Shown here piece by piece: positions 1 through 64,000 of a stretch of 64,000 bases of DNA. The notes under the pieces were generated by a model. That model saw nothing but the letters and a program-made list of their open reading frames with translations. It was not told the DNA's origin and did not search any database. A program made the position numbers and the translations under genes. The DNA lies in sequence record NC_048748.1; one strand, written 5' to 3'. Each line of letters opens with the position of its first letter. Position 1 is the first letter of the stretch. This DNA comes from Escherichia phage vB_EcoS_HdH2.

Positions 1-49
1 CGACCCGAAGCATCCAAGGCTCCCACGCTACCAACTGCGCTACGCACTG
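1..49 (-). tRNA. tRNA-Pro (anticodon UGG), 5' portion only, truncated by window edge
   Basis: Reverse complement gives acceptor CAGTGCG, D-arm GCGC-AGTTGGTA-GCGT, anticodon stem-loop GGAGC-CTTGGAT-GCTTC (U33, UGG, A37); T-arm and 3' end lie beyond position 1. Confidence 0.45.
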
Positions 50-70
50 TTAATTTTTGTTAACTCACTT

Positions 71-120
71 TATAAAATATATTATACAGATAATTAAGCA
101 TAATAGCAAATGAATTTTTA
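71..120 (-). promoter_or_regulatory. T5-type early sigma70 promoter (AT-rich upstream, -35 TTTGCT, extended -10 TGTATAAT)
   Basis: Member of a conserved motif family seen about 17 times in the window; reverse complement carries -35 and TGTATAAT followed by a TATAAA-type downstream box. Confidence 0.55.
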
Positions 121-257
121 ATAAATTTACTTATTGTGTAGGCCACCTGGAGGCTACCAACCCCACGGCTGACAAAGAAGTTTGCGAGACTTCTCTTAAA
201 AGCCAGAATAGACCCGCCGATCTATCGGAACCTACATAATAAGTAAACTTTATAGTG

Positions 258-379
258 TCATTCTAGACAGGATTCGAACCTGTTATCCCTTGTGCGGACT
301 TACGAGAACCCTTCTTTCACTCGAATCGAACGAGCTTCTGCCCTCGCCAAGTTGGTTTCCCCATCAACCACGCTAGAAT
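258..379 (-). tRNA. tRNA-like element with about 50-nt internal insertion (atypical or degenerate tRNA)
   Basis: Perfect 7-bp acceptor pairing ATTCTAG/CTAGAAT, D-arm TGGT-loop-ACCA, canonical T-arm ACAGG-TTCGAAT-CCTGT next to the 3' acceptor strand; the two halves are about 120 nt apart; no encoded CCA. Confidence 0.3.
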
Positions 380-501
380 GTTTGGTTGTTTTCAGTGCAA
401 GAGTCCGAGTCTTGGACACGACCGCTTCGCAAGTACATAGGCAGCTTATCATGAGTCAGCACTTCCGAATTGCTAGCTCCGTGTTCTGCACTGAAATTTT
501 A

Positions 502-849
502 TTAGTTTAACCGTAAAGTATTATCTACTTCAACATTAATTGTTCGGCATTCCTCTGGGATTGCTGGGGTGGCCTTGTATTCCCACCACTCAGCACCGTC
601 ATACTCCCCACGTTCTAGCCAAGTTCCATCGGCAAACCATACATTACCATAAAGTAATTGTCCACCGTATCCAGAATCATATTCAAAGTCTAGGTTATTA
701 AGAAAATCCTCAATATCTTCTTCTGTATAGCCTAAAGGTAGTACCCAAATTTTTTTATCCCCATAATACCCGAATTCTATTTTAATACACTTAACTTTAG
801 AATTGGTATTTTTTAAGGCGAGTAACAGCTCTTCTTTAGCATTACGCAT
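502..849 (-). CDS. hypothetical protein (115 aa)
   Basis: ORF immediately downstream of tRNA-Asp in the same transcription direction; no recognisable motif. Confidence 0.5.
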   Translation of the reverse strand: MRNAKEELLLALKNTNSKVKCIKIEFGYYGDKKIWVLPLGYTEEDIEDFLNNLDFEYDSGYGGQLLYGNVWFADGTWLERGEYDGAEWWEYKATPAIPEECRTINVEVDNTLRLN

Positions 850-874
850 AGTATATTCTCATACTGAATTAATT

Positions 875-951
875 TGGCGCGACCGATGGGATTTGAACCC
901 ACATTCCCTCCCGTGACAGGGGAGTACCATTACCAAGCCAGCCCCGGTCGC
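875..951 (-). tRNA. tRNA-Asp (anticodon GUC)
   Basis: Reverse complement GCGACCG...CGGTCGC-G-CCA; anticodon loop CTGTCAC; T-loop GGTTCAAATCC; CCA encoded. Confidence 0.75.
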
Positions 952-960
952 ATAATTTAT

Positions 961-1146
961 TTACTCAGCTTTGAGTTTTTCAATAGCTGCATTAAGTTCT
1001 TTAAGAAACTCTTTTCGTACATTAAGACGATTGAGACTTACTAGTATATCATGTTTAAGTTCTTCGATGTATTTCTTCTCAACTTCAATATTGTTGATAG
1101 TGCTATCACGATGAACTTCTAGCTGCGCAATCACATTCTTGGACAT
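961..1146 (-). CDS. hypothetical protein (61 aa, coiled-coil-like)
   Basis: ORF between two tRNA genes; charged helical composition. Confidence 0.4.
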   Translation of the reverse strand: MSKNVIAQLEVHRDSTINNIEVEKKYIEELKHDILVSLNRLNVRKEFLKELNAAIEKLKAE

Positions 1147-1248
1147 GCTTGTTTCCTCAGTTATTAATGAAAATGGTATCTGTGGCTGAATTCGATGTCA
1201 GCAATGATAGCTGGTTGGCTACCGGTTTACTTAACTCTACACAGAATT

Positions 1249-1331
1249 TGGCGGGCCGTGTAGGATTCGAACCTACGTTGTCTTTCGACATGGATTAACA
1301 GTCCACCGCCAAACCGCTTGGCTAACGACCC
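1249..1331 (-). tRNA. tRNA with Asn anticodon GUU but a 13-nt variable arm
   Basis: Acceptor GGGTCGT/ACGGCCC, anticodon stem GTGGA/TCCAT with loop CTGTTAA, variable arm GTC-GAAA-GAC, T-arm GTAGG-TTCGAAT-CCTAC, G-CCA 3' end. Confidence 0.6.
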
Positions 1332-1483
1332 TAAATTTATATTGCTGACTAGGATTTTCACCTAGACGGAGTTAGCACCGTAGCGTGTAGCGGCATACCT
1401 CTCCAAACCGTGCCTCATCTTTCAATTACGGAGACAGTGTTCCTACGCGTGCCTGAATTGATTTAACAATTCTTTCAGCAAAT

Positions 1484-1559
1484 TGGACGACCGCATGAGA
1501 TTTGAACTCACATAAAAAGGATTTGCAATCCTTCGCCTAAGCCATTCAGCCAACGGTCG
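1484..1559 (-). tRNA. tRNA-Cys (anticodon GCA)
   Basis: Acceptor CGACCGT/GCGGTCG, anticodon loop TTGCAAA, T-loop GTTCAAATC, T-CCA end. Confidence 0.7.
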
Positions 1560-1595
1560 GTTTATCTTGTTCTGTTATGTTGCTTCTCCAGTTCA

Positions 1596-1650
1596 ATTTA
1601 TGTAATTATTATACAGAACTTTCGGAAACTAAGCAACTACATTTTTTAAG
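1596..1650 (-). promoter_or_regulatory. T5-type early promoter upstream of tRNA-Cys
   Basis: Reverse complement has TTGCTT -35 and TGTATAATAAT extended -10 followed by CATAAATTG box. Confidence 0.55.
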
Positions 1651-1901
1651 AATTTGATGCCTTTCTTTTTCTTCTTATATTTCCACGTTAATGGATTCTG
1701 TCGATTATGAACGCTTGAGATCTTCGTCTCGTCAAAGTTCTTCAATATCATGTAATCACAAGATAATTGTTCTAGTGGAATGTGATCACCGTCAAAAGCA
1801 TATACATAAGGCTGTTGACTAGCACGATAATGATAGACTTTATTAATTCTACGTTTCAGCGACTTATCCGCGCAGTAAATAAAGAAGTTTTCAGGATGCA
1901 T
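1629..1901 (-). CDS. hypothetical protein (90 aa)
   Basis: ORF in early-region orientation; no recognisable domain. Confidence 0.45.
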   Translation of the reverse strand: MHPENFFIYCADKSLKRRINKVYHYRASQQPYVYAFDGDHIPLEQLSCDYMILKNFDETKISSVHNRQNPLTWKYKKKKKGIKFLKNVVA

Positions 1902-1918
1902 CAGCAGCTCCTTTAATT

Positions 1919-1993
1919 TGGTGCACCCTGTTCGTATCGAACGAACCTCTCAAGCTCTTCAGGCAAGCGCTAATCCATCTCAGCTAAAGGTGC
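1919..1993 (-). tRNA. tRNA-Phe-like (anticodon GAA) with two U-U mismatches in the anticodon stem
   Basis: Acceptor GCACCTT/AGGGTGC, D-stem GCTG/TAGC, anticodon loop CTGAAGA, T-arm GTTCG-TTCGATA-CGAAC, A-CCA end; not in the ORF track. Confidence 0.55.
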
Positions 1994-1998
1994 AAATT

Positions 1999-2078
1999 TT
2001 GGCAAACCTACTAGGACTCGAACCTAGACCGTACGGTTTTGGAGACCGACATGCTGTCCAGTAACACTCTAGGAATGC
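1999..2078 (-). tRNA. tRNA-like (possible Trp, anticodon CCA) with non-canonical acceptor stem
   Basis: Canonical T-arm CTAGG-TTCGAGT-CCTAG and G-CCA end, candidate anticodon loop CTCCAAA, but no clean 7-bp acceptor pairing could be drawn. Confidence 0.3.
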
Positions 2079-2084
2079 AGAAAT

Positions 2085-2161
2085 TGGCGTCCTGTGCGGG
2101 GATCGAACCCGCAAATCCTACCTTGAAAGGGTAGTGACTTTACCAGTTTGTCTAACAGGAC
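2085..2161 (-). tRNA. tRNA-Glu (anticodon UUC)
   Basis: Acceptor GTCCTGT/ACAGGAC, anticodon stem-loop CTACC-CTTTCAA-GGTAG, T-loop GGTTCGATCC, G-CCA end. Confidence 0.75.
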
Positions 2162-2168
2162 TTAAATT

Positions 2169-2259
2169 TGGTGTTGGATGATGGAGTCGAACCACCCGAG
2201 ACCCTTCCGAGTCGGCAGATTTACAGTCTGCTTCGCTACCTCTACGATACTAATCCAAC
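2169..2259 (-). tRNA. tRNA-Tyr (anticodon GUA), type II with long variable arm
   Basis: Acceptor GTTGGAT/ATCCAAC, anticodon stem-loop GCAGA-CTGTAAA-TCTGC, long variable arm, T-loop GGTTCGACTCC, A-CCA end. Confidence 0.7.
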
Positions 2260-2314
2260 ATATTTAAAAGTATTCAAATACTAGTTTAAACACTTTTAAA
2301 TATGTTTCCGAATT

Positions 2315-2360
2315 AGATAACTATTATACCAAGTTTTAAGGCACTGAGCAAGTCAAATTT
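2315..2360 (-). promoter_or_regulatory. early promoter upstream of tRNA-Tyr, overlapping a 12-bp-stem hairpin
   Basis: Reverse complement has TTGACTTGCT -35 and TGGTATAATAG -10; inverted repeat GCACTGAGCAAG...CTTGCTCAGTGC at about 2341-2380 just after the stop of the 2388-2663 gene. Confidence 0.5.
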
Positions 2361-2387
2361 TAAAGAACTTGCTCAGTGCTGTATTAG

Positions 2388-2663
2388 TTAGTCGAACTTA
2401 GGAGTGACAGTTAAGGAGAACGGAAGTTCGAAAACTTCTTCGCCCTCATTACTAACGGTAACTACACGACCTTTAAGTTCAGACATTAAAATATCAATAT
2501 CAGCTTTTGCATCTGGAGCCATGCCAGCTTCAATACATTTAGCTTTAACTTCCGGTAAAAGCTCTACGTTATAGAGATAGAGCCACTCAATCTCACCTTC
2601 CCAGTCTTCCCAGGATTTGCAGATTGCACTTTCAATACCAGTTGCTACAACACGATTTTGCAT
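2388..2663 (-). CDS. hypothetical protein (91 aa)
   Basis: ORF with GAAGGAG RBS and upstream early promoter (2684-2730). Confidence 0.55.
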   Translation of the reverse strand: MQNRVVATGIESAICKSWEDWEGEIEWLYLYNVELLPEVKAKCIEAGMAPDAKADIDILMSELKGRVVTVSNEGEEVFELPFSLTVTPKFD

Positions 2664-2753
2664 TCGTTAACTCCTTCATCAATTTATACAACTATTATAT
2701 CAGAAATTTAAAGCAAAAGGCAAGTACATTTTTAAAAATTCTGTTTGGAGGAG

Positions 2754-2960
2754 CTAAACTCCAGATTCTTCAGCTAAGTCTAGACTAATAAGAGTTATAG
2801 CCATAATTGCTGCACCGTGTTCTTTTTCTCCGGTGTTTTTAGCAGAGTCTATAATATCCTTAATCTGTTCGTAATAACTTTTTACTTCTTGTTCAATGCC
2901 TGCCTCGGCTATCATGCCTTTAGCCATGAATCGTTGCATGGTAATTTCAGGATTAGCCAT
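2754..2960 (-). CDS. hypothetical protein (68 aa)
   Basis: ORF in operon orientation; start overlaps the stop of an upstream small ORF (ATGGCTAA). Confidence 0.45.
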   Translation of the reverse strand: MANPEITMQRFMAKGMIAEAGIEQEVKSYYEQIKDIIDSAKNTGEKEHGAAIMAITLISLDLAEESGV

Positions 2961-3120
2961 GTTGTTTCTCCAGTTTCATTTTTAATAGTTTACAGAGGAA
3001 ATCAACGTCTTCATCTGTGCCTAAGTCTCTATCCTCAAGGGTCGCCTTGAAGTTTTTCGTCAATTCCATGAGGATGACTTCCCTAGAACGACGTGTTAGC
3101 GGAGGTGGATGTCTATACAT
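2957..3120 (-). CDS. small hypothetical protein (about 54 aa), below the ORF-track threshold
   Basis: ATG at about 3118-3120 just downstream of the tRNA at 3136-3212; stop overlaps the next start. Confidence 0.35.
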
Positions 3121-3135
3121 CTTATTTCCTTAATT

Positions 3136-3212
3136 TGGTAGGGGTGGTGGGATTCGAACCCACAAAACCTGAATTTTAAGTCCAGTACCTATGCCAATTC
3201 GATTACACCCCC
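3136..3212 (-). tRNA. tRNA with anticodon UAA (Leu by anticodon) but a short 5-nt variable arm
   Basis: Acceptor GGGGGTG/CACCCCT, anticodon stem-loop CTGGA-CTTAAAA-TTCAG, T-arm GTGGG-TTCGAAT-CCCAC, A-CCA end. Confidence 0.55.
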
Positions 3213-3428
3213 GTGTAATTTAGTCAATTACTTTTGAAGCTTCAAGGTAGTCGATATAGTGTACGTTTTCTACCGTAATCATATAATCTGCCACTTTATC
3301 CATAGCTTGGGCTTCAGAGGTAGCTCTGGCTAACCTATATCCTTTTTTATATTCATCAGGGTATTCTCTATCTTGAATAAACACAACATAAACTATGTAT
3401 AATTCCACTTGTAATCCCCTAATTAAGT

Positions 3429-3506
3429 TGGTGGCTCCCCGAGGATTCGAACCTACGTACCTTCCGGTTATGAGCCGGGTGCTCATACCATATGAGCTTG
3501 AGAACC
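3429..3506 (-). tRNA. tRNA-Met/Ile-like (anticodon CAU) with imperfect T-stem
   Basis: Acceptor GGTTCTC/GGGAGCC, D-stem GCTC/GAGC, anticodon loop CTCATAA, T-loop TTCGAAT with two mismatches at the base of the T-stem, A-CCA end. Confidence 0.45.
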
Positions 3507-3512
3507 AGAATT

Positions 3513-3601
3513 TGGCGGAAGAAGTGGGAATCGAACCCACAAGGCTATATTTCAAACCGACAGATTAGCAATCTGCTGCAATACCGTTATGCTATTCTTC
3601 C
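3513..3601 (-). tRNA. tRNA-Ser (anticodon GCU), type II
   Basis: Acceptor GGAAGAA/TTCTTCC, anticodon stem-loop GCAGA-TTGCTAA-TCTGT, long variable arm, T-loop GGTTCGATTCC, G-CCA end; early promoter directly upstream (3603-3660). Confidence 0.7.
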
Positions 3602-3621
3602 GAATTTATAAATATATTATA

Positions 3622-4140
3622 TTAGAAATTTAACTTCATAGCAAGAAAATTTTTCAAGTTTTCGGTAGACATCTCATCCACATCTATAGGAGAAACAAAC
3701 CCATTTAATTGTCTAGCAAACTTTTCGCCAGCAGGATCATTATCCCCAACAGCTACCAATTTAAAAGGTAGTAATTTCAATTGCTTTAACAACGCTTTTC
3801 CGGGGGAAGAACCCAACATTGCTAGGGCAGGATAACCAGCGTTATGTAACGCAACTGCCTTAAATACAGATTCAGCAATCAATACTACTTTTTCATCTCC
3901 ATTGAGAGTTTCTAGTCCCCATACACACTGTGTAGTAGAATAAGTAAAATATTTAGCCTCAAAGGGACACTTACCATGACCTTTTGGAGCAGAAGGATTA
4001 TAAGTCTGATAGCCTCTCAACATCCCAGAGAAGTCATACAATGGGACTGTTAGCCAGCCTTCTGGGCTTAACCAGCAATGATATTTATCTGTATCAAACC
4101 CTCTAGATAAGAGATGTTCTGTTAGTTCATCAACAGTCAT
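3622..4140 (-). CDS. Toprim-domain protein (primase/topoisomerase-like fold)
   Basis: Acidic motif LIAESVFKAVAL ... VAVGDNDPAGEKFA typical of Toprim; start moved to the internal ATG (MTVDELTE) that sits behind RBS GAGAGG and the promoter at 4155-4205. Confidence 0.45.
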   Translation of the reverse strand: MTVDELTEHLLSRGFDTDKYHCWLSPEGWLTVPLYDFSGMLRGYQTYNPSAPKGHGKCPFEAKYFTYSTTQCVWGLETLNGDEKVVLIAESVFKAVALHNAGYPALAMLGSSPGKALLKQLKLLPFKLVAVGDNDPAGEKFARQLNGFVSPIDVDEMSTENLKNFLAMKLNF

Positions 4141-4313
4141 ATTAGATTCCTCTCTCAAATTTATAAATATATTATACAGAGAATTTAGCATTCAAGCAAT
4201 TGAATTTTTTAACTTTTTAGAGGAAAATCATAGGATGCTTAAGGGTAGCAGATAAGTGGTGAGTACCGAAATTTGTGACCCCACTAAAAATCTGGGGGCA
4301 ATTTTTAAAGACC

Positions 4314-4345
4314 CCTTGACATTTTCGCCGGGGTAGTGTAAAGTA
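4314..4345 (+). promoter_or_regulatory. consensus-like sigma70 promoter (TTGACA, 17-nt spacer, TAAAGT) driving the plus-strand cassette
   Basis: -35 TTGACA at 4316-4321 and -10 TAAAGT at 4339-4344; shares the 15-mer TTGACATTTTCGCCG with the promoter at 33382. Confidence 0.6.
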
Positions 4346-4406
4346 TATGTTATGGATGAGTGATCAAAGAGACACACATTTTCTATATACTAGGAGGTGT
4401 CAAAAA

Positions 4407-5396
4407 ATGACAGAAGAAGTAGCTAAGAGTCCTGAAACCGTCGCTAGCGTAGCAGCAGAACTGCATCGTCACGAGGAATCAGATAAGAAAAAGTGGGAGA
4501 AAGTCAAAGCCTACGAAGAAGAACATCGTGAACACGATGATAAAGATGAAGAAGATGACGATGATGAACATTGTCATAAATATGGAAAACATAAAATGCA
4601 AGAACCAGTAAACGTATTTACTAACGGCTTCCCTGGCATGGGTGCATTCCCAGCTAACGCAAGTGCTTTCGGTGGAGAAGGTATGGGCCTATTCGGAGCT
4701 ATCCTAATCGGTGCTCTATTAACAGGCGGATTTGGTGGTTTCGGTGGATTCGGTGGACGTGGTGTAGTTAGTGATGGTACCGCAGTTGATGCAGTACTTC
4801 AGAACCAAGATACCGCTAGTATTCTAGCAGCTATTAACACTACTCGTACAGAAGCTAATCAGGGTACTGGAGCTGTTTTAAGCGCAGTTAACAATGGTTT
4901 TAGCCAGACATCCCAAAACCAGAGCCGTGATACTCAGTCTGTACTAACTACGATCTATGGTACAGGTGCTAATCTGTCTAATCAGATCTGCCAGGAAACT
5001 CGCAACGTTATTCAGGGTCAGTTCGATCTTTCTCGCCAGATTGATCAATCTTTCGCAGCTAACCAGATAGCTCGTGCACAAGATAAGTTTGATTCTGCAC
5101 AGATCGCTTTCCAGCAGACTTTACAAACTAATAACCAGTTTGCCGCTGTTCAGGCTCAGATGTGTGCTAACCAGAACTCTCTGGAACGTCAGATCGCTGA
5201 ATGTTGCTGTGAACTTCAGACTGCGATCGCTGGTGTAACTACTGCGCGTATCCAGGATGAGTTAGACGCATGTCGCCTACGTGAAGCAATCGCTGCGGGT
5301 AGCGGTGCTAACGGTCAGGTAATTAATCAAATCGCTTTAAGTCTTGGTGCTATCACTCAGACTCTGGCTGGTCTGCAGGCTAAACTGCCGGCTTAA
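4407..5396 (+). CDS. hypothetical membrane-anchored protein: acidic His-rich N-terminus, Gly-rich TM helix, Q/N-rich C-terminal domain with CCC motif
   Basis: ORF with AGGAGGTG RBS before ATG 4407; hydrophobic segment GLFGAILIGALLTGGFGGFGGFGG; codon usage resembles highly expressed genes; opposite strand to its neighbours. Confidence 0.55.
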   Translation: MTEEVAKSPETVASVAAELHRHEESDKKKWEKVKAYEEEHREHDDKDEEDDDDEHCHKYGKHKMQEPVNVFTNGFPGMGAFPANASAFGGEGMGLFGAILIGALLTGGFGGFGGFGGRGVVSDGTAVDAVLQNQDTASILAAINTTRTEANQGTGAVLSAVNNGFSQTSQNQSRDTQSVLTTIYGTGANLSNQICQETRNVIQGQFDLSRQIDQSFAANQIARAQDKFDSAQIAFQQTLQTNNQFAAVQAQMCANQNSLERQIAECCCELQTAIAGVTTARIQDELDACRLREAIAAGSGANGQVINQIALSLGAITQTLAGLQAKLPA

Positions 5397-5417
5397 TATT
5401 AAGGGGAGGAGCCCATT

Positions 5418-5837
5418 ATGAGTAAATATGGTTTTGTAAATAACGGACTTAATCAAAGTATGGGCTCCCAGCAGCCCATTCCGGGTCTGGATAATCCCTA
5501 CTTACAACAGTTGCAACAGCGTTTAGCAGAAGCGCAACAGATGCAGCAACAACTCCAGCAAAACCCTGGAAGTGTGAGTCCTATGCAAATGATGCAGCAA
5601 ATGAGTGGGCAGTCGCAAATGCCTCAACAAATGCAGCAACAGATGCCGCAGCAGCAGCAAGTTCAGCAACAAACCCATCAACCGCAGGTTTCTGCGGAAG
5701 GACAGGCAGTACTAGCCCTTTTCGAAGACTTCGCAAAGACAGAGGATGGGAAGCAGCTTGTATCACTTATGGGTAAGTTTAATAGCTTCTGCCAAAGCCA
5801 AATTGCAAAAGCTCAAAATAGCGGTGATAACTCCTAA
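5418..5837 (+). CDS. hypothetical glutamine-rich low-complexity protein (139 aa)
   Basis: ORF with GGGGAGGAG RBS; extremely Q-rich (QQMQQQLQQ, MPQQMQQQMPQQQQVQQQ). Confidence 0.5.
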   Translation: MSKYGFVNNGLNQSMGSQQPIPGLDNPYLQQLQQRLAEAQQMQQQLQQNPGSVSPMQMMQQMSGQSQMPQQMQQQMPQQQQVQQQTHQPQVSAEGQAVLALFEDFAKTEDGKQLVSLMGKFNSFCQSQIAKAQNSGDNS

Positions 5838-5846
5838 GGAGGAATT

Positions 5847-6041
5847 ATGTGTTGCAGAAAATCTGTTTCGTGCTGCCCAATGCCTGTAGCACGTTGTTGC
5901 TCTCCAGCAATGTTTACGCAAATACCGGCGTTCAATCCGTTTGCCTTTAAGCCTACTCTTATCCTGCCCCCTAGAGTAGATTTTCAGTCAAGATTGGCCT
6001 CCCGTATGGGTGGTTGCTGTAACAAGAGTATATGGTTCTAA
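5847..6041 (+). CDS. hypothetical Cys-rich small protein (64 aa) with four CC doublets
   Basis: ORF with AGGAGG RBS directly after the previous gene; CC at residues 2-3, 9-10, 17-18 and 57-58; followed by terminators. Confidence 0.4.
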   Translation: MCCRKSVSCCPMPVARCCSPAMFTQIPAFNPFAFKPTLILPPRVDFQSRLASRMGGCCNKSIWF

Positions 6042-6056
6042 AGAACCAAACAATAA

Positions 6057-6090
6057 AGCCCCTAGTCGAAAGACTTAGGGGCTTTTTCTT
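6057..6090 (+). terminator. rho-independent terminator ending the plus-strand cassette
   Basis: Hairpin AGCCCCTAGTC-GAAA-GACTTAGGGGCT followed by TTTTT. Confidence 0.65.
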
Positions 6091-6107
6091 TTGCCTTAAA
6101 ATACAGA

Positions 6108-6140
6108 AAAGCCCGCGCTCTCGGAGAAAACGCGGGCTTA
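6108..6140 (-). terminator. rho-independent terminator after the SPFH gene (hairpin shared with the plus-strand cassette end)
   Basis: Inverted repeat AAGCCCGCG...CGCGGGCTT; on the minus strand it is followed by TTTTCTGTATTTT. Confidence 0.55.
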
Positions 6141-6162
6141 GTTCGAAGATTACGTGTAACTA

Positions 6163-7110
6163 TTACTTGTTACGCATATCCATGATCATTTGACCATCAT
6201 AGCCAGTGCCAACTACAGTCTGAGGTACACCACCTTGATATTTCTGAGCACGAATCATCTCAACTTCCAGTTGTTTCCAACGAATCATCTCAGGAGTAAT
6301 GGTACGTTGTAGTGCGGCGTTAGCTTCAGCTTCTTTCTTAGCTGCGTACAGTTTAGCATCTGCGTCACGTTCATTAGCAATAGCTTGGTTATTGCGAGCT
6401 TCACGATCTGCTTCTGCTTGTTTAACTTTTTGCTGTGCTTCCTGTTCAACGCGGGCAAGTTCAGCTTTCGCAGCGTTAACTTGCTCTTCACGAACTTTGG
6501 TATTCTGTACCTGTTCCATGATTACCGGTGGCAAAGTAATATCCTGAAGAAACACCTGCTTAACTGTGTAACCATATGGGCGTGCATACTCTTCAACTTC
6601 CTGTTGAATTGCAGTTTGCAATTGAGCCTGAATTTTAGCATCAAACAAATCTTGTGCTTTAGGTACAGACTTACCAAACTCACGAATAGTAGACAGTAAT
6701 TTTTCAGTTACATATTTGTCTAACGCTTGATCCTGAGTACCTGCATTAATACGGTTAATCGGTGCCTTAGAACCATCAAACTGCAACATAACAGTCAGGT
6801 CAACAGTGGATTTAAACTTATCCTGACTAGGGACCTGAAGTTTATCTAATTTTAGAGCAATATCTTTAGTACTAAAAGTATCGAAAGAAGCAAAAGGATT
6901 TACAATATGAAAGCCGGGTAATACTGGGCTAGGGTCAACCTTACCCAGGAAGGTCTGGGTTTTAACAGTACCGTCTTGAACAACAGTGTAAGAGTTAAGA
7001 GCCAGAACTAAACCTACCAAACCAACTGCAGCCCCAATACCCCAACGTTTGATATTACGCATTAATTTTTGCTCATAAGTCAGTTCTTTAGTGTTTTTAG
7101 TAGCAAACAT
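6163..7110 (-). CDS. SPFH/band-7 family membrane protein (HflC/stomatin-like)
   Basis: N-terminal TM helix (IGAAVGLVGLVLAL), SPFH-like core (YTVVQDGTVKTQTFLGKV), charged Ala/Glu/Gln-rich coiled-coil tail; RBS AAAGGAAAT; directly downstream of tRNA-Arg. Confidence 0.6.
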   Translation of the reverse strand: MFATKNTKELTYEQKLMRNIKRWGIGAAVGLVGLVLALNSYTVVQDGTVKTQTFLGKVDPSPVLPGFHIVNPFASFDTFSTKDIALKLDKLQVPSQDKFKSTVDLTVMLQFDGSKAPINRINAGTQDQALDKYVTEKLLSTIREFGKSVPKAQDLFDAKIQAQLQTAIQQEVEEYARPYGYTVKQVFLQDITLPPVIMEQVQNTKVREEQVNAAKAELARVEQEAQQKVKQAEADREARNNQAIANERDADAKLYAAKKEAEANAALQRTITPEMIRWKQLEVEMIRAQKYQGGVPQTVVGTGYDGQMIMDMRNK

Positions 7111-7144
7111 ATATTTCCTTTATTTTAGTTACAGTTAATAAAAT

Positions 7145-7219
7145 TGGCCGAGGTGACAGGATTCGAACCTGCATAAAGGAATTTAGAAGACTCCTGCCTC
7201 TCCCTTAGACTACACCCCG
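7145..7219 (-). tRNA. tRNA-Arg (anticodon UCU)
   Basis: Acceptor CGGGGTG/CACCTCG, anticodon stem-loop GGAGT-CTTCTAA-ATTCC, T-arm GCAGG-TTCGAAT-CCTGT, G-CCA end. Confidence 0.7.
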
Positions 7220-7229
7220 TTTAAGTATT

Positions 7230-8010
7230 TTTAAGAACTCTCGTAAAAACTCTTAAAAATACAGACGATACCGGGAGAGTCATAAGTCTCACTCATTAAG
7301 TATTTCAAGACAAAATACGGTAACGTCTATTATTTTCCAGTTTAAGTCAGGGTGACTTAGTGGTTATGTCCTGCGGTATATTGAGGACTCGGTTAGGCTT
7401 GGGGTCATGACTTCCCACCTTTTGCTGCTACTCAACAGGAGTTATCGCGAATTACCTGTGCTATTGTGCACCATTAGTGACATCTCTCATGTCAGCATTT
7501 CCCACTTTGTGGATAGCTTGAAAAACTACTCCGATATGGAGAAAGAACTTCACTACCCTAGAATACCTTCTAAAGTTCTTCTTTAGCCTGGACATAGTTA
7601 AATCGTAATAAAACTATTCAGCAGACTGGTTGGTTAGTCTGGAACCAACTACCGCGTGGTTTAGGCAGTGCGCAACTAACCTCGGAAGCTTTTACGTTAA
7701 AAGCATCAGTTATCCAGTTCTTACCGACCGTAGGATTCGAACCTACATCTTCCACCAGTTACGGCTTGATAATACCAATTATACTAGGACGGCAGTGTTA
7801 CTACATAAGTGATTTCCACACCCCACTATTTATAAATTAGAGAAGAGTTTAGGGGAGAGGTTTCAGACGCCTCATTTTACACGTTCTAGCCACTAACCGG
7901 GATTGCCGCCCCCTGTGTACTAGTTTTACAACTAACCCACCGACTCTATTCAACGAATCTTAGTGCTCGACGCATCTTACATTAAGACAAGTTCAGCGTA
8001 ATCGGCTCGC
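7230..8010 (-). ncRNA. promoter-driven non-coding transcript region; candidate stable RNA(s), includes a tRNA-like 3' domain at about 7720-7795
   Basis: About 780 nt without a credible ORF, lying between the early promoter at 8020-8070 and tRNA-Arg; contains canonical T-arm GTAGG-TTCGAAT-CCTAC with acceptor-like GCCGTCC/GGTCGGT but no anticodon stem, plus several local hairpins. Confidence 0.3.
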
Positions 8011-8019
8011 TGTTCCCTA

Positions 8020-8070
8020 ATTTATGAATATATTATACAGAATTTAAAGGCATTTAGCAAATAAATTTTT
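8020..8070 (-). promoter_or_regulatory. T5-type early promoter firing into the 7230-8010 non-coding region
   Basis: Reverse complement has TTTGCTA -35, TGTATAATATAT extended -10 and CATAAATT box. Confidence 0.55.
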
Positions 8071-8512
8071 AATTAAATTCGCCAGCAATCTGAGCAGCAG
8101 TACCACCATCATAACGCCCAGAAAATTCTTCCTTAATCGCTTTCATCAGCATACCTTTTGTAATTCCAGGGTTTAGCTTAACTAATTCTGCAAAGTATTT
8201 ACGAATCTCAGTATCAGATAACTGAGGAGGCAGATACTCCTGCAACCACTTAGTTAGAATGTATTCATACTGAGCAGACTGCAAGCTATAACTATCAAGA
8301 TCTTGACCATGAAGTTTAGCTTTCATCTGGTTAATGCTTTTTAGTTGAGCTTTGAGATAAGACACAAATTGTTCAGAAGTGATGAAATCTTTATCAATAC
8401 GCTGAAGATCCCCGATTATGGTCTGATAGCTTTTAGCGACTTCTTTATCAGAACCATTAAACTTAGAATCCTGCAAAGCTCTACGCAAAACATCTAAAAT
8501 ATTCTCTTCCAT
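8069..8512 (-). CDS. GatB/YqeY-domain protein
   Basis: YqeY-like signature (YLPPQLSD, GRYDGGTAAQI); start overlaps the stop of the upstream small ORF (TAATG). Confidence 0.55.
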   Translation of the reverse strand: MEENILDVLRRALQDSKFNGSDKEVAKSYQTIIGDLQRIDKDFITSEQFVSYLKAQLKSINQMKAKLHGQDLDSYSLQSAQYEYILTKWLQEYLPPQLSDTEIRKYFAELVKLNPGITKGMLMKAIKEEFSGRYDGGTAAQIAGEFN

Positions 8513-8680
8513 TATTTCATTCCTAACGCTTGGTTAAAAGATTGTTCTGTCATAACTGCTGAGACTTTGGCGAAATCAAACTTTTTAGGGTTCGTAGTGA
8601 TCTCAGCAACGTTAGAAGTTTTAACAGTTTTCGTAGTACGAATACCGCGAGTGTTAACGCCAATAATTACAACTGATTTC
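8510..8680 (-). CDS. small hypothetical protein (about 54 aa, MKSVVIIGVNTRGIR...), not in the ORF track
   Basis: ATG behind RBS GAGAGGAAG and the promoter at 8703-8755; stop overlaps the next start. Confidence 0.4.
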
Positions 8681-8750
8681 ATATTTCGCTTCCTCTCATT
8701 AATTTATGAAAGTATTATACAGAAATTTAAGTACTTAAGCAAGTAAATTT

Positions 8751-9200
8751 TTAAGTTTTAGTGACAACAGGTTTATAGAATGTATGTCCCTTAATCTTAG
8801 TTGTTTTCTTAAATTTCTTTGTCCAGTAAGGTTTATCTTTACCACTATGGAAGTATAGTGCTCCATGTGTAGGATCTTGTGGTAAATCAACGTAGTATAT
8901 CACTCTAGCTAAATTCTTAGCAGTTTGCCAAGCCTCATCAGTTTTATCAACTTTTGGTCTCTTAGATACCCAAGAGAACTGGTTAGACTGATATACTACT
9001 TTACAGTAGGAATCTGGGAATTTACCGGAGTTTACACGGTTTTTAGTAACATGTGCAATCGCTGTCATTCCCTTTATGCCCTCACCACGACTTTCGAAAT
9101 AGATATTTTTAGCAATGCAATCTATTTCTTTTGCATCGTGCGATGCCTGACTACTAAAGCTGAAGGTAAGGGCAGCTACTAAAAGCAAAGCTGCCTTCAT
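8751..9200 (-). CDS. secreted cell-wall hydrolase, SleB/CwlJ-like (Hydrolase_2 family); candidate lysis or entry enzyme
   Basis: Signal-peptide-like N-terminus (MKAALLLVAALTFSFSSQA) and family motif FESRGE...AIAHVTKNR; start set at second ATG behind GGCAGGAG RBS. Confidence 0.5.
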   Translation of the reverse strand: MKAALLLVAALTFSFSSQASHDAKEIDCIAKNIYFESRGEGIKGMTAIAHVTKNRVNSGKFPDSYCKVVYQSNQFSWVSKRPKVDKTDEAWQTAKNLARVIYYVDLPQDPTHGALYFHSGKDKPYWTKKFKKTTKIKGHTFYKPVVTKT

Positions 9201-9205
9201 TCTTT

Positions 9206-9523
9206 TTACTCCTGCCAATCATATTCAACACGATTGGGATTTTCTTTATACCCTAAGTCAAGCAAATCATTACGCATACTTTGCTTAGCTACTGGGTTCG
9301 AGGTTACTAGTACCACTTTCTTTGGTCTCTGCCCAAATTCTAAGAGTAAACGAAGAATTTGATAACCTTCCATACCATCTACAGCCAAGTCATTATCCAT
9401 ATAAACGAAATGGCCTGTGGTATCAGTTTTATTCAGAAACTCTACAGCGGCTTCTGGGGTTCGAATGATAATGTCCATTCCGTGAAGATTACGCACATCA
9501 TCAATCAAAATATGAAAAGTCAT
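9206..9523 (-). CDS. hypothetical protein (105 aa), possibly a CheY-like receiver fold
   Basis: ORF behind the promoter at 9541-9595; acidic pocket-like motif DNDLAVDGMEGY; assignment weak. Confidence 0.4.
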   Translation of the reverse strand: MTFHILIDDVRNLHGMDIIIRTPEAAVEFLNKTDTTGHFVYMDNDLAVDGMEGYQILRLLLEFGQRPKKVVLVTSNPVAKQSMRNDLLDLGYKENPNRVEYDWQE

Positions 9524-9965
9524 AATAGCCTCGTTTCATCAATTTAAAAATATATTATACATATAATTTAGTAGATTAGCAAATACATTTTTAAATTGTG
9601 AAACTAGTAAACCGATAAACAGCCTAGAGGCGCCACAGGCCCTATCTTATGAGCCATGTACCTTTGATCTAGGGTTTGAATCATCAACGAATACTTTGCA
9701 TCTTTTAGCTTTAGAAGTTTAGAAGTTTGAGTTCTTTAAACTTTTCAGCTTTCATACTTAAATGTTGATCTTTGAAGTTGTGTCGGTAATATCAACGACG
9801 CTTTGTTCTTACGTGTCAGCTTAAAAGGCTGGTGTAATAAACATAATCTCCAATAGATTATACTTTATAGTATGGTCAGCGGTCTTATTTAACCTCGTAT
9901 TTCAACCGCTGCTGCGAGGTAAGATGCTTGGGCTTTCGTCTACCGATTTACTAGCTTTTAAATTA

Positions 9966-10604
9966 TTACTCTACTTCAATGAAGGTAGAGGCATTAGACT
10001 CGGACAGAACAAAGTCAACATTTGTTGCAAAGTCCTGGTATTCCTCGTCATGCTGTTTAATCAGCTTCTCCAGTTCCAGCGGATCAATCAAGAATGGAGT
10101 ATTCTTGAGTTCCAGCAGGTTGAGCTGCATTTTAACTTCATCTTCGGAAGTTTTCTTATCGCGGGTAGCCATGCTATCCTGCAAACGCTCATATTTAGCA
10201 TCAAACTGTGCTTTCTGTGTATTAAACTTAACCGTAGCGGCATGGAACTGCTTACGCATGTTAGCCAGCAGCTGAGCTTTAAGCTCCATAGAACGCTTAG
10301 CTTCAATTGCTTCCGCAACAGTCATTTTACGAGAACCGATCTCAACGATTGTTTCTGCATTGCTCTTAATCAGAGCAGCTTTGATACGATCACGCTGGGA
10401 CATCATATCTAGGAGAGATTGGAAATCTGCCTTAATACGAGCAGATAGATCGTCTACTTCGATTGCAGCGCCAACTACAACCTTATTTTTATCCTTACCT
10501 TCACCAACAGCGATCAGAAGCTGTTGTTCAGTAGCTTTACGAATTTTAGCTTCCAGAGATTTGATAGTTGCCAGAGCGCGAGTTTTAGAAATACGAGTAG
10601 TCAT
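9966..10604 (-). CDS. hypothetical protein (212 aa), charged and helical
   Basis: Long ORF in operon orientation; no recognisable catalytic motif. Confidence 0.55.
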   Translation of the reverse strand: MTTRISKTRALATIKSLEAKIRKATEQQLLIAVGEGKDKNKVVVGAAIEVDDLSARIKADFQSLLDMMSQRDRIKAALIKSNAETIVEIGSRKMTVAEAIEAKRSMELKAQLLANMRKQFHAATVKFNTQKAQFDAKYERLQDSMATRDKKTSEDEVKMQLNLLELKNTPFLIDPLELEKLIKQHDEEYQDFATNVDFVLSESNASTFIEVE

Positions 10605-10657
10605 TATTTGCTTCCTTATATGAAGTTTGAGATTTGAATTTGTTTAAATTTGATCTA

Positions 10658-10840
10658 TTACAGACCAATTGCCAGCAGAGTGCGCAGAACAGTATCGTTA
10701 CTGTTATCAATTTTAGGATTAGCACGATTTAGCAGATCAAAGATTTTCTGGACACCTGATTGACGTTCAGCCATACGACGGATACCCAGATTACGAGTAG
10801 CTTTCTTACCATTTTTACGAACATTTTTAGATACTGGCAT
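10658..10840 (-). CDS. hypothetical small basic protein (60 aa)
   Basis: ATG preceded by RBS and the early promoter at 10861-10915. Confidence 0.5.
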   Translation of the reverse strand: MPVSKNVRKNGKKATRNLGIRRMAERQSGVQKIFDLLNRANPKIDNSNDTVLRTLLAIGL

Positions 10841-10910
10841 ATTTGTTTTCCTTTTATTGTTTTCTCAAATTTATGAATATATTATACAGAATTTTGGGGC
10901 CGGAAGCAAA

Positions 10911-11612
10911 TCAAATTTTCATTTTTTCGATCATAGCCGCAACACAATAGCTCTCAACTAAGGCATCGAATGCTGGGTCGTGCTTAACCGGATATATCCC
11001 ATAACGAATGGTGTCCATCTTCTCCATTTTAGCTATTGCCCAGCTAATACCTTCGGTCTCTAGAGCCTTATAACTGTATCCAGCTTGCATCCAGAGATTA
11101 CGAAGAGATCGAACATTACCCAAATTCCAGAATTTCCACGGAACTACCTCTTCATTGGTTCCAGCATGGAACGTGTTTGCAGAGTAGATAGTCATATCAA
11201 ACTCTGGGCCATTGCCATAATACAAAGCATTTTCTCCTAGAGCCAACTCCATAATATTTTGAGCCATAGAGAAGGCAGCATAGTTTGAGCCTAATTTATT
11301 AGTGCAATGATGTTTACCATTTTGGAAGGCAATCAGTTTTGGATTACGTTCCTTCATAGCTTCCATAATGTGAATAGCAGACGGGCTATTTTTAGCTTGA
11401 TCCATCCAGAATGCTAGAGTAGATGCTGTAACTTTGGCACCAGAATTAAGCTGATCCTGCACATCCAAAGTAACAAATACTAAGTCAGGGTCTTTATCAA
11501 TCCCATGCATAGCCACAAAAGCGAAAGAAGGCATTGCGATATGAGTAGTACCACAATCTCCTGGGGTTCCTAGAGATTCAATATCTAACATACCAAATGG
11601 TTTTACTTTCAT
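10911..11612 (-). CDS. DEDDh-family 3'-5' exonuclease (DnaQ/DexA-like)
   Basis: Exo I motif LDIESLG near the N-terminus and H-x4-D motif (KHDPAFDAL) near the C-terminus. Confidence 0.55.
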   Translation of the reverse strand: MKVKPFGMLDIESLGTPGDCGTTHIAMPSFAFVAMHGIDKDPDLVFVTLDVQDQLNSGAKVTASTLAFWMDQAKNSPSAIHIMEAMKERNPKLIAFQNGKHHCTNKLGSNYAAFSMAQNIMELALGENALYYGNGPEFDMTIYSANTFHAGTNEEVVPWKFWNLGNVRSLRNLWMQAGYSYKALETEGISWAIAKMEKMDTIRYGIYPVKHDPAFDALVESYCVAAMIEKMKI

Positions 11613-11640
11613 AACTTATCCTTTATTGTGTAGAAAACTA

Positions 11641-11877
11641 TTAAAGAGCTGTCTCTTTAATAGACTCCCACTTCTTGGGGTCTTTAAAACCAGGAAGCAT
11701 ATCCTCACTGACATCCCAGTTTTCTTCCATAGAAAAGTCTGGCCATTCATTCCAGTTATCTTCCAGCTCTTCATAACAGGTATCCATTACCTCATGACTA
11801 GAAAGTCGTGTATAATCTCTAGCGGACTTATGAGTGCTAGCACGGTTAAAATCATTCTTTGCTACAAAATTACGCAT
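11641..11877 (-). CDS. hypothetical acidic protein (78 aa)
   Basis: ORF in operon orientation; Trp/acidic-rich. Confidence 0.4.
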   Translation of the reverse strand: MRNFVAKNDFNRASTHKSARDYTRLSSHEVMDTCYEELEDNWNEWPDFSMEENWDVSEDMLPGFKDPKKWESIKETAL

Positions 11878-11919
11878 AGTTTCTCCAAACTAAGAGGGGC
11901 TTTCGCCCCCTAACTTAAA

Positions 11920-12135
11920 TTACTTGCCCAGCAGTTTAAGGATATTTTCCATAATAGTTTGGGCAGATTTTTCACTCTTAGTAGTTTCGGCCAGTTTCAG
12001 GGCAAGTTCTTCCTGTTGTTTCTGAATATCAGCAGCAATTTTCTGATCAGCCTCAATACGAGCTTGAAGTTCATCAGTAATAGTAGTAAAGGAAGCAACG
12101 ATTTCAGTAACGGAACGTGGTTTCTTAGAGAACAT
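11920..12135 (-). CDS. hypothetical protein (71 aa), flanked by two copies of a GGGGC-TTTCG-CCCC hairpin
   Basis: ORF between hairpins at about 11893-11912 and 12174-12192. Confidence 0.45.
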   Translation of the reverse strand: MFSKKPRSVTEIVASFTTITDELQARIEADQKIAADIQKQQEELALKLAETTKSEKSAQTIMENILKLLGK

Positions 12136-12194
12136 AAAAATATCCTTGATTGGTTAGAGAATTAGTTGACTGTAGGGGCTTTCGCCCCTATCTA

Positions 12195-12710
12195 TTACTT
12201 CACTTTACGTTTGCGAGCTGGTTTAGCAGATTTACGAGCAGAATCGCCTGTGAATTTAATACCCACACCGTAACACAGAGCACGAACATTATCCTTGCTA
12301 TATTCTACGCCAAAGATATTTGGCTTAACAGAACCAAACTGGCCACGAGTATCACGCAGTACATCTGCCGTTGGTTTGCGCTTCTGGTTAACTGCTTTTT
12401 CGTAATCTTTCATGGCCATGCCATTACGAGAGAACAATTCAGCTCCAGCATTGAAACTCAGTGTTACTGGAACAGATTTGTGACCATAACCCTGTACATA
12501 GGTCACAAGGCGGGCTACAGAACGAGTAGCATTCTTAGCCTTCGGCTTTTGACGAATCGGAGCCGGACGATTCAGTGCCTGTGCAGCTTGAGCATCAGTA
12601 GGATGCTTGCGCAGGTGGCGTTCCAGACGAGCTTTGCGGTTAGCCTCAGTCTGCGGGAAAGTTTTAACTGTAGTAGCTGCTTGAGTTTTTGCGTTTTTCT
12701 GCTTAGCCAT
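12195..12710 (-). CDS. hypothetical basic protein (171 aa), possibly nucleic-acid binding
   Basis: Lys/Arg-rich termini; behind the early promoter at 12736-12790. Confidence 0.5.
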   Translation of the reverse strand: MAKQKNAKTQAATTVKTFPQTEANRKARLERHLRKHPTDAQAAQALNRPAPIRQKPKAKNATRSVARLVTYVQGYGHKSVPVTLSFNAGAELFSRNGMAMKDYEKAVNQKRKPTADVLRDTRGQFGSVKPNIFGVEYSKDNVRALCYGVGIKFTGDSARKSAKPARKRKVK

Positions 12711-12785
12711 TATTTGTTTTCCTTTTTGTTTATCAATTTATGAAGTATATTATACGAGAATTTGAAGCGTTTAGCAAATGAATTT

Positions 12786-13235
12786 TTAATTTATTAACTG
12801 TAAGCTTCTTTTAATTTCAGACCTTACCTGCATCAAAAGAACTCCTAAAGTATTATCCCCGATGCCTCGGCAAACACCCCAATATGTATCTCCCCAGGTA
12901 TTTCCTTCAATCAAAGTTGCATTTTCTGTTGCTAACAGTTTGTCTCTCAAATCAGGGATTGCAAACTTTAACCGTAAAAGCTCTAGCATTACATCATCTT
13001 TTACCTTATCCCAGTCAGGGCGTATAATTAATTTACGTCCTCTACGTTTAGCAACTCCTGCATTTAGGGAACGTAATATATGAGCTACATCATCTTTTTG
13101 GTCGGATTTCATAGCCTGAAAAGCATGTTCTACAGTATCAGCATGCCATATTTCATTTAGGTATTCGAAAGTAATTGGTGATAAATAAAAGTTAGATAAG
13201 AAACTATAAGCACCTTTAAATTCAGTAATCTTCAT
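12786..13235 (-). CDS. NADAR / YbiA-like (DUF1768) family protein
   Basis: Family-typical motifs FLSNFY, EHAFQA, NTWGD...WG, LG.LLM. Confidence 0.6.
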   Translation of the reverse strand: MKITEFKGAYSFLSNFYLSPITFEYLNEIWHADTVEHAFQAMKSDQKDDVAHILRSLNAGVAKRRGRKLIIRPDWDKVKDDVMLELLRLKFAIPDLRDKLLATENATLIEGNTWGDTYWGVCRGIGDNTLGVLLMQVRSEIKRSLQLIN

Positions 13236-13516
13236 TTTTTACGCCCCGCATCTTTGGCCTCTTCGGCTGTATAGATATACTGATAAGCCCCTTTGGAGTA
13301 AGCTGGAGCAGTACACATTTTCTTACGCTCAATCTCTTCTTGAGCTTTTCTTTCGCGTTCAGCTAATTCTTCATCCAGATAAACTAAACGTTGTTCTGGA
13401 GGAGGTGGAAGACGTGTTTCTGGCTCACCAATATTAGCCTTTCTTATTTGACGAGGTGATTGTGCACGTTTTCTCAACGGTTTAAATCCTAATGAATTTG
13501 AGTTATAAATTCGCAT
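13232..13516 (-). CDS. hypothetical protein (94 aa)
   Basis: ATG behind AGGAGG RBS and the early promoter at 13530-13590. Confidence 0.5.
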   Translation of the reverse strand: MRIYNSNSLGFKPLRKRAQSPRQIRKANIGEPETRLPPPPEQRLVYLDEELAERERKAQEEIERKKMCTAPAYSKGAYQYIYTAEEAKDAGRKK

Positions 13517-13592
13517 AAAGCCCTCCTCACTTTCAATACGAATATTATACTAAATTAGAGGGCTTTAAGCAAGAAGATTTTTAATTTATTTA

Positions 13593-14069
13593 TCACATCT
13601 CGGCCATTTCAGCTTCAGTAATAACTGTGTTACACAATGCATCTACAGCTTCATTACCACTAATACCAGAATGTCCTTTAACCTTAATAAAGGTAGGATT
13701 AGTATTATGAAAGTTGATATACTGCTGTGTTAATTTAAATGCTTCCTGCCAAAGTTCTAGATTAAGAGGAACTTCACCATCTGCTTTCTTCCAGCCTTTC
13801 CTTTGCCAAGAAAACATCCAACTTTCCATACCATTTTTGCAATAAGCAGAATCAGTATAGATAACAATTGGTCTATTATCTTTTTTAACTGACCAACGTA
13901 GAGCCTCTACAATAGCCGTGAGTTCCATCTCATTATTTGTAGTTTTAGGACTATATCCAGATTTAGAACCTAAACGATCGTCGTTATCATCATAGACAAT
14001 AAAGCCCCAAGCACCTGGACCTGGGTTAGACTTACAAGCACCATCTGTGTAAATGTGGAAAACCGACAT
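13593..14069 (-). CDS. rnhA: ribonuclease H (RNase HI-like)
   Basis: RNase H motifs: YTDGAC, ELTAIVEAL, IYTDSAYC, KGHSGISGNE. Confidence 0.7.
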   Translation of the reverse strand: MSVFHIYTDGACKSNPGPGAWGFIVYDDNDDRLGSKSGYSPKTTNNEMELTAIVEALRWSVKKDNRPIVIYTDSAYCKNGMESWMFSWQRKGWKKADGEVPLNLELWQEAFKLTQQYINFHNTNPTFIKVKGHSGISGNEAVDALCNTVITEAEMAEM

Positions 14070-14338
14070 TATTTGCTCCAGTCAATTTCAAGCCAAAAAC
14101 CTTCACGCTGCTCATACTTAGCTTCTACGACATAGCCTAGTTTAGTGAGTCGTTGCATAACGCTGTTTCTGGCGTTTTCTGAATATTCAGTTAACCCCTG
14201 AATATGGCAGTTAAATTCTTTTTCTTTGATTGCTTTATCAATCTCTACGGCAATAAGTGACTCTAGATTAAGTACTTCCTGTTTAATAACAGCAATAGTA
14301 TTTTGTTTTGCTTCTAAAGCAGATAAAAGAATAGACAT
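14069..14338 (-). CDS. hypothetical protein (89 aa)
   Basis: ORF with start/stop overlap to neighbours in the same operon. Confidence 0.45.
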   Translation of the reverse strand: MSILLSALEAKQNTIAVIKQEVLNLESLIAVEIDKAIKEKEFNCHIQGLTEYSENARNSVMQRLTKLGYVVEAKYEQREGFWLEIDWSK

Positions 14339-14592
14339 TAGTTTTCGCCTTCTATAATTACCCTAGTCGCTGGAGGAATTGGCGGCATAGGAGGAATACA
14401 TGGATGACCTCTTTGTGCATCATTTGGTACTCTTGGCGGTTCAGGTCTAATTGCCTTTAATTCCTTTTCTAGGAATTGTTCTAACGCCCGTTCTACAAAA
14501 TGATCGAAAGGTAAGTGATAATACTGAGACAGAGCTAAGAACCTACGTTCTTGACTTTGTGTTAAATAAACTTTCTTTTTAAAGAGTCCCAT
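14338..14592 (-). CDS. hypothetical protein (about 84 aa)
   Basis: Start moved to the internal ATG (MGLFKKK) behind GGAGACAACT RBS because the upstream codons overlap the promoter at about 14598-14650. Confidence 0.45.
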   Translation of the reverse strand: MGLFKKKVYLTQSQERRFLALSQYYHLPFDHFVERALEQFLEKELKAIRPEPPRVPNDAQRGHPCIPPMPPIPPATRVIIEGEN

Positions 14593-14684
14593 AGTTGTCT
14601 CCGATTTATAAAATATATTATATCTAAATTTCACTCAGTAAGCAAATGAAATTTAAATATAATAGCCCCGAAGGGCTATTTGAG

Positions 14685-15524
14685 TTAGGAAGACATTTTA
14701 GCTTTAAGAGCTGGGTGAGGATCATACCCTTCCAAATGGAATGACCAAGCTGCCGTATTATTTTCTAGCAAGTCGTAAAGATCTACAAACTCTGGCATTA
14801 CTAGAGTTGGCAGAGGGCGTGGCTTGCGTTTTACCTGTTCTTCTACCTGTTCCATGTGGTCATTATAGATATGAGTATCCCCGCCACTAAAGATAAGATA
14901 ACGAGGTTTTAATCCTGTCAGTTTTGCTAATATATGCGTTAATAAAGCATAACTAGCAATATTGAAAGGTAAACCGAGGAAACAATCCACAGAGCGTTGT
15001 GTCCATTTAAGATCTAGGTATCCATCGTTACTTACATAGCACTGGAAGCCGTAGTGACAAGGTGGTAATGCCATTTTATCAAGTTCAGCTACGTTCCACG
15101 CAGAAACTAGATGTCTGCGGCCATGAGGATTATTCTTGAGTCCTTCAATAAGTTCTAGAATCTGATCTCGCCCACCAAAGTTACGCCACTGTTTACCATA
15201 TACTGGTCCTAGATTACCCTTATCATACCCCATACTTATAGCTTGGTCTTCATAATTTGGAGTCCAGATGGTCCACTGTCCTTCGTCACGACCAAATGTG
15301 AATACACGTAGATCATGAAGATTTGTGGAACCAGACAAGAACCATAAGAGTTCTCCTACTACGGATTTCCAAGCTAGACGTTTGGTAGTGACGGCAGGAA
15401 ACCCATCACGTAGATCGAATTTAGCGTAAGAATCAAAAATTGAAACTGTGCCTGTTCCTGTACGGTCATTACGGGGTTCACCTAGTAAAATTACATCTGT
15501 CAAAATTTTTAAGTATTGTTGCAT
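14685..15524 (-). CDS. thyA: thymidylate synthase
   Basis: Active-site motif ALPPCHYGFQCYV and overall ThyA-like sequence; terminator hairpin ATAGCCC-CGAA-GGGCTAT at about 14662-14680. Confidence 0.85.
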   Translation of the reverse strand: MQQYLKILTDVILLGEPRNDRTGTGTVSIFDSYAKFDLRDGFPAVTTKRLAWKSVVGELLWFLSGSTNLHDLRVFTFGRDEGQWTIWTPNYEDQAISMGYDKGNLGPVYGKQWRNFGGRDQILELIEGLKNNPHGRRHLVSAWNVAELDKMALPPCHYGFQCYVSNDGYLDLKWTQRSVDCFLGLPFNIASYALLTHILAKLTGLKPRYLIFSGGDTHIYNDHMEQVEEQVKRKPRPLPTLVMPEFVDLYDLLENNTAAWSFHLEGYDPHPALKAKMSS

Positions 15525-16057
15525 TAATAAGTAACCAATTCCTGTACAAATCGCAGGCTGTTATCACTGTTTGCGCCAACTGCATAGACTAATCGAGTGG
15601 ATTCATAGTTATAATCCAGTATCATACTATCTAGGTGTACATCTGACTCTAGCTTCTGCTCACTAAAGATTGTAGATACAAAAGCACTTTCTATATGCCC
15701 ATGCTGATACATTTCTAGGAGAAGATTAGCTCCGCCTAGAACTACTGTCTGTTGATCTTTTAAGAATGTAGGTAATGTATCCCCAATCTTTGAAATTGGG
15801 GTATAGATACCCTGTTTAATATCATCAGGCAGAGGACGATCCGCACGAATAAAGAGGTCGGATTCTCCAATCATACGTTGCCGAACAACTTCTGGAAGTG
15901 CTAAATAAGTACCCGCACCAATGATGATGTTATCTGGATTCAACACGTCCAGTTGAGAATAGAAAGCATCTAGCTCTTCTTTGAAGGAACCCCAGGGAAG
16001 TTTACCTCGGAGGCCGAACTCTCCATTCGGCCCAACTGCATACATTGCTGTAATCAT
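15524..16057 (-). CDS. frd: dihydrofolate reductase
   Basis: DHFR-like N-terminus (MITAMYAVGPNGEFGLRGKLPW), Gly-rich loop, size 177 aa, adjacent to thyA. Confidence 0.7.
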   Translation of the reverse strand: MITAMYAVGPNGEFGLRGKLPWGSFKEELDAFYSQLDVLNPDNIIIGAGTYLALPEVVRQRMIGESDLFIRADRPLPDDIKQGIYTPISKIGDTLPTFLKDQQTVVLGGANLLLEMYQHGHIESAFVSTIFSEQKLESDVHLDSMILDYNYESTRLVYAVGANSDNSLRFVQELVTY

Positions 16058-17199
16058 AAGAAATCTCCAAATTCATTACCCAGATCTTTCAGAGTATCAG
16101 TAGAGGTCTCAGTTACCTGACCTACACGGTAGGCTGCACCAATCTGGATTTCTTGCGGAGCAGGCTGTAGAGAAGTAGTATCCAACCAGTTCATGATCCA
16201 CGGAATAGGGTTTTTGGTGATTACCGGCAGATTACTTGGCCATTCTACACCGATGTGCATAAATGCATTACGCCCCACAAAGTACAAGTATTCTTCTAGA
16301 AGTTCTGCATTCAAACCGATTAGACTACGACCTTTGAAGATGAAATGACCCCATTCAATTTCAGTTTTCAGAGTTTTCAGGAGCTGTGCTGGTGCTTTAG
16401 CCACTGCTTCATCTACCAGATCTTTGTCAAACTGCTGGAACATAATCTGGATGATTGCTTTAGACATCTGGGTGTGCAGAGCCTCATCTTTAGCGATTAA
16501 TTGCAGGTTCTTAGCAATACCTTGCAGAATATCGTTCTCTGCTAGAGCAAAAGTACATGCAAAGGATGCGTAGAACTGCATTGCTTCCAGACCGTAGATT
16601 GCAAAATAAGCATCTAACAGTTTAGCCTGAGTTTCACGCTTAACTTCAGGGAACTCAGTTTCTGGATATGTATTGTCACCACGATGATCACGTACTGCGA
16701 TGAAATACTGACCTAACTGGTACAGTTCATCGAACAGTTCAACAGAATCTGCGATACGTGCAAATGCTTCTTGGTTTTTAGTTACAGAATCAATAAATTC
16801 TGCTGGATCAGTCAGCACATTACGAATAATATTGCTATAGGCACGACTATGCAGGTCTTCGAAGTAGCTCCACTGCTTTAGCATACCTTCCAATTCTGGA
16901 CGACTTACAAGTGGCATAATAGCTGCTTCAGGCGCTCGACTGATAAAGGAATCAGTTTGAGTCTGCCATGCTAAATTCAGAAGTGTAATTTCCTGAATTT
17001 CACGTGGGAGGTTAGGCCATTGTTTCTTATCGGCTTCTAAACTGATTTCTGTCTCAGTCCAAAATTGAGAGCGTTGCAGAAGTGCCAGACGTTCTAGTTC
17101 TGGATGTGCTACACGTACATAATCTGCGATACCTAGAGAATCGCCCAGGAAAAGATCAGCGTTAGTATGATCCCAATTCAGGTTTAGTAAAGTAGTCAT
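16054..17199 (-). CDS. nrdB: ribonucleotide reductase small subunit (class Ia R2)
   Basis: 381-aa ORF with iron-ligand and tyrosyl-radical region typical of NrdB; adjacent to nrdA. Confidence 0.8.
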   Translation of the reverse strand: MTTLLNLNWDHTNADLFLGDSLGIADYVRVAHPELERLALLQRSQFWTETEISLEADKKQWPNLPREIQEITLLNLAWQTQTDSFISRAPEAAIMPLVSRPELEGMLKQWSYFEDLHSRAYSNIIRNVLTDPAEFIDSVTKNQEAFARIADSVELFDELYQLGQYFIAVRDHRGDNTYPETEFPEVKRETQAKLLDAYFAIYGLEAMQFYASFACTFALAENDILQGIAKNLQLIAKDEALHTQMSKAIIQIMFQQFDKDLVDEAVAKAPAQLLKTLKTEIEWGHFIFKGRSLIGLNAELLEEYLYFVGRNAFMHIGVEWPSNLPVITKNPIPWIMNWLDTTSLQPAPQEIQIGAAYRVGQVTETSTDTLKDLGNEFGDFL

Positions 17200-17269
17200 T
17201 GATTTTCCTCTTTCTCACTATTTCAGGAATATTATAGCAAATCAGGTAGCGATTAGCAAGTAAAATTTC

Positions 17270-17298
17270 AAAGAAAAAGGAGACCCGAAGATCTCCTT
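17270..17298 (-). terminator. rho-independent terminator after nrdA, followed by the nrdB promoter
   Basis: Stem AGGAGA/TCTCCT with 8-nt loop, followed on the minus strand by TTTTTCTTT. Confidence 0.55.
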
Positions 17299-17306
17299 GT
17301 CTTTTA

Positions 17307-19637
17307 TTACAACTGGCAACCACCAGAAGCACAACCCGCTGCTTCTTCACCCGCTCCTCCACCATTCGCAGTGTTGAAGTTTGCGTAGTACCAAGTCTTC
17401 CAACCATATTTAACAGCAGTCATGAAATCACGAACTACTACTGGGCCAGGAATGATTTCATTCTCAAACTTGGTGTAGTCGTAGTACATATTAGTACTGA
17501 TAGACTGGCTGAAGAATTTCTGCATAGTTGCTACCCATTTGATCCATTCAATACGATCCACATCATAAGCCAGTTTATAGCTCATTAAAGTTTCCCAATC
17601 AGTTGCACCTGGGGCAATTGCAATTACTTTATTCACTGCACTACCCTTGATAGATACAATCTTACGAGGTGGTTCAATAGAGTTAGTAACGCCTAACAGA
17701 ACAGAAGAACTTTCTCCCGGCATCTGCGCAGTCAGAACAGAGTTACGCATACCGTACTTCAGAATATCTGCACGCAGAGACTCCCAATCCATTTCTAGAC
17801 CTACTGATACCAGTTCATCAACAGTTTTCTTGTACGTGTCGATTACTAGTATTCCTTTAGATGGTTTAGTACGATCGAACCACTCACATGCACCTTGCTC
17901 TTTGGCTAGACGTACAGAGGCTTTATGCAGGAAGTAAGACAGTTTTTCAGCTTCACGATGGATCCAGTTACGTGCTTCAACGCCTTCATAAGCCAGACCT
18001 TCTGCTGCCATTGCACCTGCTGCGTTCATAAGGCCAATACCAACGTTACGACGTTTCTTAGCTGTATATTCCATAGTTGGGAACGGATAGTCCTGAATTT
18101 CAATGATGGTATCAACGAATTTCAGAAGAATATAGCAAGTCTTTTCCCACTCAGCCAGAGATTCCATGCGTCCTAGTACAACACCACCTAAGTTACACAG
18201 AGATACTTCACCAATATCCTCCGGCTTCATTTGATCAAGTTGTTCTTTTGTTTTATACAGTTCCGTGATATGATGGAACGGACGTGTAGGCTGAGTAATT
18301 TCAACACAAAGGTTTGTCATACGGATCGGATCAAGGAAGTTACCGTGACGATTAGATTCCCCGATGTGGTGAGCATACATACGTCCTGTTTCCATTCGGA
18401 TACGTAGCCAAGTATCTAGGATTTCTTTTGCAGAGACTTTAGGAGCTGCTGGAACTGTTTTTCCTTCGTGGTCGATCTTTGTAAGAGATGCCACACGTTT
18501 CTCCGCTGCCACATAGATTTTTTCAAATTTAGCCTCGTCATCACTATAAAACGCTTCATGAACTTCTGGGGCATAGAAGTATGACATTAGCGTAATATCT
18601 TCATTTTTCAGATAACGTTTTAACAAAAGATTGTTGAAGCTCAGAGAATAATCCATCTTATCGATTTTATTCTCATCTGTAGCACGTTGTTGCTTAACCT
18701 GCATCAACTGAATGATTTCAGGGTCAAAGTAAGGATAAGACACTGTAGCAGAACCACCACGAGTTTGCTGAGTATTGGCCTTTACTGAGCGGTCAATGTG
18801 TCGATAATATGGCAGTTTTCCGGAATGCGGGAATGCCCCATTTCGCACCGGATCAGCAATTGATCGGCTTTCAAGATGATACCCGATTCCCGCTCTGGCT
18901 GCGACCATTTTGAAGACGATGTGCTCGGCTGTGTCGATTGAATCCAATGTGTCAGTGGAATCAACGAGGCAACAACTAGCAAATCCACGGTCACTAGAGC
19001 GCAAGCCAACCAATGGCGGCGTAGGAACGTTGATTTTGTGGAGCGACATTGCATTGTAGAGATCGATTGCATCTAGAATTGTCCAGTTAGGTTGAGATAG
19101 CATCGCCATTGCCATACCCATGTAGGCAAACTGCGGGGTTTCGTAAATTTCGCCAGTTGCGATATTACGACGGGAATACTTATCAAAGAATTGTTTCAAT
19201 CCTCCGCTAGTGAAAAGACGGTCGCGATCATGGTCGATAACCTGATTCAGAGCTTCAAATTGCTCATCGGTAATCCATGCACTCATGTCTTCCCATGCAC
19301 CTACACTAACCATATGATCGTGGAAAAAGCGTAGAGAAGGTGGTTCGAAGGAATCATAAAGGCGTTTACGCATCTGCGCAAGACGTAATTCCTTTGCTGG
19401 CACGTCGTATGCTGGATTATCTTTGATAAGACTTTCAGCAGCTTTAATTAAAGCATCCATCAGAGTGTCGGAATCTACAACCCCTTTAGGCAGAGTTTTT
19501 TGAGCAGCCATAGTAATGGCTGACCAACTTACATCAACTGTTTTGCAACCATACTCTGCCCAACCATTGAGTTTTTCAGGAGCAAAGTCTTCTACAGTAC
19601 CGTCACGTTTAATTACTTTTTCGATGCGATGGCTCAT
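17307..19637 (-). CDS. nrdA: ribonucleotide reductase large subunit (class Ia R1)
   Basis: ATP-cone N-terminus (MSHRIEKVIKRDGT), catalytic Cys regions, C-terminal CxxC tail; start moved to the ATG behind AAAGGAAAG RBS and the promoter at 19665-19720. Confidence 0.85.
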   Translation of the reverse strand: MSHRIEKVIKRDGTVEDFAPEKLNGWAEYGCKTVDVSWSAITMAAQKTLPKGVVDSDTLMDALIKAAESLIKDNPAYDVPAKELRLAQMRKRLYDSFEPPSLRFFHDHMVSVGAWEDMSAWITDEQFEALNQVIDHDRDRLFTSGGLKQFFDKYSRRNIATGEIYETPQFAYMGMAMAMLSQPNWTILDAIDLYNAMSLHKINVPTPPLVGLRSSDRGFASCCLVDSTDTLDSIDTAEHIVFKMVAARAGIGYHLESRSIADPVRNGAFPHSGKLPYYRHIDRSVKANTQQTRGGSATVSYPYFDPEIIQLMQVKQQRATDENKIDKMDYSLSFNNLLLKRYLKNEDITLMSYFYAPEVHEAFYSDDEAKFEKIYVAAEKRVASLTKIDHEGKTVPAAPKVSAKEILDTWLRIRMETGRMYAHHIGESNRHGNFLDPIRMTNLCVEITQPTRPFHHITELYKTKEQLDQMKPEDIGEVSLCNLGGVVLGRMESLAEWEKTCYILLKFVDTIIEIQDYPFPTMEYTAKKRRNVGIGLMNAAGAMAAEGLAYEGVEARNWIHREAEKLSYFLHKASVRLAKEQGACEWFDRTKPSKGILVIDTYKKTVDELVSVGLEMDWESLRADILKYGMRNSVLTAQMPGESSSVLLGVTNSIEPPRKIVSIKGSAVNKVIAIAPGATDWETLMSYKLAYDVDRIEWIKWVATMQKFFSQSISTNMYYDYTKFENEIIPGPVVVRDFMTAVKYGWKTWYYANFNTANGGGAGEEAAGCASGGCQL

Positions 19638-19779
19638 TTGGCTTTCCTTTTTATAGTTATCAGGATTTAAGGAATATTCTACTTTATTATTGGTCATTAG
19701 GCAAATAAAATTTTCTGATAGAAAAGGCCCGAGTATTTTCATACCCAGGCCCTGTATATTACCAGTCTAGCTTTTTAGC

Positions 19780-20070
19780 TTATTCAATTACTTTAGCTCT
19801 AGCTACTTCTTTTAATAGAATATCTATGGAGGTGCTCAGCTCGTTATAATTGAATGGTTTATTTGGATTTGAGGTTACAATTTTCCACGCTAGGGTTGTC
19901 TTAGGACTTTCTTCCCCTTCCTTACGTGTAATCATATTAGCAGCACTCAGTGAAGTACGATGTATTTTAGTTTTACGGCTCAGATGAACGACGTTTTCCA
20001 TATTACACCTTCCCCATGTCTTTAAAAATATCATAGAATGCTTTAGACTCAACAGAACGAACGTTATCAA
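19780..20070 (-). CDS. hypothetical protein (96 aa)
   Basis: ORF overlapping the phoH 3' end in another frame; weakly supported. Confidence 0.3.
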   Translation of the reverse strand: MITFVLLSLKHSMIFLKTWGRCNMENVVHLSRKTKIHRTSLSAANMITRKEGEESPKTTLAWKIVTSNPNKPFNYNELSTSIDILLKEVARAKVIE

Positions 20071-20755
20071 TCAATTCGATCATTGAGAATGGAGCATTTT
20101 CATATTTCTCATAAACTTCCATAAGAAGTGCTAGACCTGAGTCACCTTTAATGTCTTTCTGAGCTATATCCCCGCAGATAATTAAACGGCAGTCTTGTCC
20201 TACACGAGTTAGGAGACAAACCATTGCCTCAACGGAAATATTCTGAGCTTCATCGACAATTACATAGGAGTTGTTGAAAGTTCTGCCACGAGCATGTTCT
20301 ATAGCCAAAAATTTAATTTTCTGACGTTCGACATATCCCTTATAGGCATGATCACCGATGGCCCATTTCATACCATCAGCTATTGGCTCTAACCAAGGCT
20401 CTAGCTTTTCTGCTAGATCACCAGGAAGCATACCAAGAGACTTACCTAGAGGTTCATTAGGACGTACGAGGATCACTTGCTCAATATCTGAGTGAATGTC
20501 TATGAGTTCCTGAGCTGCAAGAACAGACGGGATAAAGGTTTTACCAGTACCTGGCTCACCAATACCCACAGTCACTGTGTTGTTCTTGATCATATTGATA
20601 TATGATTTTTGCTCGCGGTTTTTACCTACTAGGGATTTAGCAACTGGGTTAGCGTAATCATTAGAAAAATCAGCCTGAATTACGTTATTCTCATATTTGT
20701 TGCCACGCTTTCTTGAACCATTGCGGTTCTCTCTTTTTTGACGTGCTTTTCCCAT
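20003..20755 (-). CDS. phoH: PhoH-like ATPase
   Basis: Walker A GEPGTGKTF, Walker B VIVDEAQN; start at ATG (MGKARQ) behind AGGAG RBS and the promoter at 20815-20870. Confidence 0.75.
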   Translation of the reverse strand: MGKARQKRENRNGSRKRGNKYENNVIQADFSNDYANPVAKSLVGKNREQKSYINMIKNNTVTVGIGEPGTGKTFIPSVLAAQELIDIHSDIEQVILVRPNEPLGKSLGMLPGDLAEKLEPWLEPIADGMKWAIGDHAYKGYVERQKIKFLAIEHARGRTFNNSYVIVDEAQNISVEAMVCLLTRVGQDCRLIICGDIAQKDIKGDSGLALLMEVYEKYENAPFSMIELIDNVRSVESKAFYDIFKDMGKV

Positions 20756-21049
20756 AAATAACACTCCTATAGTGTACTTCGCTAACAGAGGATCAACAAA
20801 AAGATCTTGTTTATCAACTTACAAATATATTATACCAATATGTACAGTAAAAAGCAACTACAATTTTAAATAAGCCTATGATATTGCATTTAAATAAAAA
20901 ATTTGCTTGCTTTTAACGTGAGATGTGTGATACTAGATAATCATTTTATATCGCGTGCACGAGTGCGTGATTATACAATTTTTAATAGAGATTGGCAAAT
21001 AAAATTTTTTGACTCAGATCATGTTACAGAACTTTATAGTAAAATATTG

Positions 21050-21078
21050 TTGACATCCGCCCTCGAATGAGTTATAAT
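21050..21078 (+). promoter_or_regulatory. consensus sigma70 promoter (TTGACA, 17 nt, TATAAT) upstream of nrdD
   Basis: TTGACA at 21050-21055 and TATAAT at 21073-21078; RBS GAGAAGGAGAG precedes ATG 21108. Confidence 0.65.
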
Positions 21079-21107
21079 AGTAGTCTTAGTTAGAGAAGGA
21101 GAGTATA

Positions 21108-23079
21108 ATGAATCGCAATGAAGAACTAAAGTATAAAGAAATGCAGGCGTTAATTAGAAACTGCAAAGAGATTATCGAAGGGTCAGCAGATGAAGAGCTG
21201 CTGTTTAATAATGCCAATAAACCCTCAGAACGTTTCCCTACACAAAGGGATATGCTTGCAGGTGAATTGAGTAAGTATCTGATTCTAGAAGAAATGCCAA
21301 TTCAGATTCGAAATGCTCATATGATTGGGGATATTCATTTCCATGATGCTGATTATGCTGCATTAGGCATGACTAACTGTTGCCTGGTAGCTCTGGAAGA
21401 TATGTTGAAGAATGGTATGAAGGTTGGTAATGCTGAAATTAGCACTCCAAACTCTATCACTACTGCGGCGGCTATCACTGCTCAGATTATCACTCAAGTT
21501 AGCTCCCATCAGTATGGTGGTACTTCTGTAGACCGATTAGATGAAGTATTGGCTCCTTATGTTCGTAAGTCTTATGATAAGAATCATGCGTTTGCAAAAC
21601 GTTGGACTAAGGATGAAGCCAAAGCATCCGTAATGGCTACGGAGATGACTGAAAAAGAAGTCTATGATGCTTGTCAAGGTTTAGAATATGAAATCAATAC
21701 CATGTTCAACTCTAATGGTCAGAGCCCATTTATTACCTTTGGTTTTGGTCTAGGGACTTCTTGGGAAGCTCGTCTAGTACAGAAAGCAATACTGAAAGTA
21801 CGTATGGATGGTTTAGGTATCAATAAACGTACAGCTATCTTTCCGAAACTGGTGTTTGTTCTGCGTGATGGCGTAAATATGAAGCCAGGAGATGTTAATT
21901 ATGACATCAAGAAGTTAGCTATGAAATGTACTGCTGAACGTATGTATCCCGACTATATCAGCTACGATAAGGTTGTGGAAGTTACTGGTGACTATAAAGT
22001 TTCTATGGGCTGCCGTTCATTCCTAGCTGCTACAGAAGATGGTGAAACTGCAGGTCGTAATAACTTAGGTGTTGTTTCTGTAAACTTGCCTAGAATTGCT
22101 ATCGAAGCTGAAGGGAATATTGATCTATTCTTTGATTTGCTTGAGCTACGTGTGGATACAGCGTTAAAAGCATTGGAGTGGAGAGTTGATCGCTTAAAAT
22201 ACATTCAAGCTAAAGCCGCGCCCATCCTCTATATGTCAGGAGCCTTTGGGTTACGCTTGGGGCCTGATGAATATGTATTCGATCATTTCTATAACCGTGC
22301 TTTTATGCAGGTCTCGGACATTGTGTCTACATCTTTGCCAAACATGAACTGTAGCATTTCATGGCAACCAATATACCCTAGAGATACAGAAGCACCGTTC
22401 TGTATCTCTAGGGTATATTGGTTGCCATGAAATGCTACAGTTCATGTTTGGCAAAGATGTAGACACAATGTCCGAGACCTGCATAAAGTTTGTTCAGCGT
22501 GTATTGCAGTACATGCGAGATAGAGTCGATCAGAAGAAGGAAGAAACTAAGTTAGGTTATAGCCTGTATGCTACACCATCAGAATCCCTATGTGACCGTT
22601 TTTGTCGTCTAGACCGGGAATATTTCCCGGAGCATGAAGATATTCTGTCCAAAGGATACTACACTAACTCTCACCACCTTGATGTGGAACGTAAAGTTGC
22701 TCCTAACGTGAAATTTGATTATGAATCTAACTTTACTCCTATTGCTTCTGGTGGGTGTATTTCCTATGTAGAACTACCGGATATGAAACGATTCCCAGAT
22801 GCACTGGAATGGGTTATTAATTATGCTGCTAGTAAAGTTCATTACTTCGGTATTAATACTCCAGTGGATTCTTGTGGTAAATGTGGATTCTTAGGTGAAA
22901 CAATAGCATCCGAAGATGGGTTTAAGTGCCCTATCTGTGGTAATCATGACCCAGAAACTCTTGAAGTAACTCGTCGAGTTTGTGGATATCTTGGAAATCC
23001 AGGTGCTCGTCCATTTAACCCTGGCAAACAGCACGAGGTTATGGGCAGGGTGAAACACCAGGATATTCGAGCTAAATAA
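21108..23079 (+). pseudogene. nrdD: anaerobic ribonucleoside-triphosphate reductase gene, reading frame interrupted at 22391-22487 by an inverted duplication
   Basis: ORF 21108-22430 carries the NrdD N-terminal and core regions; ORF 22432-23079 carries the glycyl-radical motif RVCGYLG and a CxxC/CPICG zinc ribbon; deleting 22391-22487 (97 nt) joins the two in frame into about 624 codons. Confidence 0.75.
22302..22487. repeat. perfect inverted repeat: two 89-bp arms (22302-22390 and 22399-22487) around an 8-nt loop AGCACCGT
   Basis: Right arm is the exact reverse complement of the left arm as read base by base; left arm is in-frame nrdD coding sequence, right arm introduces a TGA. Confidence 0.9.
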
Positions 23080-23121
23080 GATAATCAGCCGGGTTGCTAG
23101 TCGACCTGGCTTTTATTTTAT

Positions 23122-23150
23122 TTGCTTTCAGCCAAAAATTTATATATAAT
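23122..23150 (+). promoter_or_regulatory. P-N25-like early promoter
   Basis: TTTGCTTTCAG...TATATAATAGATTTATAAATTTGAGAGG, near-identical architecture to the promoter at 29861-29915. Confidence 0.65.
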
Positions 23151-23177
23151 AGATTTATAAATTTGAGAGGAGAGTAT

Positions 23178-23537
23178 ATGGAACTAAAGCCATTTATTGT
23201 TGTATCTAAGTTAGGACATTATCACTTAGGAGTAGATACTATTCAGGAAGCTATTTTTGCTGCTACAGGTGATTACTCATTACTAGAAGGTATTGGATAT
23301 CCTACATTACTAGGTGACTTTGTAGAGCAAGAATTAGATATTACTGTTTATAATCCTATATATGAAGAACCTGAAGACTTAAAAGAGACCCTAGAATTTG
23401 TATATTGGAACCACCTGCAAGTGTTTAATGTTACCTCTAATGGCACAGAGGATTTCTCTTCTGTTATTAAACATCATATTAAGCAGGTTTACTACGATTA
23501 TTTCTATGAGGATATTGGAACGGAGCTAAAAGTATGA
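23178..23537 (+). CDS. hypothetical protein (about 119 aa)
   Basis: Start at ATG (MELKPF) behind GAGAGGAGAG RBS, downstream of the promoter at 23122. Confidence 0.55.
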   Translation: MELKPFIVVSKLGHYHLGVDTIQEAIFAATGDYSLLEGIGYPTLLGDFVEQELDITVYNPIYEEPEDLKETLEFVYWNHLQVFNVTSNGTEDFSSVIKHHIKQVYYDYFYEDIGTELKV

Positions 23538-23737
23538 AAAACGTAAAACATCTTAAATATCGCTTAATTTACAACGGACGTATGGAAACAGAAGACCTGG
23601 CCCAGTTAGCTATTAATTCTAATGAGGTTATAGTGCGTGCGCTGGCAATTGAAAAGTTGCGTGCTTCTTATGAAAATCGTGTTATGGAACTAGAGGAGAA
23701 ACTTTATGGCATTCTCGAAGCCGATGCTACCAGATAA
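23534..23737 (+). CDS. hypothetical protein (67 aa)
   Basis: Overlapping start/stop with neighbours in a compact operon. Confidence 0.45.
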   Translation: MKNVKHLKYRLIYNGRMETEDLAQLAINSNEVIVRALAIEKLRASYENRVMELEEKLYGILEADATR

Positions 23738-23927
23738 GGGTTTAAACTCCGTTTTGGAAAACGCATTAATGCAGCACTGGGAAACTGGCTATAAGGATGG
23801 TGTTGAATCCTGCGCTACTATGCTAGAAGTTATTGCTAATACCTTAATGGAGAAAGACAATAAAGAATTAGCTGAGCTATTAGACAGTATTGGGCAAAAC
23901 TTCAGAGAACAGGTGAAAAATGCGTAG
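23706..23927 (+). CDS. hypothetical protein (73 aa)
   Basis: ORF in operon; no recognisable domain. Confidence 0.4.
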   Translation: MAFSKPMLPDKGLNSVLENALMQHWETGYKDGVESCATMLEVIANTLMEKDNKELAELLDSIGQNFREQVKNA

Positions 23928-24744
23928 ATTAATTATTATTAGCGGTGCAGGTTTGAGTGTTGAAAGTGGCGTACGAGCTTTTCGTACTGATACTGCTAGT
24001 GGTAAAGCACTGTGGGATGATTATGATCTAGAAGAAGTATGTAATATTCATGCCTTTCGTGGTAATTTTTATCATAAAACCCATATGTTTTACAACAAGC
24101 GTCGTGAAGAGTTAGAAACTGTTGAACCTAATCTTGCACACTTGCGTATTGGTGAATGGTATAAGAAATATCCGGGTCAAGTAGTAAATTTGACTACTAA
24201 CGTTGATGACCTTATTGAGCGTGCTGGTGTTCCGCATAGTGACATTTTGCATATTCATGGATATTTAAAAGAGGTTGTTGTAGCTGACAGCTACAATAGT
24301 AGCAATAAACGAGTTATTGATGTTGGGTATAGCTCTATTGACCCAGATGATTATAAATGGGCTAAACCTAATGTAATCTTCTTTGGTGAGCATGCTCCAG
24401 CGTACGCAGAAATGTACAATATTTTTGATGGTATTACCAGTCAAGATATGATCGTTGTGGTTGGTTGCTCTAACCAAGTAATTAACTTCTACTGGGAATT
24501 ATTTCCTGTTCTTAATTTGACTGCTGCCAAATTAATGGTAGTTAACTACTATGATAGTGCCCTAGCGACAGAGCCAGGCTATCAAGGTATGACTCGTAGT
24601 GAGATGTACCAGCTGGAAGAACGCGGTATCCCTTACTGGAGTAAAGGGGCTGTAGATGCCTTCAGTGACCCTGATTTTATTGCTCGTGTAGAAGCTCATC
24701 TAGAGGGTAGACCTTATATGCCGGGGAAACAAATATGTCCATAA
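23920..24744 (+). CDS. SIR2/sirtuin-family protein lacking the zinc-ribbon cysteines
   Basis: Sirtuin motifs IIISGAGLSVESGVRAFR, NVDDLIERAG, HIHGYL; no CxxC pairs. Confidence 0.55.
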   Translation: MRRLIIISGAGLSVESGVRAFRTDTASGKALWDDYDLEEVCNIHAFRGNFYHKTHMFYNKRREELETVEPNLAHLRIGEWYKKYPGQVVNLTTNVDDLIERAGVPHSDILHIHGYLKEVVVADSYNSSNKRVIDVGYSSIDPDDYKWAKPNVIFFGEHAPAYAEMYNIFDGITSQDMIVVVGCSNQVINFYWELFPVLNLTAAKLMVVNYYDSALATEPGYQGMTRSEMYQLEERGIPYWSKGAVDAFSDPDFIARVEAHLEGRPYMPGKQICP

Positions 24745-24917
24745 TTAAATCTGTGTATACACACCCTGATGATATATTTGTATGGGCGGACGGTAGTTGG
24801 TGCTATCGCTGTGAGTTGTGGGAAATGGACTATAAATCCGATGACTATGGTGTTATATATGTGGATACGGTTGAGTATGATACGTTCTTAGAAAGGAACA
24901 AAAATGGAAATAAGTAA
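24735..24917 (+). CDS. hypothetical protein (60 aa)
   Basis: Short ORF overlapping neighbours. Confidence 0.35.
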   Translation: MSIIKSVYTHPDDIFVWADGSWCYRCELWEMDYKSDDYGVIYVDTVEYDTFLERNKNGNK

Positions 24918-25410
24918 TACTCCAATTATTTTTCTAGACATTGATGGGGTGCTCAATTCGAGCATCTCCCACCATCATGCACCTGATGATGAAAAGATTT
25001 TCTTTGGAAGTGACTGGGTTTTCAAACCGCTTCTCAAGGCTTTTCAGGACTTTATTCGTCCTTCTCCGATAATGATTGTTGGAGTATCCTCATGGTTCTC
25101 TGTCAGGAATGAGATGGAGAACGTTCAGATTATGACCGGATTAGGTCTTATCGATCGTTTTCTTGGTACAACGGATTTTACTGGTGGTGGGCTATCTAGG
25201 GGTAATTCTGTTCTTCGCTTCGTTGAAAAGCATAAGCTCAAACATTGGTGTGTGCTGGATGATGCCGGTGCTATGATGTATCAGTATCCAACGGTTATAG
25301 TCAATGGTAGAACAGGAATAAATCTTCAGGATTTAAAAGCTGTTAGCTATATGCTAGAATTTAGCCCAGATCTTGAAATGTGTAAATCCTTACAACAATT
25401 TAAGGTGTAA
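24904..25410 (+). CDS. HAD-superfamily hydrolase-like protein
   Basis: HAD motif I FLDIDGVLN near the N-terminus and acidic motif VLDDAG. Confidence 0.45.
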   Translation: MEISNTPIIFLDIDGVLNSSISHHHAPDDEKIFFGSDWVFKPLLKAFQDFIRPSPIMIVGVSSWFSVRNEMENVQIMTGLGLIDRFLGTTDFTGGGLSRGNSVLRFVEKHKLKHWCVLDDAGAMMYQYPTVIVNGRTGINLQDLKAVSYMLEFSPDLEMCKSLQQFKV

Positions 25411-25412
25411 AT

Positions 25413-25841
25413 ATGTTCAATAATGTATTCTCTAAAGAAGCTAACCCAATTTTGGTTAACTTTTGGCGTACTCTCCCGGCTAGCCTGTATAATGAGGCTA
25501 TTAACTCCTTGAAAATATGGTGTGAGAATAACGAAATCTCCTTTGCTTTTAAAGATGATATTGATGAGGCCCCCTGTATTGGTTTAATTGTTCAGGTAGA
25601 GGAGGGTCTTGAAGAAATTGTCGGCTGGAAAGAGTTAGATGAAATGGGCTTAGTTTTTGCGTTAAACTATAAGCTGTTTATGCCTGCTAAGCATCGCCTC
25701 GTTGTTAACTATAAAACCAGTGAATCTCCTGGCTTTCAAGTTAATGAACATTACGGTTGGTCTTACTCACCGGAAGAAGTAAATGAGGGGATTCAGAAAC
25801 TTCGACGTTTCGGGTATATGATCCCAGGTTTAACCGCCTAA
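25413..25841 (+). CDS. hypothetical protein, paralog 1 of a tandem pair
   Basis: Shares DDPCIG, GW(K/N)ELxxMGLxxALN and C-terminal GYxxPGL motifs with the next ORF. Confidence 0.5.
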   Translation: MFNNVFSKEANPILVNFWRTLPASLYNEAINSLKIWCENNEISFAFKDDIDEAPCIGLIVQVEEGLEEIVGWKELDEMGLVFALNYKLFMPAKHRLVVNYKTSESPGFQVNEHYGWSYSPEEVNEGIQKLRRFGYMIPGLTA

Positions 25842-25850
25842 GGGGGCACA

Positions 25851-26243
25851 ATGGAACAAGTATATTGGCGTCAGATTGATCCTAGTTTGGTGAAGCGTGC
25901 GGAGAAGCTGCTACAACGTTGGTTGGTGGTAAGACAAGCCTCCTTCACTTTTCCGGAGCAGCAAACGGATGATCCATGCATTGGCGTTTTCCTGTCTGGA
26001 TATGCCGGGGAGTGGGAATTGGATTGGAATGAATTGTCTGCTATGGGCTTGATTGTTGCCCTAAACTTCTCTATATTCCATCCACGTGGTTTGGCCATAT
26101 GTCGTGTGCCTGATGACGGTTGTTCGCCCCATCTTTTACAGGTGGAAGATGATATTTGGGAGTACACTCCAGGTATTCTCAAAGAAGCTAAAGAACAATT
26201 AAATCGTGTTGGGATCTATGTTCCGGGGCTAAATGATGAATGA
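25851..26243 (+). CDS. hypothetical protein, paralog 2 of a tandem pair
   Basis: Same motif set as 25413-25841. Confidence 0.5.
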   Translation: MEQVYWRQIDPSLVKRAEKLLQRWLVVRQASFTFPEQQTDDPCIGVFLSGYAGEWELDWNELSAMGLIVALNFSIFHPRGLAICRVPDDGCSPHLLQVEDDIWEYTPGILKEAKEQLNRVGIYVPGLNDE

Positions 26244-26265
26244 GTTTTATTAGCTGAACTCTGAT

Positions 26266-26292
26266 TACCGAGTCATTTTGGCTCGGTTTTAT
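26266..26292 (+). terminator. rho-independent terminator
   Basis: Hairpin CCGAG-TCATTTTGG-CTCGG followed by TTTT. Confidence 0.5.
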
Positions 26293-26334
26293 CCGTACTC
26301 AAGACCAGTGATAGCATCTTTGGAAAAAATTTAC

Positions 26335-26363
26335 TTGCATGATGCTCAAAATCTTGATATAAT
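26335..26363 (+). promoter_or_regulatory. sigma70 promoter (TTGCAT, 17 nt, TATAAT) with long leader to the 26861 gene
   Basis: TTGCAT at 26335-26340 and TATAAT at 26358-26363, followed by about 490 nt of non-coding sequence. Confidence 0.5.
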
Positions 26364-26860
26364 ATTTATATTGAATCGAGAGACATTAGTAAAAATTAAT
26401 TTTGCTAATTTTTCTTGTTTACAATCCGCGATACGGAACAGTTAGGCTGCCCCATTAAGGGTTGTTTTAACTATTACTAGTGTTTATATTGCATTAGTTA
26501 ATCTTCAATTAAGTGATCTGTGTACCCTGAATTCGGAAAGGTAAATCCAAACCGTGCATATTTAGCTCGTTATATAGGCAGAGTTTTATATGGGGGTGCG
26601 AACGAAAAGAGCAGCGAATGGCGGCACGTACAGTAGTCACCTACCAATAGGATAGTGAGGACAAATAGAATCGGCTTAGCGGCCAATGACCTAGGTTCTA
26701 TTCTGTATATGAGCGAAGAGAGCACAGCACTGAGATATGATAACTTATTCATATTGTTTGATGATAATTGATGTTTACGTAAATAGTAGTAATAGTTGTT
26801 CTATTCTTTCTGAATAGTCCTAAAGAAAAGATTTCGATTAACCAACACAGGAGTATTGTT

Positions 26861-29650
26861 GTGTTTTCTATCCTCCAAGGTCACGCTGGGTTTTCTCGTG
26901 ATTTAGCAACAGGTATTTGGCGAGAAATCAAAGCGGAAGATTATACCTTTGCCAAGCGATTCTCGAAAGAGCATCCAGAAGGTAAACCAGCTTCTATGCC
27001 CTTCAAATTTGATGTAATAGAAGAGCACGACCCTCAAAGCCTTGCCGAAATGTTACCACTTATGAGACGTTTAACGTCTGACCCTCATATCGTTGCGGTA
27101 CGAGGTCGGTGTCTTGCACCTAAAAATAACGTGCGACGTAAGAAAGGTAACTTTAATGTATCTAATCCTAGTAATATTATTGCTATGGACGTGGATGGTA
27201 TCCTAGATACCGGTGGGTATGACAAGTTTAACCTTGTTGGTATGGCCCGCCACATTATTAAGATGTTGAATAGTATTAGTGAGGACATGTTCCCTCTTGA
27301 TGCAGGCTTTATAGCTCATGCATCGTCTTCGGCTGGGCTAAAACCAGGTATCCGAATGCACTTAATGCTAGAATCTAACGTCAAGGTAACTCAGGGTCAG
27401 TTAAAGTTCTTATTTACATCTATCAACGATAGTAGTAAGCAAAAATTTGGTTTTGATATTGCCGACTTAGCTTATTATTCATCTGTCCAGCTCCACTATT
27501 TTGCCGACCCCTTATTTAGTGATGGTATTGTTGATCCGTTTAAAGCGGAGAGTAAGCCACGTCTGGTGTATGTTAAAGGTTCGAAAGTAAATTTGCCCAA
27601 TAATCTGGTTGACTATGAAACAACTAGAGGGGAGTTTAAGGAAGAGTTTTATTCTTTACTTGATCAAATTAAAGGCAAAAAGATCGCGTCTGATAAAGTA
27701 GAAGAAACCATCAGCGAATTGGAAGAAGCTGAGGATGGGGTGTACCTGCGTATTATCCCCAAACTCTACCATAGAGCATTAGAGGATGGTGTTGATTTTG
27801 CATGGCTAGAACGTGAGATTAAACCCGCTTTATCTGAATATATTGCAACTAAAGATAACAGTCGTAATATTCAAGATTACTTTAATAACGGTCGTAAGCA
27901 GGCTCTCAAAGCGTTTGTTAATAATTCTAAACGTGAGATTCCATTAAATCTGAAAGGTGTTCCGCTCAAGAAATTAGAAGTGGATTCTCCACCAGAAGTT
28001 CCGTACCTGAAGATTAACATTGTGCCTCCAAAAGGCCATATAACATTTGTTAAAGCAAGTCTTGGTACTGGTAAGACTACGGCAGTAACTAAATGGCTGG
28101 ACGCAGGTGTTCTTCCTGGCAACTTTTTAGCAGTTACAAATACTAGAGCACTGGTATCTTCAAACGCTAAGAAATTTAGCGCAGGACAATATGATAAGTC
28201 TGTAGATATGCTCAACTTTAAACGTGGAGCTATTGATCGTATGTCCACGACTATTCACTCTTTGCATAAGTTCAAAAGTTTTATTGGTCAAATAGATACC
28301 ATTTTTATTGATGAATGTGATGCTGTAATGAATGATCTATTATTCGCACCTGTTGTTAAGCAACGTCGCGAATGTATTCAAGTTCTACGTGACATCCTCA
28401 TGACAGCTAAAACTGTAATTCTATCAGATGGTGATATTAGTGCCGAAACTATTGAAGCATATGGTTCTCTAATTGATTTTGATAAACCAGTAGCATTTTA
28501 TAATCATCACCGTAAGATGCTGTCAAAAGCTCATGCTTATGAGTTCCCTGATGAATCCAGTATTTGGGTTGCACTTCAGACTTCCCTGGAGATGGGTGAG
28601 AAATCTATCCTAGTATCTGACTGTGGGCCAGATGAACTGAATGAGAAGGGCATGGCGTTGCGTCGTAATACGGGTGCGTTAGTTAAGGAAATCCACTCAA
28701 ACTCTACGTCTGATGTAGATATTAGACGTATTCTGGATTACACAACTAATGAACTAATTGATCAACAAATTGATTGCTTATTATGTAGTCCATCCGTAAC
28801 GAGTGGTGTTGACTTTAACTATTTTGATAACGTATTTGTTATTACTAGAACTAGTAATCAAGCGCCAAACATGCGCTTTCAAGCAATCAGGCGCGACCGT
28901 GGTGCTCAGAATATCTATTATTTTATTGATAAATCCACTAGTGGATTCTCCGCAGGTTCTGAACAGTATAATATTGATGAAGGTTGGCTGGAGTTAGCAC
29001 AGCAATTATACGCACGTCGCAGGGAGCTGGAATCTAGGAACTATACTAGTACTTTACGTTATTACTTGCTTGATCAAGGTGCAACTATTGATATTTTCAG
29101 CGAAAGCTGGGGAACTATTGAAGGTGCTGGTAAAGAATATACAGAAGAGCGAATCAAAGCCATTCTGCATTCAACTCCGGATTATTGTGCTCCACGTCAT
29201 GCGGATGCGTATGAAGCTAAACTACTTCTTGTTCGCTATTATCATCTTGAGTCTATTAAAGATGTAACAGTTGAGCATGTTGAACAATATATCAAAGATA
29301 AACCGAATGATCGAGCCGCCTTCTTCCATAAGATGCACGAGATGTTTTGGGAAGATATTAAGAAGTGTTCAAATGTAACCATTAAACCATTCATAGAAGC
29401 TCTGAAAGGTAAGAAAAAGGACTTCTTCCTTAAAACAGGTCAAAGTGCTAACCCAAAATATGCTAGAATGTATCTTGGTATGATGGGTATTGGTAAGGAT
29501 ATGAACACTGAAAATATCGTAGACTGGTATAGAACCTATTGTAAAATCGAGTGTATGCCAATCCCTTATAAGTTCATGACTGACGAGGAAAGACATATGC
29601 ACGATGAAGCAATGGCAGAGCTAGGTGCTAGAAATGACAGTGAAGAATAA
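26861..29650 (+). CDS. large P-loop helicase-like protein (929 aa), possible replication-origin-binding helicase
   Basis: Walker A ASLGTGKTTA, Walker B IFIDECD; GTG start behind ACAGGAG RBS. Confidence 0.5.
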   Translation: MFSILQGHAGFSRDLATGIWREIKAEDYTFAKRFSKEHPEGKPASMPFKFDVIEEHDPQSLAEMLPLMRRLTSDPHIVAVRGRCLAPKNNVRRKKGNFNVSNPSNIIAMDVDGILDTGGYDKFNLVGMARHIIKMLNSISEDMFPLDAGFIAHASSSAGLKPGIRMHLMLESNVKVTQGQLKFLFTSINDSSKQKFGFDIADLAYYSSVQLHYFADPLFSDGIVDPFKAESKPRLVYVKGSKVNLPNNLVDYETTRGEFKEEFYSLLDQIKGKKIASDKVEETISELEEAEDGVYLRIIPKLYHRALEDGVDFAWLEREIKPALSEYIATKDNSRNIQDYFNNGRKQALKAFVNNSKREIPLNLKGVPLKKLEVDSPPEVPYLKINIVPPKGHITFVKASLGTGKTTAVTKWLDAGVLPGNFLAVTNTRALVSSNAKKFSAGQYDKSVDMLNFKRGAIDRMSTTIHSLHKFKSFIGQIDTIFIDECDAVMNDLLFAPVVKQRRECIQVLRDILMTAKTVILSDGDISAETIEAYGSLIDFDKPVAFYNHHRKMLSKAHAYEFPDESSIWVALQTSLEMGEKSILVSDCGPDELNEKGMALRRNTGALVKEIHSNSTSDVDIRRILDYTTNELIDQQIDCLLCSPSVTSGVDFNYFDNVFVITRTSNQAPNMRFQAIRRDRGAQNIYYFIDKSTSGFSAGSEQYNIDEGWLELAQQLYARRRELESRNYTSTLRYYLLDQGATIDIFSESWGTIEGAGKEYTEERIKAILHSTPDYCAPRHADAYEAKLLLVRYYHLESIKDVTVEHVEQYIKDKPNDRAAFFHKMHEMFWEDIKKCSNVTIKPFIEALKGKKKDFFLKTGQSANPKYARMYLGMMGIGKDMNTENIVDWYRTYCKIECMPIPYKFMTDEERHMHDEAMAELGARNDSEE

Positions 29651-29867
29651 AAAATGGGAAACAAGGAAGTTTCCAGTAAAAGAACGTAAAGTTCCTGTTT
29701 ACGATACTTCGGAAAAGCTATGTAGGGTGGTACCGCACAGATTAGCTGGCATCCCTAACATATCCGAATGGTTACTTAAACAACGGAGGACTAACGTATC
29801 TCTTCGCATAGGGTTTGAGTTAGATAAAGTATATGCTGAACTTTCTTCTTTGCTCAAAGAATCATAA
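29634..29867 (+). CDS. hypothetical protein (about 77 aa)
   Basis: ORF overlapping the helicase 3' end in another frame; start uncertain. Confidence 0.35.
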   Translation: MTVKNKKWETRKFPVKERKVPVYDTSEKLCRVVPHRLAGIPNISEWLLKQRRTNVSLRIGFELDKVYAELSSLLKES

Positions 29868-29915
29868 AAAATTTATTTGCTTTCAGGAAAATTTTTCTGT
29901 ATAATAGATTCATAA
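29861..29915 (+). promoter_or_regulatory. phage T5 P-N25-type early promoter
   Basis: TCATAAAAAATTTATTTGCTTTCAGGAAAATTTTTCTGTATAATAGATTCATAAATTTGAGAG matches the T5 N25 promoter as I recall it; -35 TTGCTT at 29877-29882, -10 TATAAT at 29900-29905, 17-nt spacer. Confidence 0.8.
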
Positions 29916-29938
29916 ATTTGAGAGAGAGGAGTTTAAAT

Positions 29939-30643
29939 ATGGCTGGTTCTCGCAGAAAGAAACATATCCATGAAATCCCGGATGAAGTCTTTAAAAAAGT
30001 TATAGAGCATCTGGAGAACGGTGGTACTAAGAAAGCAGCATGTGAAATGCTCGGCGTATCATCCAACCCAACTATGGAAAGGATGATAGAAGAGTGGCAA
30101 GATCGCCAAATTCAAGTTGCCGAGATGAAGAAAAAGAAACGTGGCACACTCATTGAAGGCATTGAGTTAGCTAACGTTATTGAGCAGTATTTATCTGGTG
30201 ATTCTTTTGAAGAAATTGCCGATCGTAATTACCGCTCTGTAGCAATGGTTAAATCTGTTCTGGAACGATATGGTGCTCTACTTCGTTTGAACGATATTGT
30301 AGATCCATTGAATCCTCCAATTATTCCTGATGATGCTGTAGCAGAAGAATTTGCAGTTGGTGAGCTTGTTTGGGTTCCTGGGTACCAGTGTATCGGTGAA
30401 ATCAAAAAAGCAATGGATAATCCTGTTGGCTGTTATCGAGTCTGGTTACTATCGGAAGGCAAACAACAGAACGTTCATTATATGAATTACGAGCTGGCCT
30501 CTGTTAAACATCTGGAAAAGTTAGGGGTTGATGTAAAGTCTCTGGGGTATAAATGGACTCGGGAAGAAGTCATTACGTTGATTAACGAAGCTGTTAAGGC
30601 CGCCTTGAAACTTGATAAAGAAAAAGGAAAACGCCGTGAGTAG
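29939..30643 (+). CDS. helix-turn-helix DNA-binding protein (234 aa), possible early transcription regulator
   Basis: HTH-like segment GGTKKAACEMLGVSSNPTMERMI; ATG behind GAGAGAGGAG RBS directly downstream of the N25-type promoter. Confidence 0.5.
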   Translation: MAGSRRKKHIHEIPDEVFKKVIEHLENGGTKKAACEMLGVSSNPTMERMIEEWQDRQIQVAEMKKKKRGTLIEGIELANVIEQYLSGDSFEEIADRNYRSVAMVKSVLERYGALLRLNDIVDPLNPPIIPDDAVAEEFAVGELVWVPGYQCIGEIKKAMDNPVGCYRVWLLSEGKQQNVHYMNYELASVKHLEKLGVDVKSLGYKWTREEVITLINEAVKAALKLDKEKGKRRE

Positions 30644-30887
30644 ACTAACTGATTTACTTAAAGATGGGGAAGTAAAAACACTATATCGTAGAAGCTGGGA
30701 TAACGATAATAACGGCTTAGTGTTACTAACTTTAGATGCTGACTCGGATGTAGCTACTCAGCATACCTGGGTAGCCGGTAACTATCCATACAGCGAGGTT
30801 GTTTCATTAACAGTATGCGAAGCTATTGCAGACGATTGGGAGGTTGCCAGCATCGAGGATATGCTCGCTGTTGGCCTGGTGGAGTAA
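30612..30887 (+). CDS. hypothetical protein (84-91 aa, start uncertain: TTG 30612 or GTG 30636)
   Basis: ORF overlapping the stop of the previous gene. Confidence 0.35.
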   Translation: MIKKKENAVSRLTDLLKDGEVKTLYRRSWDNDNNGLVLLTLDADSDVATQHTWVAGNYPYSEVVSLTVCEAIADDWEVASIEDMLAVGLVE

Positions 30888-30904
30888 CTACTTAAAAATT
30901 TCAG

Positions 30905-30932
30905 TTGCTTAATCCTACAATTCTTGATATAA
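30905..30932 (+). promoter_or_regulatory. early sigma70 promoter (TTGCTT ... TGATATAAT)
   Basis: -35 and extended -10 with 17-nt spacing upstream of the 30991 gene. Confidence 0.55.
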
Positions 30933-30990
30933 TATTCTCATAGTTTGAAAGAACTATTCTGTTTAATTCTTAATTAAGGAAATATAAAAT

Positions 30991-31401
30991 ATGACTACTC
31001 CAACTCAGTGGACTGATGAACTGTTCGAAAAAATGTCTTCCGAATACGTTGCTCGTATGGAGCAATTCCCAGAGGATGAACGTCCGGGTGTTAGCATGGA
31101 AATTGTTAGCGAAATTGCCCAGGAAAACGGCGTAACTCCGAACGGTTTTCGTATGAAGCTGACTAAAGCAGGTTTGTATATCAAGAAAGCTGCTGGCTCT
31201 GCTTCTAAATCTAGCGCATCTACTGGAGAAAAAGCTTCCAGTGGTTCTCGTACCTCCAAAGCCCAGGCTCATGCCGACCTTCGTTCAGCATTCTCTGATG
31301 CTGGCCTAGCACCAGATTTTCTGGATGATGCAATTATCGACAAACTGACCGGCAAAGCGGCTGCTCATCTGGCAGAAGCAATCCGAGCTATCACTAAGTA
31401 A
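30991..31401 (+). CDS. hypothetical protein (136 aa) with Ser/Ala-rich linker
   Basis: ORF with AAGGAAAT RBS. Confidence 0.5.
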   Translation: MTTPTQWTDELFEKMSSEYVARMEQFPEDERPGVSMEIVSEIAQENGVTPNGFRMKLTKAGLYIKKAAGSASKSSASTGEKASSGSRTSKAQAHADLRSAFSDAGLAPDFLDDAIIDKLTGKAAAHLAEAIRAITK

Positions 31402-31437
31402 TTTTTAGATAAATCCACCAACAAAAGGAACACAGTT

Positions 31438-31734
31438 ATGACCAAAGCTGAAATTATTGCACAATGTGAAAAATTTGGTGAGTTTTATCTTCATTACGAG
31501 AAACTTCGTCAGAAAGGAACCACATACCTTCAGGGTACGATGGAATTTGATCCAGCCCAGGATAAATATCTGGCTGAGCGTATTAAACGTGAACGTATTC
31601 GTAAAGCGAAAGATGATGAAATCCTTGTCTTCTCTCGTACTAATGATAGTTTCCGTTTTATTCCTGTCGAGAAAGTCCGTCGTGTGACTAGCCTCCAATC
31701 AGAGTTAGATCGTGCCTCTCCAGTAGGCCGATAA
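31438..31734 (+). CDS. hypothetical protein (98 aa)
   Basis: ORF with AAGGAACAC RBS; followed by a terminator. Confidence 0.5.
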   Translation: MTKAEIIAQCEKFGEFYLHYEKLRQKGTTYLQGTMEFDPAQDKYLAERIKRERIRKAKDDEILVFSRTNDSFRFIPVEKVRRVTSLQSELDRASPVGR

Positions 31735-31744
31735 GAAACCAATT

Positions 31745-31767
31745 AGCCCCTATATGGGGCTTTTTGT
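31745..31767 (+). terminator. rho-independent terminator
   Basis: Hairpin AGCCCC-TATAT-GGGGCT followed by TTTTTGT. Confidence 0.65.
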
Positions 31768-31784
31768 GTATTTGGGATATGTAA

Positions 31785-32093
31785 ATGAGCGAACAGGTAA
31801 ATCAAAACTATGAAGGACACGTTGATGACCAGTCCATCATACTTTGGGAGAAGGAGGGAGAACAAGTAAGATTAACAGTATCTGAATTTCGTGGGAATCT
31901 ATACATGGGTATTCGTTACTGGCTTCTTGATATTAATGATGAATGGTTTCCAACGAAATCTGGCTTCTCTTTTCCTTACACTCTAGAAACAACATCACAG
32001 CTTTTCTATGCGTTTACACAGATTCTTAGCGAATCTGAGGTTTTACATGAAGTACAGAAACGAGCTGAAGAACTCAAAGCCAAGAATGCCTAG
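31785..32093 (+). CDS. PC4-like single-stranded DNA-binding protein
   Basis: PC4-fold-like core (SIILWEKEG, RLTVSEFRGNLYMGIRYW, WFPTKSGFSF); a PC4 homolog has been described in T5. Confidence 0.5.
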   Translation: MSEQVNQNYEGHVDDQSIILWEKEGEQVRLTVSEFRGNLYMGIRYWLLDINDEWFPTKSGFSFPYTLETTSQLFYAFTQILSESEVLHEVQKRAEELKAKNA

Positions 32094-32108
32094 TTCTTGG
32101 CTTTTTCT
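32078..32108 (+). terminator. rho-independent terminator
   Basis: Hairpin AGCCAAGAA-loop-TTCTTGGCT followed by TTTTTC. Confidence 0.55.
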
Positions 32109-32119
32109 TTATAAATGTA

Positions 32120-32150
32120 TTTGCTTTCAACTCAGTTTTGTTATATAATA
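32120..32150 (+). promoter_or_regulatory. early sigma70 promoter (TTGCTT ... TATATAAT)
   Basis: Same architecture as the N25-type promoters; precedes the 32179 gene. Confidence 0.55.
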
Positions 32151-32178
32151 TTTATATAAATTGATAAGAGGATCAATT

Positions 32179-32367
32179 ATGAAAGTAACACTTCCAAAAA
32201 TTCAAGCAAAGCTAAATCTAGTATCGAATGCTAGAAATAACTATCTAGATAACTTTGGTGGAATCAACGATAAAGCGTACAAAGATGCGTGGTTGAAAGA
32301 AGCGCAAGAGTTAGCCGATCTCATTGCTCAGTATAATAAAGAACTACGGGTAGAAATGAATGACTAA
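32179..32367 (+). CDS. hypothetical protein (62 aa)
   Basis: Start at ATG (MKVTLPK) behind AGAGGA RBS. Confidence 0.45.
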   Translation: MKVTLPKIQAKLNLVSNARNNYLDNFGGINDKAYKDAWLKEAQELADLIAQYNKELRVEMND

Positions 32368-33331
32368 TGTAAAAGACTTTATTAAACGCTGTCAAGAAGC
32401 ATATTATCAAGGCATGTCTTTAATCTCTGATGAAGAATATGATCGCCTGGTAAAACGCTTCCCATTAGAAGAAGAGATTGGGCCTAAGGGTGATATTCCA
32501 CATCTGTACCGTATGTATTCTTTACAGAAAGTTTATTATAATCGTGGAGATAAACCTCCGTTTAACCCATTAGGTCAGGTAGAAACTGATAAGTTAGATG
32601 GTTGTGCGATTTCTCTGCTATATATTAATGGCGAATTTGTTCAAGCACTAACTCGTGGTAATGGTATTCTAGGAAATGATGTCACAAGCAACGTAAGATT
32701 GCTGAACATCCCCAAAAAGATTTCCCAAAAAGTACCTACTCAAATCACTGGTGAAGTTCTAATTACAAAAGAAGTAGAAAATAAACGTAACTTTGCCTCT
32801 GGTGCTATTAACCTCAAAGATAGCGATGATTTCGTACAACGTATCGGGGAAGGTGGTTTAATCTTCGTTGCATATGGTATCCAGTGTTCTGCTGAATCTG
32901 TAGGTATTACAGAAGCGTATTTAAAAGATATGCTTTGGCTGGAGAATGAGAACTTCTTAACAGTTGTTAATGTGCGTTCCTTCTTTAAATGGATTCCTAC
33001 TGATGGTAAAGTTGTTCGTATTAATGACAACAACAAATTCTTCCGAGAAGGCTGGACTAATAAATTCCCTCGTGGAGCATTCGCTATTAAAGAGGATGAA
33101 GAAGGCGAGATTACAACTCTTACTAAAGTTGAGTGGCAGGTAGGGGCTTCTGGTAAAGTAACTCCAGTTGGTTATTTCGAACCGGTAATTATTGATGATG
33201 CTACGATTGTTAAAGCGACTCTCAATAACGTTGATTATATTAACTCTCTCGATCTAGAGATCGGTTGCCAGATTCGAGTGATTCGTGCTGGTGGTGTAAT
33301 CCCGTGCATAGTAGAGCGAGTATACGATTAA
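32360..33331 (+). CDS. ligA: NAD-dependent DNA ligase, N-terminal adenylation/OB part (separate ORF)
   Basis: LigA-like Ia region and KxDG adenylation motif (TDKLDGCAISLLY); ends at a stop at 33331. Confidence 0.7.
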   Translation: MTNVKDFIKRCQEAYYQGMSLISDEEYDRLVKRFPLEEEIGPKGDIPHLYRMYSLQKVYYNRGDKPPFNPLGQVETDKLDGCAISLLYINGEFVQALTRGNGILGNDVTSNVRLLNIPKKISQKVPTQITGEVLITKEVENKRNFASGAINLKDSDDFVQRIGEGGLIFVAYGIQCSAESVGITEAYLKDMLWLENENFLTVVNVRSFFKWIPTDGKVVRINDNNKFFREGWTNKFPRGAFAIKEDEEGEITTLTKVEWQVGASGKVTPVGYFEPVIIDDATIVKATLNNVDYINSLDLEIGCQIRVIRAGGVIPCIVERVYD

Positions 33332-33381
33332 TACATAACCCTTTGCTACCCATCTACCATATCGGAATTATAAAGTGGTTA

Positions 33382-33410
33382 TTGACATTTTCGCCGCTTA
33401 GGTATATACT
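33382..33410 (+). promoter_or_regulatory. sigma70 promoter (TTGACA, 17 nt, TATACT) between the two ligase ORFs
   Basis: TTGACATTTTCGCCG 15-mer shared with the promoter at 4316; a second TGCTATAAT-type promoter lies at about 33480-33505. Confidence 0.55.
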
Positions 33411-33533
33411 ATTATCATTCAGTTGAGGGATAGAAAGTTATGGCGAGGGTAAGCAAAGTTAATTAAAATTGTAGTTGCTAAATGCTTAAATACTTGCTAT
33501 AATATTTATATAAATTGATAAGGAAGAAATTTG

Positions 33534-34310
33534 ATGAAAATCGAAATTCCAACACAATGTCCCTCTTGTGGTTCTAAGCTAGATCTTGTCAACGGACAAT
33601 TATTCTGTCGTAATAAGTCCAACTGTCCAGCGCAATCAAGTAAGTTAATTGAGAACTTCTGTACAAAAATGAAGTTAAAGGGCTTTGGCCCGAAAACTAT
33701 TGAGAAGCTGGAGCTGACGAAGATTTCAGAACTATTTTACCTAACCGAAGAAGATTTGGTTAGAGCCGTGGGTAGCAAGGTTGCCGCTAAGTTAATTAGC
33801 GAATTAAATACTAAAGTTCGCGGAGACATTGACTTTGGTTCAGTTCTCGGTTCTTTAGGAATCCCTCTAATTGGAGAGGTTGCAGCAAAGAAATTATCCC
33901 AAAATTGCACTAGCTTTCAAGATGTGAGAGCTGACGGCAAGGCTGGAGAAAACTATAAAGCCTGGCTAAATTCCCCACAAGGCAAGGATGTTATCGAATT
34001 ACCGTGGAAATTCTCAAATGGTATTAAGGGTGCTAAAGCTGAGGTCATCACTGATGGTCTAGTAGCCCAACCAAACGGAATAACGGTATGTATTACCGGA
34101 TCTTTGCAAGATTTTGCAAATCGAACGGATGCAACAAACTATTTAGAAGGTCTAGGATATACGGTTAAGAAATCCGTTACTAAAGACGTCAAATACCTAA
34201 TCTGTGAGGATGAATCGAAGCGTTCTTCCTCATCTTATAAGAAAGCCGAAACGAATGGGATAGAAATCCTGTCGATTAAAGAACTATTGGAGAAAAATAA
34301 TAATGTCTAA
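33534..34310 (+). CDS. ligA: NAD-dependent DNA ligase, C-terminal Zn-finger/HhH/BRCT part (separate ORF)
   Basis: Zinc-finger cysteines CPSCGSKL...CRNKSNC, HhH-like region, BRCT-like C-terminus. Confidence 0.7.
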   Translation: MKIEIPTQCPSCGSKLDLVNGQLFCRNKSNCPAQSSKLIENFCTKMKLKGFGPKTIEKLELTKISELFYLTEEDLVRAVGSKVAAKLISELNTKVRGDIDFGSVLGSLGIPLIGEVAAKKLSQNCTSFQDVRADGKAGENYKAWLNSPQGKDVIELPWKFSNGIKGAKAEVITDGLVAQPNGITVCITGSLQDFANRTDATNYLEGLGYTVKKSVTKDVKYLICEDESKRSSSSYKKAETNGIEILSIKELLEKNNNV

Positions 34311-35070
34311 ACTGAACTGGAACGTAGAAGGTGTAACCGAGTCTCTGAAAGCAAAAGCCACTGCTCTGGGTGTTGATGTAATCTCTCAAGAACAAGTAGC
34401 TGCTATCGCCGCTGAACTGGCTGCTGAAACTGGCAAAGACGTTACCGCTCGCTCTGTTGGCTCTAAGCTGCGTAAAGAAGGTTTCGAAGTACAGAAAGCT
34501 AACGAAGTACAGAAATCCCCGTGGACTCCTGAGCAGGAAGCTGAACTGGTTGATTTCCTGAACGCTCATGCTGGTCAGTATACTTATGCTGAAATCGCTG
34601 CTGCTGTAGCTGGTGGTCAGTTCGGTGCTAAACAGGTACAGGGTAAGATCCTGAGTCTGGAAATGACCGCTTCTGTTAAACCAACTGAAAAAGCTGCTGC
34701 TGTTCGTTCCTTCACTCCTGATGAAGAAACTGATTTTGTTAATCAGGTTGTTGCTGGGGCTACTATTGAAGCTATCGCTGCTCACTTCGGTCGTAATATC
34801 AAACAGATCCGTGGTAAAGCTCTGAGTCTGCTCCGTGAAGGTCGTATCGCTGCTATGCCGGTACAGGAAACTTCAAGTGCTAAAACTCGTGAAGATCTGC
34901 TAGAAGGTCTGGATCTGGTTAACATGACCGTTGCTGAGATCGCTGAGAAAACTGGTAAGTCTGAGCGTGGTGTTAAATCTATGCTGTCTCGTCGTGGTCT
35001 GGTTGCTAAGGACTATGATGGTGCCGCTAAGCGTGCTAAACTGGATGCAAAAGCTGCGGCTGCTGAATAA
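34303..35070 (+). CDS. hypothetical protein with internally repeated Ala-rich domains; codon usage suggests high expression
   Basis: Repeats around ...EIAAAVAGG... / ...EAIAAHFG... / ...EIAEKTG...; strongly biased codons; followed by a strong terminator. Confidence 0.5.
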   Translation: MSKLNWNVEGVTESLKAKATALGVDVISQEQVAAIAAELAAETGKDVTARSVGSKLRKEGFEVQKANEVQKSPWTPEQEAELVDFLNAHAGQYTYAEIAAAVAGGQFGAKQVQGKILSLEMTASVKPTEKAAAVRSFTPDEETDFVNQVVAGATIEAIAAHFGRNIKQIRGKALSLLREGRIAAMPVQETSSAKTREDLLEGLDLVNMTVAEIAEKTGKSERGVKSMLSRRGLVAKDYDGAAKRAKLDAKAAAAE

Positions 35071-35085
35071 TCTGGTAAATTAAAC

Positions 35086-35120
35086 CTAAGGGGAGGGGGC
35101 TATGCTCCTTCCCCTTTTTG
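35086..35120 (+). terminator. rho-independent terminator
   Basis: Hairpin AAGGGGAGGG-loop-CCTTCCCCTT followed by TTTTG. Confidence 0.65.
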
Positions 35121-35152
35121 CATTTAGAAGGCACGAAAGCGTGCAAAGGAGA

Positions 35153-36625
35153 ATGACCTTGTTTAACGTGCAAGCTGTAGTGTTGAAGATGCTTCTAGCT
35201 TCCGAACAGAAGCAAATAGCATTGGAAACATTCTCAAAACTGCATAAAGATCATTTTAATGACGCTTTCTCCTCAATTTACCAAGCCGTCCAGAATTATT
35301 ATAAAAAATATAACACAATGCCGTCCATTGACGCACTTATGCTTGAAGCTAATAGGAACGCCCGCCTTTCTCAAGCTCTAGTCGTCTTAGCTAACACTCA
35401 AATTCCAGAAGTGAGCATGGAACAGGCACTTGAAGTCCTAGAAGCCGAATATACACAGGATTTATTCCTGAAGCTTCTAGAAACAGACGTGCTTCAAGAT
35501 TTAACAATGCTGGATCAGGGAGAAATTCTCAACCGAGTTGCCTCCCTTCACTTAAAATTAGAAGAGAAAGTAACGAATACTGGAAAAGTATTCAACGCAG
35601 ATAACATGCGTATTTTCCAGAGAGAAGAAGATACCAAACTGAACTTAATCGCTCTTGGTATTTGTAATGAGTTCGACGCTCAAATCGGTTTAGCTCGCAC
35701 AGAAACGTTACTGCTTGGTGGTTGGCGTGGTACTGGTAAATCCATTATCTGTTCAAACATACAGGTTCAGCAATATTTGAATGGGGATATTGCTCCATAC
35801 TTCTCAATTGAGATGAAAGAACATGAAGTATTTAGACGTAATCTAGCCATGTTAGCTGGTGTATCAGCATTAGCAATGCGTAATAATACTCTAGAAGGTG
35901 CACCTCTATTGAGATTAGCCAGAACTAGAGCTAGAATGTTTAATGGGGGTGAAGAGCTTTTCGACAACTTCGTTAAACAGTACACAATGGCTAAGATGAG
36001 TGATTTCTACGATATGGAAAGTAAGCTAATAGAAGGGTATGAGCTACATACTCCTATGATTATTGTTTATGATCCTGAGCTGTCTATTACAACAGTTGAC
36101 GTAGAATTAAATAAATTAGTTGCTAGATATGGGGATAAAGTTACAGTAGCTTTATTGGACTATATTAACCAAACCCGACTTCCAGATTCTAAAACCATTG
36201 ATATGTATGACTGGAAAGAACAGATGGTTGTTAGCTCGTCTTTCAAATCTATCTGTCAGAAACATAACGTGGCTGGTGTAGCTCCTTACCAGATCGATCA
36301 AGATGGTAGAACACGTATGTCAAAAGGGATTCTTGATTCCGCAGACATGGCTGCTAATCTTAATGCTGCAAAAGCTGATAATGGTCAAGGTGCTATTATG
36401 TTTGACTTCGTTAAGACCCGTTCTTCTGATAGCGTGAAGTTTATGCCTAAAATGAACTGGGAAACCCTGCGGATGGATAACACTACCAACCTAGCAATGG
36501 AAGATATATCTCAAATGGAAGCTGAGTTCGTTATCCCTATTGAGAAGGATAAGCCAGCTCAATCTAAACGTGCTAAGAAAGACAAAGCTGAAAATTCAAC
36601 AGGTGAACAGGCCAGCGATATATGA
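35153..36625 (+). CDS. P-loop replicative-helicase-like protein (DnaB/RecA-fold)
   Basis: Walker A GGWRGTGKS and Walker B-like IIVYDPE; start at ATG (MTLFNV) behind AAAGGAGA RBS, because the upstream ORF-track codons overlap the terminator. Confidence 0.5.
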   Translation: MTLFNVQAVVLKMLLASEQKQIALETFSKLHKDHFNDAFSSIYQAVQNYYKKYNTMPSIDALMLEANRNARLSQALVVLANTQIPEVSMEQALEVLEAEYTQDLFLKLLETDVLQDLTMLDQGEILNRVASLHLKLEEKVTNTGKVFNADNMRIFQREEDTKLNLIALGICNEFDAQIGLARTETLLLGGWRGTGKSIICSNIQVQQYLNGDIAPYFSIEMKEHEVFRRNLAMLAGVSALAMRNNTLEGAPLLRLARTRARMFNGGEELFDNFVKQYTMAKMSDFYDMESKLIEGYELHTPMIIVYDPELSITTVDVELNKLVARYGDKVTVALLDYINQTRLPDSKTIDMYDWKEQMVVSSSFKSICQKHNVAGVAPYQIDQDGRTRMSKGILDSADMAANLNAAKADNGQGAIMFDFVKTRSSDSVKFMPKMNWETLRMDNTTNLAMEDISQMEAEFVIPIEKDKPAQSKRAKKDKAENSTGEQASDI

Positions 36626-37155
36626 TAACACAGGAACGACTAAAAGAACTGTTTGACTACTCCCCAGAGACTGGGGAGTTTATTAGAAAAGTATCTAGAG
36701 GCAGCCAGAAAGCCGGGAGTATAGTAACTAGAAAGGATTCAAACGGTTATATAATTATCGGTATAGATGGTAGGGATTATAAAGCCCATCGTATGGCCTT
36801 CCTATTTATGGAAAACACGTTACCTGAAAAAGTAGACCATGTAAATAGAATACCCTTTGATAACCGATGGTGTAATCTAAGAGACGCCACAGCCCAGGAA
36901 AATAGTAGAAATAAAACCGCATGTAGTAAGTCTGGATATTTGGGAGTTGCTTGGGATATAGAAAAACAAAGATGGAGAGTTCAAGTAAGAGACTCTAATA
37001 GCACTCTTAAAAATGGTGGCAGATTTAAGTATGAAGAGCTAGAGCTAGCTGTAAATTCAGCAAATATATTAAGGGCTAAGTTACATGGAGAACGTGCTGT
37101 TATAGAAATTTTTGATACATCTAATTATCCTTCGCTGGAGGAGTTAAATTCATGA
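36622..37155 (+). mobile_element. HNH homing endonuclease with AP2-like DNA-binding domain
   Basis: HNH motif (AHRMAFL...VDHVNRIPFDNRWCNLR) and AP2-like segment YLGVAWDIEKQRWRVQV; AT-rich codon usage; inserted between helicase and primase. Confidence 0.65.
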
Positions 37156-38042
37156 GTAGAATAACAGAGTTACTTGATCTAAAAGGAATTGAGTACAAGG
37201 ATACAGGCGGGGATATTCTTATATGCTGTCTCAATCCAGATCATGACGATAAACACCCGAGTTTGCGTATTGACCCTGAAACAGGTATTATGCACTGCTT
37301 GAGTTGTGGCTTCGGTAAAGGTATACCGAGCATTTACCATTATTTTAATGAGACTCAGTACAGACAGTCCCCAAGGCTATCGCAAGTACGTAAAAAGATT
37401 TCAGAGATTAGGAATGGATCAACGAATCTTGCAATTCCTGAATCTGCTTACCTTTTCGAAGGTGATTTCCGAGGTATAAGTTCTAAGACCTTGAAGAAAT
37501 ATTTTGCTTTCCAACATCAAGCAGACTGGGAAGGCAGAATTGTATTCCCAATCACAGATGCTGTTGGACGCAATATCCTATTTTTGGGTCGTTCTATAAA
37601 CAGTTCTGCCCCTCCTAAATACTTAGTAAAACCAAAACAAGTTTCACCACCAATTTTTCCTGTACGATATAATACTCCAGTTCTTATTCTAGTTGAAGGC
37701 ATCTTTGATATGCTGAACCTAGAGGATAATGGTATAGACTATGCTTCTTGCTGCTTTGGTACACATCAGTTTACTTCGGATAACATTGCAGATAAGTTCA
37801 GTCCTTACATTATTGCCGGTGTAAAAGTTGTTGTTATCTTACTAGATAATGATGCTTCTGGTAATAAAGCTGCACAAGCACTGGCCAAGCTAATTCGTAC
37901 AAAAACGCGTTTAACACCTGTAGTTGCTAACTTTCTTCTGCCTGAAGGTAAGGACCCTGGTGACTTAAATAAAGAAGAGATTGATATGTTAGCAAAACGT
38001 ATTGAAATTTTAGTTGCTGAATCGCTTAAAGATTTGGTATAA
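37152..38042 (+). CDS. DNA primase (DnaG-like zinc finger plus Toprim)
   Basis: CHC2 zinc finger (CCLNPDHDDKHPSLRI...HCLSCG) and Toprim acidic motifs (LVEGIFDM, LLDNDASG). Confidence 0.7.
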   Translation: MSRITELLDLKGIEYKDTGGDILICCLNPDHDDKHPSLRIDPETGIMHCLSCGFGKGIPSIYHYFNETQYRQSPRLSQVRKKISEIRNGSTNLAIPESAYLFEGDFRGISSKTLKKYFAFQHQADWEGRIVFPITDAVGRNILFLGRSINSSAPPKYLVKPKQVSPPIFPVRYNTPVLILVEGIFDMLNLEDNGIDYASCCFGTHQFTSDNIADKFSPYIIAGVKVVVILLDNDASGNKAAQALAKLIRTKTRLTPVVANFLLPEGKDPGDLNKEEIDMLAKRIEILVAESLKDLV

Positions 38043-38104
38043 TATATTGGTAAGTTAGAGAAGAAACACTGAAGTTATACTTACTTACCAAGAGGAGATT
38101 AAAT

Positions 38105-40672
38105 TTGAAAATCGCAGTAGTTGATAAAGCTCTAAATAATACTCGTTATGATAAACATTTCCAGCTATACGGCGAGGAAGTTGATGTATTCCATATGTGT
38201 AACGAGAAGTTATCTGGTCGTTTGCTTAAAAAGCACATTACTATTGGAACACCAGAAAACCCATTTGATCCGAATGATTATGATTTTGTTATACTAGTAG
38301 GTGCTGAACCTTTCCTGTACTTTGCAGGTAAGAAAGGTATTGGTGATTATACCGGTAAACGTGTAGAGTATAATGGATATGCTAACTGGATTGCGAGTAT
38401 CAGCCCAGCCCAGTTACACTTTAAACCTGAAATGAAACCAGTTTTTGATGCAACAGTAGAGAATATCCACGATATTATCAATGGTCGTGAGAAGATTGCA
38501 AAAGCTGGTGATTACCGTCCTATTACTGACCCTGATGAGGCAGAAGAATATATCAAGATGGTGTATAATATGGTTATCGGACCTGTCGCATTCGACTCCG
38601 AAACCTCAGCACTATACTGTCGAGATGGTTATCTGCTTGGTGTTTCTATGTCTCACCAAGAGTATCAGGGTGTATATATCGATTCTGATTGTCTCACAGA
38701 GGTTGCAGTATATTATCTCCAGAAAATTCTAGATAGTGAAAACCACACTATTGTTTTTCACAACTTGAAGTTTGATATGCACTTTTATAAGTACCATCTG
38801 GGACTTACTTTTGATAAAGCACATAAAGAACGCAGGCTCCATGATACCATGTTGCAGCACTATGTTCTAGATGAACGTCGTGGTACTCATGGCTTGAAAT
38901 CTCTAGCAATGAAGTATACCGATATGGGTGACTACGACTTCGAACTAGATAAGTTCAAAGATGATTACTGCAAAGCACATAAAATCAAGAAAGAAGATTT
39001 CACCTATGATTTAATTCCATTTGATATTATGTGGCCGTATGCTGCGAAAGATACAGATGCTACCCTACGTTTACACAACTTCTTTTTACCAAAAATTGAG
39101 AAGAATGAAAAACTTTGCAGTCTGTATTACGATGTTCTAATGCCTGGTTGTGTATTCCTACAGCGTGTCGAAGATCGTGGAGTACCTATATCTATTGATC
39201 GTTTGAAAGAAGCTCAGTATCAGTTAACTCATAACCTGAATAAAGCCCGTGAGAAACTGTATACTTATCCAGAAGTTAAACAGCTAGAACAAGATCAGAA
39301 TGAAGCATTTAACCCGAATTCTGTTAAGCAACTTCGTGTTCTTCTGTTCGATTATGTTGGTTTGACTCCAACTGGTAAGTTAACGGATACTGGTGCAGAT
39401 TCTACAAACGCAGAAGCTCTGAATGAACTGGCTACGCAGCATCCGATTGCTAAAACTCTTCTAGAGATTCGTAAACTGACTAAGCTGATCTCTACTTATG
39501 TTGAGAAGATTCTACTGAGTATTGATGCAGATGGTTGCATTCGTACTGGTTTCCATGAACATATGACTACTTCTGGTCGTCTAAGTTCTTCTGGTAAACT
39601 GAACCTGCAACAGTTACCTCGTGATGAATCTATCATTAAGGGTTGTGTAGTTGCACCACCTGGATACCGTGTAATCGCATGGGACTTAACAACTGCGGAA
39701 GTTTATTATGCTGCTGTTCTATCTGGTGATAGAAATATGCAACAAGTATTTATCAACATGAGAAATGAACCTGATAAATACCCTGACTTCCACTCTAACA
39801 TCGCCCACATGGTATTTAAATTGCAATGTGAACCCCGTGATGTTAAAAAGTTGTTCCCAGCTCTGCGTCAGGCTGCTAAGGCAATTACCTTCGGTATTCT
39901 GTATGGCTCTGGCCCGGCTAAAGTAGCTCATTCTGTTAATGAAGCTCTTCTGGAACAGGCTGCTAAGACAGGAGAACCGTTTGTTGAATGTACTGTTGCG
40001 GATGCGAAGGACTATATCGAAACTTACTTCGGTCAGTTCCCACAGCTTAAGCGTTGGATTGATAAGTGCCACGATCAAATCAAGAATCATGGGTTTATCT
40101 ATAGTCACTTTGGTCGTAAACGTCGTCTGCATAATATCCATTCCGAAGACCGTGGCGTTCAGGGTGAAGAAATTCGTTCTGGATTTAACGCAATCATTCA
40201 GTCTGCTTCTTCTGATAGTCTCCTTTTAGGTGCTGTAGATGCAGATAATGAAATCATTTCTCTTGGTTTAGAACAAGAGATGAAGATTGTTATGCTGGTT
40301 CATGACTCCGTAGTTGCTATTGTTCGTGAGGATTTGATCGACCAATACAATGAAATCCTGATTCGTAATATTCAGAAAGACCGTGGTATCAGTATTCCTG
40401 GCTGTCCGATTGGTATTGATTCAGATTCTGAAGCTGGAGGTTCTCGTGACTATTCTTGTGGTAAGATGAAGAAACAGCACCCATCAATCGCTTGTATTGA
40501 TGATGATGAATATACTCGTTATGTCAAGGGTGTATTACTTGATGCAGATTTCGAGTATAAGAAATTAGCTGCAATGGATAAAGAGCATCCAGACCACAGC
40601 AAGTACAAGGATGATAAGTTTATTGCTGTATGCAAAGATCTGGATAACGTGAAAAGGATTCTCGGTGCTTAA
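38105..40672 (+). CDS. pol: family-A DNA polymerase with 3'-5' exonuclease domain (T5 polymerase-like, 855 aa)
   Basis: Exo motifs (FDSETS, YAAKD) and Pol A motifs (DLTTAEVY, RQAAKAITFGILYG, HDS); TTG start behind AAGAGGAG RBS; size and sequence match recalled T5 polymerase. Confidence 0.9.
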   Translation: MKIAVVDKALNNTRYDKHFQLYGEEVDVFHMCNEKLSGRLLKKHITIGTPENPFDPNDYDFVILVGAEPFLYFAGKKGIGDYTGKRVEYNGYANWIASISPAQLHFKPEMKPVFDATVENIHDIINGREKIAKAGDYRPITDPDEAEEYIKMVYNMVIGPVAFDSETSALYCRDGYLLGVSMSHQEYQGVYIDSDCLTEVAVYYLQKILDSENHTIVFHNLKFDMHFYKYHLGLTFDKAHKERRLHDTMLQHYVLDERRGTHGLKSLAMKYTDMGDYDFELDKFKDDYCKAHKIKKEDFTYDLIPFDIMWPYAAKDTDATLRLHNFFLPKIEKNEKLCSLYYDVLMPGCVFLQRVEDRGVPISIDRLKEAQYQLTHNLNKAREKLYTYPEVKQLEQDQNEAFNPNSVKQLRVLLFDYVGLTPTGKLTDTGADSTNAEALNELATQHPIAKTLLEIRKLTKLISTYVEKILLSIDADGCIRTGFHEHMTTSGRLSSSGKLNLQQLPRDESIIKGCVVAPPGYRVIAWDLTTAEVYYAAVLSGDRNMQQVFINMRNEPDKYPDFHSNIAHMVFKLQCEPRDVKKLFPALRQAAKAITFGILYGSGPAKVAHSVNEALLEQAAKTGEPFVECTVADAKDYIETYFGQFPQLKRWIDKCHDQIKNHGFIYSHFGRKRRLHNIHSEDRGVQGEEIRSGFNAIIQSASSDSLLLGAVDADNEIISLGLEQEMKIVMLVHDSVVAIVREDLIDQYNEILIRNIQKDRGISIPGCPIGIDSDSEAGGSRDYSCGKMKKQHPSIACIDDDEYTRYVKGVLLDADFEYKKLAAMDKEHPDHSKYKDDKFIAVCKDLDNVKRILGA

Positions 40673-41162
40673 TTTCAAATTGCCCGTCTATGCGTTACGG
40701 GCGTTTGTATCAATTGAGCAAGAAGGTGATTATTCCGTAATTACAACAAGATATAATAAATATGTGCTAGATAACAGGAAGTTGCCTGGCACGTTTTCTC
40801 AACGTAGGCTTATTCTATTTGAGAAACGGAAAGAATTACCATACAAGCTCTATCCTATTAGGGGTAGAATATCAATGTTGTCTCAATTAGTTGGGTCAAA
40901 GCGTAACCAATTTATAGATTCTGATGGAAATCTTATTAATTGGAAGAAAACTACGTTCTATGATGTTGTCACCTCTAAAGTTTTGCATTCAGCTAGAATT
41001 TATAATGGAAAATACCAATGCTATGTGGCTAAAGTCCCTTATCCGTTTGTATTATCCTATGTTCCAGCTTATATAAGCTATATTCTGGTAAATAATAGCC
41101 CTGTTATTTATCAAGTCCATCAAGAGGAGCCTGAAATTCCTAGACTTAGAATAAAATTATGA
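40665..41162 (+). CDS. hypothetical protein (165 aa), AT-rich codon usage
   Basis: ORF between polymerase and helicase with composition unlike its neighbours; possible inserted gene. Confidence 0.4.
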   Translation: MLNFKLPVYALRAFVSIEQEGDYSVITTRYNKYVLDNRKLPGTFSQRRLILFEKRKELPYKLYPIRGRISMLSQLVGSKRNQFIDSDGNLINWKKTTFYDVVTSKVLHSARIYNGKYQCYVAKVPYPFVLSYVPAYISYILVNNSPVIYQVHQEEPEIPRLRIKL

Positions 41163-42511
41163 AGGTTGTTATATCTAATAAAGCCTATTTCAAGCCCGAT
41201 GATGAACTTTGGGATTATTGTAGTAAGCAAACCACTTATCACATAGAGACAATGACTAGTAAATACCCTATTATGTATAAGAATAGTGGTGTTGTTGCCA
41301 AAGAGATTAAGTGGATTCCTATTACGCGTCTGGACTTACTAGATGCTAAAGGAGTAAAATACGAATTAGTCGATAAACGCACATTAGCTCCGGTAGATAT
41401 ACCAAAACCTAAGTTCAAACTGCGTGAAGAAGATCAGCTTCCAATATACGAAGAATGCGATGATACTTGTATTATTAATGGTAAGCCTGGATTTGGTAAA
41501 ACTATCCTAGCCCTTGCACTTGCGTATAAATTTGGCCAGAAAACTCTGGTAATTTGTACGAATACATCCATTCGTGAAATGTGGGCGGCAGAAGTTCGTA
41601 AATGGTTTGGGTTTGAACCAGGCATCATAGGTTCTGGGAAATACAATATCGATCCACCAATTGTAGTCAGTAATATTCAAACAGTGAATAAACATGCGAA
41701 TAATCTTTCTAAAGTATTCGGTACTGTTATAGTTGATGAAGTTCACCATTGTGTGGCTACAACTTTCACTAACTTCCTAGAAATATCATGTGCTCGCTAT
41801 AAAATTGGACTATCCGGTACACTAAAACGAAAAGATGGTTTGCAAGTTATGTTCAAAGATTTCTTTGGGTATAAAATCTTTAGTCCTCCAGTTAATAATA
41901 CTGTTGCTCCTACAATCCACAGGTACTCAGTACCAGTTGAATTGTCTGGAAACCAAAACGTACCGTGGGCATTACGTGCTAACGATGTGTATAATCATCC
42001 TGAATATCGAGAGACTATTATAAACCTAGCACATTTATATGTGAATATGGGACATAAAGTACTCATTGTAAGTGATAGAACAGAGTTAATCCAAACAGTA
42101 CTAGAAGCACTATCTCAGAGAGGAATCACAACCTATGAAATTATAGGAGCAACCCACTTAGATGACCGATTAAAAATTCAGGAAGATATAGCAAAAGGTG
42201 GGCCTTGTGTACTTGCAGCAGCTCAAAGTATCTTCTCTGAAGGTATTTCCCTTAATGAGCTGTCTTGTTTAATAATGGGAAGCCTCATTAATAATGAATC
42301 TCTCATTGAACAGCTTGCAGGCCGTGTTCAACGTATTGTCGAGGGCAAACTCGACCCTATTGTTGTAGATCTAATTATGAAAGGTGGTACTGGTCTAAGA
42401 CAGGCTTCTGGACGTATGGCAGTATATCGTAACAACGGGTGGAAAACTATTACCATGACTCCTGAGAAAGCAGTTCAATTAGCTAAAATTGCATTTGGCA
42501 ACAGCTCATAA
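41159..42511 (+). CDS. SF2 DExH-box helicase (T5 D10-like)
   Basis: Walker A GKPGFGKT, DExH VDEVHH, helicase C-terminal motifs (QLAGRVQR). Confidence 0.65.
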   Translation: MKVVISNKAYFKPDDELWDYCSKQTTYHIETMTSKYPIMYKNSGVVAKEIKWIPITRLDLLDAKGVKYELVDKRTLAPVDIPKPKFKLREEDQLPIYEECDDTCIINGKPGFGKTILALALAYKFGQKTLVICTNTSIREMWAAEVRKWFGFEPGIIGSGKYNIDPPIVVSNIQTVNKHANNLSKVFGTVIVDEVHHCVATTFTNFLEISCARYKIGLSGTLKRKDGLQVMFKDFFGYKIFSPPVNNTVAPTIHRYSVPVELSGNQNVPWALRANDVYNHPEYRETIINLAHLYVNMGHKVLIVSDRTELIQTVLEALSQRGITTYEIIGATHLDDRLKIQEDIAKGGPCVLAAAQSIFSEGISLNELSCLIMGSLINNESLIEQLAGRVQRIVEGKLDPIVVDLIMKGGTGLRQASGRMAVYRNNGWKTITMTPEKAVQLAKIAFGNSS

Positions 42512-42735
42512 ATGATGTATAATATATACATAAATTTGAGAGAGAAAGTTTCGGATTGATAAGAAAGTCCGAAGCAGAAAAATAAAAATTTTAGTTGCTA
42601 AATTCTCTCGAAATCTAGTATAATATATATATACATAAATTCGAGGAGAAAACAAAAATTAAATTCTTCGATTATGAAAAGCTATACTTACTAGCTAGAG
42701 GAAATTCCGACCTAATTATTAAGCTCTTCAAAAGA

Positions 42736-43020
42736 ATGCTTACAGAGCCTGATGCTCACCAATTATTGGTCGGTTCCTCATTCATTTTAAATGAATCAAC
42801 AATAGTTAATAATCCAAATAAATTGTCTAATAGACAACTGGCAGAATATCTAGGAATTTTAAGTCTACGAAATTATGCCGAATACAAGTTTACAAACGAT
42901 CCTAGTTTGGACATGCAATATGTTCCAGTATGGATACCACGTTTAGTAATCGACACTAACCCACTAATCGCAATTAACAAATCGAAATTAATCTTTAAAG
43001 AGGAAATAAAATATGGCTAA
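42736..43020 (+). CDS. hypothetical protein (94 aa), weakly supported
   Basis: ORF overlapping the RBS of the next gene; weak RBS; AT-rich. Confidence 0.3.
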   Translation: MLTEPDAHQLLVGSSFILNESTIVNNPNKLSNRQLAEYLGILSLRNYAEYKFTNDPSLDMQYVPVWIPRLVIDTNPLIAINKSKLIFKEEIKYG

Positions 43021-43786
43021 GTCTTGGGGCGAAACTACTGGCGGTTCTAACGATAAAATCGAATTCCTGAAGTTCAACAACGGTATCACTCGTGTCCGTA
43101 TCGTTTCTGGTGTTCTTCCACGTTATGTCTATTGGCTGACTAATAAAGAGGGTAGCGTAGCTCCTTTCGAATGTCTTCGTTTCAACCGTGACAAAGAGAG
43201 CTTTGTTCGTGGTAAAGCTGATCCGGTTCATGAGATGGGTTTCTTCGAGAAAGAGCTGGATAAAGATGGTAATCGTGTTCCGCTGAAACCGAAGAAAAAC
43301 TATATCGCTTTTGTTATCGACCGTTCTGATAACAAACTGAAAGTAATGGAAGTCAAAGCTACTATTCTGAAAGGCATCCAGTCTATCATGAAGCAGTTGA
43401 ATCTGGCAACTCCGTTTGATATTGATATTTCTATCGAGAAAAAAGGCAAAGGTTTCGATACTGAGTATGATGTACAGCAGATTGCTGCTATGCAGTTCCA
43501 GATTAAGCTGCAAGATCCTAACAGTGCAGAATCTAAGCAATATGCTGCGGATGTAGATCTGATTGGTGAAGCTATGTGTGATGAAGATGGCGACATCATT
43601 AAGTTCGAAAAAGTTCCTTCTCTGGAACAAACCTATCCGGTTCCTACCTATGAAGAGCAGAAAGAAGCAATTCTAGCCTTCATGGAGGGTCGCGAGAATA
43701 AAGATGATGATGCCAAATCTGGTAATAGCAATGCAGGCTCCCAGAAAGGTATTGACTCAGAAGCTGCAAGCGATCTGGATGACTAA
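43013..43786 (+). CDS. putative single-stranded DNA-binding protein with acidic C-terminal tail
   Basis: AAAGAGGAAAT RBS, codon usage typical of highly expressed genes, acidic tail ...SEAASDLDD; followed by terminator. Confidence 0.45.
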   Translation: MAKSWGETTGGSNDKIEFLKFNNGITRVRIVSGVLPRYVYWLTNKEGSVAPFECLRFNRDKESFVRGKADPVHEMGFFEKELDKDGNRVPLKPKKNYIAFVIDRSDNKLKVMEVKATILKGIQSIMKQLNLATPFDIDISIEKKGKGFDTEYDVQQIAAMQFQIKLQDPNSAESKQYAADVDLIGEAMCDEDGDIIKFEKVPSLEQTYPVPTYEEQKEAILAFMEGRENKDDDAKSGNSNAGSQKGIDSEAASDLDD

Positions 43787-43792
43787 TAGATA

Positions 43793-43818
43793 GAGGGGCT
43801 TCGGCCCCTTTCTTTTTA
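43793..43818 (+). terminator. rho-independent terminator
   Basis: Hairpin GAGGGGC-TTCG-GCCCCTT followed by TCTTTTT. Confidence 0.65.
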
Positions 43819-43822
43819 ACTT

Positions 43823-44800
43823 ATGAGAATATTATTTAGTGCTGATCATCATATCAAACTAGGACAAGATAAAGTTCCAAAGGAATGGCAGAAGCGTCGC
43901 TTCCTGATGCTAGGAGAACGGTTAAATGATATATTCCATAATCATAACTGTGATCTTCATATTGCTGGTGGTGATATACTTGACGTTGCCGACCCGTCGT
44001 CAGAAGAAATAGAACTGCTTGAACAGTTCATGTCAAGACTCGACCATCCAGGCAAAATCTTTACTGGAAATCATGAAATGTTAACTAAAACCATTTCATG
44101 TCTATATCATTATGCAGGAGTTATTAATAAAGTAACGAGTGGTAAGTGGGAAGTAATTACTAAACCATATCGTTCCCCTGAATTTGATATTGTTCCATAT
44201 GACGAAATCCATAAATCTAAGTGGAAACCATCTGAATCAAAACTATGTTTCACACATGTTCGTGGTGAAATCCCTCCACATGTAAAACCAGAAATTGATC
44301 TAACTAAGTATAACTGTTATGATACTGTAATTGCTGGCGATTTACATTCTTATACTAATAGCCAGACTATCGGATCTACTAGACTTCTCTACCCAGGGTC
44401 TCCATTAACTACATCGTTCCATAGAGAACGCACAAAAGGTACAAATGGTTGCTTTATCATTGATACCGACACATTAAAAGTAGAATGGATTGAACTAGGG
44501 GATTTACCACAACTGATTCGTAAAACAATCGGAGCTGGTGAAGAGATGGAACCTAGTGATTATGATCGTGTAGTCTATGAAGTTACTGGTGACGTTGTTC
44601 AATTAAAGTCTATTAAAGACTCTGATTTATTAGATAAGAAGATTAACCATCGAGTTACTAAAGATGCTAAGTTAAATCTTGTTGATCTTGATATGTTAGG
44701 TGAACTTGAACTTTACTTCCGTGAAGTCGAGAAGCTATCTCAAGGCGACATTGATAGAATCTTGGCTAGAGCTGCGAAATATGTCAAAGATTACAATTAA
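43823..44800 (+). CDS. Mre11/SbcD-like nuclease (calcineurin-like phosphoesterase)
   Basis: Phosphoesterase motifs SADHH, GGDILD, GNHE. Confidence 0.7.
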   Translation: MRILFSADHHIKLGQDKVPKEWQKRRFLMLGERLNDIFHNHNCDLHIAGGDILDVADPSSEEIELLEQFMSRLDHPGKIFTGNHEMLTKTISCLYHYAGVINKVTSGKWEVITKPYRSPEFDIVPYDEIHKSKWKPSESKLCFTHVRGEIPPHVKPEIDLTKYNCYDTVIAGDLHSYTNSQTIGSTRLLYPGSPLTTSFHRERTKGTNGCFIIDTDTLKVEWIELGDLPQLIRKTIGAGEEMEPSDYDRVVYEVTGDVVQLKSIKDSDLLDKKINHRVTKDAKLNLVDLDMLGELELYFREVEKLSQGDIDRILARAAKYVKDYN

Positions 44801-46619
44801 GACACTAAAATTTAGTAACGTTATGTCTTACGGTAAGGACATCGTAATTCATTTCGATAAGAATCCAGTTACTCAACTAATTGGTGGCAATGGGCTAGGG
44901 AAATCCACCATCGCTACGGTTATCGAGGAATTGTTTTATAACAAGAACTCACGTGGTATTAAGAAAGATGCTCTGTTCTCTTGGAATGCCCCTAAGAAAG
45001 AATACGATATGCACGCTTACTTTTCAAAAGATGATGATGAGTATGAGCTGCATAAAGTAGTTAAGTCAACTGCTAAAGTAACGTTGATTAAGAATGGGGA
45101 AGATATTAGTGGACATACGGCAACCCAAACATACAAGATAATTGAAGAGATTATGGGTGGTGACTTTCAAACATTCACCAAACTGATTTATCAATCAGTG
45201 GGTTCCAACCTAGATTTTCTAAAAGCAACAGATGCAACACGTAAGGCTTTTCTTGTTAACTTGTTCAATCAAGAGCAATACAAAGAAATGTCGGAAACTG
45301 TTAAGGCTGACCGTAAAGAAATAGCAAATACCTTAAATAATTTGCAGGGCCAGATGGCTGTAATTACGAAAATCCTTAATGGGAAAAATAATCTCGGGAG
45401 TTTACAGGAACCGGTTGAAGTTCCTGAGTTTGATGAAGAACCATTAGCACAAGAACTTACTGAATCGAAAATTAAGGCGGCATTAGCCAAGTCTCAAGAG
45501 GCTAATATTACTAAATTGCGTAATTTGGACAAAGCTGTACAAGTTGCCGAACAATCTTTCGAGCCTTTCAAAAATTTGCCCGCGCCCACTGACCAAAACG
45601 AAGAGATCTCAAGTGTTACGCGTGACCTAACGATTGTGACCTCACGTGCGGGCGAAGTTAAGAAACGTTATCAGAAGTTCAAGCAAGAAGCTTCAAATAC
45701 TGAATGCCCTACTTGTGGTACTCATCTGGATACAACTGCTGCTCAAAAAGCAATGGATATGGCTAGAATAGAATATGATCCTCTGTTCAAAGAGAAGCAA
45801 TCTCTTGAAGCTAAGCTAGAACAGTTGAAGAAAGAACAACTTGAGTACGTTGCGTATACTAGAGCAAAGGATGCTTTGGATAAAGCGGTGGTAGCTAGAG
45901 ACGAGTTCAAAAATTCAATGAGTGATGCTTCTTTTGAAGAACTCAATGTGCAAATCCTACAGGTGCAAATCCGACAATTAGAACAGGCAATCGCTGATGG
46001 ACGTTCTAAGGTTGCAATTGCCAAAGAGCATAATGCAAATGTCGAATTAGCTAATGCAAAATATAAAGCGAAAATAGAACAGATTGAGAAAGCTGAAGCA
46101 GAAATGTCTGAGATTACTTCCAAACTGAATGGAGTATCAGAAGCTGTAGCTGATCTTGATATTCTAATTGCTGCTTTGAAAAATCTGGTGGGATATAAAT
46201 TAGAGCATAGTGTGAAAGTATTTGAAGAACTAATTAATAAATACCTTTCCATTATGACTGGAGGTAAATTCGCACTTGGATTTGAACTTGATGAAACAAA
46301 ATTACAAGTAGTAATCTTCAATGATGGAAACCGTACCAGTATGGAGAACTGCTCTACTGGTCAGCAAAGTCGAATTAATCTAGCAACATTGTTAGCGATT
46401 CGTATGCTGTTAACATCTATTAGTAAAGTTAATATTAATCTTCTATTCCTTGATGAAGTAATTAGCTTTATTGATACGAAAGGACTTGATACTCTCGTTG
46501 AACTATTAAATGAGGAAGAAAGTCTAAATTCTATCATTGTTTCTCATGGGCATACGCATCCATTAGCTCATAAGATTACTGTCAAAAAAGATGCAGAAGG
46601 ATTTTCCTACTTAGAATAA
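44781..46619 (+). CDS. Rad50/SbcC-like ATPase with zinc-hook coiled coil
   Basis: Walker A GGNGLGKST, CPTCG hook inside a long coiled coil, signature STGQQSR, Walker B LLFLDEV; start at ATG (MSKITIK) overlapping the Mre11-like gene. Confidence 0.75.
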   Translation: MSKITIKTLKFSNVMSYGKDIVIHFDKNPVTQLIGGNGLGKSTIATVIEELFYNKNSRGIKKDALFSWNAPKKEYDMHAYFSKDDDEYELHKVVKSTAKVTLIKNGEDISGHTATQTYKIIEEIMGGDFQTFTKLIYQSVGSNLDFLKATDATRKAFLVNLFNQEQYKEMSETVKADRKEIANTLNNLQGQMAVITKILNGKNNLGSLQEPVEVPEFDEEPLAQELTESKIKAALAKSQEANITKLRNLDKAVQVAEQSFEPFKNLPAPTDQNEEISSVTRDLTIVTSRAGEVKKRYQKFKQEASNTECPTCGTHLDTTAAQKAMDMARIEYDPLFKEKQSLEAKLEQLKKEQLEYVAYTRAKDALDKAVVARDEFKNSMSDASFEELNVQILQVQIRQLEQAIADGRSKVAIAKEHNANVELANAKYKAKIEQIEKAEAEMSEITSKLNGVSEAVADLDILIAALKNLVGYKLEHSVKVFEELINKYLSIMTGGKFALGFELDETKLQVVIFNDGNRTSMENCSTGQQSRINLATLLAIRMLLTSISKVNINLLFLDEVISFIDTKGLDTLVELLNEEESLNSIIVSHGHTHPLAHKITVKKDAEGFSYLE

Positions 46620-46622
46620 AAC

Positions 46623-47105
46623 ATGGCTGTAGATAGTAGAGAGAAAGGTAAACGTGGTGAATATCAGGTAAGAGATATTCTACGTGAGCGTACAGGTCTT
46701 GAGTGGGAACGTGTTCCTGGCTCTGGTGCTTTTGGCCAGAGCCACGGACTGAAGGGTGACATCTACCTTCCACCACAAAGCGGACACATTAGTAAATACT
46801 GCTTCGAGGTTAAGTGGTATAAAGATGATAATATATCAAGTAATTTATTTAATGTTGGTGAATCCACTCTAGAGAAGTGGTGGCAGCAGTGCTCACGTGA
46901 AGGTGAGCAGATGAACTCCAAACCTGCATTAATATTCAAGAAAGACAGAGGACAGTGGTTAATAGCTTTGGATAGCTCAGACCCGATGGTTGACAACTTA
47001 ATGAGTCGTACCCATATGGTGTTAAATAAGAAAGACATGGAAATCGTAATTGGTTTATTTGAGCCATGGCTACATCATGCATCTGTTGAGGACTTAATTA
47101 AATAA
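46623..47105 (+). CDS. PD-(D/E)xK nuclease-fold protein, possible Hjc-like Holliday-junction resolvase
   Basis: Pattern KGKRGEYQVRDIL...GSGAFGQ...GDIYL...CFEVKW resembles the Hjc catalytic core. Confidence 0.45.
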   Translation: MAVDSREKGKRGEYQVRDILRERTGLEWERVPGSGAFGQSHGLKGDIYLPPQSGHISKYCFEVKWYKDDNISSNLFNVGESTLEKWWQQCSREGEQMNSKPALIFKKDRGQWLIALDSSDPMVDNLMSRTHMVLNKKDMEIVIGLFEPWLHHASVEDLIK

Positions 47106-47980
47106 TGAGTAAATCCTGGGGAAAATTTATTGAAGAAGAGGAAGCTGAAATGGCTTCCCGTCGTAACCTAATGATTGTCGATGGAACTAACTTAGGCTTT
47201 CGCTTCAAACATAACAACAGTAAAAAACCATTTGCCTCAAGTTATGTTTCCACTATTCAGTCTCTAGCAAAATCTTATTCTGCTAGAACTACAATAGTTT
47301 TAGGGGATAAAGGGAAGTCTGCATTCCGCTTAGAGCATCTCCCCGAGTATAAGGGAAATCGAGATGAGAAATACTCACAGCGTACGGAAGAGGAGAAAGC
47401 GCTAGATGAGCAGTTCTTTGAGTATTTAAAGGATGCTTTCGAATTATGTGAAACTACATTCCCAACTTTCACTATTCGTGGTGTAGAAGCAGACGACATG
47501 GCAGCTTATATTGTTAAGCTCATCGGGCATCTATATGATCACGTTTGGTTGATTTCTACTGACGGTGACTGGGATACCTTATTAACTGATAAAGTTTCTC
47601 GCTTCTCTTTCACAACACGTCGTGAATATCATCTTCGTGATATGTACGAGCATCATAATGTTGACGATGTAGAGCAGTTTATCTCTCTGAAAGCAATTAT
47701 GGGTGATTTAGGGGATAATATCCGAGGTGTTGAAGGTATTGGGGCAAAACGCGGTTATAACATTATTCGTGAATTCGGTAACGTTCTGGATATTATTGAT
47801 CAGCTCCCATTGCCTGGAAAACAGAAATATATACAAAATTTAAATGCTTCGGAAGAGTTGCTTTATCGAAACCTAATTCTGGTTGATTTACCTACCTACT
47901 GTGTGGATGCTATTGCTGCTGTAGGTCAAGATGTATTAGATAAGTTTACAAAAGATATTTTGGAGATTGCAGAACAATGA
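47105..47980 (+). CDS. D15: flap endonuclease / 5'-3' exonuclease (T5 D15-like, 291 aa)
   Basis: FEN motifs (MIVDGTNLGFR, GVEADD, ISTDGDWD, GIGAKRG); length and N-terminus match recalled T5 5'-exonuclease. Confidence 0.85.
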   Translation: MSKSWGKFIEEEEAEMASRRNLMIVDGTNLGFRFKHNNSKKPFASSYVSTIQSLAKSYSARTTIVLGDKGKSAFRLEHLPEYKGNRDEKYSQRTEEEKALDEQFFEYLKDAFELCETTFPTFTIRGVEADDMAAYIVKLIGHLYDHVWLISTDGDWDTLLTDKVSRFSFTTRREYHLRDMYEHHNVDDVEQFISLKAIMGDLGDNIRGVEGIGAKRGYNIIREFGNVLDIIDQLPLPGKQKYIQNLNASEELLYRNLILVDLPTYCVDAIAAVGQDVLDKFTKDILEIAEQ

Positions 47981-48423
47981 TTAAAATTAAATTAACTCAT
48001 CCAGATTGTATGCCTAAGATTGGTTCCGAGGATGCCGCAGGTATGGATCTGCGAGCATTCTTTGGTACTAACCCTGCTGCAGATTTACGAGCTATTGCAC
48101 CAGGTAAATCTCTAATGATTGACACCGGTGTCGCGGTGGAAATTCCGCGAGGTTGGTTCGGTTTGGTAGTTCCACGTAGTTCTTTAGGTAAACGCCATCT
48201 GATAATTGCAAATACCGCAGGGGTGATCGACTCAGATTATCGTGGAACTATTAAGATGAACCTGTTTAACTACGGTTCTGAAATTCAAACATTAGAAAAT
48301 TTCGAGAGACTTTGTCAACTAGTAGTAGTACCACACTACTCAACTCATAATTTTGAAATCGTTGATAAACTAGAGGAGACTGATCGTGGAGAAGGTGGAT
48401 TTGGAAGCTCAGGAAGTAAGTAA
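47977..48423 (+). CDS. dut: dUTPase
   Basis: dUTPase motifs (AGMDLRA, PRSSLG, GVIDSDYRG, GGFGSSG). Confidence 0.8.
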   Translation: MIKIKLTHPDCMPKIGSEDAAGMDLRAFFGTNPAADLRAIAPGKSLMIDTGVAVEIPRGWFGLVVPRSSLGKRHLIIANTAGVIDSDYRGTIKMNLFNYGSEIQTLENFERLCQLVVVPHYSTHNFEIVDKLEETDRGEGGFGSSGSK

Positions 48424-48658
48424 TTTTACTGATCCTAATGGAGTAGGCCTAGACTTAGCTGAACCTACTAATTTCTATCATGTGGCTGTTGCTCAGCCTG
48501 ATCTTAACAAAATTGTACTTAAAGTCGATATGTTTGGTAATGTGGAACAGTGGGATGAGGAAGGATTCTTGAACCTATGTAATGAGTCTCAAGATCCAAC
48601 TCTCAAAGCCATGTTAGCCGTGTATAACTTAGGTATTATCAAAGGAAGTAAAGATTAA
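48386..48658 (+). CDS. hypothetical protein (about 90 aa)
   Basis: ORF overlapping the dut 3' end, last gene before the bidirectional terminator. Confidence 0.4.
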   Translation: MEKVDLEAQEVSNFTDPNGVGLDLAEPTNFYHVAVAQPDLNKIVLKVDMFGNVEQWDEEGFLNLCNESQDPTLKAMLAVYNLGIIKGSKD

Positions 48659-48662
48659 TAAA

Positions 48663-48695
48663 AACCCCAGTGGATTGTCCACTGGGGTTTTCTTT
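48663..48695. terminator. bidirectional rho-independent terminator between the convergent replication and tail modules
   Basis: Hairpin CCCCAGTGGA-TTG-TCCACTGGGG flanked by AAAAA on one side and TTTTCTTTT on the other. Confidence 0.7.
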
Positions 48696-50938
48696 TACTT
48701 AGCCTTTAACTCAGCTATCTGAAGTTTTAGCTCCTCTATCTGATTGCTTAGATTTTGAATTGCCGCTAGAGCATCTAATAGAAGCACATTCTCATCTAGG
48801 GCCAGAGAAGTAGAACCGTCGGAAGATTCGTATTTTCTTACATATTGACTATCAATCTCCTCTAGTTGTTGCGCGATAAAACCTCTACGTACCTGATTCC
48901 CTTTATCATATATGTACTTAAATGAGGTATACTCCATCTGCTTAATATTCTCCAGAGCAATGGAAGTACTTAAGGATTCAATATCCTTTTTCTTATTACG
49001 ATCTGAAACTGGGGACTTACTAAATATATAGTTAACAGTACCTGCATTATCACCAAAAGTAATATCATAACTAGTACCATTAAAGATAGTATTTCTAACA
49101 GCGTTACCACTAGGGGATTCCCCCGTACTAAGATCGTAATCCCAGCATTGCGTAAGCATTGCATTTGGGTGGGCGTTAATATCACTCCCCATAGTAAGTG
49201 TACCTAGAGCCGTATAGCTTCTCCAAGCGCCTCCAGGCCCTCCTGTACCTCCACCAACAATAGGGACAAAAGCTCCATAGAGGGAAGTATTCCACCAATC
49301 TTGTGCTCTAAAAGGAGTGTACCCATAAGCTAAAGGAGTTGCAGAACCCCCTGTAGCTCTTCCCAGTCTAATTGCACCGTCTAACCCGAAATTAAAGTGG
49401 GCCACATCTATCTCACTTACTAATTGGTTTTCTACAGCTATAACACCCACTAAGTTTCGTGCATAGGCACCTTGAGCATACATACGCATCCTATAGGCAT
49501 CTGTTGTACCCACTCTGTATTGAGAGGTTAGTTTACCACCTAATACAGTTGTACTAACTGCAGGAGCCGAGGCATCAGCATTAATAGAAGAAAAGTCTGT
49601 ATTAGCAGCATTAAAAGAACCATTAGCACGGATAATCCAAATACCTGTTGCATGGTTAGGGTATAGGTCACCAATAGGGCCAGTACCGCCGGGGTCTGAT
49701 TGGTAAGCAGGACCACGTCCATATGTCTTGTTACTTCTAGAGGCCGAAAATCCTAAGTGGTCTCCCTTATCTGAACCTCCTACAGTAAAGGAACTACCTG
49801 TATCTTGAGCATTTAAATAAAAAGCCCCCATGGCATCTGCAGCATCAGCGTTACTACCATGAGTATAGAAAGTACCAGTAATATTGGGGGCAGTCTGATT
49901 CCACACCTGATTAGCAGACGGTTCATTAGTGGCTCCAGAACTACCAGATAAGAATAGATGCTTAATACTATTTAACTGTGTACCATTAAGATCAGGAACT
50001 CGGAAAGTAGTAGAACCATCACCAGTAGAGTAGGAAGCTCTCCAAGCGCTAGGTCTATTAGGATCCCCACTATTAATCCATAAAGCGTCGGAAACAGCGT
50101 AAAATAGACCACTAGATACCGCAGACCATAGATCTGCTGTTTTAGCATCAGTACGGCTAACTAACTGACCATCTGCTGGTATATAGCCGGCTGGCAGGTT
50201 AGTACGGTTACCATTGAACCATTCAACAGCACCAATACGGTTATTCATAACTCCACTCATGCTAGCACCACCTCCTCCTGAGATATTAGCTAGCTGACGA
50301 ACAGTAACAGCATCATAAGGTGCTTGACCATCGGCGGCTAATGCTAGAGGTTTACCATCTAGCAGCTTAGTTAAGGCCTCCGCAGGAGTACTAGCACCGG
50401 TACCACCAGATTGAATAGGTAAAGGTATAAATGTACCAGAAGCTGTGCTATAAACTCCCCATGTAGTACCTTCACCAACAGTAAGATAGTTTGTCGCATA
50501 AGGACTATATACTAGAGTTTCACCGGGGAACTGCTTAAACCTATTAAGCTCTAAGTTAGCTCTAGCATTTTCCGCAGTGCTAGCCCCTGTACCACCCTGA
50601 GCAACCGTAATAGCCTTAGTAAGTGCGTTTAGTTCAGTAATATCGTTATTAGCACCTTTAGCAGCTTTAGTGTTAAGAGTACTATTAATACTACCAATTG
50701 CAGTATTAATATTCCCAATAGCATCAGTGTTACTTTTGATAGAGCTATCAATACCAGTTAAACGCGTATTAAGTTCTTGCTGATCTAAGTTATATTTAGA
50801 AATTTGTAGATATTTGGATGTTAGTACGACAGCACCAGCTTCTCCATCAACAGAGAAAACGCCGGCAACTGCGGCGTCTCTATTAACTACAACATAGGGG
50901 GCCATAGCCCCACTTTTTGGCATTAAATTACGTGACAT
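48695..50938 (-). CDS. ltfB: L-shaped tail fibre protein, second gene (LtfB-like) with C-terminal intramolecular chaperone domain
   Basis: Gly/Thr/Ser-rich fibre repeats; C-terminus has a chaperone-domain-like segment paralogous to that of the upstream gene. Confidence 0.6.
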   Translation of the reverse strand: MSRNLMPKSGAMAPYVVVNRDAAVAGVFSVDGEAGAVVLTSKYLQISKYNLDQQELNTRLTGIDSSIKSNTDAIGNINTAIGSINSTLNTKAAKGANNDITELNALTKAITVAQGGTGASTAENARANLELNRFKQFPGETLVYSPYATNYLTVGEGTTWGVYSTASGTFIPLPIQSGGTGASTPAEALTKLLDGKPLALAADGQAPYDAVTVRQLANISGGGGASMSGVMNNRIGAVEWFNGNRTNLPAGYIPADGQLVSRTDAKTADLWSAVSSGLFYAVSDALWINSGDPNRPSAWRASYSTGDGSTTFRVPDLNGTQLNSIKHLFLSGSSGATNEPSANQVWNQTAPNITGTFYTHGSNADAADAMGAFYLNAQDTGSSFTVGGSDKGDHLGFSASRSNKTYGRGPAYQSDPGGTGPIGDLYPNHATGIWIIRANGSFNAANTDFSSINADASAPAVSTTVLGGKLTSQYRVGTTDAYRMRMYAQGAYARNLVGVIAVENQLVSEIDVAHFNFGLDGAIRLGRATGGSATPLAYGYTPFRAQDWWNTSLYGAFVPIVGGGTGGPGGAWRSYTALGTLTMGSDINAHPNAMLTQCWDYDLSTGESPSGNAVRNTIFNGTSYDITFGDNAGTVNYIFSKSPVSDRNKKKDIESLSTSIALENIKQMEYTSFKYIYDKGNQVRRGFIAQQLEEIDSQYVRKYESSDGSTSLALDENVLLLDALAAIQNLSNQIEELKLQIAELKAK

Positions 50939-53900
50939 TAACTAGTACCTTTCATTTTGTCTAACTCTGCTTCTATATTTGATAATCTAGTCATCAAATC
51001 AAGCTTTTCGTTAATGTTGTCAATAACAGTGGACATCTCCTGTAATTTAGTCTCAAGAGACTTATTTCTTTCAGATAATACTTTAATAGCAGCTAAAGCA
51101 TCCATTAATAATGGGTTGGTATCTAGAGTTAAAGTAATATCGTCAGTTTCAGGGTTGCCAACAGATTTAACATATTGAGGATCAATCAACTCTAATTGTT
51201 GTGCAATAACACCACGTCTAATATTCTTTTTCTTATCAAACTTATATGTGAATTTCTTGAACTCCATTTTTTCAATATTTTCAAGAGATTCTTCACCCGA
51301 TACGTCCTGAATATTATCTTTTAAATTGATATCAGATACCGCATTTTTAGTATAAGTAAAGTTAAAGACAACGTTATCATAGTCTGATCCCCATCCGTTA
51401 ATATCCCCTGACATGTGGAACTGGTAGGTGCATGCCCAATTAGAGTCCCCGCGCAGTCTAAATACATAGGCAGGCCAAGCAGTAGGGCCACTGGCTATTA
51501 ATCCAGTAGTAGCCCTCATCGGGTAACCACCTGTAGATTGAGTTCTGGCACTAATAATAGGCACAAACCCGTGATCATTATCTACTACATCAGAAGCTTG
51601 AAAAGGAGCGAAGAAACCAAATGAATCCCCATCCCAGGGTTTCTGGTATCCTTGAGTATGCATGCGCTCTGCATTCCAAGCCCCGGAATCCATATACAGA
51701 TTAGCATATTTAGTAGCAGTAAAGGAACCGTCTGCAGTACGTCTATAGGCAGCTATCGTAGCTCTTTCAGTAAGAGATTGGCCATAATTACCTTCTGAGT
51801 AAAATAGCGCTTCTAAACGAGGTGTGTCTGGATCCACCGAGTTATCCAACTGGACTTGTGCAGAAAAAACCTCCGATCCTATGTAAGATCCCGCCGAAGG
51901 AACCGCGTGGTATTTACGGGAAATAACACCACCATTCTTAATATTAATAGGCCAACCTTCCAGATTACGTAGCTGAGTAATATCGAAGTTAATACCAGCA
52001 CTTGCAGCCTCTAGGTTTTTTCTAGCTTGAGCTGGCTCAGTAGCTCCAGTACCCCCATGCTCAACAGGTAAAGATACCCACTTGTTCTCAGAATGGTCGT
52101 ATACTCCCCAGTTTTTAGTGTCTTGGACCATAAACACTATATTTTGATCCTGAGAGGTTATATGTGTTCCTCCTTCTAGCTGCTTTACTCTATCCACTTC
52201 TAGGTTAGTTTTGGCGGAACTAACTGTAGAAGCTCCTGTCCCTCCTTTAGCTAGACTTAAGACACCTTGAGTATCACCATTTAGATCTGGCTTGTTAACA
52301 GTACCATAAAGAATATTAGTATGAACAATAGGGTTTTCACTATCTAAACCAGCATCATTGATTGCAGCTACAAATACTGCGGCACTACCATACCCAGCAC
52401 AGATAAATGAATTAGTATCTGCTACCCTAGAGTAGAAACCTGCAGAATACGAGGGCAAGCCCTCAACTCCAGTATCATTGCGATAATATCCAGAACCAAA
52501 AGCTCTCATAGCTTTAAAGAAGGATACTAGATCTGGCTCATTTAACGTAATACCAGCACCACCTAAGCCAAAAGCACCGCGAAGTAGAACTTCCCCATCA
52601 GTACCATTCCAAGCATTCTTAGTAACAACGTTACCTAGTGCTAGGTTACCATTCTCGTCTGGTATAATAGTTCCATTAACCATAGCCACGTAAGGGAGCT
52701 TAATAGCTCCAGTATCGTCAGCAGGACTAATCCCATTCACAGTGGTAATATAAGGAATTTGTTCTTTGATAGCACCAGCATCTTCTTCACCCTTAGTTGG
52801 TGCACGGAATGCCTGTCCCTGCATCATATCTGGTAGACGGAAAGTAGTAGTACCATTACCAGTGGAGAAATAGAGAGTTGCACCTGCTTGCCATTGTTCT
52901 TCGGTAACAGAAGGGATTAAGCCAGCCTCAATAGCTTCCCAAGTATCTGGGTAGTCTACACGAAGAACTTCACGACCATCAGCAGGAAGAACACCAGGGT
53001 AGCCAACACCTGAATCTTTATCATAAGGGAACCAAGTAACTTCACCCAGCCATAAAGAGGGGTTACCACCAGGAAGAGTAATCTGTACGTTACCTGCGTC
53101 ATCTGCACGAACGTTGTTAATAGAAACTAGCTTTTGCTCTGTCTCTACTAACTCTAATACTGGAGTCTCAGCAGTTCCAGCTACTTTGTACCAACCGTAC
53201 TTTGAATCAGTTTGATTCCATACTAAAATCTTTTCACCTAATACACGACTAGATACATCTGCATCAGCTTCAGCTTTAGTTTTATATACTTTGATAAATC
53301 CAGAAATATCTTCTTTATCAAGTTTAGTGTCTACTATTTGAGCAGCACGATCAGCTTCTGCTTTAGCGCGATTAGCCTCAGTAGTTGCATTTCCTGCCTG
53401 ATTAGTGGCTTCACCCTCAGATGCAGCAGCATTAATCTCAGACGTTTTAGCATTTAATTCCGATTGCTTAGCAGCAGCAGCATGTTCTCCAGCAGTTGTA
53501 GCAGAATTAGCAGCTTTTATTTCGGAAGAGGCGGTTCTTTTCTCAGCAGCTTCTGCACCAGTTTGGGCTGTCTGTGCAGCTATTTTAGCCTGTTCAGCTA
53601 ATAAACGACTTTGTTCAGCATTCTGCGCTGCCAATTCGGCAGAGTCTCTAAATCCCTTTGATTCTTGCGCAGAAGCTGCAGAATTATCTGCACTGCTTTG
53701 GGCTAATCCCGCCTGTTTTTCTGACTCAGTAGCAGAGGCAGCAGATTGAGTTGCTGAAGCTTCGGAAGCACCAGCATGAATACCTGCCTGAATCTCTGAA
53801 TCTTTAGCTTTATTTTCAGAGTCTTTAGCTGCTATTTCAGAACCTTTAGCAGCAGCAGCGGATCCTGCAGCGGCCTCTACAGCAGCAGTTAATTCACCAG

Positions 53901-54021
53901 CAGTAATAGAACTAATAGAATTACCTAAAACTACTGTATATTTAGGATACTTACTAGCAGTAGTTGTAGTATCATCTATGTTCAGAATCTGCTGTACAAT
54001 AATTTTAGTTTTAAGTGCCAT
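50938..54021 (-). CDS. ltfA: L-shaped tail fibre protein, first gene (LtfA/pb1-like) with C-terminal intramolecular chaperone domain
   Basis: N-terminus [41 protein letters not shown] matches recalled T5 pb1; Ala-rich coiled coil; C-terminal chaperone-like segment. Confidence 0.7.
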   Translation of the reverse strand: MALKTKIIVQQILNIDDTTTTASKYPKYTVVLGNSISSITAGELTAAVEAAAGSAAAAKGSEIAAKDSENKAKDSEIQAGIHAGASEASATQSAASATESEKQAGLAQSSADNSAASAQESKGFRDSAELAAQNAEQSRLLAEQAKIAAQTAQTGAEAAEKRTASSEIKAANSATTAGEHAAAAKQSELNAKTSEINAAASEGEATNQAGNATTEANRAKAEADRAAQIVDTKLDKEDISGFIKVYKTKAEADADVSSRVLGEKILVWNQTDSKYGWYKVAGTAETPVLELVETEQKLVSINNVRADDAGNVQITLPGGNPSLWLGEVTWFPYDKDSGVGYPGVLPADGREVLRVDYPDTWEAIEAGLIPSVTEEQWQAGATLYFSTGNGTTTFRLPDMMQGQAFRAPTKGEEDAGAIKEQIPYITTVNGISPADDTGAIKLPYVAMVNGTIIPDENGNLALGNVVTKNAWNGTDGEVLLRGAFGLGGAGITLNEPDLVSFFKAMRAFGSGYYRNDTGVEGLPSYSAGFYSRVADTNSFICAGYGSAAVFVAAINDAGLDSENPIVHTNILYGTVNKPDLNGDTQGVLSLAKGGTGASTVSSAKTNLEVDRVKQLEGGTHITSQDQNIVFMVQDTKNWGVYDHSENKWVSLPVEHGGTGATEPAQARKNLEAASAGINFDITQLRNLEGWPINIKNGGVISRKYHAVPSAGSYIGSEVFSAQVQLDNSVDPDTPRLEALFYSEGNYGQSLTERATIAAYRRTADGSFTATKYANLYMDSGAWNAERMHTQGYQKPWDGDSFGFFAPFQASDVVDNDHGFVPIISARTQSTGGYPMRATTGLIASGPTAWPAYVFRLRGDSNWACTYQFHMSGDINGWGSDYDNVVFNFTYTKNAVSDINLKDNIQDVSGEESLENIEKMEFKKFTYKFDKKKNIRRGVIAQQLELIDPQYVKSVGNPETDDITLTLDTNPLLMDALAAIKVLSERNKSLETKLQEMSTVIDNINEKLDLMTRLSNIEAELDKMKGTS

Positions 54022-54443
54022 TATTGAGTTACTCCATCGCTGATGTATACTTTACCTTCCATAATACGGAAAGAACTGACTTCAGAGCCAATTACATCAC
54101 GAGTCATTAGGATATCATAATAACCAGCAAAGCGTTGTCTTGGGTTATACTTATCACGTTCTTTAGATGCTTTTTCACCAATATTAGTAACGTCTGCAAC
54201 GGAAAGACTAATTGCAGCAGCACCTTGAGCAGCATCAATAACGCGAGTTTTAAAGTTAGCTAGAACTTCGGCGTTCTCGTCTAAGCTAGACTTAATAGTT
54301 CCTCGGAGTGAATATCCGGTTAAGTTAACAGGAACTTCTGTTGGTGGATACACACTATCATCAACATCCATAAATTGCATGATAAGACCATAAGGTACTT
54401 TTTCATCAATAACAATATCAATAACTCTATTTTCAGTACTCAT
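54021..54443 (-). CDS. hypothetical tail-module protein (140 aa)
   Basis: ORF between the pb4-like and ltfA genes in the late operon. Confidence 0.5.
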
Positions 54444-54449
54444 TATTTA

Positions 54450-56507
54450 TTACCTTATATGAATATACCCGCTATTTAGGTCTATCTTCATCTTGTAGTA
54501 TGCCTCAGGGTTTCCTGATAACGCAGCGTTCCTATCATAAATGATGTTAACACCGATCTGAGATAAGAAAGCATTTCCTGCTACAATTTTATCTGCCGTC
54601 ACCGTCCCATTAACAATCATGTTTCCGTGGAGAACCATTGCAGGGTTAACCCAACCAGACCCATTCCATTGTCTTGTAAATGCTGATTGTGGAGCATTAC
54701 TATTAAATTCGGTTAATACATCATATCTAACAGGAGGACTACCAAAGTTATTCTGGAAGAAGGCATTAGCCTGCCCATCATCCCAACCCCCAAGACCAGG
54801 AATACCTAAGGAGTACATTCCAGGACCACGTTGTCCATCATGTCCTATAGTACCTTCAGTACCACTCCACTGAACTACATCAGACCAGCTAGTACCTTCA
54901 AGAAGTTTGTTAGTAACGGGATCAAGCGTACCTGTAGTGGCATAGATATTTTGTGTCATATCTGTACGGTTAGGTGGAGTTTTTGACCAACCAGGAGGCG
55001 GATAATCTTGTTCTAGTGGTTTAGCAGGTAGAGATGTTGCTAACTTATAAACAAATACTGTTTGCTTACCTTGCATACCAGTACCTAGATCTACATCGCC
55101 ATTAGGAGTTCCAATAACTACTCCACTAGAAATACGTAGCACATCACCATCATAACGAATCCACTGTGTGGCATTACCAATGTCTAGTTTTGCTTTGGCT
55201 GAAGTATTATCCATACCCATCCAAATACCAGAGTTATTATCCCCCCAGGATTTACCTTGTGTGTAGATTGCTGGATTATCTTTACCAGATAAGTTAGTCA
55301 TGATAAAGTTAGCAGCATTGATATCTCTAGTAATTACTTTACCATCAACGTTAACAACACGGTTTATAGGGTCAAAAGAAATGGGTGCTTTCCCTTCTTC
55401 ATCTAGTAGACCAATGTTAATAGCACCAGTAGCTGCGTCGATTAAGAATGTCTGTCTCCAGATTTCTCCATCTTTCATACTACCCTTAATAAAGGCATAG
55501 TTAACATCAATACCCGTCTCATTGACAAAGCTGTTGTCTAGAGGAGTATCTTCATTCAATATAAATGTTACAGGAGCTGATTCTGTTATATCCTGTTTAT
55601 TTGGTCCCCAGGCAATTGACGAAACCTTAAAGGTATGTTCAACTTTCCACGGGAATGATATAATCGTTGCAGCTCTAGCAGCCCCAACGTTTATCTTTTG
55701 AGCTTTAGCCCAGCCAGTCTTAGCGTATTCTTCAGAGTTTATATAAGTAACCAGAAATTCACGGACATTAGCACCCGCACCACGTTCCCAGTCCCACTCT
55801 ATTCTAACATCATATCGTTCCTTACCATCTGCGATTCGTGCAGCTTTAAAGGCAATATTAGTAGGTGCGGTAGGTGGTACGAAATTATAAGCTACAGTGA
55901 AAACGCTAGGATATTCATAATAACCAGATGAGTCAACTGTAACACCATCTGGCATCGTAATTTGACCAGATATTCTGATCTTATAGTCGCCAACAGGAAC
56001 ACCACCAAATTTGATAGTAGGTCCCAGTGCGCCTATATAATATTTAACCCATTCACTATCTTCTGATGCAGTACTTTTTAATTCAATAGTGCAGTAACTA
56101 GCTTCACCAGCCGTCTCTACAACAACTATTGGAGCACCAACACCAACGTCAACGGGTTCTGATTCAGATCTTGCTGCAGTAATTATTGGCTTTTCCTTTG
56201 TTCTAAAGTTAGTTTCATTAGAGAGGTTGATACCAATCTTAGCTTCCAGTAACTCTGAGTCAATAATTGAGTCATAGAAAGCCCCCTGGATCTCATAGGA
56301 GGTAGAGGGGGTTAGATTATTAATCATTACGAAGAAAGTATCTATACCGGTGTAATCACGTCTATCTATACTTTCTCCTATTTTTAACCAAAAAGATCTA
56401 CCAATAACATCATAATCAGTATAAATGGAGTGCTGGACATAAGCCAAAGTATATCCAGTCATTATACTATTTAAGACCATTTTGGCTGGTGCATTATTTG
56501 AAATCAT
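54450..56507 (-). CDS. pb4: baseplate / straight-fibre protein (T5 pb4-like)
   Basis: Size and position as T5 pb4; start taken as ATG (MISNNAPAKMV) overlapping the pb3 stop (TAATG) rather than the upstream GTG. Confidence 0.55.
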   Translation of the reverse strand: MISNNAPAKMVLNSIMTGYTLAYVQHSIYTDYDVIGRSFWLKIGESIDRRDYTGIDTFFVMINNLTPSTSYEIQGAFYDSIIDSELLEAKIGINLSNETNFRTKEKPIITAARSESEPVDVGVGAPIVVVETAGEASYCTIELKSTASEDSEWVKYYIGALGPTIKFGGVPVGDYKIRISGQITMPDGVTVDSSGYYEYPSVFTVAYNFVPPTAPTNIAFKAARIADGKERYDVRIEWDWERGAGANVREFLVTYINSEEYAKTGWAKAQKINVGAARAATIISFPWKVEHTFKVSSIAWGPNKQDITESAPVTFILNEDTPLDNSFVNETGIDVNYAFIKGSMKDGEIWRQTFLIDAATGAINIGLLDEEGKAPISFDPINRVVNVDGKVITRDINAANFIMTNLSGKDNPAIYTQGKSWGDNNSGIWMGMDNTSAKAKLDIGNATQWIRYDGDVLRISSGVVIGTPNGDVDLGTGMQGKQTVFVYKLATSLPAKPLEQDYPPPGWSKTPPNRTDMTQNIYATTGTLDPVTNKLLEGTSWSDVVQWSGTEGTIGHDGQRGPGMYSLGIPGLGGWDDGQANAFFQNNFGSPPVRYDVLTEFNSNAPQSAFTRQWNGSGWVNPAMVLHGNMIVNGTVTADKIVAGNAFLSQIGVNIIYDRNAALSGNPEAYYKMKIDLNSGYIHIR

Positions 56508-59356
56508 TAAATGGATGCCCACTCCACAGACTGTTCTCCATCATCCCCTTCTGCCCTAATACGAAAATACAATTTTCTATTTATACCTAGAGCACCGCTG
56601 TTCTGGAGAGCAAAGTCTGCCTTATTATATGTTAATAAATAGTCATAAGTATACTGATTTTCAATACGTACACTTCTTAACATCCTATTTTGCGAATCGT
56701 GTATTTCAAGGGTATAAAATATACTCTCTATTATATCTTCTTCAGGTATTCTATCCCAGGCTAGTTTCACATCTGGGCCAACAAACTCAGTTACATCTCC
56801 AGAGGCAGTATTAGTTACCCTAAAATTAGATACTACGCTTAGGTTTTTAGCAGAGTTAAGTTCTATAGATAATGTTACTGGAGAACTTCTTCTACCATTA
56901 ATATCTACTGCCCTTATTTCAAATATTGCTAAACCTGCAGGCTCTCCAATTATCTCTTGGATCATGCGTTCATTGGGATTTGTTTCTAGTTGCTGCACAA
57001 TATAAGGTTCAGCATGACCGGAATGCACAATAGAGTAGTAAACTACATTATTGGTTAGACTCGGAAGCCAGGATAACTCACCATTTTTACCTATAGAGCC
57101 TACTAAACCGCTAGGAGTAGGAGTATATTTAAAGTCTCTAGGAGGAAGGACATTGTTACTAATATCAGGAATATCATTACCGCTATTATCAACCTGCTCA
57201 GAGTTGATGAATACATCCTCTCCATACTCCTGTAAGGTAACATTTATCTTTCCTTCTCTAGAGTTTTCCACTTCGTCTACTAGGAAATACTTTTTGTCCC
57301 ATCCATAACGATCATATGTGAATGCAATAGCATCATTAGGCTCAATACCAATGAATTGATATGGCAATGAGAAAGAAAGTGTTCTTGAGTATCTGGATTT
57401 CTTAAGTTCTCTATCCGCAAAACTTCTTGCAGTATAGTAATTAGTAATATTAGCAAAAGATAGTTGTAATTTTTTATCTAGGTTCTTGTCCTGTTCCTTA
57501 TACTTAGAGTTATAGAATGTAATGGAATTAGTTTTCCAGCTAAGGGCTGGATCTACGATAGATGCTTGAACTGAGTTGAATTTATTTCTACCAGTAGTAT
57601 CTGATAGCTCCAAATCACCGTAAGTATCTAGAAAATTAATCTCTAATGGAGTATTAGAGTATTTTTCTACAGTAACCCTGTACTGGCCAGATAAGTTGTT
57701 AATAGCCCCACCGTAGGACTCTAATAAACCTTGCACATTTTTAAATACTGATTCAGATGTATCCAGAATAGTATTCATTTGTACTATTTGTCTATTTTCT
57801 GCTAGTGGATCAGTCCACCCAACGTATCTCCAATATGGCTGCCAAGATACCTGATAGGATTCATCTATAATATCTAAAATAGCTGCTTCCTGTATTAATT
57901 GCTGAAGGGGGAACTGATCAATGGTAATATTAGCGCCGTATCTATCAGAGGTTAAGTAATCAAGTGTTTGCCAAATACCATTTAAACTAGTACTATTAGC
58001 AGTTACTCTACCATCAGAATGGTAAATTTTTATCTTCTTACCCTGAATCTCAGCACTAACTTCAGGAATCTCAGTCCTATTTTCATTAATAGTGAAGCGC
58101 ACCACTGCGTATGCAGTATCTAGTAGTTTATACCTAGCATCCCAGTACTCCGGTCCATTGCCATTCATATTCTGAAGGTAGAACCCACGTTCTTTAGCTA
58201 TATCTACTAGTACTTCAGAAGCCGTTTGGTCAGGTTTTCCATGATACGTCCAAATTCTTATGTCACCATTACCATCATTATACTTATACTCCTGCCCATG
58301 CACGGAAGGGCTACTAGAGGAGGTTCCGGATGCTATCCTCTGCATTGTATCTCCTGCTATTTTTTTAGTACCAAAGCAGGTTCTAGCAGAGCTATCATTA
58401 GCATCTACACAAATCATAGGGTTATCACCAAAGGAGAAATCAAGAAAACCATCAATCTCTCCCTCAGCAAAAGCGTATACGACATAAACTATATTGGGAT
58501 TGTGTAGTTCTGTATCAGCAAAAATGGGTATTCCAGGAATTTTTTGAACTCCATAAACCACCGGTATGTATTTAGCAGCAAGGTTAAAATCTATATCCAC
58601 TTCTTTAGTGACAGTTTCATAGTATTTTTTAAGGCTGTAGCTTCTAGATAAACCGAATAATTTTTTCTTTGATTTTAGCTTGTATCTTTCTTCCTGAACC
58701 TGATATTTTGCTAGGATAGAGATACTTTTATTAGAGTGGAAGAAGCCGTAGTCTTCTTGATACTCTGGTCTTTTAGCACCATTAGATGGTACTAACTGTC
58801 CAGCTACAACTTCAAGCCCCCTATGGGAAGCGTCATCAGTATATCTACCATTAACTCTATCAAAGTCATAGAATTGGTTAGAACAATTCCAGGTAATTGT
58901 AGAGGTTCCCACTCCAGAGGTACTAATGTTATCTTTAATACCCCCTCCAGTAATCCTCCCCCTAAAATATAGTAAAGGACCATTTGTATCTGGGTCTACT
59001 GGCAGAATAGAACCATCTTCAGTAATAATTGCTTGATGAATTGATACGGTTCTATCTAAGAAGGACACACCATTTTGTACTAGTTTTAGTACTTCATCCT
59101 GTGCTGTACCAGTAATAGTAAAAGATAGACTACCAATAGATAAATCTCTATTTTGTTTGTGTGAGCTAATAGACTTAACTTTACCCGCCTGGTATAAGAT
59201 GCCATTATATAGTACATCCCTAAAATAATCAGTTAAATAAATAAAAGCAGTACTAGTACCAGTAGAGCCAGGTAACTCTAGAGAAATTAGACTAGCAGTT
59301 TTTATTCTGCTATTATTTTTTAAGTAGTTTCTAGCACTATCTAGTATTTTTTTCAT
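56507..59356 (-). CDS. pb3: baseplate hub protein (T5 pb3-like, 949 aa)
   Basis: 949-aa ORF directly downstream of the Dit-like gene, same length as T5 pb3. Confidence 0.6.
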   Translation of the reverse strand: MKKILDSARNYLKNNSRIKTASLISLELPGSTGTSTAFIYLTDYFRDVLYNGILYQAGKVKSISSHKQNRDLSIGSLSFTITGTAQDEVLKLVQNGVSFLDRTVSIHQAIITEDGSILPVDPDTNGPLLYFRGRITGGGIKDNISTSGVGTSTITWNCSNQFYDFDRVNGRYTDDASHRGLEVVAGQLVPSNGAKRPEYQEDYGFFHSNKSISILAKYQVQEERYKLKSKKKLFGLSRSYSLKKYYETVTKEVDIDFNLAAKYIPVVYGVQKIPGIPIFADTELHNPNIVYVVYAFAEGEIDGFLDFSFGDNPMICVDANDSSARTCFGTKKIAGDTMQRIASGTSSSSPSVHGQEYKYNDGNGDIRIWTYHGKPDQTASEVLVDIAKERGFYLQNMNGNGPEYWDARYKLLDTAYAVVRFTINENRTEIPEVSAEIQGKKIKIYHSDGRVTANSTSLNGIWQTLDYLTSDRYGANITIDQFPLQQLIQEAAILDIIDESYQVSWQPYWRYVGWTDPLAENRQIVQMNTILDTSESVFKNVQGLLESYGGAINNLSGQYRVTVEKYSNTPLEINFLDTYGDLELSDTTGRNKFNSVQASIVDPALSWKTNSITFYNSKYKEQDKNLDKKLQLSFANITNYYTARSFADRELKKSRYSRTLSFSLPYQFIGIEPNDAIAFTYDRYGWDKKYFLVDEVENSREGKINVTLQEYGEDVFINSEQVDNSGNDIPDISNNVLPPRDFKYTPTPSGLVGSIGKNGELSWLPSLTNNVVYYSIVHSGHAEPYIVQQLETNPNERMIQEIIGEPAGLAIFEIRAVDINGRRSSPVTLSIELNSAKNLSVVSNFRVTNTASGDVTEFVGPDVKLAWDRIPEEDIIESIFYTLEIHDSQNRMLRSVRIENQYTYDYLLTYNKADFALQNSGALGINRKLYFRIRAEGDDGEQSVEWASI

Positions 59357-59967
59357 AAACTTTCCCGTAAATTTAATGAGATGCCGGAATATGTTCCGTT
59401 ATTATTTAATGTAGATCCGAAAGCATCACCATTCATGAGTTTTGTTCTAAATAGTATCCCATTAAATACTGGTTTTTCAGCTCCAGTAGTAGTTACAAAT
59501 AAATCAGGATATATGTTAATAGACCATGAATTACCAGATCTATTAAATGATGTTATTTTATAAACTTTTGGGTGATTGGATAATTTAAATAAATCACCTG
59601 GTTTAGGGATACCGGTAAGAACACCTTTTGTATCCATAGTAATATTGGAACCTTTTTGTCCTGCTGGTATATTTACTAAGTTAGTATTACCCCTAACCCT
59701 AAAAGCCTCATACTGAGGTAATATAACATCAATGTAACCTCCTGTCCTCTTATACTCTAGAATAAAGGAATCTAGAACACTATATTCATCAGGAAACAAT
59801 TCTGGGTAAGAAATATTTATACCCCAGTACTGAGCAGATACCTTAACTTCGTTAACTTTACCATTAGGTAACTCATCACGAATTACTGGGTCATTATCAA
59901 TCAGGTTAACACTTTCGAATCCTAATCCTGAAAGTTCTGGATTCGTGTATGGGTCTGGTAATCTCAT
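59353..59967 (-). CDS. pb9: distal tail protein (Dit, T5 pb9-like, 204 aa)
   Basis: 204-aa ORF directly downstream of the tape measure gene, same length and position as T5 pb9. Confidence 0.55.
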   Translation of the reverse strand: MRLPDPYTNPELSGLGFESVNLIDNDPVIRDELPNGKVNEVKVSAQYWGINISYPELFPDEYSVLDSFILEYKRTGGYIDVILPQYEAFRVRGNTNLVNIPAGQKGSNITMDTKGVLTGIPKPGDLFKLSNHPKVYKITSFNRSGNSWSINIYPDLFVTTTGAEKPVFNGILFRTKLMNGDAFGSTLNNNGTYSGISLNLRESL

Positions 59968-60039
59968 AGTTAATTTCTCCTCTTAGATACAATTATTATA
60001 ATAGTATTAGAAAATTTTATCAAGAAATTTTTATTTTTC

Positions 60040-60072
60040 CATAAAGAAAAGGAGGACTCAAAGTCCTCCTCC
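60040..60072 (-). terminator. rho-independent terminator after the tape measure gene, followed by a sigma70-like promoter
   Basis: Minus-strand hairpin GGAGGACTT-TGA-GTCCTCC followed by TTTTCTTT; downstream TTGATA, 17 nt, TATAAT and RBS TAAGAGGAG before the Dit start. Confidence 0.5.
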
Positions 60073-60076
60073 AGTT

Positions 60077-63000
60077 TTAAGAATTTCCTAGTGTTTTTAG
60101 GCTAGCACCGTTCTCATTCAGAGCTAATTCTACTGCGTCTCTTAGAGCACCACTATTACTAGAAGCAAACTCTCTAAAACTTGCAGCATCCATAGCACTA
60201 ATATTCAAGATGATAGGTCTTCCTGAAGTTGAGTTAGATGAGGTTTTTAGCTCATCATTAGGCGTAGCTTTCATAGGAACCATAGGGGTAACTACTTCTG
60301 TACCATGCTCACCCATTTGATAGCTAACCCCAGGGTACATATTACCACCCTCAGCACGAGGAACGAAAGAGTTAGCACTACCTATACCTTGATCGCCACG
60401 AATATAAGATAGTTCACCTGCATTAGCAGACATGGACACATCTATATTCTTTTGACGCTCTCCTAAGGTTAAGTAACTAGTTGTATCCGCTCCAGAATCT
60501 GCAATAGAAGACATACCAGATGCAGAAGATGCTTGAGCAAGAGCTAAGGCACCTGCCAAACCTGCTGCCACCATCAAAGGAATAGAGAATGGGTACGGTA
60601 CAGCTGTCGCCGCCTGCATTACAGCTACTGCAGTTTGGATGATGATCTGCTTCTTAGCTGCGTCTTGTTGAATCTTCAACTTTTCAGCTTCCAACTTCTT
60701 CAACTTAGCTTTAGATGCTTCTGATTTACCATCACGTTTCTGTTCTGCTGCAATAGCCTGATCAATTGCACTAACCTGTTGACTAGTACTATATTGAATC
60801 ATAGAGGCTACGGTCTGCATACCGGAAGCAATCATAGATGTAGTATCTAAAGATCCCTGAGAGAATTGAATCATAGCATTAGTTAGGTTACCCATGCTTT
60901 GAGCTACAGCGGTTGCTTCAGAGTTTAGCTCAGATAGTTTAGAGATTGCCTGATCATAGGAGGCCATTCTATTTTGCATATCAGCAAAATCTTTATCCTC
61001 CCCAGATAGTCCAGTTGTAGGAGTATATACAGCACCTACAGAAGATCCCACCTGTTGCTGCATCTGGGTATCTCTCTGTTTTCTAAGCTGCTCTAAGGCC
61101 GCCGAAGTTTTATAAATCTCATTACGATATTTAATTTCTTCCTCAGTATTGCCCTTAGACAGCTCCAGCTGTTGCTGCAGAATGGATAATCTTTCAGTAA
61201 GAATTTGAGATTGACCAGTAACATTCCTCTGCGTTTGGCTGACCTCTAGCGCATCCATGAGAGCTGATACATGTGAGGCAGTTGCCTGTTTCTCCGCTTC
61301 CCATATTTCTCTACTTATTTGTGCTTGAGCACGTCTAGACTGTTCTGCCTCTTTCTGTTTGTCCGCTTGTTTTGTATACCATTCGTACTTCTCTTTCTCT
61401 ATAGTTAGTTCTAGTTTTAGCTGAGCTAATCTATATTGAGTAGTAGTCATAGTGCGGTCATTCAGAAGAGCTATCTCACGATCTACACCAAGAATTTTAT
61501 CTGTGTAATCTTTAACCTTCTTCTGGGCTTCCATACCCTGATTAGTAAGTTTAAGCTTCTCCAGCTGAATTTTTTCAATTTCTTTTTCAACAGCTTTATT
61601 TCCCTGGTTTGTTTGAAGAACACGGCGTAAAGCAGCTTCTTGCTCTTCTAACTGTTGCAACTCTAAACGTCTACCAGCTTCCTGAGCCTTTTCCTTATCC
61701 TTAGTTTGATTATACACATCGGCTATTTTCTGTTGAACTGCTAACTGATTTTTAGTTTCATTACCAGTTAGTTTAACATACTCGGACAAGGCCTGAGAAG
61801 CAGTTTTCATCTCAGATAACGTATTATAGCCTAAATTAAGATTTTTAACATACTCATCTGCACTTTTACCAGTACCTAGAGATAGAGATTCTATGTTTTT
61901 TATAGCATCTGCTAAAGTAGCACTAGTTTTAGCAGCAGTATCTGTATTCTGAGCAACGTTCTGTATATCATTAGCTAAGTCACTAGCAGTTTTCTTAGTC
62001 TGATTGTACGCTTTCTGCTGCTCGGTTAGTCCTTTTAATACAGTAGAGTTAAAATCGTATACAGCACCAGGATCAGTAGTATCTCTCTGTAGATTAATTT
62101 GCTTCTGAAACTCGGGGTTAGCTTTTGCAGCAGCAGCTCCAGCAGCTTGATACGCTGATTTCCAGGCATTAAGGTTTTCAGTAGAATCCTCTACTTCCTT
62201 ACCAAGTCTAGTTACTTGTAGACCCATAGCTGCAGTTTCTGCTACAAATTGCTTATTGGCCTCCGAAGCACCTGCTGCTGCAAGACCAACAGGAATACCT
62301 TCACCAACTTGACGTATAGCTAGTTTTGTATAGAAATCTGCTTGTTCCATTCGTTTATCGAACTCAGATTTTAGCTTATTACGCTTATCAAGAGATTCCT
62401 TATACATATCTAGAGCTTTATTATAGCCTTCTTCAGAAGCAGCTAAACTTAAAGCAACAGCACCAACGTTGGTAGGGTCTATCTGTCTATTGGTTTTTTC
62501 TTGAGCTCTAGCTGCCTCCGCAGATACAGAAGCCTGAGAAGTATAAAATACTGTGTTGATAGCATCAATTACTGGCCCTAAGTACTTAGCAGCAGCCTGC
62601 TGAATCTTTCTCAGTGCGGCATCAGCATTAGCGGCAAACTGCTCCCACGGAGTAGCACGTAAAACTTCATCTAAGTAACCAAAACGTTTAGTAGACTCTG
62701 CTATAACAGCATTAGCATACGCTTGCTGTTTCTGGAAGGTAGTAAGGCTATTAATATTATATGTTATACCTGTGTTTGCAGCATTTAACTGTTTAACGTA
62801 ATCAGCATAAGCATCGTTAAGACGAATAGTAACACCAAGCTCATCCAGAAGTTCGATTTCCTGTTTAGATACACCCTTAATTACACGGTTAAGTGCATCG
62901 GTCATATCAACGCCAAGAACAGCAGCAGCACGACGAGCTACTAGACCAAATTTATTAAGTTGTTCAGCATCAAATCCGTACGCAGAAGCTGAGGATGCTT

Positions 63001-63757
63001 GTCTCATTGCTTCTTCAAAGGAGATTGCATAGCCAGCTGCCTCTTGTAGTGATCTAGCAAGGGACTGAACAGGAGTACCTGTCTGAGTACCCACTATAAC
63101 ACCAAATTTTTCTAGACGATTTAGCTGATCACCTAGTTTGAGTTGTTCGAATGCAGATTGCAAAACGAAGATGTTAGAAGCAATAGCAGCGTATAATAAT
63201 GGTAAACCACCACCAACTTTAGCCATTGCAGCAAAATCACGGGTAGCACCACGAGCTGAACCAGAAGTATTACCAATGGCTCTAGACGCTCTGCCAGCGG
63301 CACCAGCAGTATCATTAAAGCCTCTAGTTGTACCGCCTAAAACTCTATTGGTGTCATACAATCTATCTTGAACTTTCTCTGTTGCAGCTGCAACATCATT
63401 ACCCATTGCTTTAACAGATCTAGAAACTCCATCGAATCCAATTTCTAGTTTATCTGTTACTTCAATAAGTTGGATAGCCAGGTAATCTAGCTTATCACCA
63501 ATACCATCAATGGATTTAGTGATGCCAGCCATACCCCTACTAGCTTGCATTTTAGTAAGACTTTTTGCTGCTCTGTCTGCTGCCCTCTCAATGGAATATA
63601 GAGTTTTGGGCATTTTACCTAACTGTTCATTTGTCAGTTCGGAAGCAGCAGCAGCATTTTCTAATGCATCAGATACGTTTTCAATAGACTTTGCAGTACG
63701 GGTTGCCCCCTTCTGTTTAACGTCTATTAGTAATTCTCGTATTAGCTTATCAGTCAT
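60077..63757 (-). CDS. pb2: tail tape measure protein (T5 pb2-like, 1226 aa)
   Basis: Very long Ala/Gln-rich coiled-coil protein with hydrophobic segment near the C-terminus; in T5 position and about the T5 pb2 size. Confidence 0.8.
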   Translation of the reverse strand: MTDKLIRELLIDVKQKGATRTAKSIENVSDALENAAAASELTNEQLGKMPKTLYSIERAADRAAKSLTKMQASRGMAGITKSIDGIGDKLDYLAIQLIEVTDKLEIGFDGVSRSVKAMGNDVAAATEKVQDRLYDTNRVLGGTTRGFNDTAGAAGRASRAIGNTSGSARGATRDFAAMAKVGGGLPLLYAAIASNIFVLQSAFEQLKLGDQLNRLEKFGVIVGTQTGTPVQSLARSLQEAAGYAISFEEAMRQASSASAYGFDAEQLNKFGLVARRAAAVLGVDMTDALNRVIKGVSKQEIELLDELGVTIRLNDAYADYVKQLNAANTGITYNINSLTTFQKQQAYANAVIAESTKRFGYLDEVLRATPWEQFAANADAALRKIQQAAAKYLGPVIDAINTVFYTSQASVSAEAARAQEKTNRQIDPTNVGAVALSLAASEEGYNKALDMYKESLDKRNKLKSEFDKRMEQADFYTKLAIRQVGEGIPVGLAAAGASEANKQFVAETAAMGLQVTRLGKEVEDSTENLNAWKSAYQAAGAAAAKANPEFQKQINLQRDTTDPGAVYDFNSTVLKGLTEQQKAYNQTKKTASDLANDIQNVAQNTDTAAKTSATLADAIKNIESLSLGTGKSADEYVKNLNLGYNTLSEMKTASQALSEYVKLTGNETKNQLAVQQKIADVYNQTKDKEKAQEAGRRLELQQLEEQEAALRRVLQTNQGNKAVEKEIEKIQLEKLKLTNQGMEAQKKVKDYTDKILGVDREIALLNDRTMTTTQYRLAQLKLELTIEKEKYEWYTKQADKQKEAEQSRRAQAQISREIWEAEKQATASHVSALMDALEVSQTQRNVTGQSQILTERLSILQQQLELSKGNTEEEIKYRNEIYKTSAALEQLRKQRDTQMQQQVGSSVGAVYTPTTGLSGEDKDFADMQNRMASYDQAISKLSELNSEATAVAQSMGNLTNAMIQFSQGSLDTTSMIASGMQTVASMIQYSTSQQVSAIDQAIAAEQKRDGKSEASKAKLKKLEAEKLKIQQDAAKKQIIIQTAVAVMQAATAVPYPFSIPLMVAAGLAGALALAQASSASGMSSIADSGADTTSYLTLGERQKNIDVSMSANAGELSYIRGDQGIGSANSFVPRAEGGNMYPGVSYQMGEHGTEVVTPMVPMKATPNDELKTSSNSTSGRPIILNISAMDAASFREFASSNSGALRDAVELALNENGASLKTLGNS

Positions 63758-63772
63758 ATTTTATTTTTCCCA

Positions 63773-63806
63773 ATAAAAAAGGCTCTGGGCAAATCACCCA
63801 GAGCCA
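63773..63806 (-). terminator. rho-independent terminator upstream of the tape measure gene
   Basis: Minus-strand hairpin GGCTCTGGG-TGATTTG-CCCAGAGCC followed by TTTTTTATTGGG. Confidence 0.55.
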
Positions 63807-63840
63807 AGCCTCATCGTGGAACGCCCATTGGAGGAAACTT

Positions 63841-64000
63841 TTACCGTGCTCGAGATTTGGCGTGCGGCTTAACGTTAGGTATTCTACCGTTTTGCGGCTT
63901 ATGCTTCTCAGCACGTTTACGTGCAGCGTCTACAGCTTTAGCATCAAATATATTGATAATGTGTAGAACAAATTCTTTTTCTATAGGATCAGTAATCCCA
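63841..64000 (-). CDS. 3' end of an upstream tail gene (partial, start beyond window), possibly a tail assembly chaperone
   Basis: Open minus-strand frame from the window edge to TAA at 63841-63843 (…AKAVDAARKRAEKHKPQNGRIPNVKPHAKSRAR). Confidence 0.4.
   Translation of the reverse strand, partial: GITDPIEKEFVLHIINIFDAKAVDAARKRAEKHKPQNGRIPNVKPHAKSRAR

What the first reader, a model, noticed from the sequence alone, without database searches (positions are those of the whole stretch)
22302..22487. Perfect 89-bp inverted repeat with 8-nt loop splits the anaerobic ribonucleotide reductase gene
Positions 22399-22487 are the exact reverse complement of 22302-22390, separated by AGCACCGT. The left arm is in-frame nrdD coding sequence; the loop plus right arm (97 nt) introduce a stop and a +1 frame offset, so the gene appears as two ORFs (21108-22430, 22432-23079). 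Removing 22391-22487 restores a single ORF of about 624 codons that still ends with the glycyl-radical and zinc-ribbon motifs. A perfect palindrome this long is unexpected in a natural genome. It could be a real template-switch (fold-back) inverted duplication that inactivated a gene dispensable under aerobic growth, or an assembly or library artefact.
Basis: seen in the sequence. Interest (0 to 1): 0.8.

Follow-up and report, generated by a model that had tools for sequence, protein, structure and literature searches.

The report
One-off inverted duplication breaking phage nrdD
A 97-base backwards copy of the neighbouring sequence sits inside the anaerobic ribonucleotide reductase gene of one T5-like phage record (vB_EcoS_HdH2) and no other; it is either junk left from genome finishing or a fresh knockout mutation, not a designed genetic element.

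Summary
The palindrome is real in the sequence. The arms are 22302-22391 and 22398-22487, 90 nt each and 100% complementary, with a 6-nt spacer. It is the only long hairpin in the window, and it splits nrdD into 440-aa and 215-aa ORFs.

Alignment to relatives shows the right arm is native nrdD. The extra 97 nt are the left arm plus loop (22302-22398). Removing them gives a 624-aa NrdD that differs at only 3 residues from each of three relatives.

Of the 97 inserted nt, 94 are an exact reverse complement of native 22297-22301 plus 22399-22487. They carry this genome's own SNP.

The window is Escherichia phage vB_EcoS_HdH2 (MK373796). None of about 390 T5-like records, and no contig collection searched, has either junction. 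All 55 other genes compared are intact.

The source paper describes manual re-linearisation of a single contig, and the locus tags show the contig was reverse-complemented.

Best guess: finishing artefact at a contig-end join (about 0.55). Rival: genuine polymerase template-switch null mutation (about 0.38). Only reads or PCR can decide. Interest is low.

The parts
21108..22301 (+). Native 5' part of nrdD (codons 1-398)
   Evidence: Colinear with the intact 1875-nt nrdD of S130, T5_ev219 and Elw.
22302..22395 (+). Inverted copy, 94 nt. It is the exact reverse complement of native 22297-22301 plus 22399-22487, and forms the left arm plus AGCAC.
   Evidence: the reverse complement of the insert, from its 4th base on, is found exactly in the reconstructed native sequence starting at 22297. 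It is absent from all relatives.
22396..22398 (+). 3-nt junction filler CGT. If the copy is read as extending to 22294 with one mismatch, 2 of these 3 nt are templated.
   Evidence: The expected reverse-complement copy would read GGT.
22399..22487 (+). Right arm. This is native nrdD codons 399-428 and the source of the inverted copy.
   Evidence: 102 of 103 nt match many relatives on the gene strand. It encodes SVSLGYIGCHEMLQFMFGKDVDTMSETCIK, identical to S130. SNP 22485 A (C in the three relatives aligned, and no relative matches this stretch perfectly) is mirrored as T at 22304.
22488..23079 (+). Native 3' part of nrdD, including the glycyl-radical motif RVCGYLG and the four-cysteine zinc ribbon.
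   Evidence: (PF13597 2-562/562, PF01228).
21108..22430 (+). ORF1 as annotated in GenBank (QBQ81197.1, 440 aa). The last 42 residues are junk translated from the insert and an out-of-frame read of the right arm.
22432..23079 (+). ORF2 as annotated (QBQ81198.1, 215 aa). It is an N-terminally truncated NrdD C-terminal fragment starting at an internal Met.
22294..22298 (+). ACCGT, a 5-nt direct repeat whose partner is at 22394-22398. Slippage between the two copies would delete 100 nt and leave an in-frame loss of Ala399.
   Evidence: Read directly from the sequence.
16057..19742 (-). Intact aerobic class Ia RNR genes nrdB and nrdA. This is the context that makes loss of nrdD tolerable in aerobic culture.
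   Evidence: full-length matches at 99.3-99.5% amino-acid identity to Elw.
43823..46619 (+). D12 (Mre11-like phosphoesterase) and D13 (Rad50/SbcC-like ATPase) genes. This is the phage's own SbcCD-type nuclease, expected to attack long hairpins.
   Evidence: Metallophos, SMC_N, AAA_15, weak SbcC_Walker_B. One search gives the source name 'Recombination endonuclease, subunit D12'. One search shows sbcd/SbcC notes on the HASG4 orthologues.

Best explanation
The 97 nt at 22302-22398 are not part of the phage's working genome. They are a fold-back fragment: 94 nt copied from the opposite strand of the immediately adjacent sequence, plus 3 junction bases.

My proposed route into the deposited consensus of vB_EcoS_HdH2 (MK373796) is through finishing:
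1. The assembler's single contig began with a short palindromic overhang made from a chimeric fold-back read.
2. The redundant contig ends were trimmed by alignment and joined, so the genome could be re-linearised at its physical termini.
3. The trim stopped exactly where direct similarity begins, at 22399. The non-matching 97-nt overhang was therefore kept between the true neighbours 22301 and 22399.
4. Polishing with abundant genuine reads then made both arms perfect.

Shown here: the anatomy of the insert, its uniqueness to this record, the clean state of the rest of the assembly, and the manual finishing in the source pipeline. Inferred: that the contig join lay at this site. As written, the gene is a pseudogene only on paper.
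For: 1. Private to one record. About 390 T5-like records carry nrdD, 378 of them with near-full-length matches, and none contains the loop or either junction. The junction strings are absent from viral, metagenome and genome contig collections. Both ORF products occur on a single NCBI contig only, with no Logan or ENA copy.
2. The native neighbours 22301 and 22399 are kept with no base lost or duplicated. Alignment-guided trimming of overlapping contig ends would produce exactly this.
3. The source paper (PMC6563267) used PacBio HGAP3 or SPAdes at k=55. It says a single contig 'was linearized' at read-end pile-ups. Locus tags 'HdH2rev_' show the contig was also reverse-complemented. So there was hand finishing, with one contig-end join somewhere in the genome.
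4. The arms are 100% identical and carry the record's own SNP. The only imperfect part is the loop, which genuine reads could not polish.
5. Fold-back and inverted-repeat chimeric molecules are documented library products for short and long reads (PMC7531576; titles and abstracts of PMC12870357 and PMC13141652).
6. In E. coli, a 246-bp interrupted palindrome is cleaved by SbcCD at every replication cycle (PMC3315005). The phage also encodes its own D12/D13 homologues. A real 186-bp near-perfect palindrome should therefore be costly.
7. My own rough estimate, not computed: a complex inverted duplication arising and fixing within the few dozen generations since isolation is rarer than a finishing error.
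Against: - The rest of the assembly is clean. All 55 other Elw genes compared are intact, with no homopolymer-frameshift pattern.
- The first 100 kb of sister phage HASG4, from the same study, has no such hairpin, so this is not a systematic pipeline product.
- A graph-consistent assembler cannot place the left arm after 22301 unless reads contain that junction, so the artefact route needs a manual or heuristic join at exactly this site. I cannot show that it happened here.
- Library fold-back chimeras normally sit at under 5% of reads.
- The loop is too short to hold a SMRTbell adapter (own knowledge).
- The lesion lies in a gene that is dispensable in aerobic culture, as a surviving real mutation would.
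Confidence: 0.55

Rival explanations
1. Genuine null mutation in the sequenced phage stock, made by polymerase template switching at a replication fork.

Proposed steps:
1. A nascent minus-sense strand copying leftwards reached 22301.
2. It jumped to the opposite strand a few bases ahead (AA microhomology at 22293-22294).
3. It copied about 94-96 nt rightwards to 22487.
4. It returned to its original template with 1-nt homology.

The result is a 97-nt inverted duplication that frameshifts nrdD. It would be neutral during aerobic propagation, because nrdA and nrdB are intact, and would have been fixed by plaque-purification bottlenecks.
For: - The insert is a copy of the sequence immediately across the insertion point, and the source overlaps the site by 5 nt.
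- Both native flanks are fully retained.
- The copy carries the genome's own allele.
- This is the classic geometry of a switch-and-return event and needs no human error.
- The assembly is otherwise clean.
- The sister genome from the same pipeline lacks such features.
- The hit gene is dispensable aerobically, with nrdA and nrdB intact.
- T5 DNA polymerase is strongly strand-displacing (own knowledge, not tested), a property that favours strand switching.
Against: - Microhomology at the junctions is only 1-2 nt, and 3 nt (or one mismatch) remain unexplained.
- No natural inverted repeat of 7 nt or more lies at the junction to nucleate a switch.
- Palindromes of comparable size are SbcCD substrates, and the phage has its own D12/D13 nuclease.
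- Such events are very rare.
- The lesion is seen in one record only.
Confidence: 0.38
2. In-vitro DNA-level chimera that reached majority frequency, for example a polymerase strand-switch during low-input amplification, so that the reads truly contain it but the phage does not.
For: One library option in the paper starts from 0.5 ng DNA with 13 PCR cycles. Inverted chimeras are documented library products.
Against: 0.5 ng of a 120-kb genome is still millions of molecules. Such artefacts stay at a few percent and would not win the consensus at 393x coverage.
Confidence: 0.04
3. Functional element. Candidates considered: a regulatory hairpin, a translational-bypass (hop) gap, an intron-like insertion, or a 'coding palindrome' that still yields active NrdD.
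For: CGT codons lie 100 nt apart, at 22296-22298 and 22396-22398. They could in principle serve as take-off and landing sites, giving NrdD lacking Ala399. Perfect coding palindromes do exist in Nematomorpha mitochondria (PMC6649704).
Against: - There is no conservation: zero of about 390 relatives have it.
- The insert has no sequence of its own, since 94 of 97 nt are copied from the neighbouring exon.
- No Rfam family matches at the site.
- The codon after the putative take-off site is GCT, not a stop.
- The left arm does not encode NrdD sequence, and the frame is broken.
Confidence: 0.02

Closest known systems
Contig-end palindromic (fold-back) junk retained at a circularisation or re-linearisation join
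   Same: It is found in a single deposited record. It is a perfect reverse-complement copy of the adjacent sequence with a short odd loop. The native flanks abut exactly. The pipeline involved hand trimming, reverse-complementing and re-linearising one contig.
   Different: I could not see the original contig or the reads. The first 100 kb of the sister genome from the same pipeline is clean. The loop holds no adapter.
Replication template-switch (strand-switch, FoSTeS/MMBIR-like or quasipalindrome-type) inverted duplications
   Same: A templated insertion is copied from the opposite strand right at the switch point, followed by a return to the original template. Microhomology is very short, and there is a few-nt untemplated or mis-templated junction.
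   Different: Classical quasipalindrome events are nucleated by a pre-existing imperfect inverted repeat and are usually much shorter. No such repeat lies at this junction.
SbcCD-sensitive long palindromes studied in E. coli and lambda (Leach laboratory; PMC3315005)
   Same: It is a near-perfect palindrome of 186 bp with a 6-bp centre, of the same order as the 85-bp and 246-bp interrupted palindromes that form hairpins and are processed by SbcCD.
   Different: Those palindromes were engineered. Here it would sit in a lytic phage that carries its own Mre11/Rad50-type D12/D13 genes, and its stability is untested.
Coding palindromes in Nematomorpha mitochondrial genes (PMC6649704)
   Same: Long perfect inverted repeats lie inside a protein-coding gene.
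   Different: In Nematomorpha both arms encode conserved protein in frame, the feature recurs across species, and the proteins work. Here one arm is antisense junk, the frame is broken, and the feature is private to one record.
Group I intron in phage T4 nrdD (sunY)
   Same: It is an interruption of a phage nrdD gene.
   Different: There is no intron RNA model hit, no sequence of its own, and no splice-competent structure. It is simply a reverse copy of the neighbouring exon.

Membership tests
Class III anaerobic ribonucleotide reductase NrdD (Pfam PF13597) | Full-length match to the NRDD profile | tested here: met
   After removing 22302-22398: PF13597 E=4.4e-172, profile positions 2-562 of 562. 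Matches PDB 9d3x_A at 2.6e-188 and T4 NrdD 1h78_A at 4.8e-177.
Class III anaerobic ribonucleotide reductase NrdD (Pfam PF13597) | C-terminal glycyl-radical motif and four-cysteine zinc site | tested here: met
   PF01228 Gly_radical at residues 495-599. RVCGYLG and CGKCGF...CPICG are present and align to the same motifs in 9d3x_A.
Class III anaerobic ribonucleotide reductase NrdD (Pfam PF13597) | Single uninterrupted reading frame | tested here: not met
   In the window the gene is split into 440-aa and 215-aa ORFs by the 97-nt insert. All three relatives examined in detail have one 624-codon ORF, and 378 of about 390 relatives match near full length with no insert.
Template-switch (fold-back) inverted duplication | Inserted DNA is a reverse-complement copy of sequence adjacent to, or spanning, the insertion point | tested here: met
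   94 of 97 nt are the exact reverse complement of native 22297-22301 plus 22399-22487.
Template-switch (fold-back) inverted duplication | Original sequence retained on both sides (switch and return) | tested here: met
   Relatives join 22301 to 22399 with no base missing or duplicated.
Template-switch (fold-back) inverted duplication | Microhomology or a pre-existing inverted repeat at the switch points | tested here: inconclusive
   Only 1-2 nt (AA, A) at the junctions. There is no natural inverted repeat of 7 nt or more at the junction, and 3 nt are unexplained.
Template-switch (fold-back) inverted duplication | Present in the DNA of the organism (reads or amplicon spanning arm-loop-arm) | not testable with these tools
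   MK373796 is not in the phage collection. Its proteins are on one NCBI contig only, with no Logan or ENA assembly.
Assembly or finishing artefact at a contig-end join | Confined to one deposited assembly, with no independent occurrence | tested here: met
   Absent from about 390 related records and from viral, metagenome and genome contig collections. Single contig.
Assembly or finishing artefact at a contig-end join | The pipeline included manual joining, trimming or re-orientation of contig ends | tested here: met
   [quoted passage not shown]'. 'HdH2rev_' locus tags.
Assembly or finishing artefact at a contig-end join | The original contig ends map to this site, and reads join 22301 directly to 22399 | not testable with these tools
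   No reads or primary contigs are available.
Assembly or finishing artefact at a contig-end join | Similar artefacts in other genomes from the same pipeline | tested here: not met
   No perfect hairpin with arms of at least 16 nt in the first 100 kb of HASG4 (MK373797). Only one sister genome was examined, and only partly.
Self-splicing intron or homing-endonuclease insertion in nrdD | Intron RNA structure or an endonuclease ORF, with sequence of its own | tested here: not met
   No Rfam hit at the site; only tRNAs are found in the window. The insert is a copy of the adjacent exon.
Translational bypass (T4 gene 60 type) | Matched take-off and landing codons, a stop codon right after take-off, and conservation | tested here: not met
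   CGT codons do occur 100 nt apart, but the next codon is GCT, not a stop. The gap is absent from all relatives.
Coding palindromes (Nematomorpha type) | Both arms translated in frame into conserved protein | tested here: not met
   The left arm translates to FMQVSDIVSTSLPNMNCSISWQPIYPRDT, unrelated to NrdD, and the frame shifts by +1.

The most novel reading that the evidence does not exclude
The palindrome is physically present in vB_EcoS_HdH2. On this reading it is a freshly arisen fork strand-switch inverted duplication, made by a strongly strand-displacing phage replisome with almost no microhomology. It is stably carried as a 186-bp near-perfect palindrome, even though both the host (SbcCD) and the phage itself (D12/D13) make hairpin nucleases. 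That would give a natural, ready-made system for measuring palindrome tolerance and template switching in T5-like phages. It would also provide a clean nrdD-null phage for testing what the anaerobic reductase contributes in the gut.
Probability: 0.35. Interest if true: 0.4.

Novelty: not a real feature. Interest (0 to 1): 0.15.

Why it matters
The main value is as a data-quality flag.
- GenBank MK373796, its RefSeq copy and UniRef (QBQ81197.1/YP_009843418.1/A0A482N3T3 and QBQ81198.1/YP_009843419.1) present two 'NrdD' proteins.
- One of them ends in 42 residues of junk, and the record implies that this phage lacks a working anaerobic reductase.
- Anyone using the record for comparative or pangenome work on Tequintavirus should treat nrdD as intact until shown otherwise, reconstructing it by deleting 22302-22398.

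If the lesion proves real, it is a neat but isolated example of a known mutational class, a template-switch inverted duplication. It would also be a usable natural nrdD knockout. It would not be a new kind of element.

Tried and rejected
1. T5 nick sites as the trigger for a fold-back. The major-nick consensus R/GCGCRGG (PMC3517423) has four matches in the window. That is no more than chance, and the nearest (23809) is 1.3 kb away. Rejected.
2. Join of two different phages (mixed lysate chimera). Identity to three relatives is the same to the left and right of the junction: 97.7/97.1, 97.2/96.6 and 96.0/96.6%. Rejected.
3. Low-quality long-read assembly. Indels against Elw are intergenic or compensated, and all 55 other genes compared are intact. 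Rejected.
4. Intron or RNA element. No Rfam family matches at the site. Rejected.
5. Translational bypass and coding palindrome. Defining features are not met.
6. A natural inverted repeat nucleating the switch. The only repeat of 7 nt or more nearby is CTATAACC/GGTTATAG (22289-22296 and 22555-22562), which is not at the junction. Not supported.
7. Independent assembly of the raw reads. Exact look-ups of ORF1, ORF2, the downstream gene and phoH in the gene-position index found nothing. The cluster look-up shows NCBI-only sources. No help.
8. Fetching MK373796 itself. It is not in the phage collection.
9. Per-phage sequencing technology. It is not given in the paper's held supplements.
10. De Bruijn inverted-loop theory (PMC9528984). 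It shows that assemblers handle palindromic paths, but it does not describe this artefact. I also reasoned that a graph-consistent path cannot place the left arm after 22301, so a purely algorithmic origin was set aside in favour of a finishing-step origin.
11. EASG3 and the last 20 kb of HASG4 were not scanned.

Full report
**1. The observation**

Positions 22302-22391 and 22398-22487 are 90 nt each and 100% complementary, separated by GCACCG.

It cannot be chance:
- It is the only inverted repeat above 26 nt in the window.
- It folds at -113 kcal/mol as single-stranded DNA, against -20 for shuffles, z = -32.6.
- A scan for perfect hairpins (arms of at least 16 nt, loop of at most 60 nt) finds none in 44 kb of phage Elw and none in the first 100 kb of phage HASG4.

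The gene it sits in reads as two ORFs, 21108-22430 (440 aa) and 22432-23079 (215 aa), offset by one frame.

**2. What the window is**

The window is a T5-like phage (Tequintavirus). Its nrdD is 97.5% identical to Salmonella phage S130 and 97% to T5_ev219. A 24-kb stretch is 96.4% identical to phage Elw.

Exact protein look-ups identify the source as Escherichia phage vB_EcoS_HdH2. It is a 120,120-bp record in which the two ORFs are annotated as QBQ81197.1 and QBQ81198.1, copied into RefSeq and UniRef. The accession is MK373796, from Korf et al. 2019 (PMC6563267).

**3. Which arm is native**

- About 390 related records carry nrdD and 378 match it nearly full length. In all of them the query splits into two pieces that skip 97 nt.
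- A probe across the loop and right arm matches relatives from 22398 onward on the gene's own strand, with 102 of 103 nt matching.
- Direct alignment shows relatives running ...TATAACCGTGCT|TCTGTATCTCTAGGG..., that is, from 22301 straight to 22399.
- Deleting 22302-22398 gives a 624-aa protein that differs at only three residues from each of S130, T5_ev219 and Elw, none near the junction.
- The restored protein is a complete NrdD: PF13597 covers positions 2-562 of 562, and the Gly_radical domain is present. The right arm encodes the conserved motif RASVSLGYIGCHE, which aligns with RATVSLGYIGLYE in solved structure 9d3x_A.

So the intruder is the left arm plus loop.

**4. Anatomy of the insert**

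- 94 of the 97 nt (22302-22395) are the exact reverse complement of native 22297-22301 plus 22399-22487. The copied segment therefore spans the insertion point by 5 nt.
- The remaining three bases are CGT. A continued copy would read GGT, so 2 of 3 match.
- Both native flanks are retained to the base.
- The arm carries a SNP of this genome, 22485 A where the three aligned relatives have C. It is mirrored as T at 22304, so the copy came from this genome's own allele.
- Junction microhomology is only 1-2 nt, and no natural inverted repeat lies at the junction.
- A 5-nt direct repeat ACCGT flanks the left arm, at 22294-22298 and 22394-22398.

**5. Mechanism in outline**

The geometry is that of a polymerase that left its template, copied about 94-96 nt of the opposite strand starting right across from where it stopped, and came back. 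Equivalently, it is a fold-back chimeric molecule.

That settles what kind of object this is. It does not settle where the event happened: in the phage, in a tube, or, for the left junction, in a text editor.

**6. Real or artefact**

Evidence pointing to an artefact:
- The structure is private to one deposited assembly. It is absent from all related records and from viral, metagenome and genome contig collections. Both aberrant proteins are known from one NCBI contig only.
- The source paper assembled with HGAP3 or SPAdes at k=55, obtained one contig per phage, and then 'linearized' it at read-end pile-ups. The 'HdH2rev_' locus tags show the contig was also reverse-complemented. Somewhere in the genome there is therefore a hand-made join of contig ends.
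- If the contig began with a short fold-back overhang, and the redundant end was trimmed where direct similarity begins, the result would be exactly what is seen: the true neighbours 22301 and 22399 separated by the unmatched overhang.
- Genuine reads would polish both arms to perfection, but they could not correct the loop.
- Fold-back and inverted chimeras are documented library products.
- A real palindrome of this size should be attacked by SbcCD and by the phage's own D12/D13 nuclease.

Evidence pointing to a real lesion:
- The rest of the assembly is clean. All 55 other Elw genes compared are intact, with no frameshift pattern.
- The first 100 kb of sister phage HASG4, from the same study, has no such hairpin.
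- Library chimeras stay below about 5% of reads.
- A graph-consistent assembler could not create the left junction by itself.
- The hit gene is one the phage can lose in aerobic culture, since nrdA and nrdB are intact.

I weigh this at about 0.55 finishing artefact, 0.38 genuine template-switch mutation, 0.04 in-vitro majority chimera and 0.02 functional element. The tools here cannot decide, because neither the reads nor the record itself are available.

**7. Alternatives excluded**

- T5 nick sites: the consensus is not near the junction.
- A chimera of two phages: identity to relatives is equal on both sides.
- An intron: no Rfam hit at the site.
- A gene-60-type bypass: there is no stop after the take-off codon and no conservation.
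- A Nematomorpha-type coding palindrome: the left arm does not encode NrdD.

**8. Verdict**

The object is ordinary in kind: a fold-back inverted duplication, most likely left over from finishing and otherwise a one-off knockout. The practical consequence is a flawed public annotation of nrdD in MK373796 and its RefSeq copy. Interest is low unless PCR shows that the palindrome is really in the phage.

Noticed in passing
window 36622-37155 (+): A 177-aa HNH endonuclease ORF (PF13392) sits between the replicative helicase (35102-36625) and primase (37152-38042) genes, overlapping each by 4 nt. Its protein cluster includes T5 (T5p118) and several relatives, but the ORF is absent from Elw and HASG4, where helicase and primase abut. 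It looks like a free-standing homing endonuclease with a presence/absence polymorphism.
   Followed up: partly
window 32360-33325 and 33534-34307 (+): The NAD-dependent DNA ligase is encoded as two separate ORFs about 200 nt apart. Elw, HASG4 and other relatives are annotated the same way ('DNA ligase x2'), so this is a lineage feature and not damage to this record.
   Followed up: no
window 878-7793 (-): A cluster of 12 tRNA genes on the minus strand, interspersed with small ORFs (Rfam). This matches the T5-like tRNA region annotated in Elw and HASG4.
   Followed up: no
window 23178-23537 (+) and 8075-8512 (-): Two small genes are only 49% and 45% identical in protein to their positional counterparts in Elw, while flanking genes are 97-100% identical. 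These appear to be mosaic replacement cassettes. The first lies immediately downstream of nrdD.
   Followed up: no
window about 20800-21100 and about 48000: Cumulative GC skew has its minimum at the divergent phoH/nrdD intergenic region and its maximum near 48 kb. This tracks the switches in transcription direction. The nrdD lesion lies about 1.3 kb from the first switch.
   Followed up: no
window 43823-46619 (+): The D12 (Mre11-like) and D13 (Rad50/SbcC-like) genes overlap by about 100 nt as listed ORFs. In some relatives in the cluster (for example STWB21, 612 aa) the protein clustered with D12 is much longer, which suggests differing gene calls or fusions across records.
   Followed up: no
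window 22359-22484 (-): Because of the palindrome, a 41-aa minus-strand ORF encodes almost the same peptide (MQVSDIVSTSLPNMNCSISWQPIYPRDTE...) as the junk tail of ORF1 on the plus strand. This is a mirror effect with no biological meaning, but it could be mis-called as a gene.
   Followed up: yes

Follow-up and report, generated by a model that had tools for sequence, protein, structure and literature searches.

Known systems related to the locus

A clade of zinc-less sirtuins with a neighboring SAK-type HAD protein was described in T5-like phages by Iyer et al. 2022 (PMC9503650, section 3.7.3), and the sirtuin and HAD pair was predicted to be an NAD-dependent RNA-repair module. The 'type 3' neighborhood of that work (Escherichia phage SP15, PMC9503650) contains the same sirtuin clade and the Swiss-army-knife-type HAD, with no difference of substance from the genes described here. 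The text mentions neither the 60-aa partner protein nor the DUF7415 pair reported below, and its prediction came without an experimental test. The working analogy for such a pair is Tpt1/KptA with a Poa1p-type ADPR-1''P phosphatase, in which a 2'-phosphate is taken off RNA at the expense of NAD and the resulting ADP-ribose phosphate is then dephosphorylated. It is an analogy only; the folds are unrelated (sirtuin versus ART, and HAD versus Macro). Another related pathway is NARP1, first found in the BASEL-collection phage Bas63 (bioRxiv 10.1101/2024.02.11.579819). ADPR-1''P is fed into NARP1 by a Macro-domain phosphatase, which is distinct from HAD (bioRxiv 10.64898/2026.01.28.702374); in this NARP1-AP system (Adps-Adpp-Namat), the phosphatase gene lies within the operon of Prs-like and NAPRTase-like genes. 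The locus analyzed here consists of known, annotated genes, and both the Sir2-HAD link and the RNA-repair reading are already published; what it adds is a set of modest new leads.

Organization of the locus

The window, the whole 64-kb stretch of DNA that was analyzed (64,000 nucleotides), comes from a T5-like phage and has 95-97% DNA identity to many deposited Tequintavirus genomes. Positions 23920-26243 are the T5.102-T5.107 block, an early-gene cluster already catalogued in T5-like phages. The block contains five closely packed genes on the + strand, whose junctions overlap or nearly abut. Phage T5 has the same genes in the same order, and the gene order matches T5.099-T5.108, including the promoter and terminators annotated in T5. 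The block is part of one early transcription unit downstream of nrdD, and in T5-like phages this unit occupies an accessory slot of variable content that lies between nrdD and the gene for the origin-binding helicase. The features of the unit are as follows.

23087..23111, + strand: terminator-like hairpin just past the nrdD stop codon (10-bp stem with 6 GC pairs, then a T-run); upstream boundary of the transcription unit
23175..23537, + strand: first gene of the unit, T5.100 homolog, 120 aa (phrog_11748, E 3.7e-65; no Pfam family)
23534..23737, + strand: 67-aa ORF (phrog_5236, E 1.3e-45), overlapping both neighbors
23706..23927, + strand: 73-aa ORF (phrog_5827, E 7e-30), whose 3' end overlaps the Sir2 start
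23920..24744, + strand: zinc-less phage sirtuin, T5.102 homolog, 274 aa (PF02146)
24735..24917, + strand: 60-aa 'DIF..DG.WCYR' protein, T5.104 homolog (phrog_5116, E 6e-30), overlapping the Sir2 and HAD genes
24904..25410, + strand: predicted capless HAD-superfamily phosphatase, HAD_SAK_2, T5.105 homolog, 168 aa (PF18143)
25413..25841, + strand: DUF7415 paralog A, T5.106 homolog, 142 aa (PF24187, E 5e-36; phrog_2502), the more divergent copy
25851..26243, + strand: DUF7415 paralog B, T5.107 homolog, 130 aa (PF24187, E 9e-31; phrog_2502)
26267..26292, + strand: terminator-like hairpin (ACCGAG, 9 nt, CTCGGT, then TTTTAT, by direct reading of the sequence); downstream boundary of the unit

At the place equivalent to the upstream hairpin, T5 is annotated with a rho-independent terminator followed by a promoter, and another rho-independent terminator is annotated immediately 3' of T5.107. 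The first gene of the unit has a ribosome-binding site, AGGAGAG, similar to that of nrdD. Rfam found no RNA element in 20000-30000, where only sub-threshold hairpin look-alikes appeared at the nrdD palindrome. A putative inverted duplication in nrdD spans 22302-22487. The Sir2-like gene, the HAD-like gene and the two paralogous ORFs listed in the original prediction are all present on the + strand at the coordinates given above, but that inventory had missed the conserved 60-aa ORF between Sir2 and HAD. This ORF is all that separates Sir2 and HAD, which is the arrangement of T5 and agrees with the type 3 neighborhood; SP15 is itself a T5-like phage. None of the five proteins of the block was matched by PADLOC, and on this ground the identification of the block as a defense system was rejected. 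Literature searches found neither papers on DUF7415, HAD_SAK_2 or the T5.102-T5.107 locus tags nor experimental work on any of the block's proteins.

A zinc-less sirtuin related to CobB

The sirtuin matches PF02146 with E 1.1e-23 (84.5 bits; gathering cutoff 24), with residues 9-187 aligned to positions 1-178 of the 180-position profile. It also matches E. coli CobB (1s5p), with E 1.7e-17 for the sequence alone and 5.7e-26 when the family profile is used. When aligned to CobB, GAGxSxxSGxxxFR, TTNVDD, the catalytic H113-G114 and FFGE are all present. Conservation was read from 19 diverse members with 55-84% identity. The CobB-aligned segments SGAGLSVESGVRAFR, TTNVDD (Q is changed to T) and H113-G114 are invariant in these 19 homologs, and the invariant positions of the family are H113, GAGxS, FYNKRR (YxxR), TTNVDD, FFGE, GxS and N209. 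The YxxR pair lies in F57-Y58-N-K-R61-R62, which aligns with FYNARR of CobB, and both Y58 and R61 are invariant. The zinc-less clade has retained all of the NAD-binding and catalytic residues. The only cysteines of the protein are at 41, 183 and 273; the two Cys pairs of the zinc site are missing, with no Cys at all between H113 and K149, where residues 114-148 replace the zinc module of CobB, and Cys is absent from this region in 19/19 of the diverse family members. A sirtuin fold with the NAD motifs but without the zinc-ribbon cysteines, as originally predicted, is thus what we find.

The nearest solved relatives are CobB, then Sir2Af and SIRT5. The phage sirtuin has the Rossmann NAD motifs, the catalytic His, FGE and the YxxR pair in common with the class III deacylases CobB and SIRT5, but it differs from them in the lack of zinc-ribbon cysteines, in the change of Q to T in QNxD and in an extra conserved C-terminal segment. 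The phage sirtuin descends from CobB-like (class III-like) deacylases, and the zinc ribbon was lost in every member examined. The clade to which it belongs is phage-specific and zinc-less family-wide; the sirtuin itself is closest to the CobB/SIRT5 deacylases and unlike the defense NADases. To our knowledge, no phage-encoded sirtuin has so far been characterized biochemically.

These relationships make it possible that the sirtuin is a plain CobB/SIRT5-like lysine deacylase, perhaps of acidic acyl groups, that would reset the acylation of host or phage proteins early (e.g., metabolic, nucleotide-synthesis or replication enzymes), with HAD and DUF7415 as unrelated neighbors. All of its nearest solved or curated relatives are deacylases, the catalytic His, FFGE and Y58-x-x-R61 align exactly with CobB, and HAD and DUF7415 are dispensable partners (see below). 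However, the zinc module, which in canonical sirtuins contributes one half of the cleft that binds the peptide (PMC8556138), lacks Cys throughout the family. The scores against the CobB equivalog models of NCBIfam, NF040867 and NF001753, are far under the cutoffs (87 vs 320 bits and 97 vs 243 bits, respectively), and the genes that recur around members of the clade are those for RNA ligase, cREC, a kinase and NARP1 rather than for protein modification. We regard the deacylase as a real possibility, yet one to be doubted.

Defense SIR2 NADases typically lack the zinc/substrate domain. The loss of the zinc module in the phage protein, together with its early expression, could therefore suggest a free NADase that shuts down the host or excludes competitor phages in the manner of defense SIR2 effectors. 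This is very improbable; no SIR2 model of PADLOC (ThsA, DSR, SIR2-HerA, SPARSA) matches the sirtuin at E <= 0.01, its closest relatives are deacylases whose substrate-binding motifs it has kept, the phage's own DNA ligase needs NAD, and relatives of the sirtuin co-occur with NAD-rebuilding genes.

The predicted HAD phosphatase

The HAD protein matches HAD_SAK_2 (PF18143) with E 4e-20 (73 bits; gathering cutoff 27.5) over profile positions 1-138 of 139. FLDIDGVLN, from which a HAD protein had been predicted, proved to be invariant in the relatives, as are VSSWF, GGGxxRG and V-DD-G (13-14 sequences, down to 37% identity). The catalytic residues D12, D14, S62/S63, R99 and D119/D120 do not vary across the 14 sequences compared; R99 is probably the motif III residue. 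All four HAD motifs (I, DxDxV; II, S/T; III, K/R; IV, DD) are present in a Rossmannoid HAD fold, and this capless fold is similar to that of HADs acting on macromolecules. Identity to the capless C0 HADs MDP-1 and SCP1/FCP1-type CTD phosphatases is 13-15%, and no sequence relationship to solved structures was detectable. Among 43 non-redundant viral loci with distant HAD_SAK_2 relatives, the immediately neighboring ORFs (150 compared with Pfam) had no dominant partner. No Pfam family recurred more than twice (maximum 2/150), and a general neighborhood signature was rejected.

In T4-like and ChuuTotoro-like phages, HAD occurs unaccompanied by the sirtuin. In three ChuuTotoro-like contigs (L007-L009), HAD homologs with 37-43% identity lie inside NARP1 operons, translationally coupled to the Prs-like (Adps) and NAPRTase-like (Namat) genes, and hold the position of the phosphatase gene of NARP1-AP; the sirtuin is missing from its usual place in these contigs. 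This coupling is one argument for a reading in which the substrates of the pair are not RNA but soluble NAD/ADP-ribose metabolites. On this reading, the HAD would be an ADP-ribose-phosphate phosphatase that resembles the Macro-domain Adpp in function but not by homology, and would detoxify or recycle ADPR-1''P or 2'-phospho-ADPR produced by host RES-type or other NAD-degrading defenses or by the phage sirtuin. Addition of an ADPR-1''P phosphatase to NARP1 is a known phage response to aRES (bioRxiv 10.64898/2026.01.28.702374), and T5-like phages are NAD-dependent, as they carry an NAD-dependent DNA ligase and some have NARP3. However, the three NARP1-linked cases all come from one phage lineage, and the window contains no NARP1 genes (neither Adps nor Namat) for the HAD to feed. 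The published NARP1-AP phosphatase is a Macro domain, the aRES paper names no HAD among NARP1-associated genes, and an NAD-consuming sirtuin would be an odd partner for NAD salvage. We consider this reading unlikely, both for the pair as a whole and for the detoxifying role of the HAD.

The DUF7415 paralogs

The two adjacent genes at the end of the block are paralogs, as had been proposed; paralogs A and B have 32% identity over 124 aa (BLASTP, E 1e-20). They had been said to belong to no recognizable family, but both match Pfam DUF7415 (123 and 106 bits; gathering cutoff 27), and a core HMM made separately from 44 short DUF7415 members matches them with E 1e-21 and 3e-17. Of the shared DDPCIG motif in the original prediction, only PCIG is common to both, and several orthologs have Ser in place of its Cys; paralog A has a degenerate form of the core 'HPxGLA' motif. 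The paralogs are not pieces of one gene. Each is a full-length homologous ORF with its own start, they are annotated separately as T5.106 and T5.107, and two separate ORFs are conserved in 26/26 close T5-like IMG/VR loci scanned. Compared with the DUF7415/phrog_2502 family, the T5-type proteins carry a ~55-aa N-terminal extension beside the ~55-aa core. Pfam marks two stretches per DUF7415 protein, and the core HMM gives a weak match at the N-terminus of paralog A. Alignment of the N-half and C-half profiles by hhalign gave a probability of 1.9%, and internal duplication was therefore rejected. BFVD structural matches to the paralogs are family members only, and a conserved polar constellation that would suggest catalysis was not found in DUF7415.

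Fusions of DUF7415 join it to thymidylate-kinase, ASCH/DUF3850 and MazG-like (PF04447) domains; in phage JD18 its gene lies between nrdD and nrdG, and T4-like phages have it without Sir2 or HAD. Elsewhere, DUF7415 thus accompanies nucleotide-metabolism genes, not NAD genes. The pair looks like non-catalytic small adaptors of a promiscuous phage domain and is probably outside the sirtuin/HAD chemistry.

Gene content of the slot in other phages

We scanned 13 context loci and a further set of 58 sirtuin loci with HMMs for the presence and absence of DUF7415, Sir2 and HAD. In T5-like lineages, the sirtuin is recurrent in the slot, with a single exception among the T5-like loci examined, while HAD occurs in zero or one copy and DUF7415 in zero, one or two. 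Sir2 and HAD are adjacent in four T5-like lineages with differing gene orders, and another locus (L137) also has both; in the T5-like L130 and L133/L134 the sirtuin is present and HAD is missing. The sirtuin is followed directly by the 60-aa 'WCYR' protein in several lineages: the protein is found 3' of Sir2 in L133 (E 9e-17) and, with marginal matches, in L006 and L010, and it stays next to Sir2 regardless of the position of HAD. Among T5-like lineages, HAD and DUF7415 came and went without regard to the sirtuin, and the slot may or may not include the predicted HAD_SAK_2 phosphatase and one or two DUF7415 proteins.

This independence disagrees with a reading of the block as one coherent unit, which the original proposal implied. 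On that reading, the five genes would be one dedicated system, in which the DUF7415 pair would provide regulatory or specificity subunits of Sir2/HAD. The genes do overlap or nearly abut in one transcription unit, and in several T5-like lineages, including some that lack HAD (L130, L133/L134), DUF7415 genes are located 3' of Sir2. However, DUF7415 is absent from L006-L010, L012 and L013, among which L006, L010 and L013 have Sir2 and HAD, and also from the V5-like Sir2 loci. Conversely, SHSML-45 (L030) keeps the DUF7415 pair after the loss of Sir2 and the 5' part of HAD, and DUF7415 occurs in T4-like phages and in fusions with unrelated nucleotide enzymes, as described above. The natural deletion in SHSML-45 also suggests that phages can be viable with such a loss. 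A single system is therefore improbable, and DUF7415 was rejected as a conserved partner of Sir2/HAD.

The V5-like sirtuin orthologs are 60% identical, and within a single stretch of 14 kb they are accompanied by genes for an Rnl1-type RNA ligase, cREC and a kinase together with NARP1 and NADAR. In L012 the order is Metallophos, RNA_lig_T4_1, cREC_REC, AAA_33, a 74-aa ORF and SIR2, with NARP1-type Prs and NAPRTase genes 5 kb away and NADAR 6 kb downstream; this layout is found in at least 6 IMG/VR loci. Further sirtuin loci, including the unrelated contigs L138 and L140, have Rnl1 or NAPRTase neighbors. Bas63, the phage of the first NARP1, is presumably V5-like as well. A large part of the co-location is within lineages that share synteny by descent, so the number of independent events is small. 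In the 64-kb window, no RNA ligase, cREC or NARP1 genes were detected, the Rnl1 and cREC search being made with small HMMs of limited sensitivity from V5-like sequences. The NADAR gene predicted elsewhere in the window does exist (12786-13235, - strand; PF08719, E 1.9e-21). Close copies occur in ~94 phage records, whereas ~445 have the block, and in T5 the NADAR site is taken by an unrelated ORF; NADAR is a variable cassette in T5-like phages.

A possible role in NAD-dependent RNA repair

The suggestion of an NAD or ADP-ribose theme fits this genomic context: the V5-like sirtuins keep company with NARP1 and NADAR, and HAD homologs lie in NARP1 operons. Conservation of the sirtuin motifs and the ligase context agree with it as well, but the DUF7415 pair is not tied in. 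The mechanism itself is our interpretation. With somewhat less than even confidence, we favor a function of the sirtuin and HAD in early NAD-dependent RNA repair or clean-up, with the DUF7415 pair outside it. The sirtuin would use NAD+ to place ADP-ribose on an anionic acceptor, releasing nicotinamide. In the scheme of Iyer et al. 2022, this would be a Tpt1/KptA-like step, with the 2'-phosphate that remains on RNA after breakage or re-ligation as the acceptor. HAD would then strip the terminal phosphate from a nucleic-acid end or from the ADP-ribose-phosphate by-product, and the two proteins may thus repair or clean up after a host attack directed at RNA or NAD.

Several observations count against the repair model. 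Judged by sequence, the sirtuin resembles a protein deacylase, and it keeps the FGE substrate-staple and the class III YxxR, which are not required for a Tpt1-like role. HAD is missing from some sirtuin-bearing T5-like lineages and occurs without the sirtuin in other phages, its distant relatives have no dominant neighbor, and the independent cases of co-location are few. In comparison with tRNA-splicing clean-up, the window has neither a ligase nor a cyclic phosphodiesterase. With no ligase, cREC or NARP1 there, the pathway is incomplete in the window and would need host enzymes.

A wider proposal, which we think doubtful, is that the zinc-less phage sirtuins may not be protein deacylases but Tpt1-analogue ADP-ribosyl/phospho-transferases acting on nucleic-acid phosphates, and that the capless HAD may be a new non-Macro ADP-ribose-phosphate (or RNA-end) phosphatase. 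Separately, DUF7415 may serve as a docking domain through which small proteins and enzymes (MazG-like, kinase, ASCH) are recruited to NrdD or other parts of the phage's machinery for nucleotide synthesis. If the HAD is such a phosphatase tied to NAD recycling, the place of its homologs in NARP1 operons would be explained.

Significance

NAD is a central battleground between bacteria and phages, where NAD-depleting host defenses are met by phage NARP1, NARP2 and NARP3. T5 is a classic tractable model that has a sirtuin, a linked predicted phosphatase and an NAD-dependent DNA ligase. If the sirtuin is a Tpt1-like modifier of RNA or nucleotides, or if HAD is an ADPR-phosphate phosphatase, this would be a new enzyme class in phage counter-defense, and the same readings would explain a gene set carried by hundreds of therapeutic-candidate phages.

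Organization of the block and its surroundings

Eight tightly packed ORFs lie on the + strand at 23087-26292, and the last five of them form the block, in which neighbouring genes overlap or are spaced by 2-9 nt. A Sir2 protein, a HAD protein and a pair of paralogs had been predicted here, and this was confirmed with small corrections.

Features of the block and its flanks
21050-21078: sigma-70 promoter with perfect consensus, upstream of nrdD
23087-23111: terminator-like hairpin after nrdD
23920-24744, +: Sir2, T5.102 homolog
24735-24917, +: 60-aa ORF, T5.104 homolog
24904-25410, +: HAD, T5.105 homolog
25413-25841 and 25851-26243, +: two DUF7415 paralogs, T5.106/T5.107 homologs
26267-26292: terminator-like hairpin after the last paralog, read from the sequence

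Across its whole length, the window DNA shares 95-97% identity with many Tequintavirus genomes (445 phage records match), and in phage T5 the counterparts of the block lie within the unit T5.100-T5.107, for which promoter and terminators are annotated. Judged by this similarity, the source phage is T5-like, and the block is an early gene cluster that has long been deposited and annotated and is uncharacterised.

The 617 nt from the block to the origin-binding helicase gene (26244-26860) contain no ORFs and have no match in Rfam. This gap, about 1.4 kb in the related locus L006, has a pair of 18-nt inverted repeats (26469-26486 / 26780-26797) and, near 26336-26364, a promoter-like TTGCAT-17-TATAAT. 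Upstream, nrdD (21108-23079) contains at 22302-22487 a perfect inverted repeat of 90 nt whose arms are 6 nt apart. A 97-nt insertion, exactly reverse-complementary to the 90 nt after it, gives rise to the repeat and splits the gene into ORFs 21108-22430 and 22432-23079. The nrdD of relatives is intact (1875 nt), none of 178 matching phage records has the insertion, and Rfam gave only sub-threshold miRNA-hairpin look-alikes for the palindrome; it looks like an assembly/foldback artefact or a very recent lesion. An HNH endonuclease ORF (36622-37155, +; PF13392, E 6e-8) separates the genes for replicative helicase and primase; it is absent at that position in Elw and NBEco001 and probably represents the insertion of a homing endonuclease.

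The sirtuin

The Sir2 protein matches Pfam SIR2 with 84.5 bits. Its alignment with E. coli CobB retains GAGLSVESGVRAFR, TTNVDD, the catalytic H113-G, FFGE and GxS. These motif residues are invariant in 19 homologs (55-84% identity) from T5-like, V5-like, Erwinia and Serratia phages, and none of the 19 has a cysteine in the segment replacing the zinc module of CobB; the window sirtuin has only C41, C183 and C273. The original prediction of a zinc-less Sir2 with NAD-binding motifs is thus borne out, and the alignment indicates that zinc was lost long ago across the whole family, in an enzyme maintained by purifying selection rather than decaying.

The main alternative to the nucleic-acid-directed activity discussed below is that the sirtuin is a plain CobB-like deacylase. 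CobB is its best solved match (single sequence, E 1.7e-17; family profile, E 5.7e-26), the other best solved relatives, Sir2Af1/2 and SIRT5, are also deacylases, and the class III pair Y58-x-x-R61, likewise invariant in the 19 homologs, aligns to FYNARR of CobB. CobB equivalog models scored far below their cutoffs. We consider this alternative somewhat less likely than the nucleic-acid-directed activity. PADLOC defence-SIR2 models did not match the sirtuin.

The HAD protein and the DUF7415 paralogs

The HAD protein belongs to HAD_SAK_2 (PF18143, E 4e-20), as its motifs had suggested, and FLDIDGVLN, VSSWF, GGGxxRG and V-DD-G are invariant among relatives down to 37% identity. A confident AlphaFold model (pLDDT 94) reveals a HAD core without a cap; searching solved structures by sequence revealed no relative. 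The profile phrog_18062, named 'Sir2 (NAD-dependent deacetylase)', matches the C-terminal half of HAD (E 6e-58) and the sirtuin weakly (E 2e-6), and because of this name T5.105 homologs in RefSeq are often so labelled. In some records the names 'tail protein' and 'tail tube protein' are given to DUF7415 genes. Both kinds of label look like annotation errors.

The two adjacent small proteins are indeed paralogs (32% mutual identity, E 1e-20); no family had been recognised for them, but they are members of Pfam DUF7415 / phrog_2502. When 1.8 billion representatives were searched exhaustively with a profile, only 166 relatives emerged. The core defined by this search, about 55 aa long (W-N-E-L-S-x-x-G-L...N...H-P-x-G-L-A...S-P...W-x-Y), occurs mostly as small stand-alone proteins, and T5-type members carry about 55 further residues at the N terminus. 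An internal repeat in T5-type members was unsupported by a profile-profile test. The model (pLDDT 80) had no significant analogue among solved structures and matched only family members among viral structures. The core is also fused to a MazG-like dATP/dGTP pyrophosphohydrolase (PF04447), a thymidylate-kinase-like domain or an ASCH/DUF3850 domain. In the T4-like Klebsiella phage JD18, nrdD and nrdG directly flank a stand-alone 72-aa DUF7415 gene (L003 4992-5210), tblastn matches in Klebsiella phages 15882-3-4 and phiKp_22 are also at nrdD, and in Rpl1 and Margaery the gene adjoins a Nudix gene.

Variation of the slot among phages

Gene context was surveyed by three routes (protein hits, 66 HAD loci and 58 sirtuin loci in IMG/VR) with HMMs built within this analysis. 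All T5-like lineages retain a slot bounded by nrdD (or phoH) on one side and the origin-binding helicase on the other, and its contents vary.

Contents of the slot in the window lineage and in surveyed phage loci (L numbers)
Window lineage: Sir2 - 60 aa - HAD - DUF7415 x2
L112: Sir2 - HAD - one DUF7415
L133/L134: Sir2 - 60 aa - DUF7415 pair; HAD absent
L130: Sir2 - one DUF7415; HAD absent
L006, L010, L013: HAD - x - Sir2; DUF7415 absent
L030 (SHSML-45): DUF7415 pair kept; Sir2 and 5' part of HAD deleted

These differences show that the sirtuin, often with the 60-aa protein, anchors the slot, and that HAD and DUF7415 are optional. The 60-aa protein ('DIF..DG.WCYR') follows Sir2 in four lineages, with marginal matches in L006 and L010. 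In L130 (7785-7952) and L112 (7741-7929) it is replaced directly after Sir2 by a hydrophobic, probably membrane-spanning ORF of 55-62 aa ('LSQI.QDA...').

Shigella phage SHSML-45 (IMGVR_UViG_2706796320_000001) is a natural deletion variant that has nrdD and the DUF7415 pair, lacks the sirtuin and retains residues 64-168 of HAD. Its existence suggests that propagation on laboratory hosts requires neither Sir2 nor HAD.

Functional context

Iyer, Burroughs, Aravind and colleagues described the distinct clade of phage sirtuins seen here, with three neighbourhood types, one being a T5-like (SP15) sirtuin paired with a Swiss-army-knife-type HAD (PMC9503650, section 3.7.3). They proposed KptA-like, NAD-dependent removal of RNA 2'-phosphates by the sirtuin, and assigned the processing of RNA ends or of the ADPR>P product to HAD and other phosphoesterases. 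For none of the five block proteins did literature searches turn up experimental work. A mechanism of this type, in which the sirtuin would transfer ADP-ribose from NAD onto an anionic nucleic-acid acceptor and HAD would remove phosphate, is our tentative preference. The genes and the RNA-repair prediction were already known, so novelty is low.

V5-like phages, to which we take Bas63 to belong, carry the same sirtuin clade (~60% identity) in the order Metallophos, Rnl1-type RNA ligase, cREC, AAA_33 kinase, Sir2, with divergently transcribed NARP1 (NAD reconstitution) genes ~5 kb off and NADAR ~6 kb downstream. NARP1 was discovered in the BASEL-collection phage Bas63 (bioRxiv 10.1101/2024.02.11.579819). 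No RNA ligase, cREC or NARP1 gene was detected in the window (64 kb), T4-like phages have HAD alone, and no family is recurrent among the 150 ORFs immediately adjacent to 43 distant relatives of HAD; the NARP1 and RNA-repair links should therefore not be over-read.

The original prediction also hinted at NAD- or ADP-ribose-directed host manipulation or counter-defence. This theme agrees with the sirtuin and, less strongly, with HAD; it does not extend to the DUF7415 pair, and NADAR is only a variable cassette among T5-like phages, since T5 lacks it and copies at least 90% identical occur in only ~94 phage records. The NADAR gene (12786-13235, -; PF08719, E 1.9e-21) adjoins a DUF7022 gene (12195-12710, -) in a leftward early operon; at the corresponding site T5 carries T5.090, an unrelated ORF of 92 aa.

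In ChuuTotoro-like phages (~150 kb), whose corresponding position has no sirtuin, a HAD homolog (37-43% identity to the window HAD) is translationally coupled to NARP1 genes as the upstream gene of an operon with Prs-like Adps and NAPRTase-like Namat (L007 6001-9217, L008 7001-10569, L009 7001-10519), and overlaps the Prs-like gene by 4 nt in L007. A Macro-domain ADPR-1''P phosphatase extends NARP1 against RES-type defence (bioRxiv 10.64898/2026.01.28.702374), and by analogy the ChuuTotoro-like HAD could be a non-Macro equivalent of this NARP1-AP phosphatase. The published work on the Macro-domain phosphatase and RES does not mention HAD. A role of HAD in ADPR-phosphate salvage is a new and testable lead.

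What the first reader, a model, noticed from the sequence alone, without database searches (positions are those of the whole stretch)
26293..26860. Long non-coding leader with AATAG/CTATT iteron-like repeats upstream of the large helicase gene
About 490 nt between a sigma70 promoter (26335-26363) and the GTG start of the 929-aa helicase-like gene contain no credible ORF. They include a relatively GC-rich core (about 26560-26700) and a cluster of at least eight AATAG or CTATT pentamers with an inverted pair (AATAGAA...TTCTATT) around 26670-26840. This could be a protein-binding array, possibly a replication origin or regulatory site next to a putative origin-binding helicase, or a structured leader RNA.
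Basis: inference. Interest (0 to 1): 0.45.

Follow-up and report, generated by a model that had tools for sequence, protein, structure and literature searches.

The report
Large structured RNA before T5 helicase
The "iteron-like" AATAG/CTATT repeats are the paired strands of an unannotated, roughly 450-base folded RNA that T5-like phages transcribe just ahead of their origin-binding helicase gene, so this is a conserved RNA element of unknown function, not a row of DNA binding sites.

Summary
The window is a T5-like phage (97% identical to T5 here). The finding covers the gap between a terminator/early promoter and the D2 (origin-binding-protein-like helicase) gene. The long non-coding leader, its GC-richer core and the inverted pair are real. 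The pentamer density is not above chance: 176 of 1000 shuffles do as well for some pentamer. There is no family of three or more direct repeats. Seven of the eight pentamers lie in stems: three helices (P3, Pg, P12) each take one CTATT and one AATAG, and a fourth (P3b) takes one. In relatives these stems change sequence but keep pairing. Two covariance models built here recover the element upstream of D2 in Escherichia/Salmonella, Klebsiella, Pectobacterium and Erwinia/Pantoea phages, and weakly in Providencia and Proteus phages. In those alignments 91-96% of cells are paired, against 35-52% when partners are slid, and 38 of 40 and 16 of 23 pairs show compensatory changes. G-U outnumbers A-C about 8:1, which points to the + strand. 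No ORF is conserved, no Rfam family matches, and GenBank records leave the region blank. Verdict: a conserved, multi-domain structured RNA (window ~26370-26865). One loop, CUUAGCGG, is invariant, and a small hairpin pairs the D2 start codon. Its function is not established; the candidates are a cis leader, an RNP or trans-acting RNA, and a replication-initiation RNA.

The parts
26268..26290 (+). Intrinsic terminator of the upstream operon (CCGAG...CTCGG followed by TTTT), just after the stop codon of the DUF7415 gene at 25851-26243
   Evidence: Read from the sequence. The homologous position is annotated as a terminator in T5 NC_005859 and in Erwinia phage KEY.
26322..26363 (+). Early sigma-70 promoter: A-tract 26322-26331, -35 TTGCAT 26335-26340, -10 TATAAT 26358-26363. 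The inferred start is about 26370.
   Evidence: Sequence. Annotated as a promoter in T5 records. An equivalent strong promoter opens the non-coding region in every lineage examined. The start site is inferred, not mapped.
26377..26417 (+). H1, the 5' hairpin right after the start site (26377-26383/26411-26417 and 26385-26394/26400-26409)
   Evidence: MFE and alifold predictions. A long hairpin of different sequence sits at the same place in the Klebsiella, Pectobacterium, Erwinia-like and Providencia lineages.
26421..26465 (+). P2, a composite hairpin holding the most sequence-conserved motif, GAUACGGAACAGUUAGGCUGCCCCAU (26430-26455)
   Evidence: Invariant between the two T5-group cassette types. 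Compensatory changes: CAGU/GCUG to CGGU/GCCG in L088; GG/CC to AG/CU in Klebsiella phages (read by eye from the sequences).
26469..26487 (+). 5' strand of the long-range closing helix P3/P3b. It holds CTATT at 26471.
   Evidence: the repeat finder I1: 18 nt, 89% complementary to 26780-26797. Covaries: AACUAUUAC/GUAAUAGUU, AACUGUUAC/GUAACAGUU, GCUGCUACU/AGUAGUGGC, GGUUAUUAUAUAAC/GUUAUAUAAUAACC.
26491..26508 (+). P4 5' strands, an AT-rich extension of the closing stem that pairs with 26757-26774. Predicted only.
   Evidence: Alifold within the T5 group and the repeat finder I2. Weakest part of the model; my hand coordinates for two short sub-helices were off by one.
26512..26523 (+). Pc 5' strand (AGUG..CUGUGU), the inner closing helix of the core. 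It pairs with 26722-26731.
   Evidence: Complementary in all 8 lineages with different sequences: CUGUG/CACAG, CUGCG/CGCAG, CUACA/UGUAG, CUGUA/UACAG, CUAGAA/UUCUAG.
26524..26613 (+). 5' core: Pd (26524-26528/26593-26597), Pd2 (26557-26561/26588-26592 and 26564-26568/26581-26585) and Pe
   Evidence: Hand-aligned helices, checked. In the type-2, Erwinia, Pantoea and Pectobacterium lineages model R3 gives 96.2% paired cells against 37-52% when slid, and 16 of 23 pairs with compensatory changes. R3 did not match a T5 type-1b relative (L013). The window itself was not searched with R3, so homology of this sub-domain in the window rests on position and hand alignment.
26625..26711 (+). 3' core three-way junction: Ph (26625-26633/26703-26711), Pf (26636-26662), and Pg (26664-26672/26694-26702, which holds AATAG 26664 and CTATT 26698)
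   Evidence: Model R1 matches window 26609-26757 at E 0.02-0.04. The iterated model R2 matches T5 at 4.5e-16 and 12 other relatives at 1e-12 to 1e-34. Pair counts: 91.4% paired against 35-43% when slid; 38 of 40 pairs compensatory; 0 of 500 shuffles as high.
26673..26684 (+). Mini-hairpin GGC-UUAGCG-GCC inside the Pg loop. CUUAGCGG (26675-26682) is the only stretch invariant in all 17 aligned sequences.
   Evidence: Alignment A11. The stem covaries (GGC/GCC, GAC/GUC, GCC/GGU).
26722..26731 (+). Pc 3' strand (GCACAG CACU)
26734..26755 (+). P11 hairpin (GAUAUGA/UCAUAUU)
   Evidence: Covaries within type 1 (AUAUGA/UCAUAU to GUAUGA/UCAUAC), within type 2 (GUGG/CCAC to GGGG/CCCC) and across lineages.
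26757..26797 (+). 3' strands of P4, P3b and P3. They hold AATAG at 26782 and 26791.
26801..26817 (+). P12 hairpin CUAUUC-UUUCU-GAAUAG, holding CTATT 26801 and AATAG 26813. No U-tract follows, so it is not a terminator.
   Evidence: A hairpin of different sequence sits at this place in DU_PP_V, the Erwinia-like lineage and Klebsiella phages.
26844..26865 (+). Small hairpin AACAC/GUGUU. The Shine-Dalgarno AGGAG (26849-26853) is in its loop and the D2 start codon GUG (26861-26863) is in its 3' strand.
   Evidence: The base opposite the first start-codon letter tracks it: C with GUG (27 sequences), U with AUG (4), A with UUG (3), U with GUG as a wobble (3). The Pectobacterium, Providencia and Proteus lineages do not follow the rule.
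26861..29650 (+). D2 gene, 929 aa: the bipolar SF2 helicase with a herpesvirus-OBP-like core. It is the downstream gene always linked to the RNA.
   Evidence: Wong et al. 2013 (PMC3632103).

Best explanation
Shown. The region is the template for a large, multi-domain structured RNA on the + strand (window ~26370-26865; about 450-490 nt in T5-group phages). It lies between an early sigma-70 promoter and the start codon of the D2 helicase gene, with no terminator in between. Its parts are: a 5' hairpin (H1); a conserved composite hairpin (P2); a ~330-nt central domain closed by the long-range helices P3 and Pc, with two sub-domains; an invariant CUUAGCGG hairpin loop; a 3' hairpin (P12); and a 5-bp hairpin that holds the Shine-Dalgarno in its loop and pairs the D2 start codon. 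Seven of the eight AATAG/CTATT pentamers lie in stems: three complementary pairs in P3, Pg and P12, plus one in P3b. Selection acts on base pairing, not on the repeat sequence. Inferred. The RNA is made in cis with D2 as its 5' leader. The role I think most likely is to couple to D2 expression. A protein, possibly D2 itself or another early protein, would recognise the invariant loop. The fold together with the start-codon hairpin and the weak GUG/UUG start would then set how much D2 is translated from a very strongly transcribed message, and the 5' hairpins would stabilise the transcript. My confidence: about 0.9 that this is a selected RNA structure; about 0.35-0.4 that its main job is cis control of D2.
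For: Covariation. The 3' core has 91.4% paired cells against 35-43% when partners are slid, 38 of 40 pairs with changes on both sides, and 0 of 500 shuffles as high (an earlier alignment). The 5' core has 96.2% against 37-52%, and 16 of 23 pairs. Erwinia phage KEY and Pantoea phage AAS21 were not used to build any model, and they match at 1e-17 to 4e-20. Hand-checked helices P3, Pc, Pd, Pd2, Pe and P12 are complementary in every lineage with different sequences. Strand. G-U against A-C cells are 96:12 and 14:3. This fits the promoter orientation. Non-coding. No ORF is conserved, and the region is blank in T5 RefSeq and other records. Synteny. The element sits immediately upstream of D2 on the same strand, down to 55% D2 identity. 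Leader. No terminator lies between promoter and D2 in the window or in Providencia phage PR1. The start-codon hairpin tracks GUG, AUG and UUG starts. The non-AUG start is conserved in most lineages.
Against: A 450-nt element with 15 or more helices is far larger than any known translational operator or riboswitch. In Proteus Stubb-like phages a second perfect consensus promoter lies 37 nt before D2, between the RNA and the gene, so D2 can be made there without the leader. The covariation evidence for the start-codon hairpin is a single pair, and the Pectobacterium, Providencia and Proteus lineages do not follow it. No transcript ends, processing sites or binding partner are known. The pair counts come from alignments fitted to the model's structure, and several helices were aligned by hand. 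The T5 type-1 5' core is not recognised by model R3 (tested on L013). Matches in Providencia and Proteus phages are weak (E 0.02-0.2).
Confidence: 0.45

Rival explanations
1. A stand-alone functional RNA. The transcript, or a piece processed from it, works in trans or as part of an RNA-protein particle. It could be a cofactor or scaffold for D2 or another early protein, or a decoy against a host defence. Its place upstream of D2 would then reflect co-expression rather than regulation.
For: Size and multi-domain architecture are in the range of ribozymes and RNP RNAs. The invariant 8-nt loop amid otherwise free sequence change suggests a specific partner. A very strong early promoter is joined to a weak, hairpin-occluded GUG/UUG start, which implies far more RNA than D2 protein. 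Stubb-like phages have a separate consensus promoter for D2. The non-coding region grows to 600-1300 nt in the Providencia, Proteus, Vibrio and Aeromonas lineages. The central domain is swapped as a cassette, with breakpoints at helix P3.
Against: No terminator or mapped 3' end separates the RNA from D2 in the T5, Klebsiella or Providencia lineages. Strict synteny with one gene is more typical of cis elements. No complementarity to a target and no partner was identified.
Confidence: 0.28
2. A replication-initiation RNA. Transcription from the early promoter makes a folded transcript that forms an R-loop or primer, as with ColE1 RNA II or the T4 oriF/oriG transcripts, or otherwise marks an origin next to the gene of the origin-binding-type helicase.
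For: It is adjacent to the only OBP-like gene in every lineage. A strong promoter is followed by ~490 nt of untranslated RNA. The region lies at 48.5-48.9% of the 121,750-bp T5 genome. T5 origins have never been mapped in sequence; the literature reports multiple internal origins by electron microscopy (cited in PMC3632103, and PMC10055335). ColE1 RNA II also needs a conserved fold to prime (established knowledge).
Against: The cumulative GC-skew minimum of the window lies at ~19-20 kb, where gene orientation switches, not here. No antisense promoter or iteron array was found. The recombitron data for T5 pointed to dominant unidirectional replication from one genome end (PMC10055335). A more distant D2 homologue (L075/L091) has no such region upstream. 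Nothing here tests for an RNA-DNA hybrid.
Confidence: 0.17
3. One reading: a double-stranded DNA array of AATAG/CTATT iteron-like sites bound by D2 or another protein.
For: For this pentamer the local count is the highest in the window. It lies next to the OBP-like gene. An exact 10-mer, GTTCTATTCT, occurs twice, 103 bp apart.
Against: The density is not significant once the choice of pentamer is allowed for (176 of 1000 shuffles). No direct-repeat family has more than 2 copies, and the orientations are mixed. The pentamers are not conserved: type-1b and type-2 T5-group phages and other genera replace them with unrelated but still complementary sequences. The G-U excess shows selection on one strand of RNA.
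Confidence: 0.04
4. A folded single-stranded DNA signal on the + strand, such as a primosome-assembly or lagging-strand initiation site, rather than an RNA.
For: Covariation alone does not tell RNA from ssDNA of the same strand.
Against: About 15% of paired cells are G-U, which is weak as G-T in DNA. The element begins exactly at a strong promoter's start site and ends at a ribosome-binding site. At 450 nt it far exceeds known ssi signals (established knowledge).
Confidence: 0.03

Closest known systems
Autoregulated phage mRNA leaders and operators (T4 gene 32 pseudoknot leader, T4 gene 43 operator, RegA sites)
   Same: An untranslated 5' region of a replication-gene mRNA, with structure at or near the ribosome-binding site. 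It is plausibly bound by a protein to set translation.
   Different: Those operators span tens of nucleotides. This element is ~450 nt with 15 or more helices and two covarying sub-domains. No binding protein is known. One lineage has a separate promoter for the gene.
Transcript-primed origins: ColE1 RNA II, T4 oriF/oriG, T7 primary origin
   Same: A strong promoter followed by several hundred nucleotides of untranslated, folded transcript in a replication-gene neighbourhood.
   Different: No evidence here for an R-loop, an RNase H site, an antisense RNA I-type promoter or a mapped initiation point. The GC skew gives no signal here.
Large ornate phage-associated RNAs of unknown function (GOLLD, ROOL)
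   Same: Large (over 400 nt), multi-helix, phage-borne, function unknown, found by comparative analysis.
   Different: No match to these or to any of the 4227 Rfam models. It is not next to tRNA genes (the nearest is ~19 kb away). It is strictly syntenic with one protein gene and restricted, as far as seen, to Demerecviridae.
Iteron origins (lambda ori, P1 oriR, theta plasmids)
   Same: Short repeated words near an initiator-type gene.
   Different: No phased direct repeats, no sequence conservation of the words, mixed orientation, and the words pair with each other in RNA helices.
Non-coding RNAs encoded directly upstream of their partner protein (retron msr-msd, IS110 bridge RNA, DRT ncRNAs)
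   Same: A structured RNA immediately 5' of a nucleic-acid enzyme gene, on the same strand, co-transcribed.
   Different: This is an analogy only. D2 is an SF2 helicase with an uncharacterised N-terminal domain. No reverse transcriptase or recombinase is involved, and no sequence or Rfam similarity exists.

Membership tests
Iteron-type origin repeat array | Three or more direct repeats, usually 17-22 bp, in one orientation with regular spacing | tested here: not met
   The repeat finder gives only 2-copy families, and the pentamers occur in both orientations.
Iteron-type origin repeat array | Repeat density above chance | tested here: not met
   176 of 1000 dinucleotide shuffles and 27 of 212 window tiles reach the same maximum for some pentamer.
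Iteron-type origin repeat array | Repeat sequence conserved among relatives that share the initiator | tested here: not met
   The Pg and P3 words change while staying complementary.
Iteron-type origin repeat array | Binding by the initiator protein | not testable with these tools
   Needs a footprint or EMSA with D2.
Conserved structured RNA (general criterion) | Base pairs kept through compensatory changes in independent lineages, above controls | tested here: met
   91-96% of cells are paired against 35-52% when slid; 38 of 40 and 16 of 23 pairs have changes on both sides; shuffles never reach the observed percentage paired or covariation score. Caveat: the alignments were fitted to the model.
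Conserved structured RNA (general criterion) | Strand specificity (G-U tolerated, A-C not) | tested here: met
   G-U:A-C = 96:12 and 14:3.
Conserved structured RNA (general criterion) | The region is transcribed | not testable with these tools
   Only a promoter is annotated or inferred. No transcriptome data for T5 were found.
Any Rfam 15 family (riboswitches, group I/II introns, RNase P, tmRNA, 6S, GOLLD, ROOL, HEARO and others) | Covariance-model match | tested here: not met
   No relevant match at E up to 10 in the window, or up to 1 in 12 relatives. ARAGORN finds no tRNA or tmRNA here.
Cis-regulatory 5' leader of an mRNA | Lies between the promoter and the regulated ORF on the same strand, with no terminator or second promoter | tested here: inconclusive
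   Met in the window and in Providencia phage PR1. Not met in Stubb-like Proteus phages, which have a 12/12 consensus promoter 37 nt before D2.
Cis-regulatory 5' leader of an mRNA | Structure involves the ribosome-binding site or start codon | tested here: met
   The AACAN/NUGUU hairpin covaries with GUG, AUG and UUG starts in 37 of 49 sequences. Other lineages do not conform.
Cis-regulatory 5' leader of an mRNA | A ligand or protein changes expression through the leader | not testable with these tools
   Needs reporter fusions and binding assays.
Transcript-primed origin (ColE1 RNA II / T4 oriF type) | Promoter followed by an untranslated folded transcript | tested here: met
Transcript-primed origin (ColE1 RNA II / T4 oriF type) | Persistent RNA-DNA hybrid and DNA synthesis starting at its 3' end | not testable with these tools
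   Needs DRIP-seq or nascent-strand mapping. The GC skew is uninformative here.
Transcript-primed origin (ColE1 RNA II / T4 oriF type) | Antisense regulator promoter (ColE1 type only) | tested here: not met
   No promoter-like site on the - strand in 25800-27200.
Group I intron | Interrupts a gene; P3-P8 core with a G-binding site | tested here: not met
   No Rfam Intron_gpI match. The flanks are a terminator/promoter and a ribosome-binding site, not exons.

The most novel reading that the evidence does not exclude
The element is a new class of large phage RNA that works with the D2 helicase in starting T5 DNA replication. It could be an RNA that defines or primes the long-sought T5 origin, or an RNA cofactor of D2. 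The invariant CUUAGCGG loop would be the protein contact, and the exchangeable central domain would be a specificity module.
Probability: 0.2. Interest if true: 0.85.

Novelty: new variant of a known kind. Interest (0 to 1): 0.65.

Why it matters
T5 is a classic model phage, and its relatives are widely isolated for biocontrol and therapy. Yet this 450-500-nt stretch is blank in their GenBank records. A covariation-supported RNA of this size is rare; known ones are mostly ribozymes, RNP scaffolds or unexplained ornate RNAs. This one is tied to a single replication gene across several genera. That makes its function directly testable in an easy genetic system. It may also bear on two open questions about T5: where and how replication starts, and how the D2 helicase is controlled. 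It also serves as a caution, because short repeated words in AT-rich intergenic DNA can simply be the two strands of RNA helices.

Tried and rejected
1. Rfam scans of the window and of 12 relatives found nothing relevant. 2. ARAGORN found no tRNA or tmRNA in the region. 3. Coding potential: no ORF is conserved. 4. Resemblances to RNase P CR-IV/V and to the group I S element that I noticed by eye were dropped, because the Rfam models give no match. 5. GC skew as an origin marker: the minimum lies ~7 kb upstream, at the switch of gene orientation. 6. The pattern GAGAMGTG-N55-75-CTTAGCGG, scanned against IMG/VR and GTDB genomes, was too unspecific. Model R2 then accepted only the 10 T5-like contigs among the 240 loci. 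7. Model R2 with filters off found nothing in Serratia phage Kamaji or in Vibrio and Aeromonas phages, so homology there is not established, although their upstream regions are also long, non-coding and apparently structured. 8. A possible loop-loop pairing of UUAGCG with UGCUAA (26403-26408) is not conserved outside the T5 and Pectobacterium lineages (read by eye) and was dropped. 9. The exact 10-mer repeat GTTCTATTCT (Pg 3' strand and P12 5' strand) could give an alternative fold, but it exists only in T5 type 1, so it is probably not a conserved switch. 10. Literature searches for T5 origin mapping, a T5 transcriptome, or a described RNA here found nothing specific. The catalogue of Fremin et al. 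2023 (PMC10690425) could not be checked, because its supplements are not held. 11. The N-terminal 385 aa of D2 has no Pfam or PDB sequence match.
Full report
What the region is. The window is a T5-like phage. The 617 bases from 26244 to 26860 are 97-98% identical to Escherichia phage T5 and its close relatives, and 537 phage records hold a match. In T5 the stretch lies between a hypothetical gene (T5p105, here 25851-26243, a DUF7415 protein) and gene D2 (here 26861-29650, 929 aa). D2 is the bipolar SF2 helicase with a herpesvirus origin-binding-protein-like core (PMC3632103). T5 RefSeq annotates only a terminator, a promoter and D2 here. The 470 bases in between (NC_005859 59074-59544) are blank. 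Most other records are also blank under the match, or carry a spurious small "hypothetical protein".

Check of the observation. The promoter is there: -35 TTGCAT 26335-26340, a 17-nt spacer, -10 TATAAT 26358-26363, and an upstream A-tract. The ~490-nt gap to the GTG start is real. No credible ORF exists, since the few 30-60-aa ORFs differ in place and length in every relative. The GC-richer core is real: 0.46 against 0.31-0.33 in the flanks. The inverted pair AATAGAA/TTCTATT is at 26664-26670 and 26696-26702. The pentamer count was overstated for the quoted interval. There are 8 copies in 26293-26860, 7 in 26646-26817, and 5 in 26670-26840. Seven copies in 172 nt is the maximum of the 64-kb window for this pentamer, but the pentamer was chosen after the fact. 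If any pentamer class is allowed, 176 of 1000 dinucleotide shuffles of the region reach seven, and so do 27 of 212 tiles of the window. The repeat finder reports no direct-repeat family with more than two copies. Its best hit is an inverted repeat, 26469-26486 with 26780-26797.

What relatives show. Among close relatives (D2 89-100% identical) the flanks, window 26245-26484 and 26788-26860, stay 87-99% identical. The centre, 26485-26787, comes in two versions of almost the same length that BLAST cannot align. When aligned, the two versions share islands such as GGCTTAGCGGCC. Around the islands the sequence changes on both sides of potential stems. More distant Demerecviridae all have a strong promoter followed by a long gap with no annotated gene, or only tiny doubtful ORFs, before the D2 homologue. 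These are Klebsiella phages, Pectobacterium My1 and DU_PP_V, an Erwinia KEY / Pantoea AAS21-like lineage, Providencia PR1/PSTCR5, Proteus Stubb-like phages, Serratia Kamaji, and Vibrio and Aeromonas phages. The gap runs from about 320 nt to more than 1000 nt.

Covariance models. I derived a structure for the 3' half of the central domain from the type-2 sequences and built model R1 from nine near-identical seeds. R1 found the same element at the syntenic place, on the + strand, in four other lineages: the Erwinia-like contig L088 at about 1e-15, DU_PP_V at 1e-10, My1 at 5e-9 and Klebsiella phages at 1e-8. It also matched window 26609-26757 full-length at E 0.02-0.04. The iterated model R2 matches T5 at 4.5e-16, type 1b at 1.7e-12, and Klebsiella phages at 5e-22. 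KEY and AAS21 were never used in model building, and they match at 1.4e-18 and 4e-20. Providencia phages match weakly (E 0.02-0.08) and Stubb-like Proteus phages more weakly (E 0.18), both at the expected spot. On the 17-sequence alignment, 91.4% of cells form standard pairs, against 35-43% when the 3' partner is slid by 1-3 columns. Thirty-eight of 40 pairs show changes on both sides, and none of 500 shuffles reaches the observed values. A third model, R3, covers the 5' half of the core. It gives 96.2% against 37-52%, and 16 of 23 pairs with compensatory changes, across type-2, Erwinia, Pantoea and Pectobacterium phages. These alignments are fitted to the models, so they lean towards the structure. 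The independent lineages and the slid controls still make chance very unlikely.

Helices outside the models. I checked these by hand and then by script. In every lineage the two strands are complementary, lie in the same order, and differ in sequence between lineages. Examples follow.
- P3: AACUAUUACUA/UAGUAAUAGUU, AACUGUUAC/GUAACAGUU, GCUGCUACU/AGUAGUGGC, GGUUAUUAUAUAAC/GUUAUAUAAUAACC.
- Pc: CUGUG/CACAG, CUGCG/CGCAG, CUACA/UGUAG, CUGUA/UACAG, CUAGAA/UUCUAG.

Strand. G-U pairs outnumber A-C juxtapositions 96:12 and 14:3. The structure is therefore selected on the + strand, the strand read from the promoter.

Anatomy in the window (coordinates in the parts list). The inferred start is about 26370. 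In order along the RNA:
- H1: 26377-26417.
- P2: 26421-26465, holding the motif GAUACGGAACAGUUAGGCUGCCCCAU, which is invariant between the two T5-group cassette types.
- Closing helix P3/P3b: 26469-26487 with 26779-26797.
- P4: an AT-rich extension, predicted only.
- Inner closing helix Pc: 26512-26523 with 26722-26731.
- 5' core (Pd, Pd2, Pe): 26524-26613.
- 3' core: a three-way junction of Ph, Pf and Pg, 26625-26711. The Pg loop carries the mini-hairpin GGC-UUAGCG-GCC. CUUAGCGG (26675-26682) is the only stretch invariant in all 17 aligned sequences.
- P11: 26734-26755.
- P12: 26801-26817.
- A 5-bp hairpin, 26844-26848 with 26861-26865, holds the Shine-Dalgarno in its loop and pairs the GUG start codon.
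The single-sequence minimum-energy fold shares 95 of the 145 comparative pairs. Its z-score against shuffles is -2.7.

The pentamers explained. CTATT 26471 pairs with AATAG 26791 in P3. AATAG 26782 lies in P3b. AATAG 26664 pairs with CTATT 26698 in Pg. CTATT 26801 pairs with AATAG 26813 in P12. Only AATAG 26646 sits at a loop, in Pf. Each helix therefore contributes one word and its complement. In type-1b phages Pg is AUCAGAA/UUCUGAU. In type 2 it is CAAAUC/GAUUUG and P3 is CUGUU/AACAG. So the words are not conserved, but the pairing is.

How it may work. What is shown: a conserved fold on the + strand, starting at a strong early promoter, in strict synteny with D2, with no terminator before D2 in the window or in Providencia PR1. 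In addition, the base opposite the first letter of the start codon tracks it: C with GUG in 27 sequences, U with AUG in 4, A with UUG in 3, and a U-G wobble in 3. From this I infer that the RNA is made as the 5' part of the D2 message. My leading mechanism is cis control of D2 output. A protein would read the invariant loop, and the fold together with the weak, occluded start would limit translation. I give that only about 0.35-0.4. Several points argue that the RNA is a product in its own right:
- its size;
- the very strong promoter joined to a poor start codon;
- the second perfect promoter just before D2 in Stubb-like phages;
- the growth of the region in other genera;
- the cassette-like exchange of the whole central domain, with breakpoints at helix P3.
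That product might be a partner of D2 or another trans-acting RNA (about 0.28), or a replication-initiation RNA (about 0.17). The origin idea gains from the position next to the OBP-type gene, at 48.5-48.9% of the T5 genome. T5 origins are still unmapped.

Comparison with known things and novelty. No Rfam 15 family matches in the window or in 12 relatives. No tRNA or tmRNA is predicted here. The literature searches found no description of an RNA at this place. The element resembles autoregulated phage leaders in position, ColE1 or T4-type primer transcripts in layout, and GOLLD/ROOL in size. It meets the defining tests of none of them (see the membership table). I rate it a new RNA family within a known general kind, a large structured phage RNA or leader. 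One caveat applies: bulk catalogues of predicted viral RNA structures (PMC10690425) could not be checked.

Limits.
- The start site, the 3' end and transcription itself are inferred.
- Several helices rest on hand alignment.
- P4 and the T5 type-1 version of the 5' core are the weakest parts.
- E-values from the short calibration are rough.
- Homology beyond the enterobacterial-host lineages is not shown. Vibrio Thalassavirus-like phages do have a conserved, apparently structured ~700-nt region with some compensatory changes, and Aeromonas phage TS3 carries three UUAGCGG words in its 1.3-kb gap.

Noticed in passing
window 26485-26787 versus L016-L026, L032, L081-L086: The whole central RNA domain exists as two BLAST-unalignable versions of nearly equal length among phages whose flanks and D2 gene are about 90% or more identical. 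The breakpoints fall at the inner ends of closing helix P3/P3b, as if the domain were exchanged as a cassette. Type 1 (T5 proper, this window) is the outlier; other genera resemble type 2.
   Followed up: partly
L012, L017, L032 (about 90-100 nt extra between promoter and P2): Three relatives have a leader about 100 nt longer, with the promoter-proximal part matching twice. This looks like a tandem duplication of the promoter/H1 module.
   Followed up: no
L069/L070 (Proteus Stubb-like) 805-833 and 1535-1564: Two perfect 12/12 sigma-70 consensus promoters are present. One is at the start of a ~760-nt non-coding region and one is 37 nt before D2.
   Followed up: partly
L039 (Aeromonas phage TS3) 197, 443, 1018; L036/L077-L079 (Vibrio phages) upstream of OBP: TS3 has no annotated gene for 1.3 kb before its OBP gene. 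That stretch carries three UUAGCGG words, one of them in a perfect hairpin loop (CCCGAAAA-GCUUAGCGG-UUUUUCGGG). Vibrio phages have a conserved ~700-nt non-coding region with predicted helices and some compensatory changes. It shares GGAAGU(A/G)GUACGC with TS3. These could be very distant homologues or analogues of the RNA.
   Followed up: partly
window 26695-26704 and 26798-26807: The exact 10-mer GTTCTATTCT occurs twice, as the 3' strand of Pg and the 5' strand of P12. This would allow an alternative pairing of the Pg 5' strand with P12. It is present only in T5 type 1, so it is probably not a conserved switch.
   Followed up: partly
window 26649-26664 and 26859-26874: A 16-nt, 75% complementary inverted repeat links the Pf 3' side (AGGAUAG...) to the first codons of D2 (CUAUCCU) (I4). 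In type 2 a different segment (AGGAUU in Pg) is complementary to the changed codons (AAUCCU). It could be a long-range contact with the translation start, or it could be chance.
   Followed up: no
window 26861-28015 (D2 residues 1-385): The N-terminal 385 aa of D2 has no Pfam or PDB sequence match. Columns invariant across genera include AMDVDG (D110, D112) and HASSSAG...R..H (H153-H167). From memory this resembles the DxD and sGxGxH motifs of archaeo-eukaryotic primases. That is a lead only and was not tested.
   Followed up: partly
window 24904-25410, 25413-25841, 25851-26243: The genes just upstream encode a HAD domain of the 'Swiss Army Knife RNA repair' type (PF18143) and two paralogous DUF7415 proteins. 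A Sir2-like gene lies further upstream in T5.
   Followed up: no
L002 (Salmonella phage Shivani) 1516-1968: An HNH homing endonuclease gene is inserted between the DUF7415 gene and the RNA's promoter. The promoter-proximal flank also varies in other relatives, such as L007, L011 and L024, which carry a different promoter.
   Followed up: no
window 875-7219 (- strand) and ~19-20 kb: Ten tRNA genes lie on the - strand. The cumulative GC skew turns at ~19-20 kb and again at ~48 kb. The turn at ~19-20 kb probably marks a switch of transcription direction (not checked against the ORFs there) rather than a replication origin.
   Followed up: partly
L075 / L091 (D2 homologue at 44% identity): A more distant phage lineage has a D2 homologue preceded by only a short promoter region and a divergent gene, with no long non-coding region. 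D2-type proteins therefore exist without the RNA next to them.
   Followed up: no
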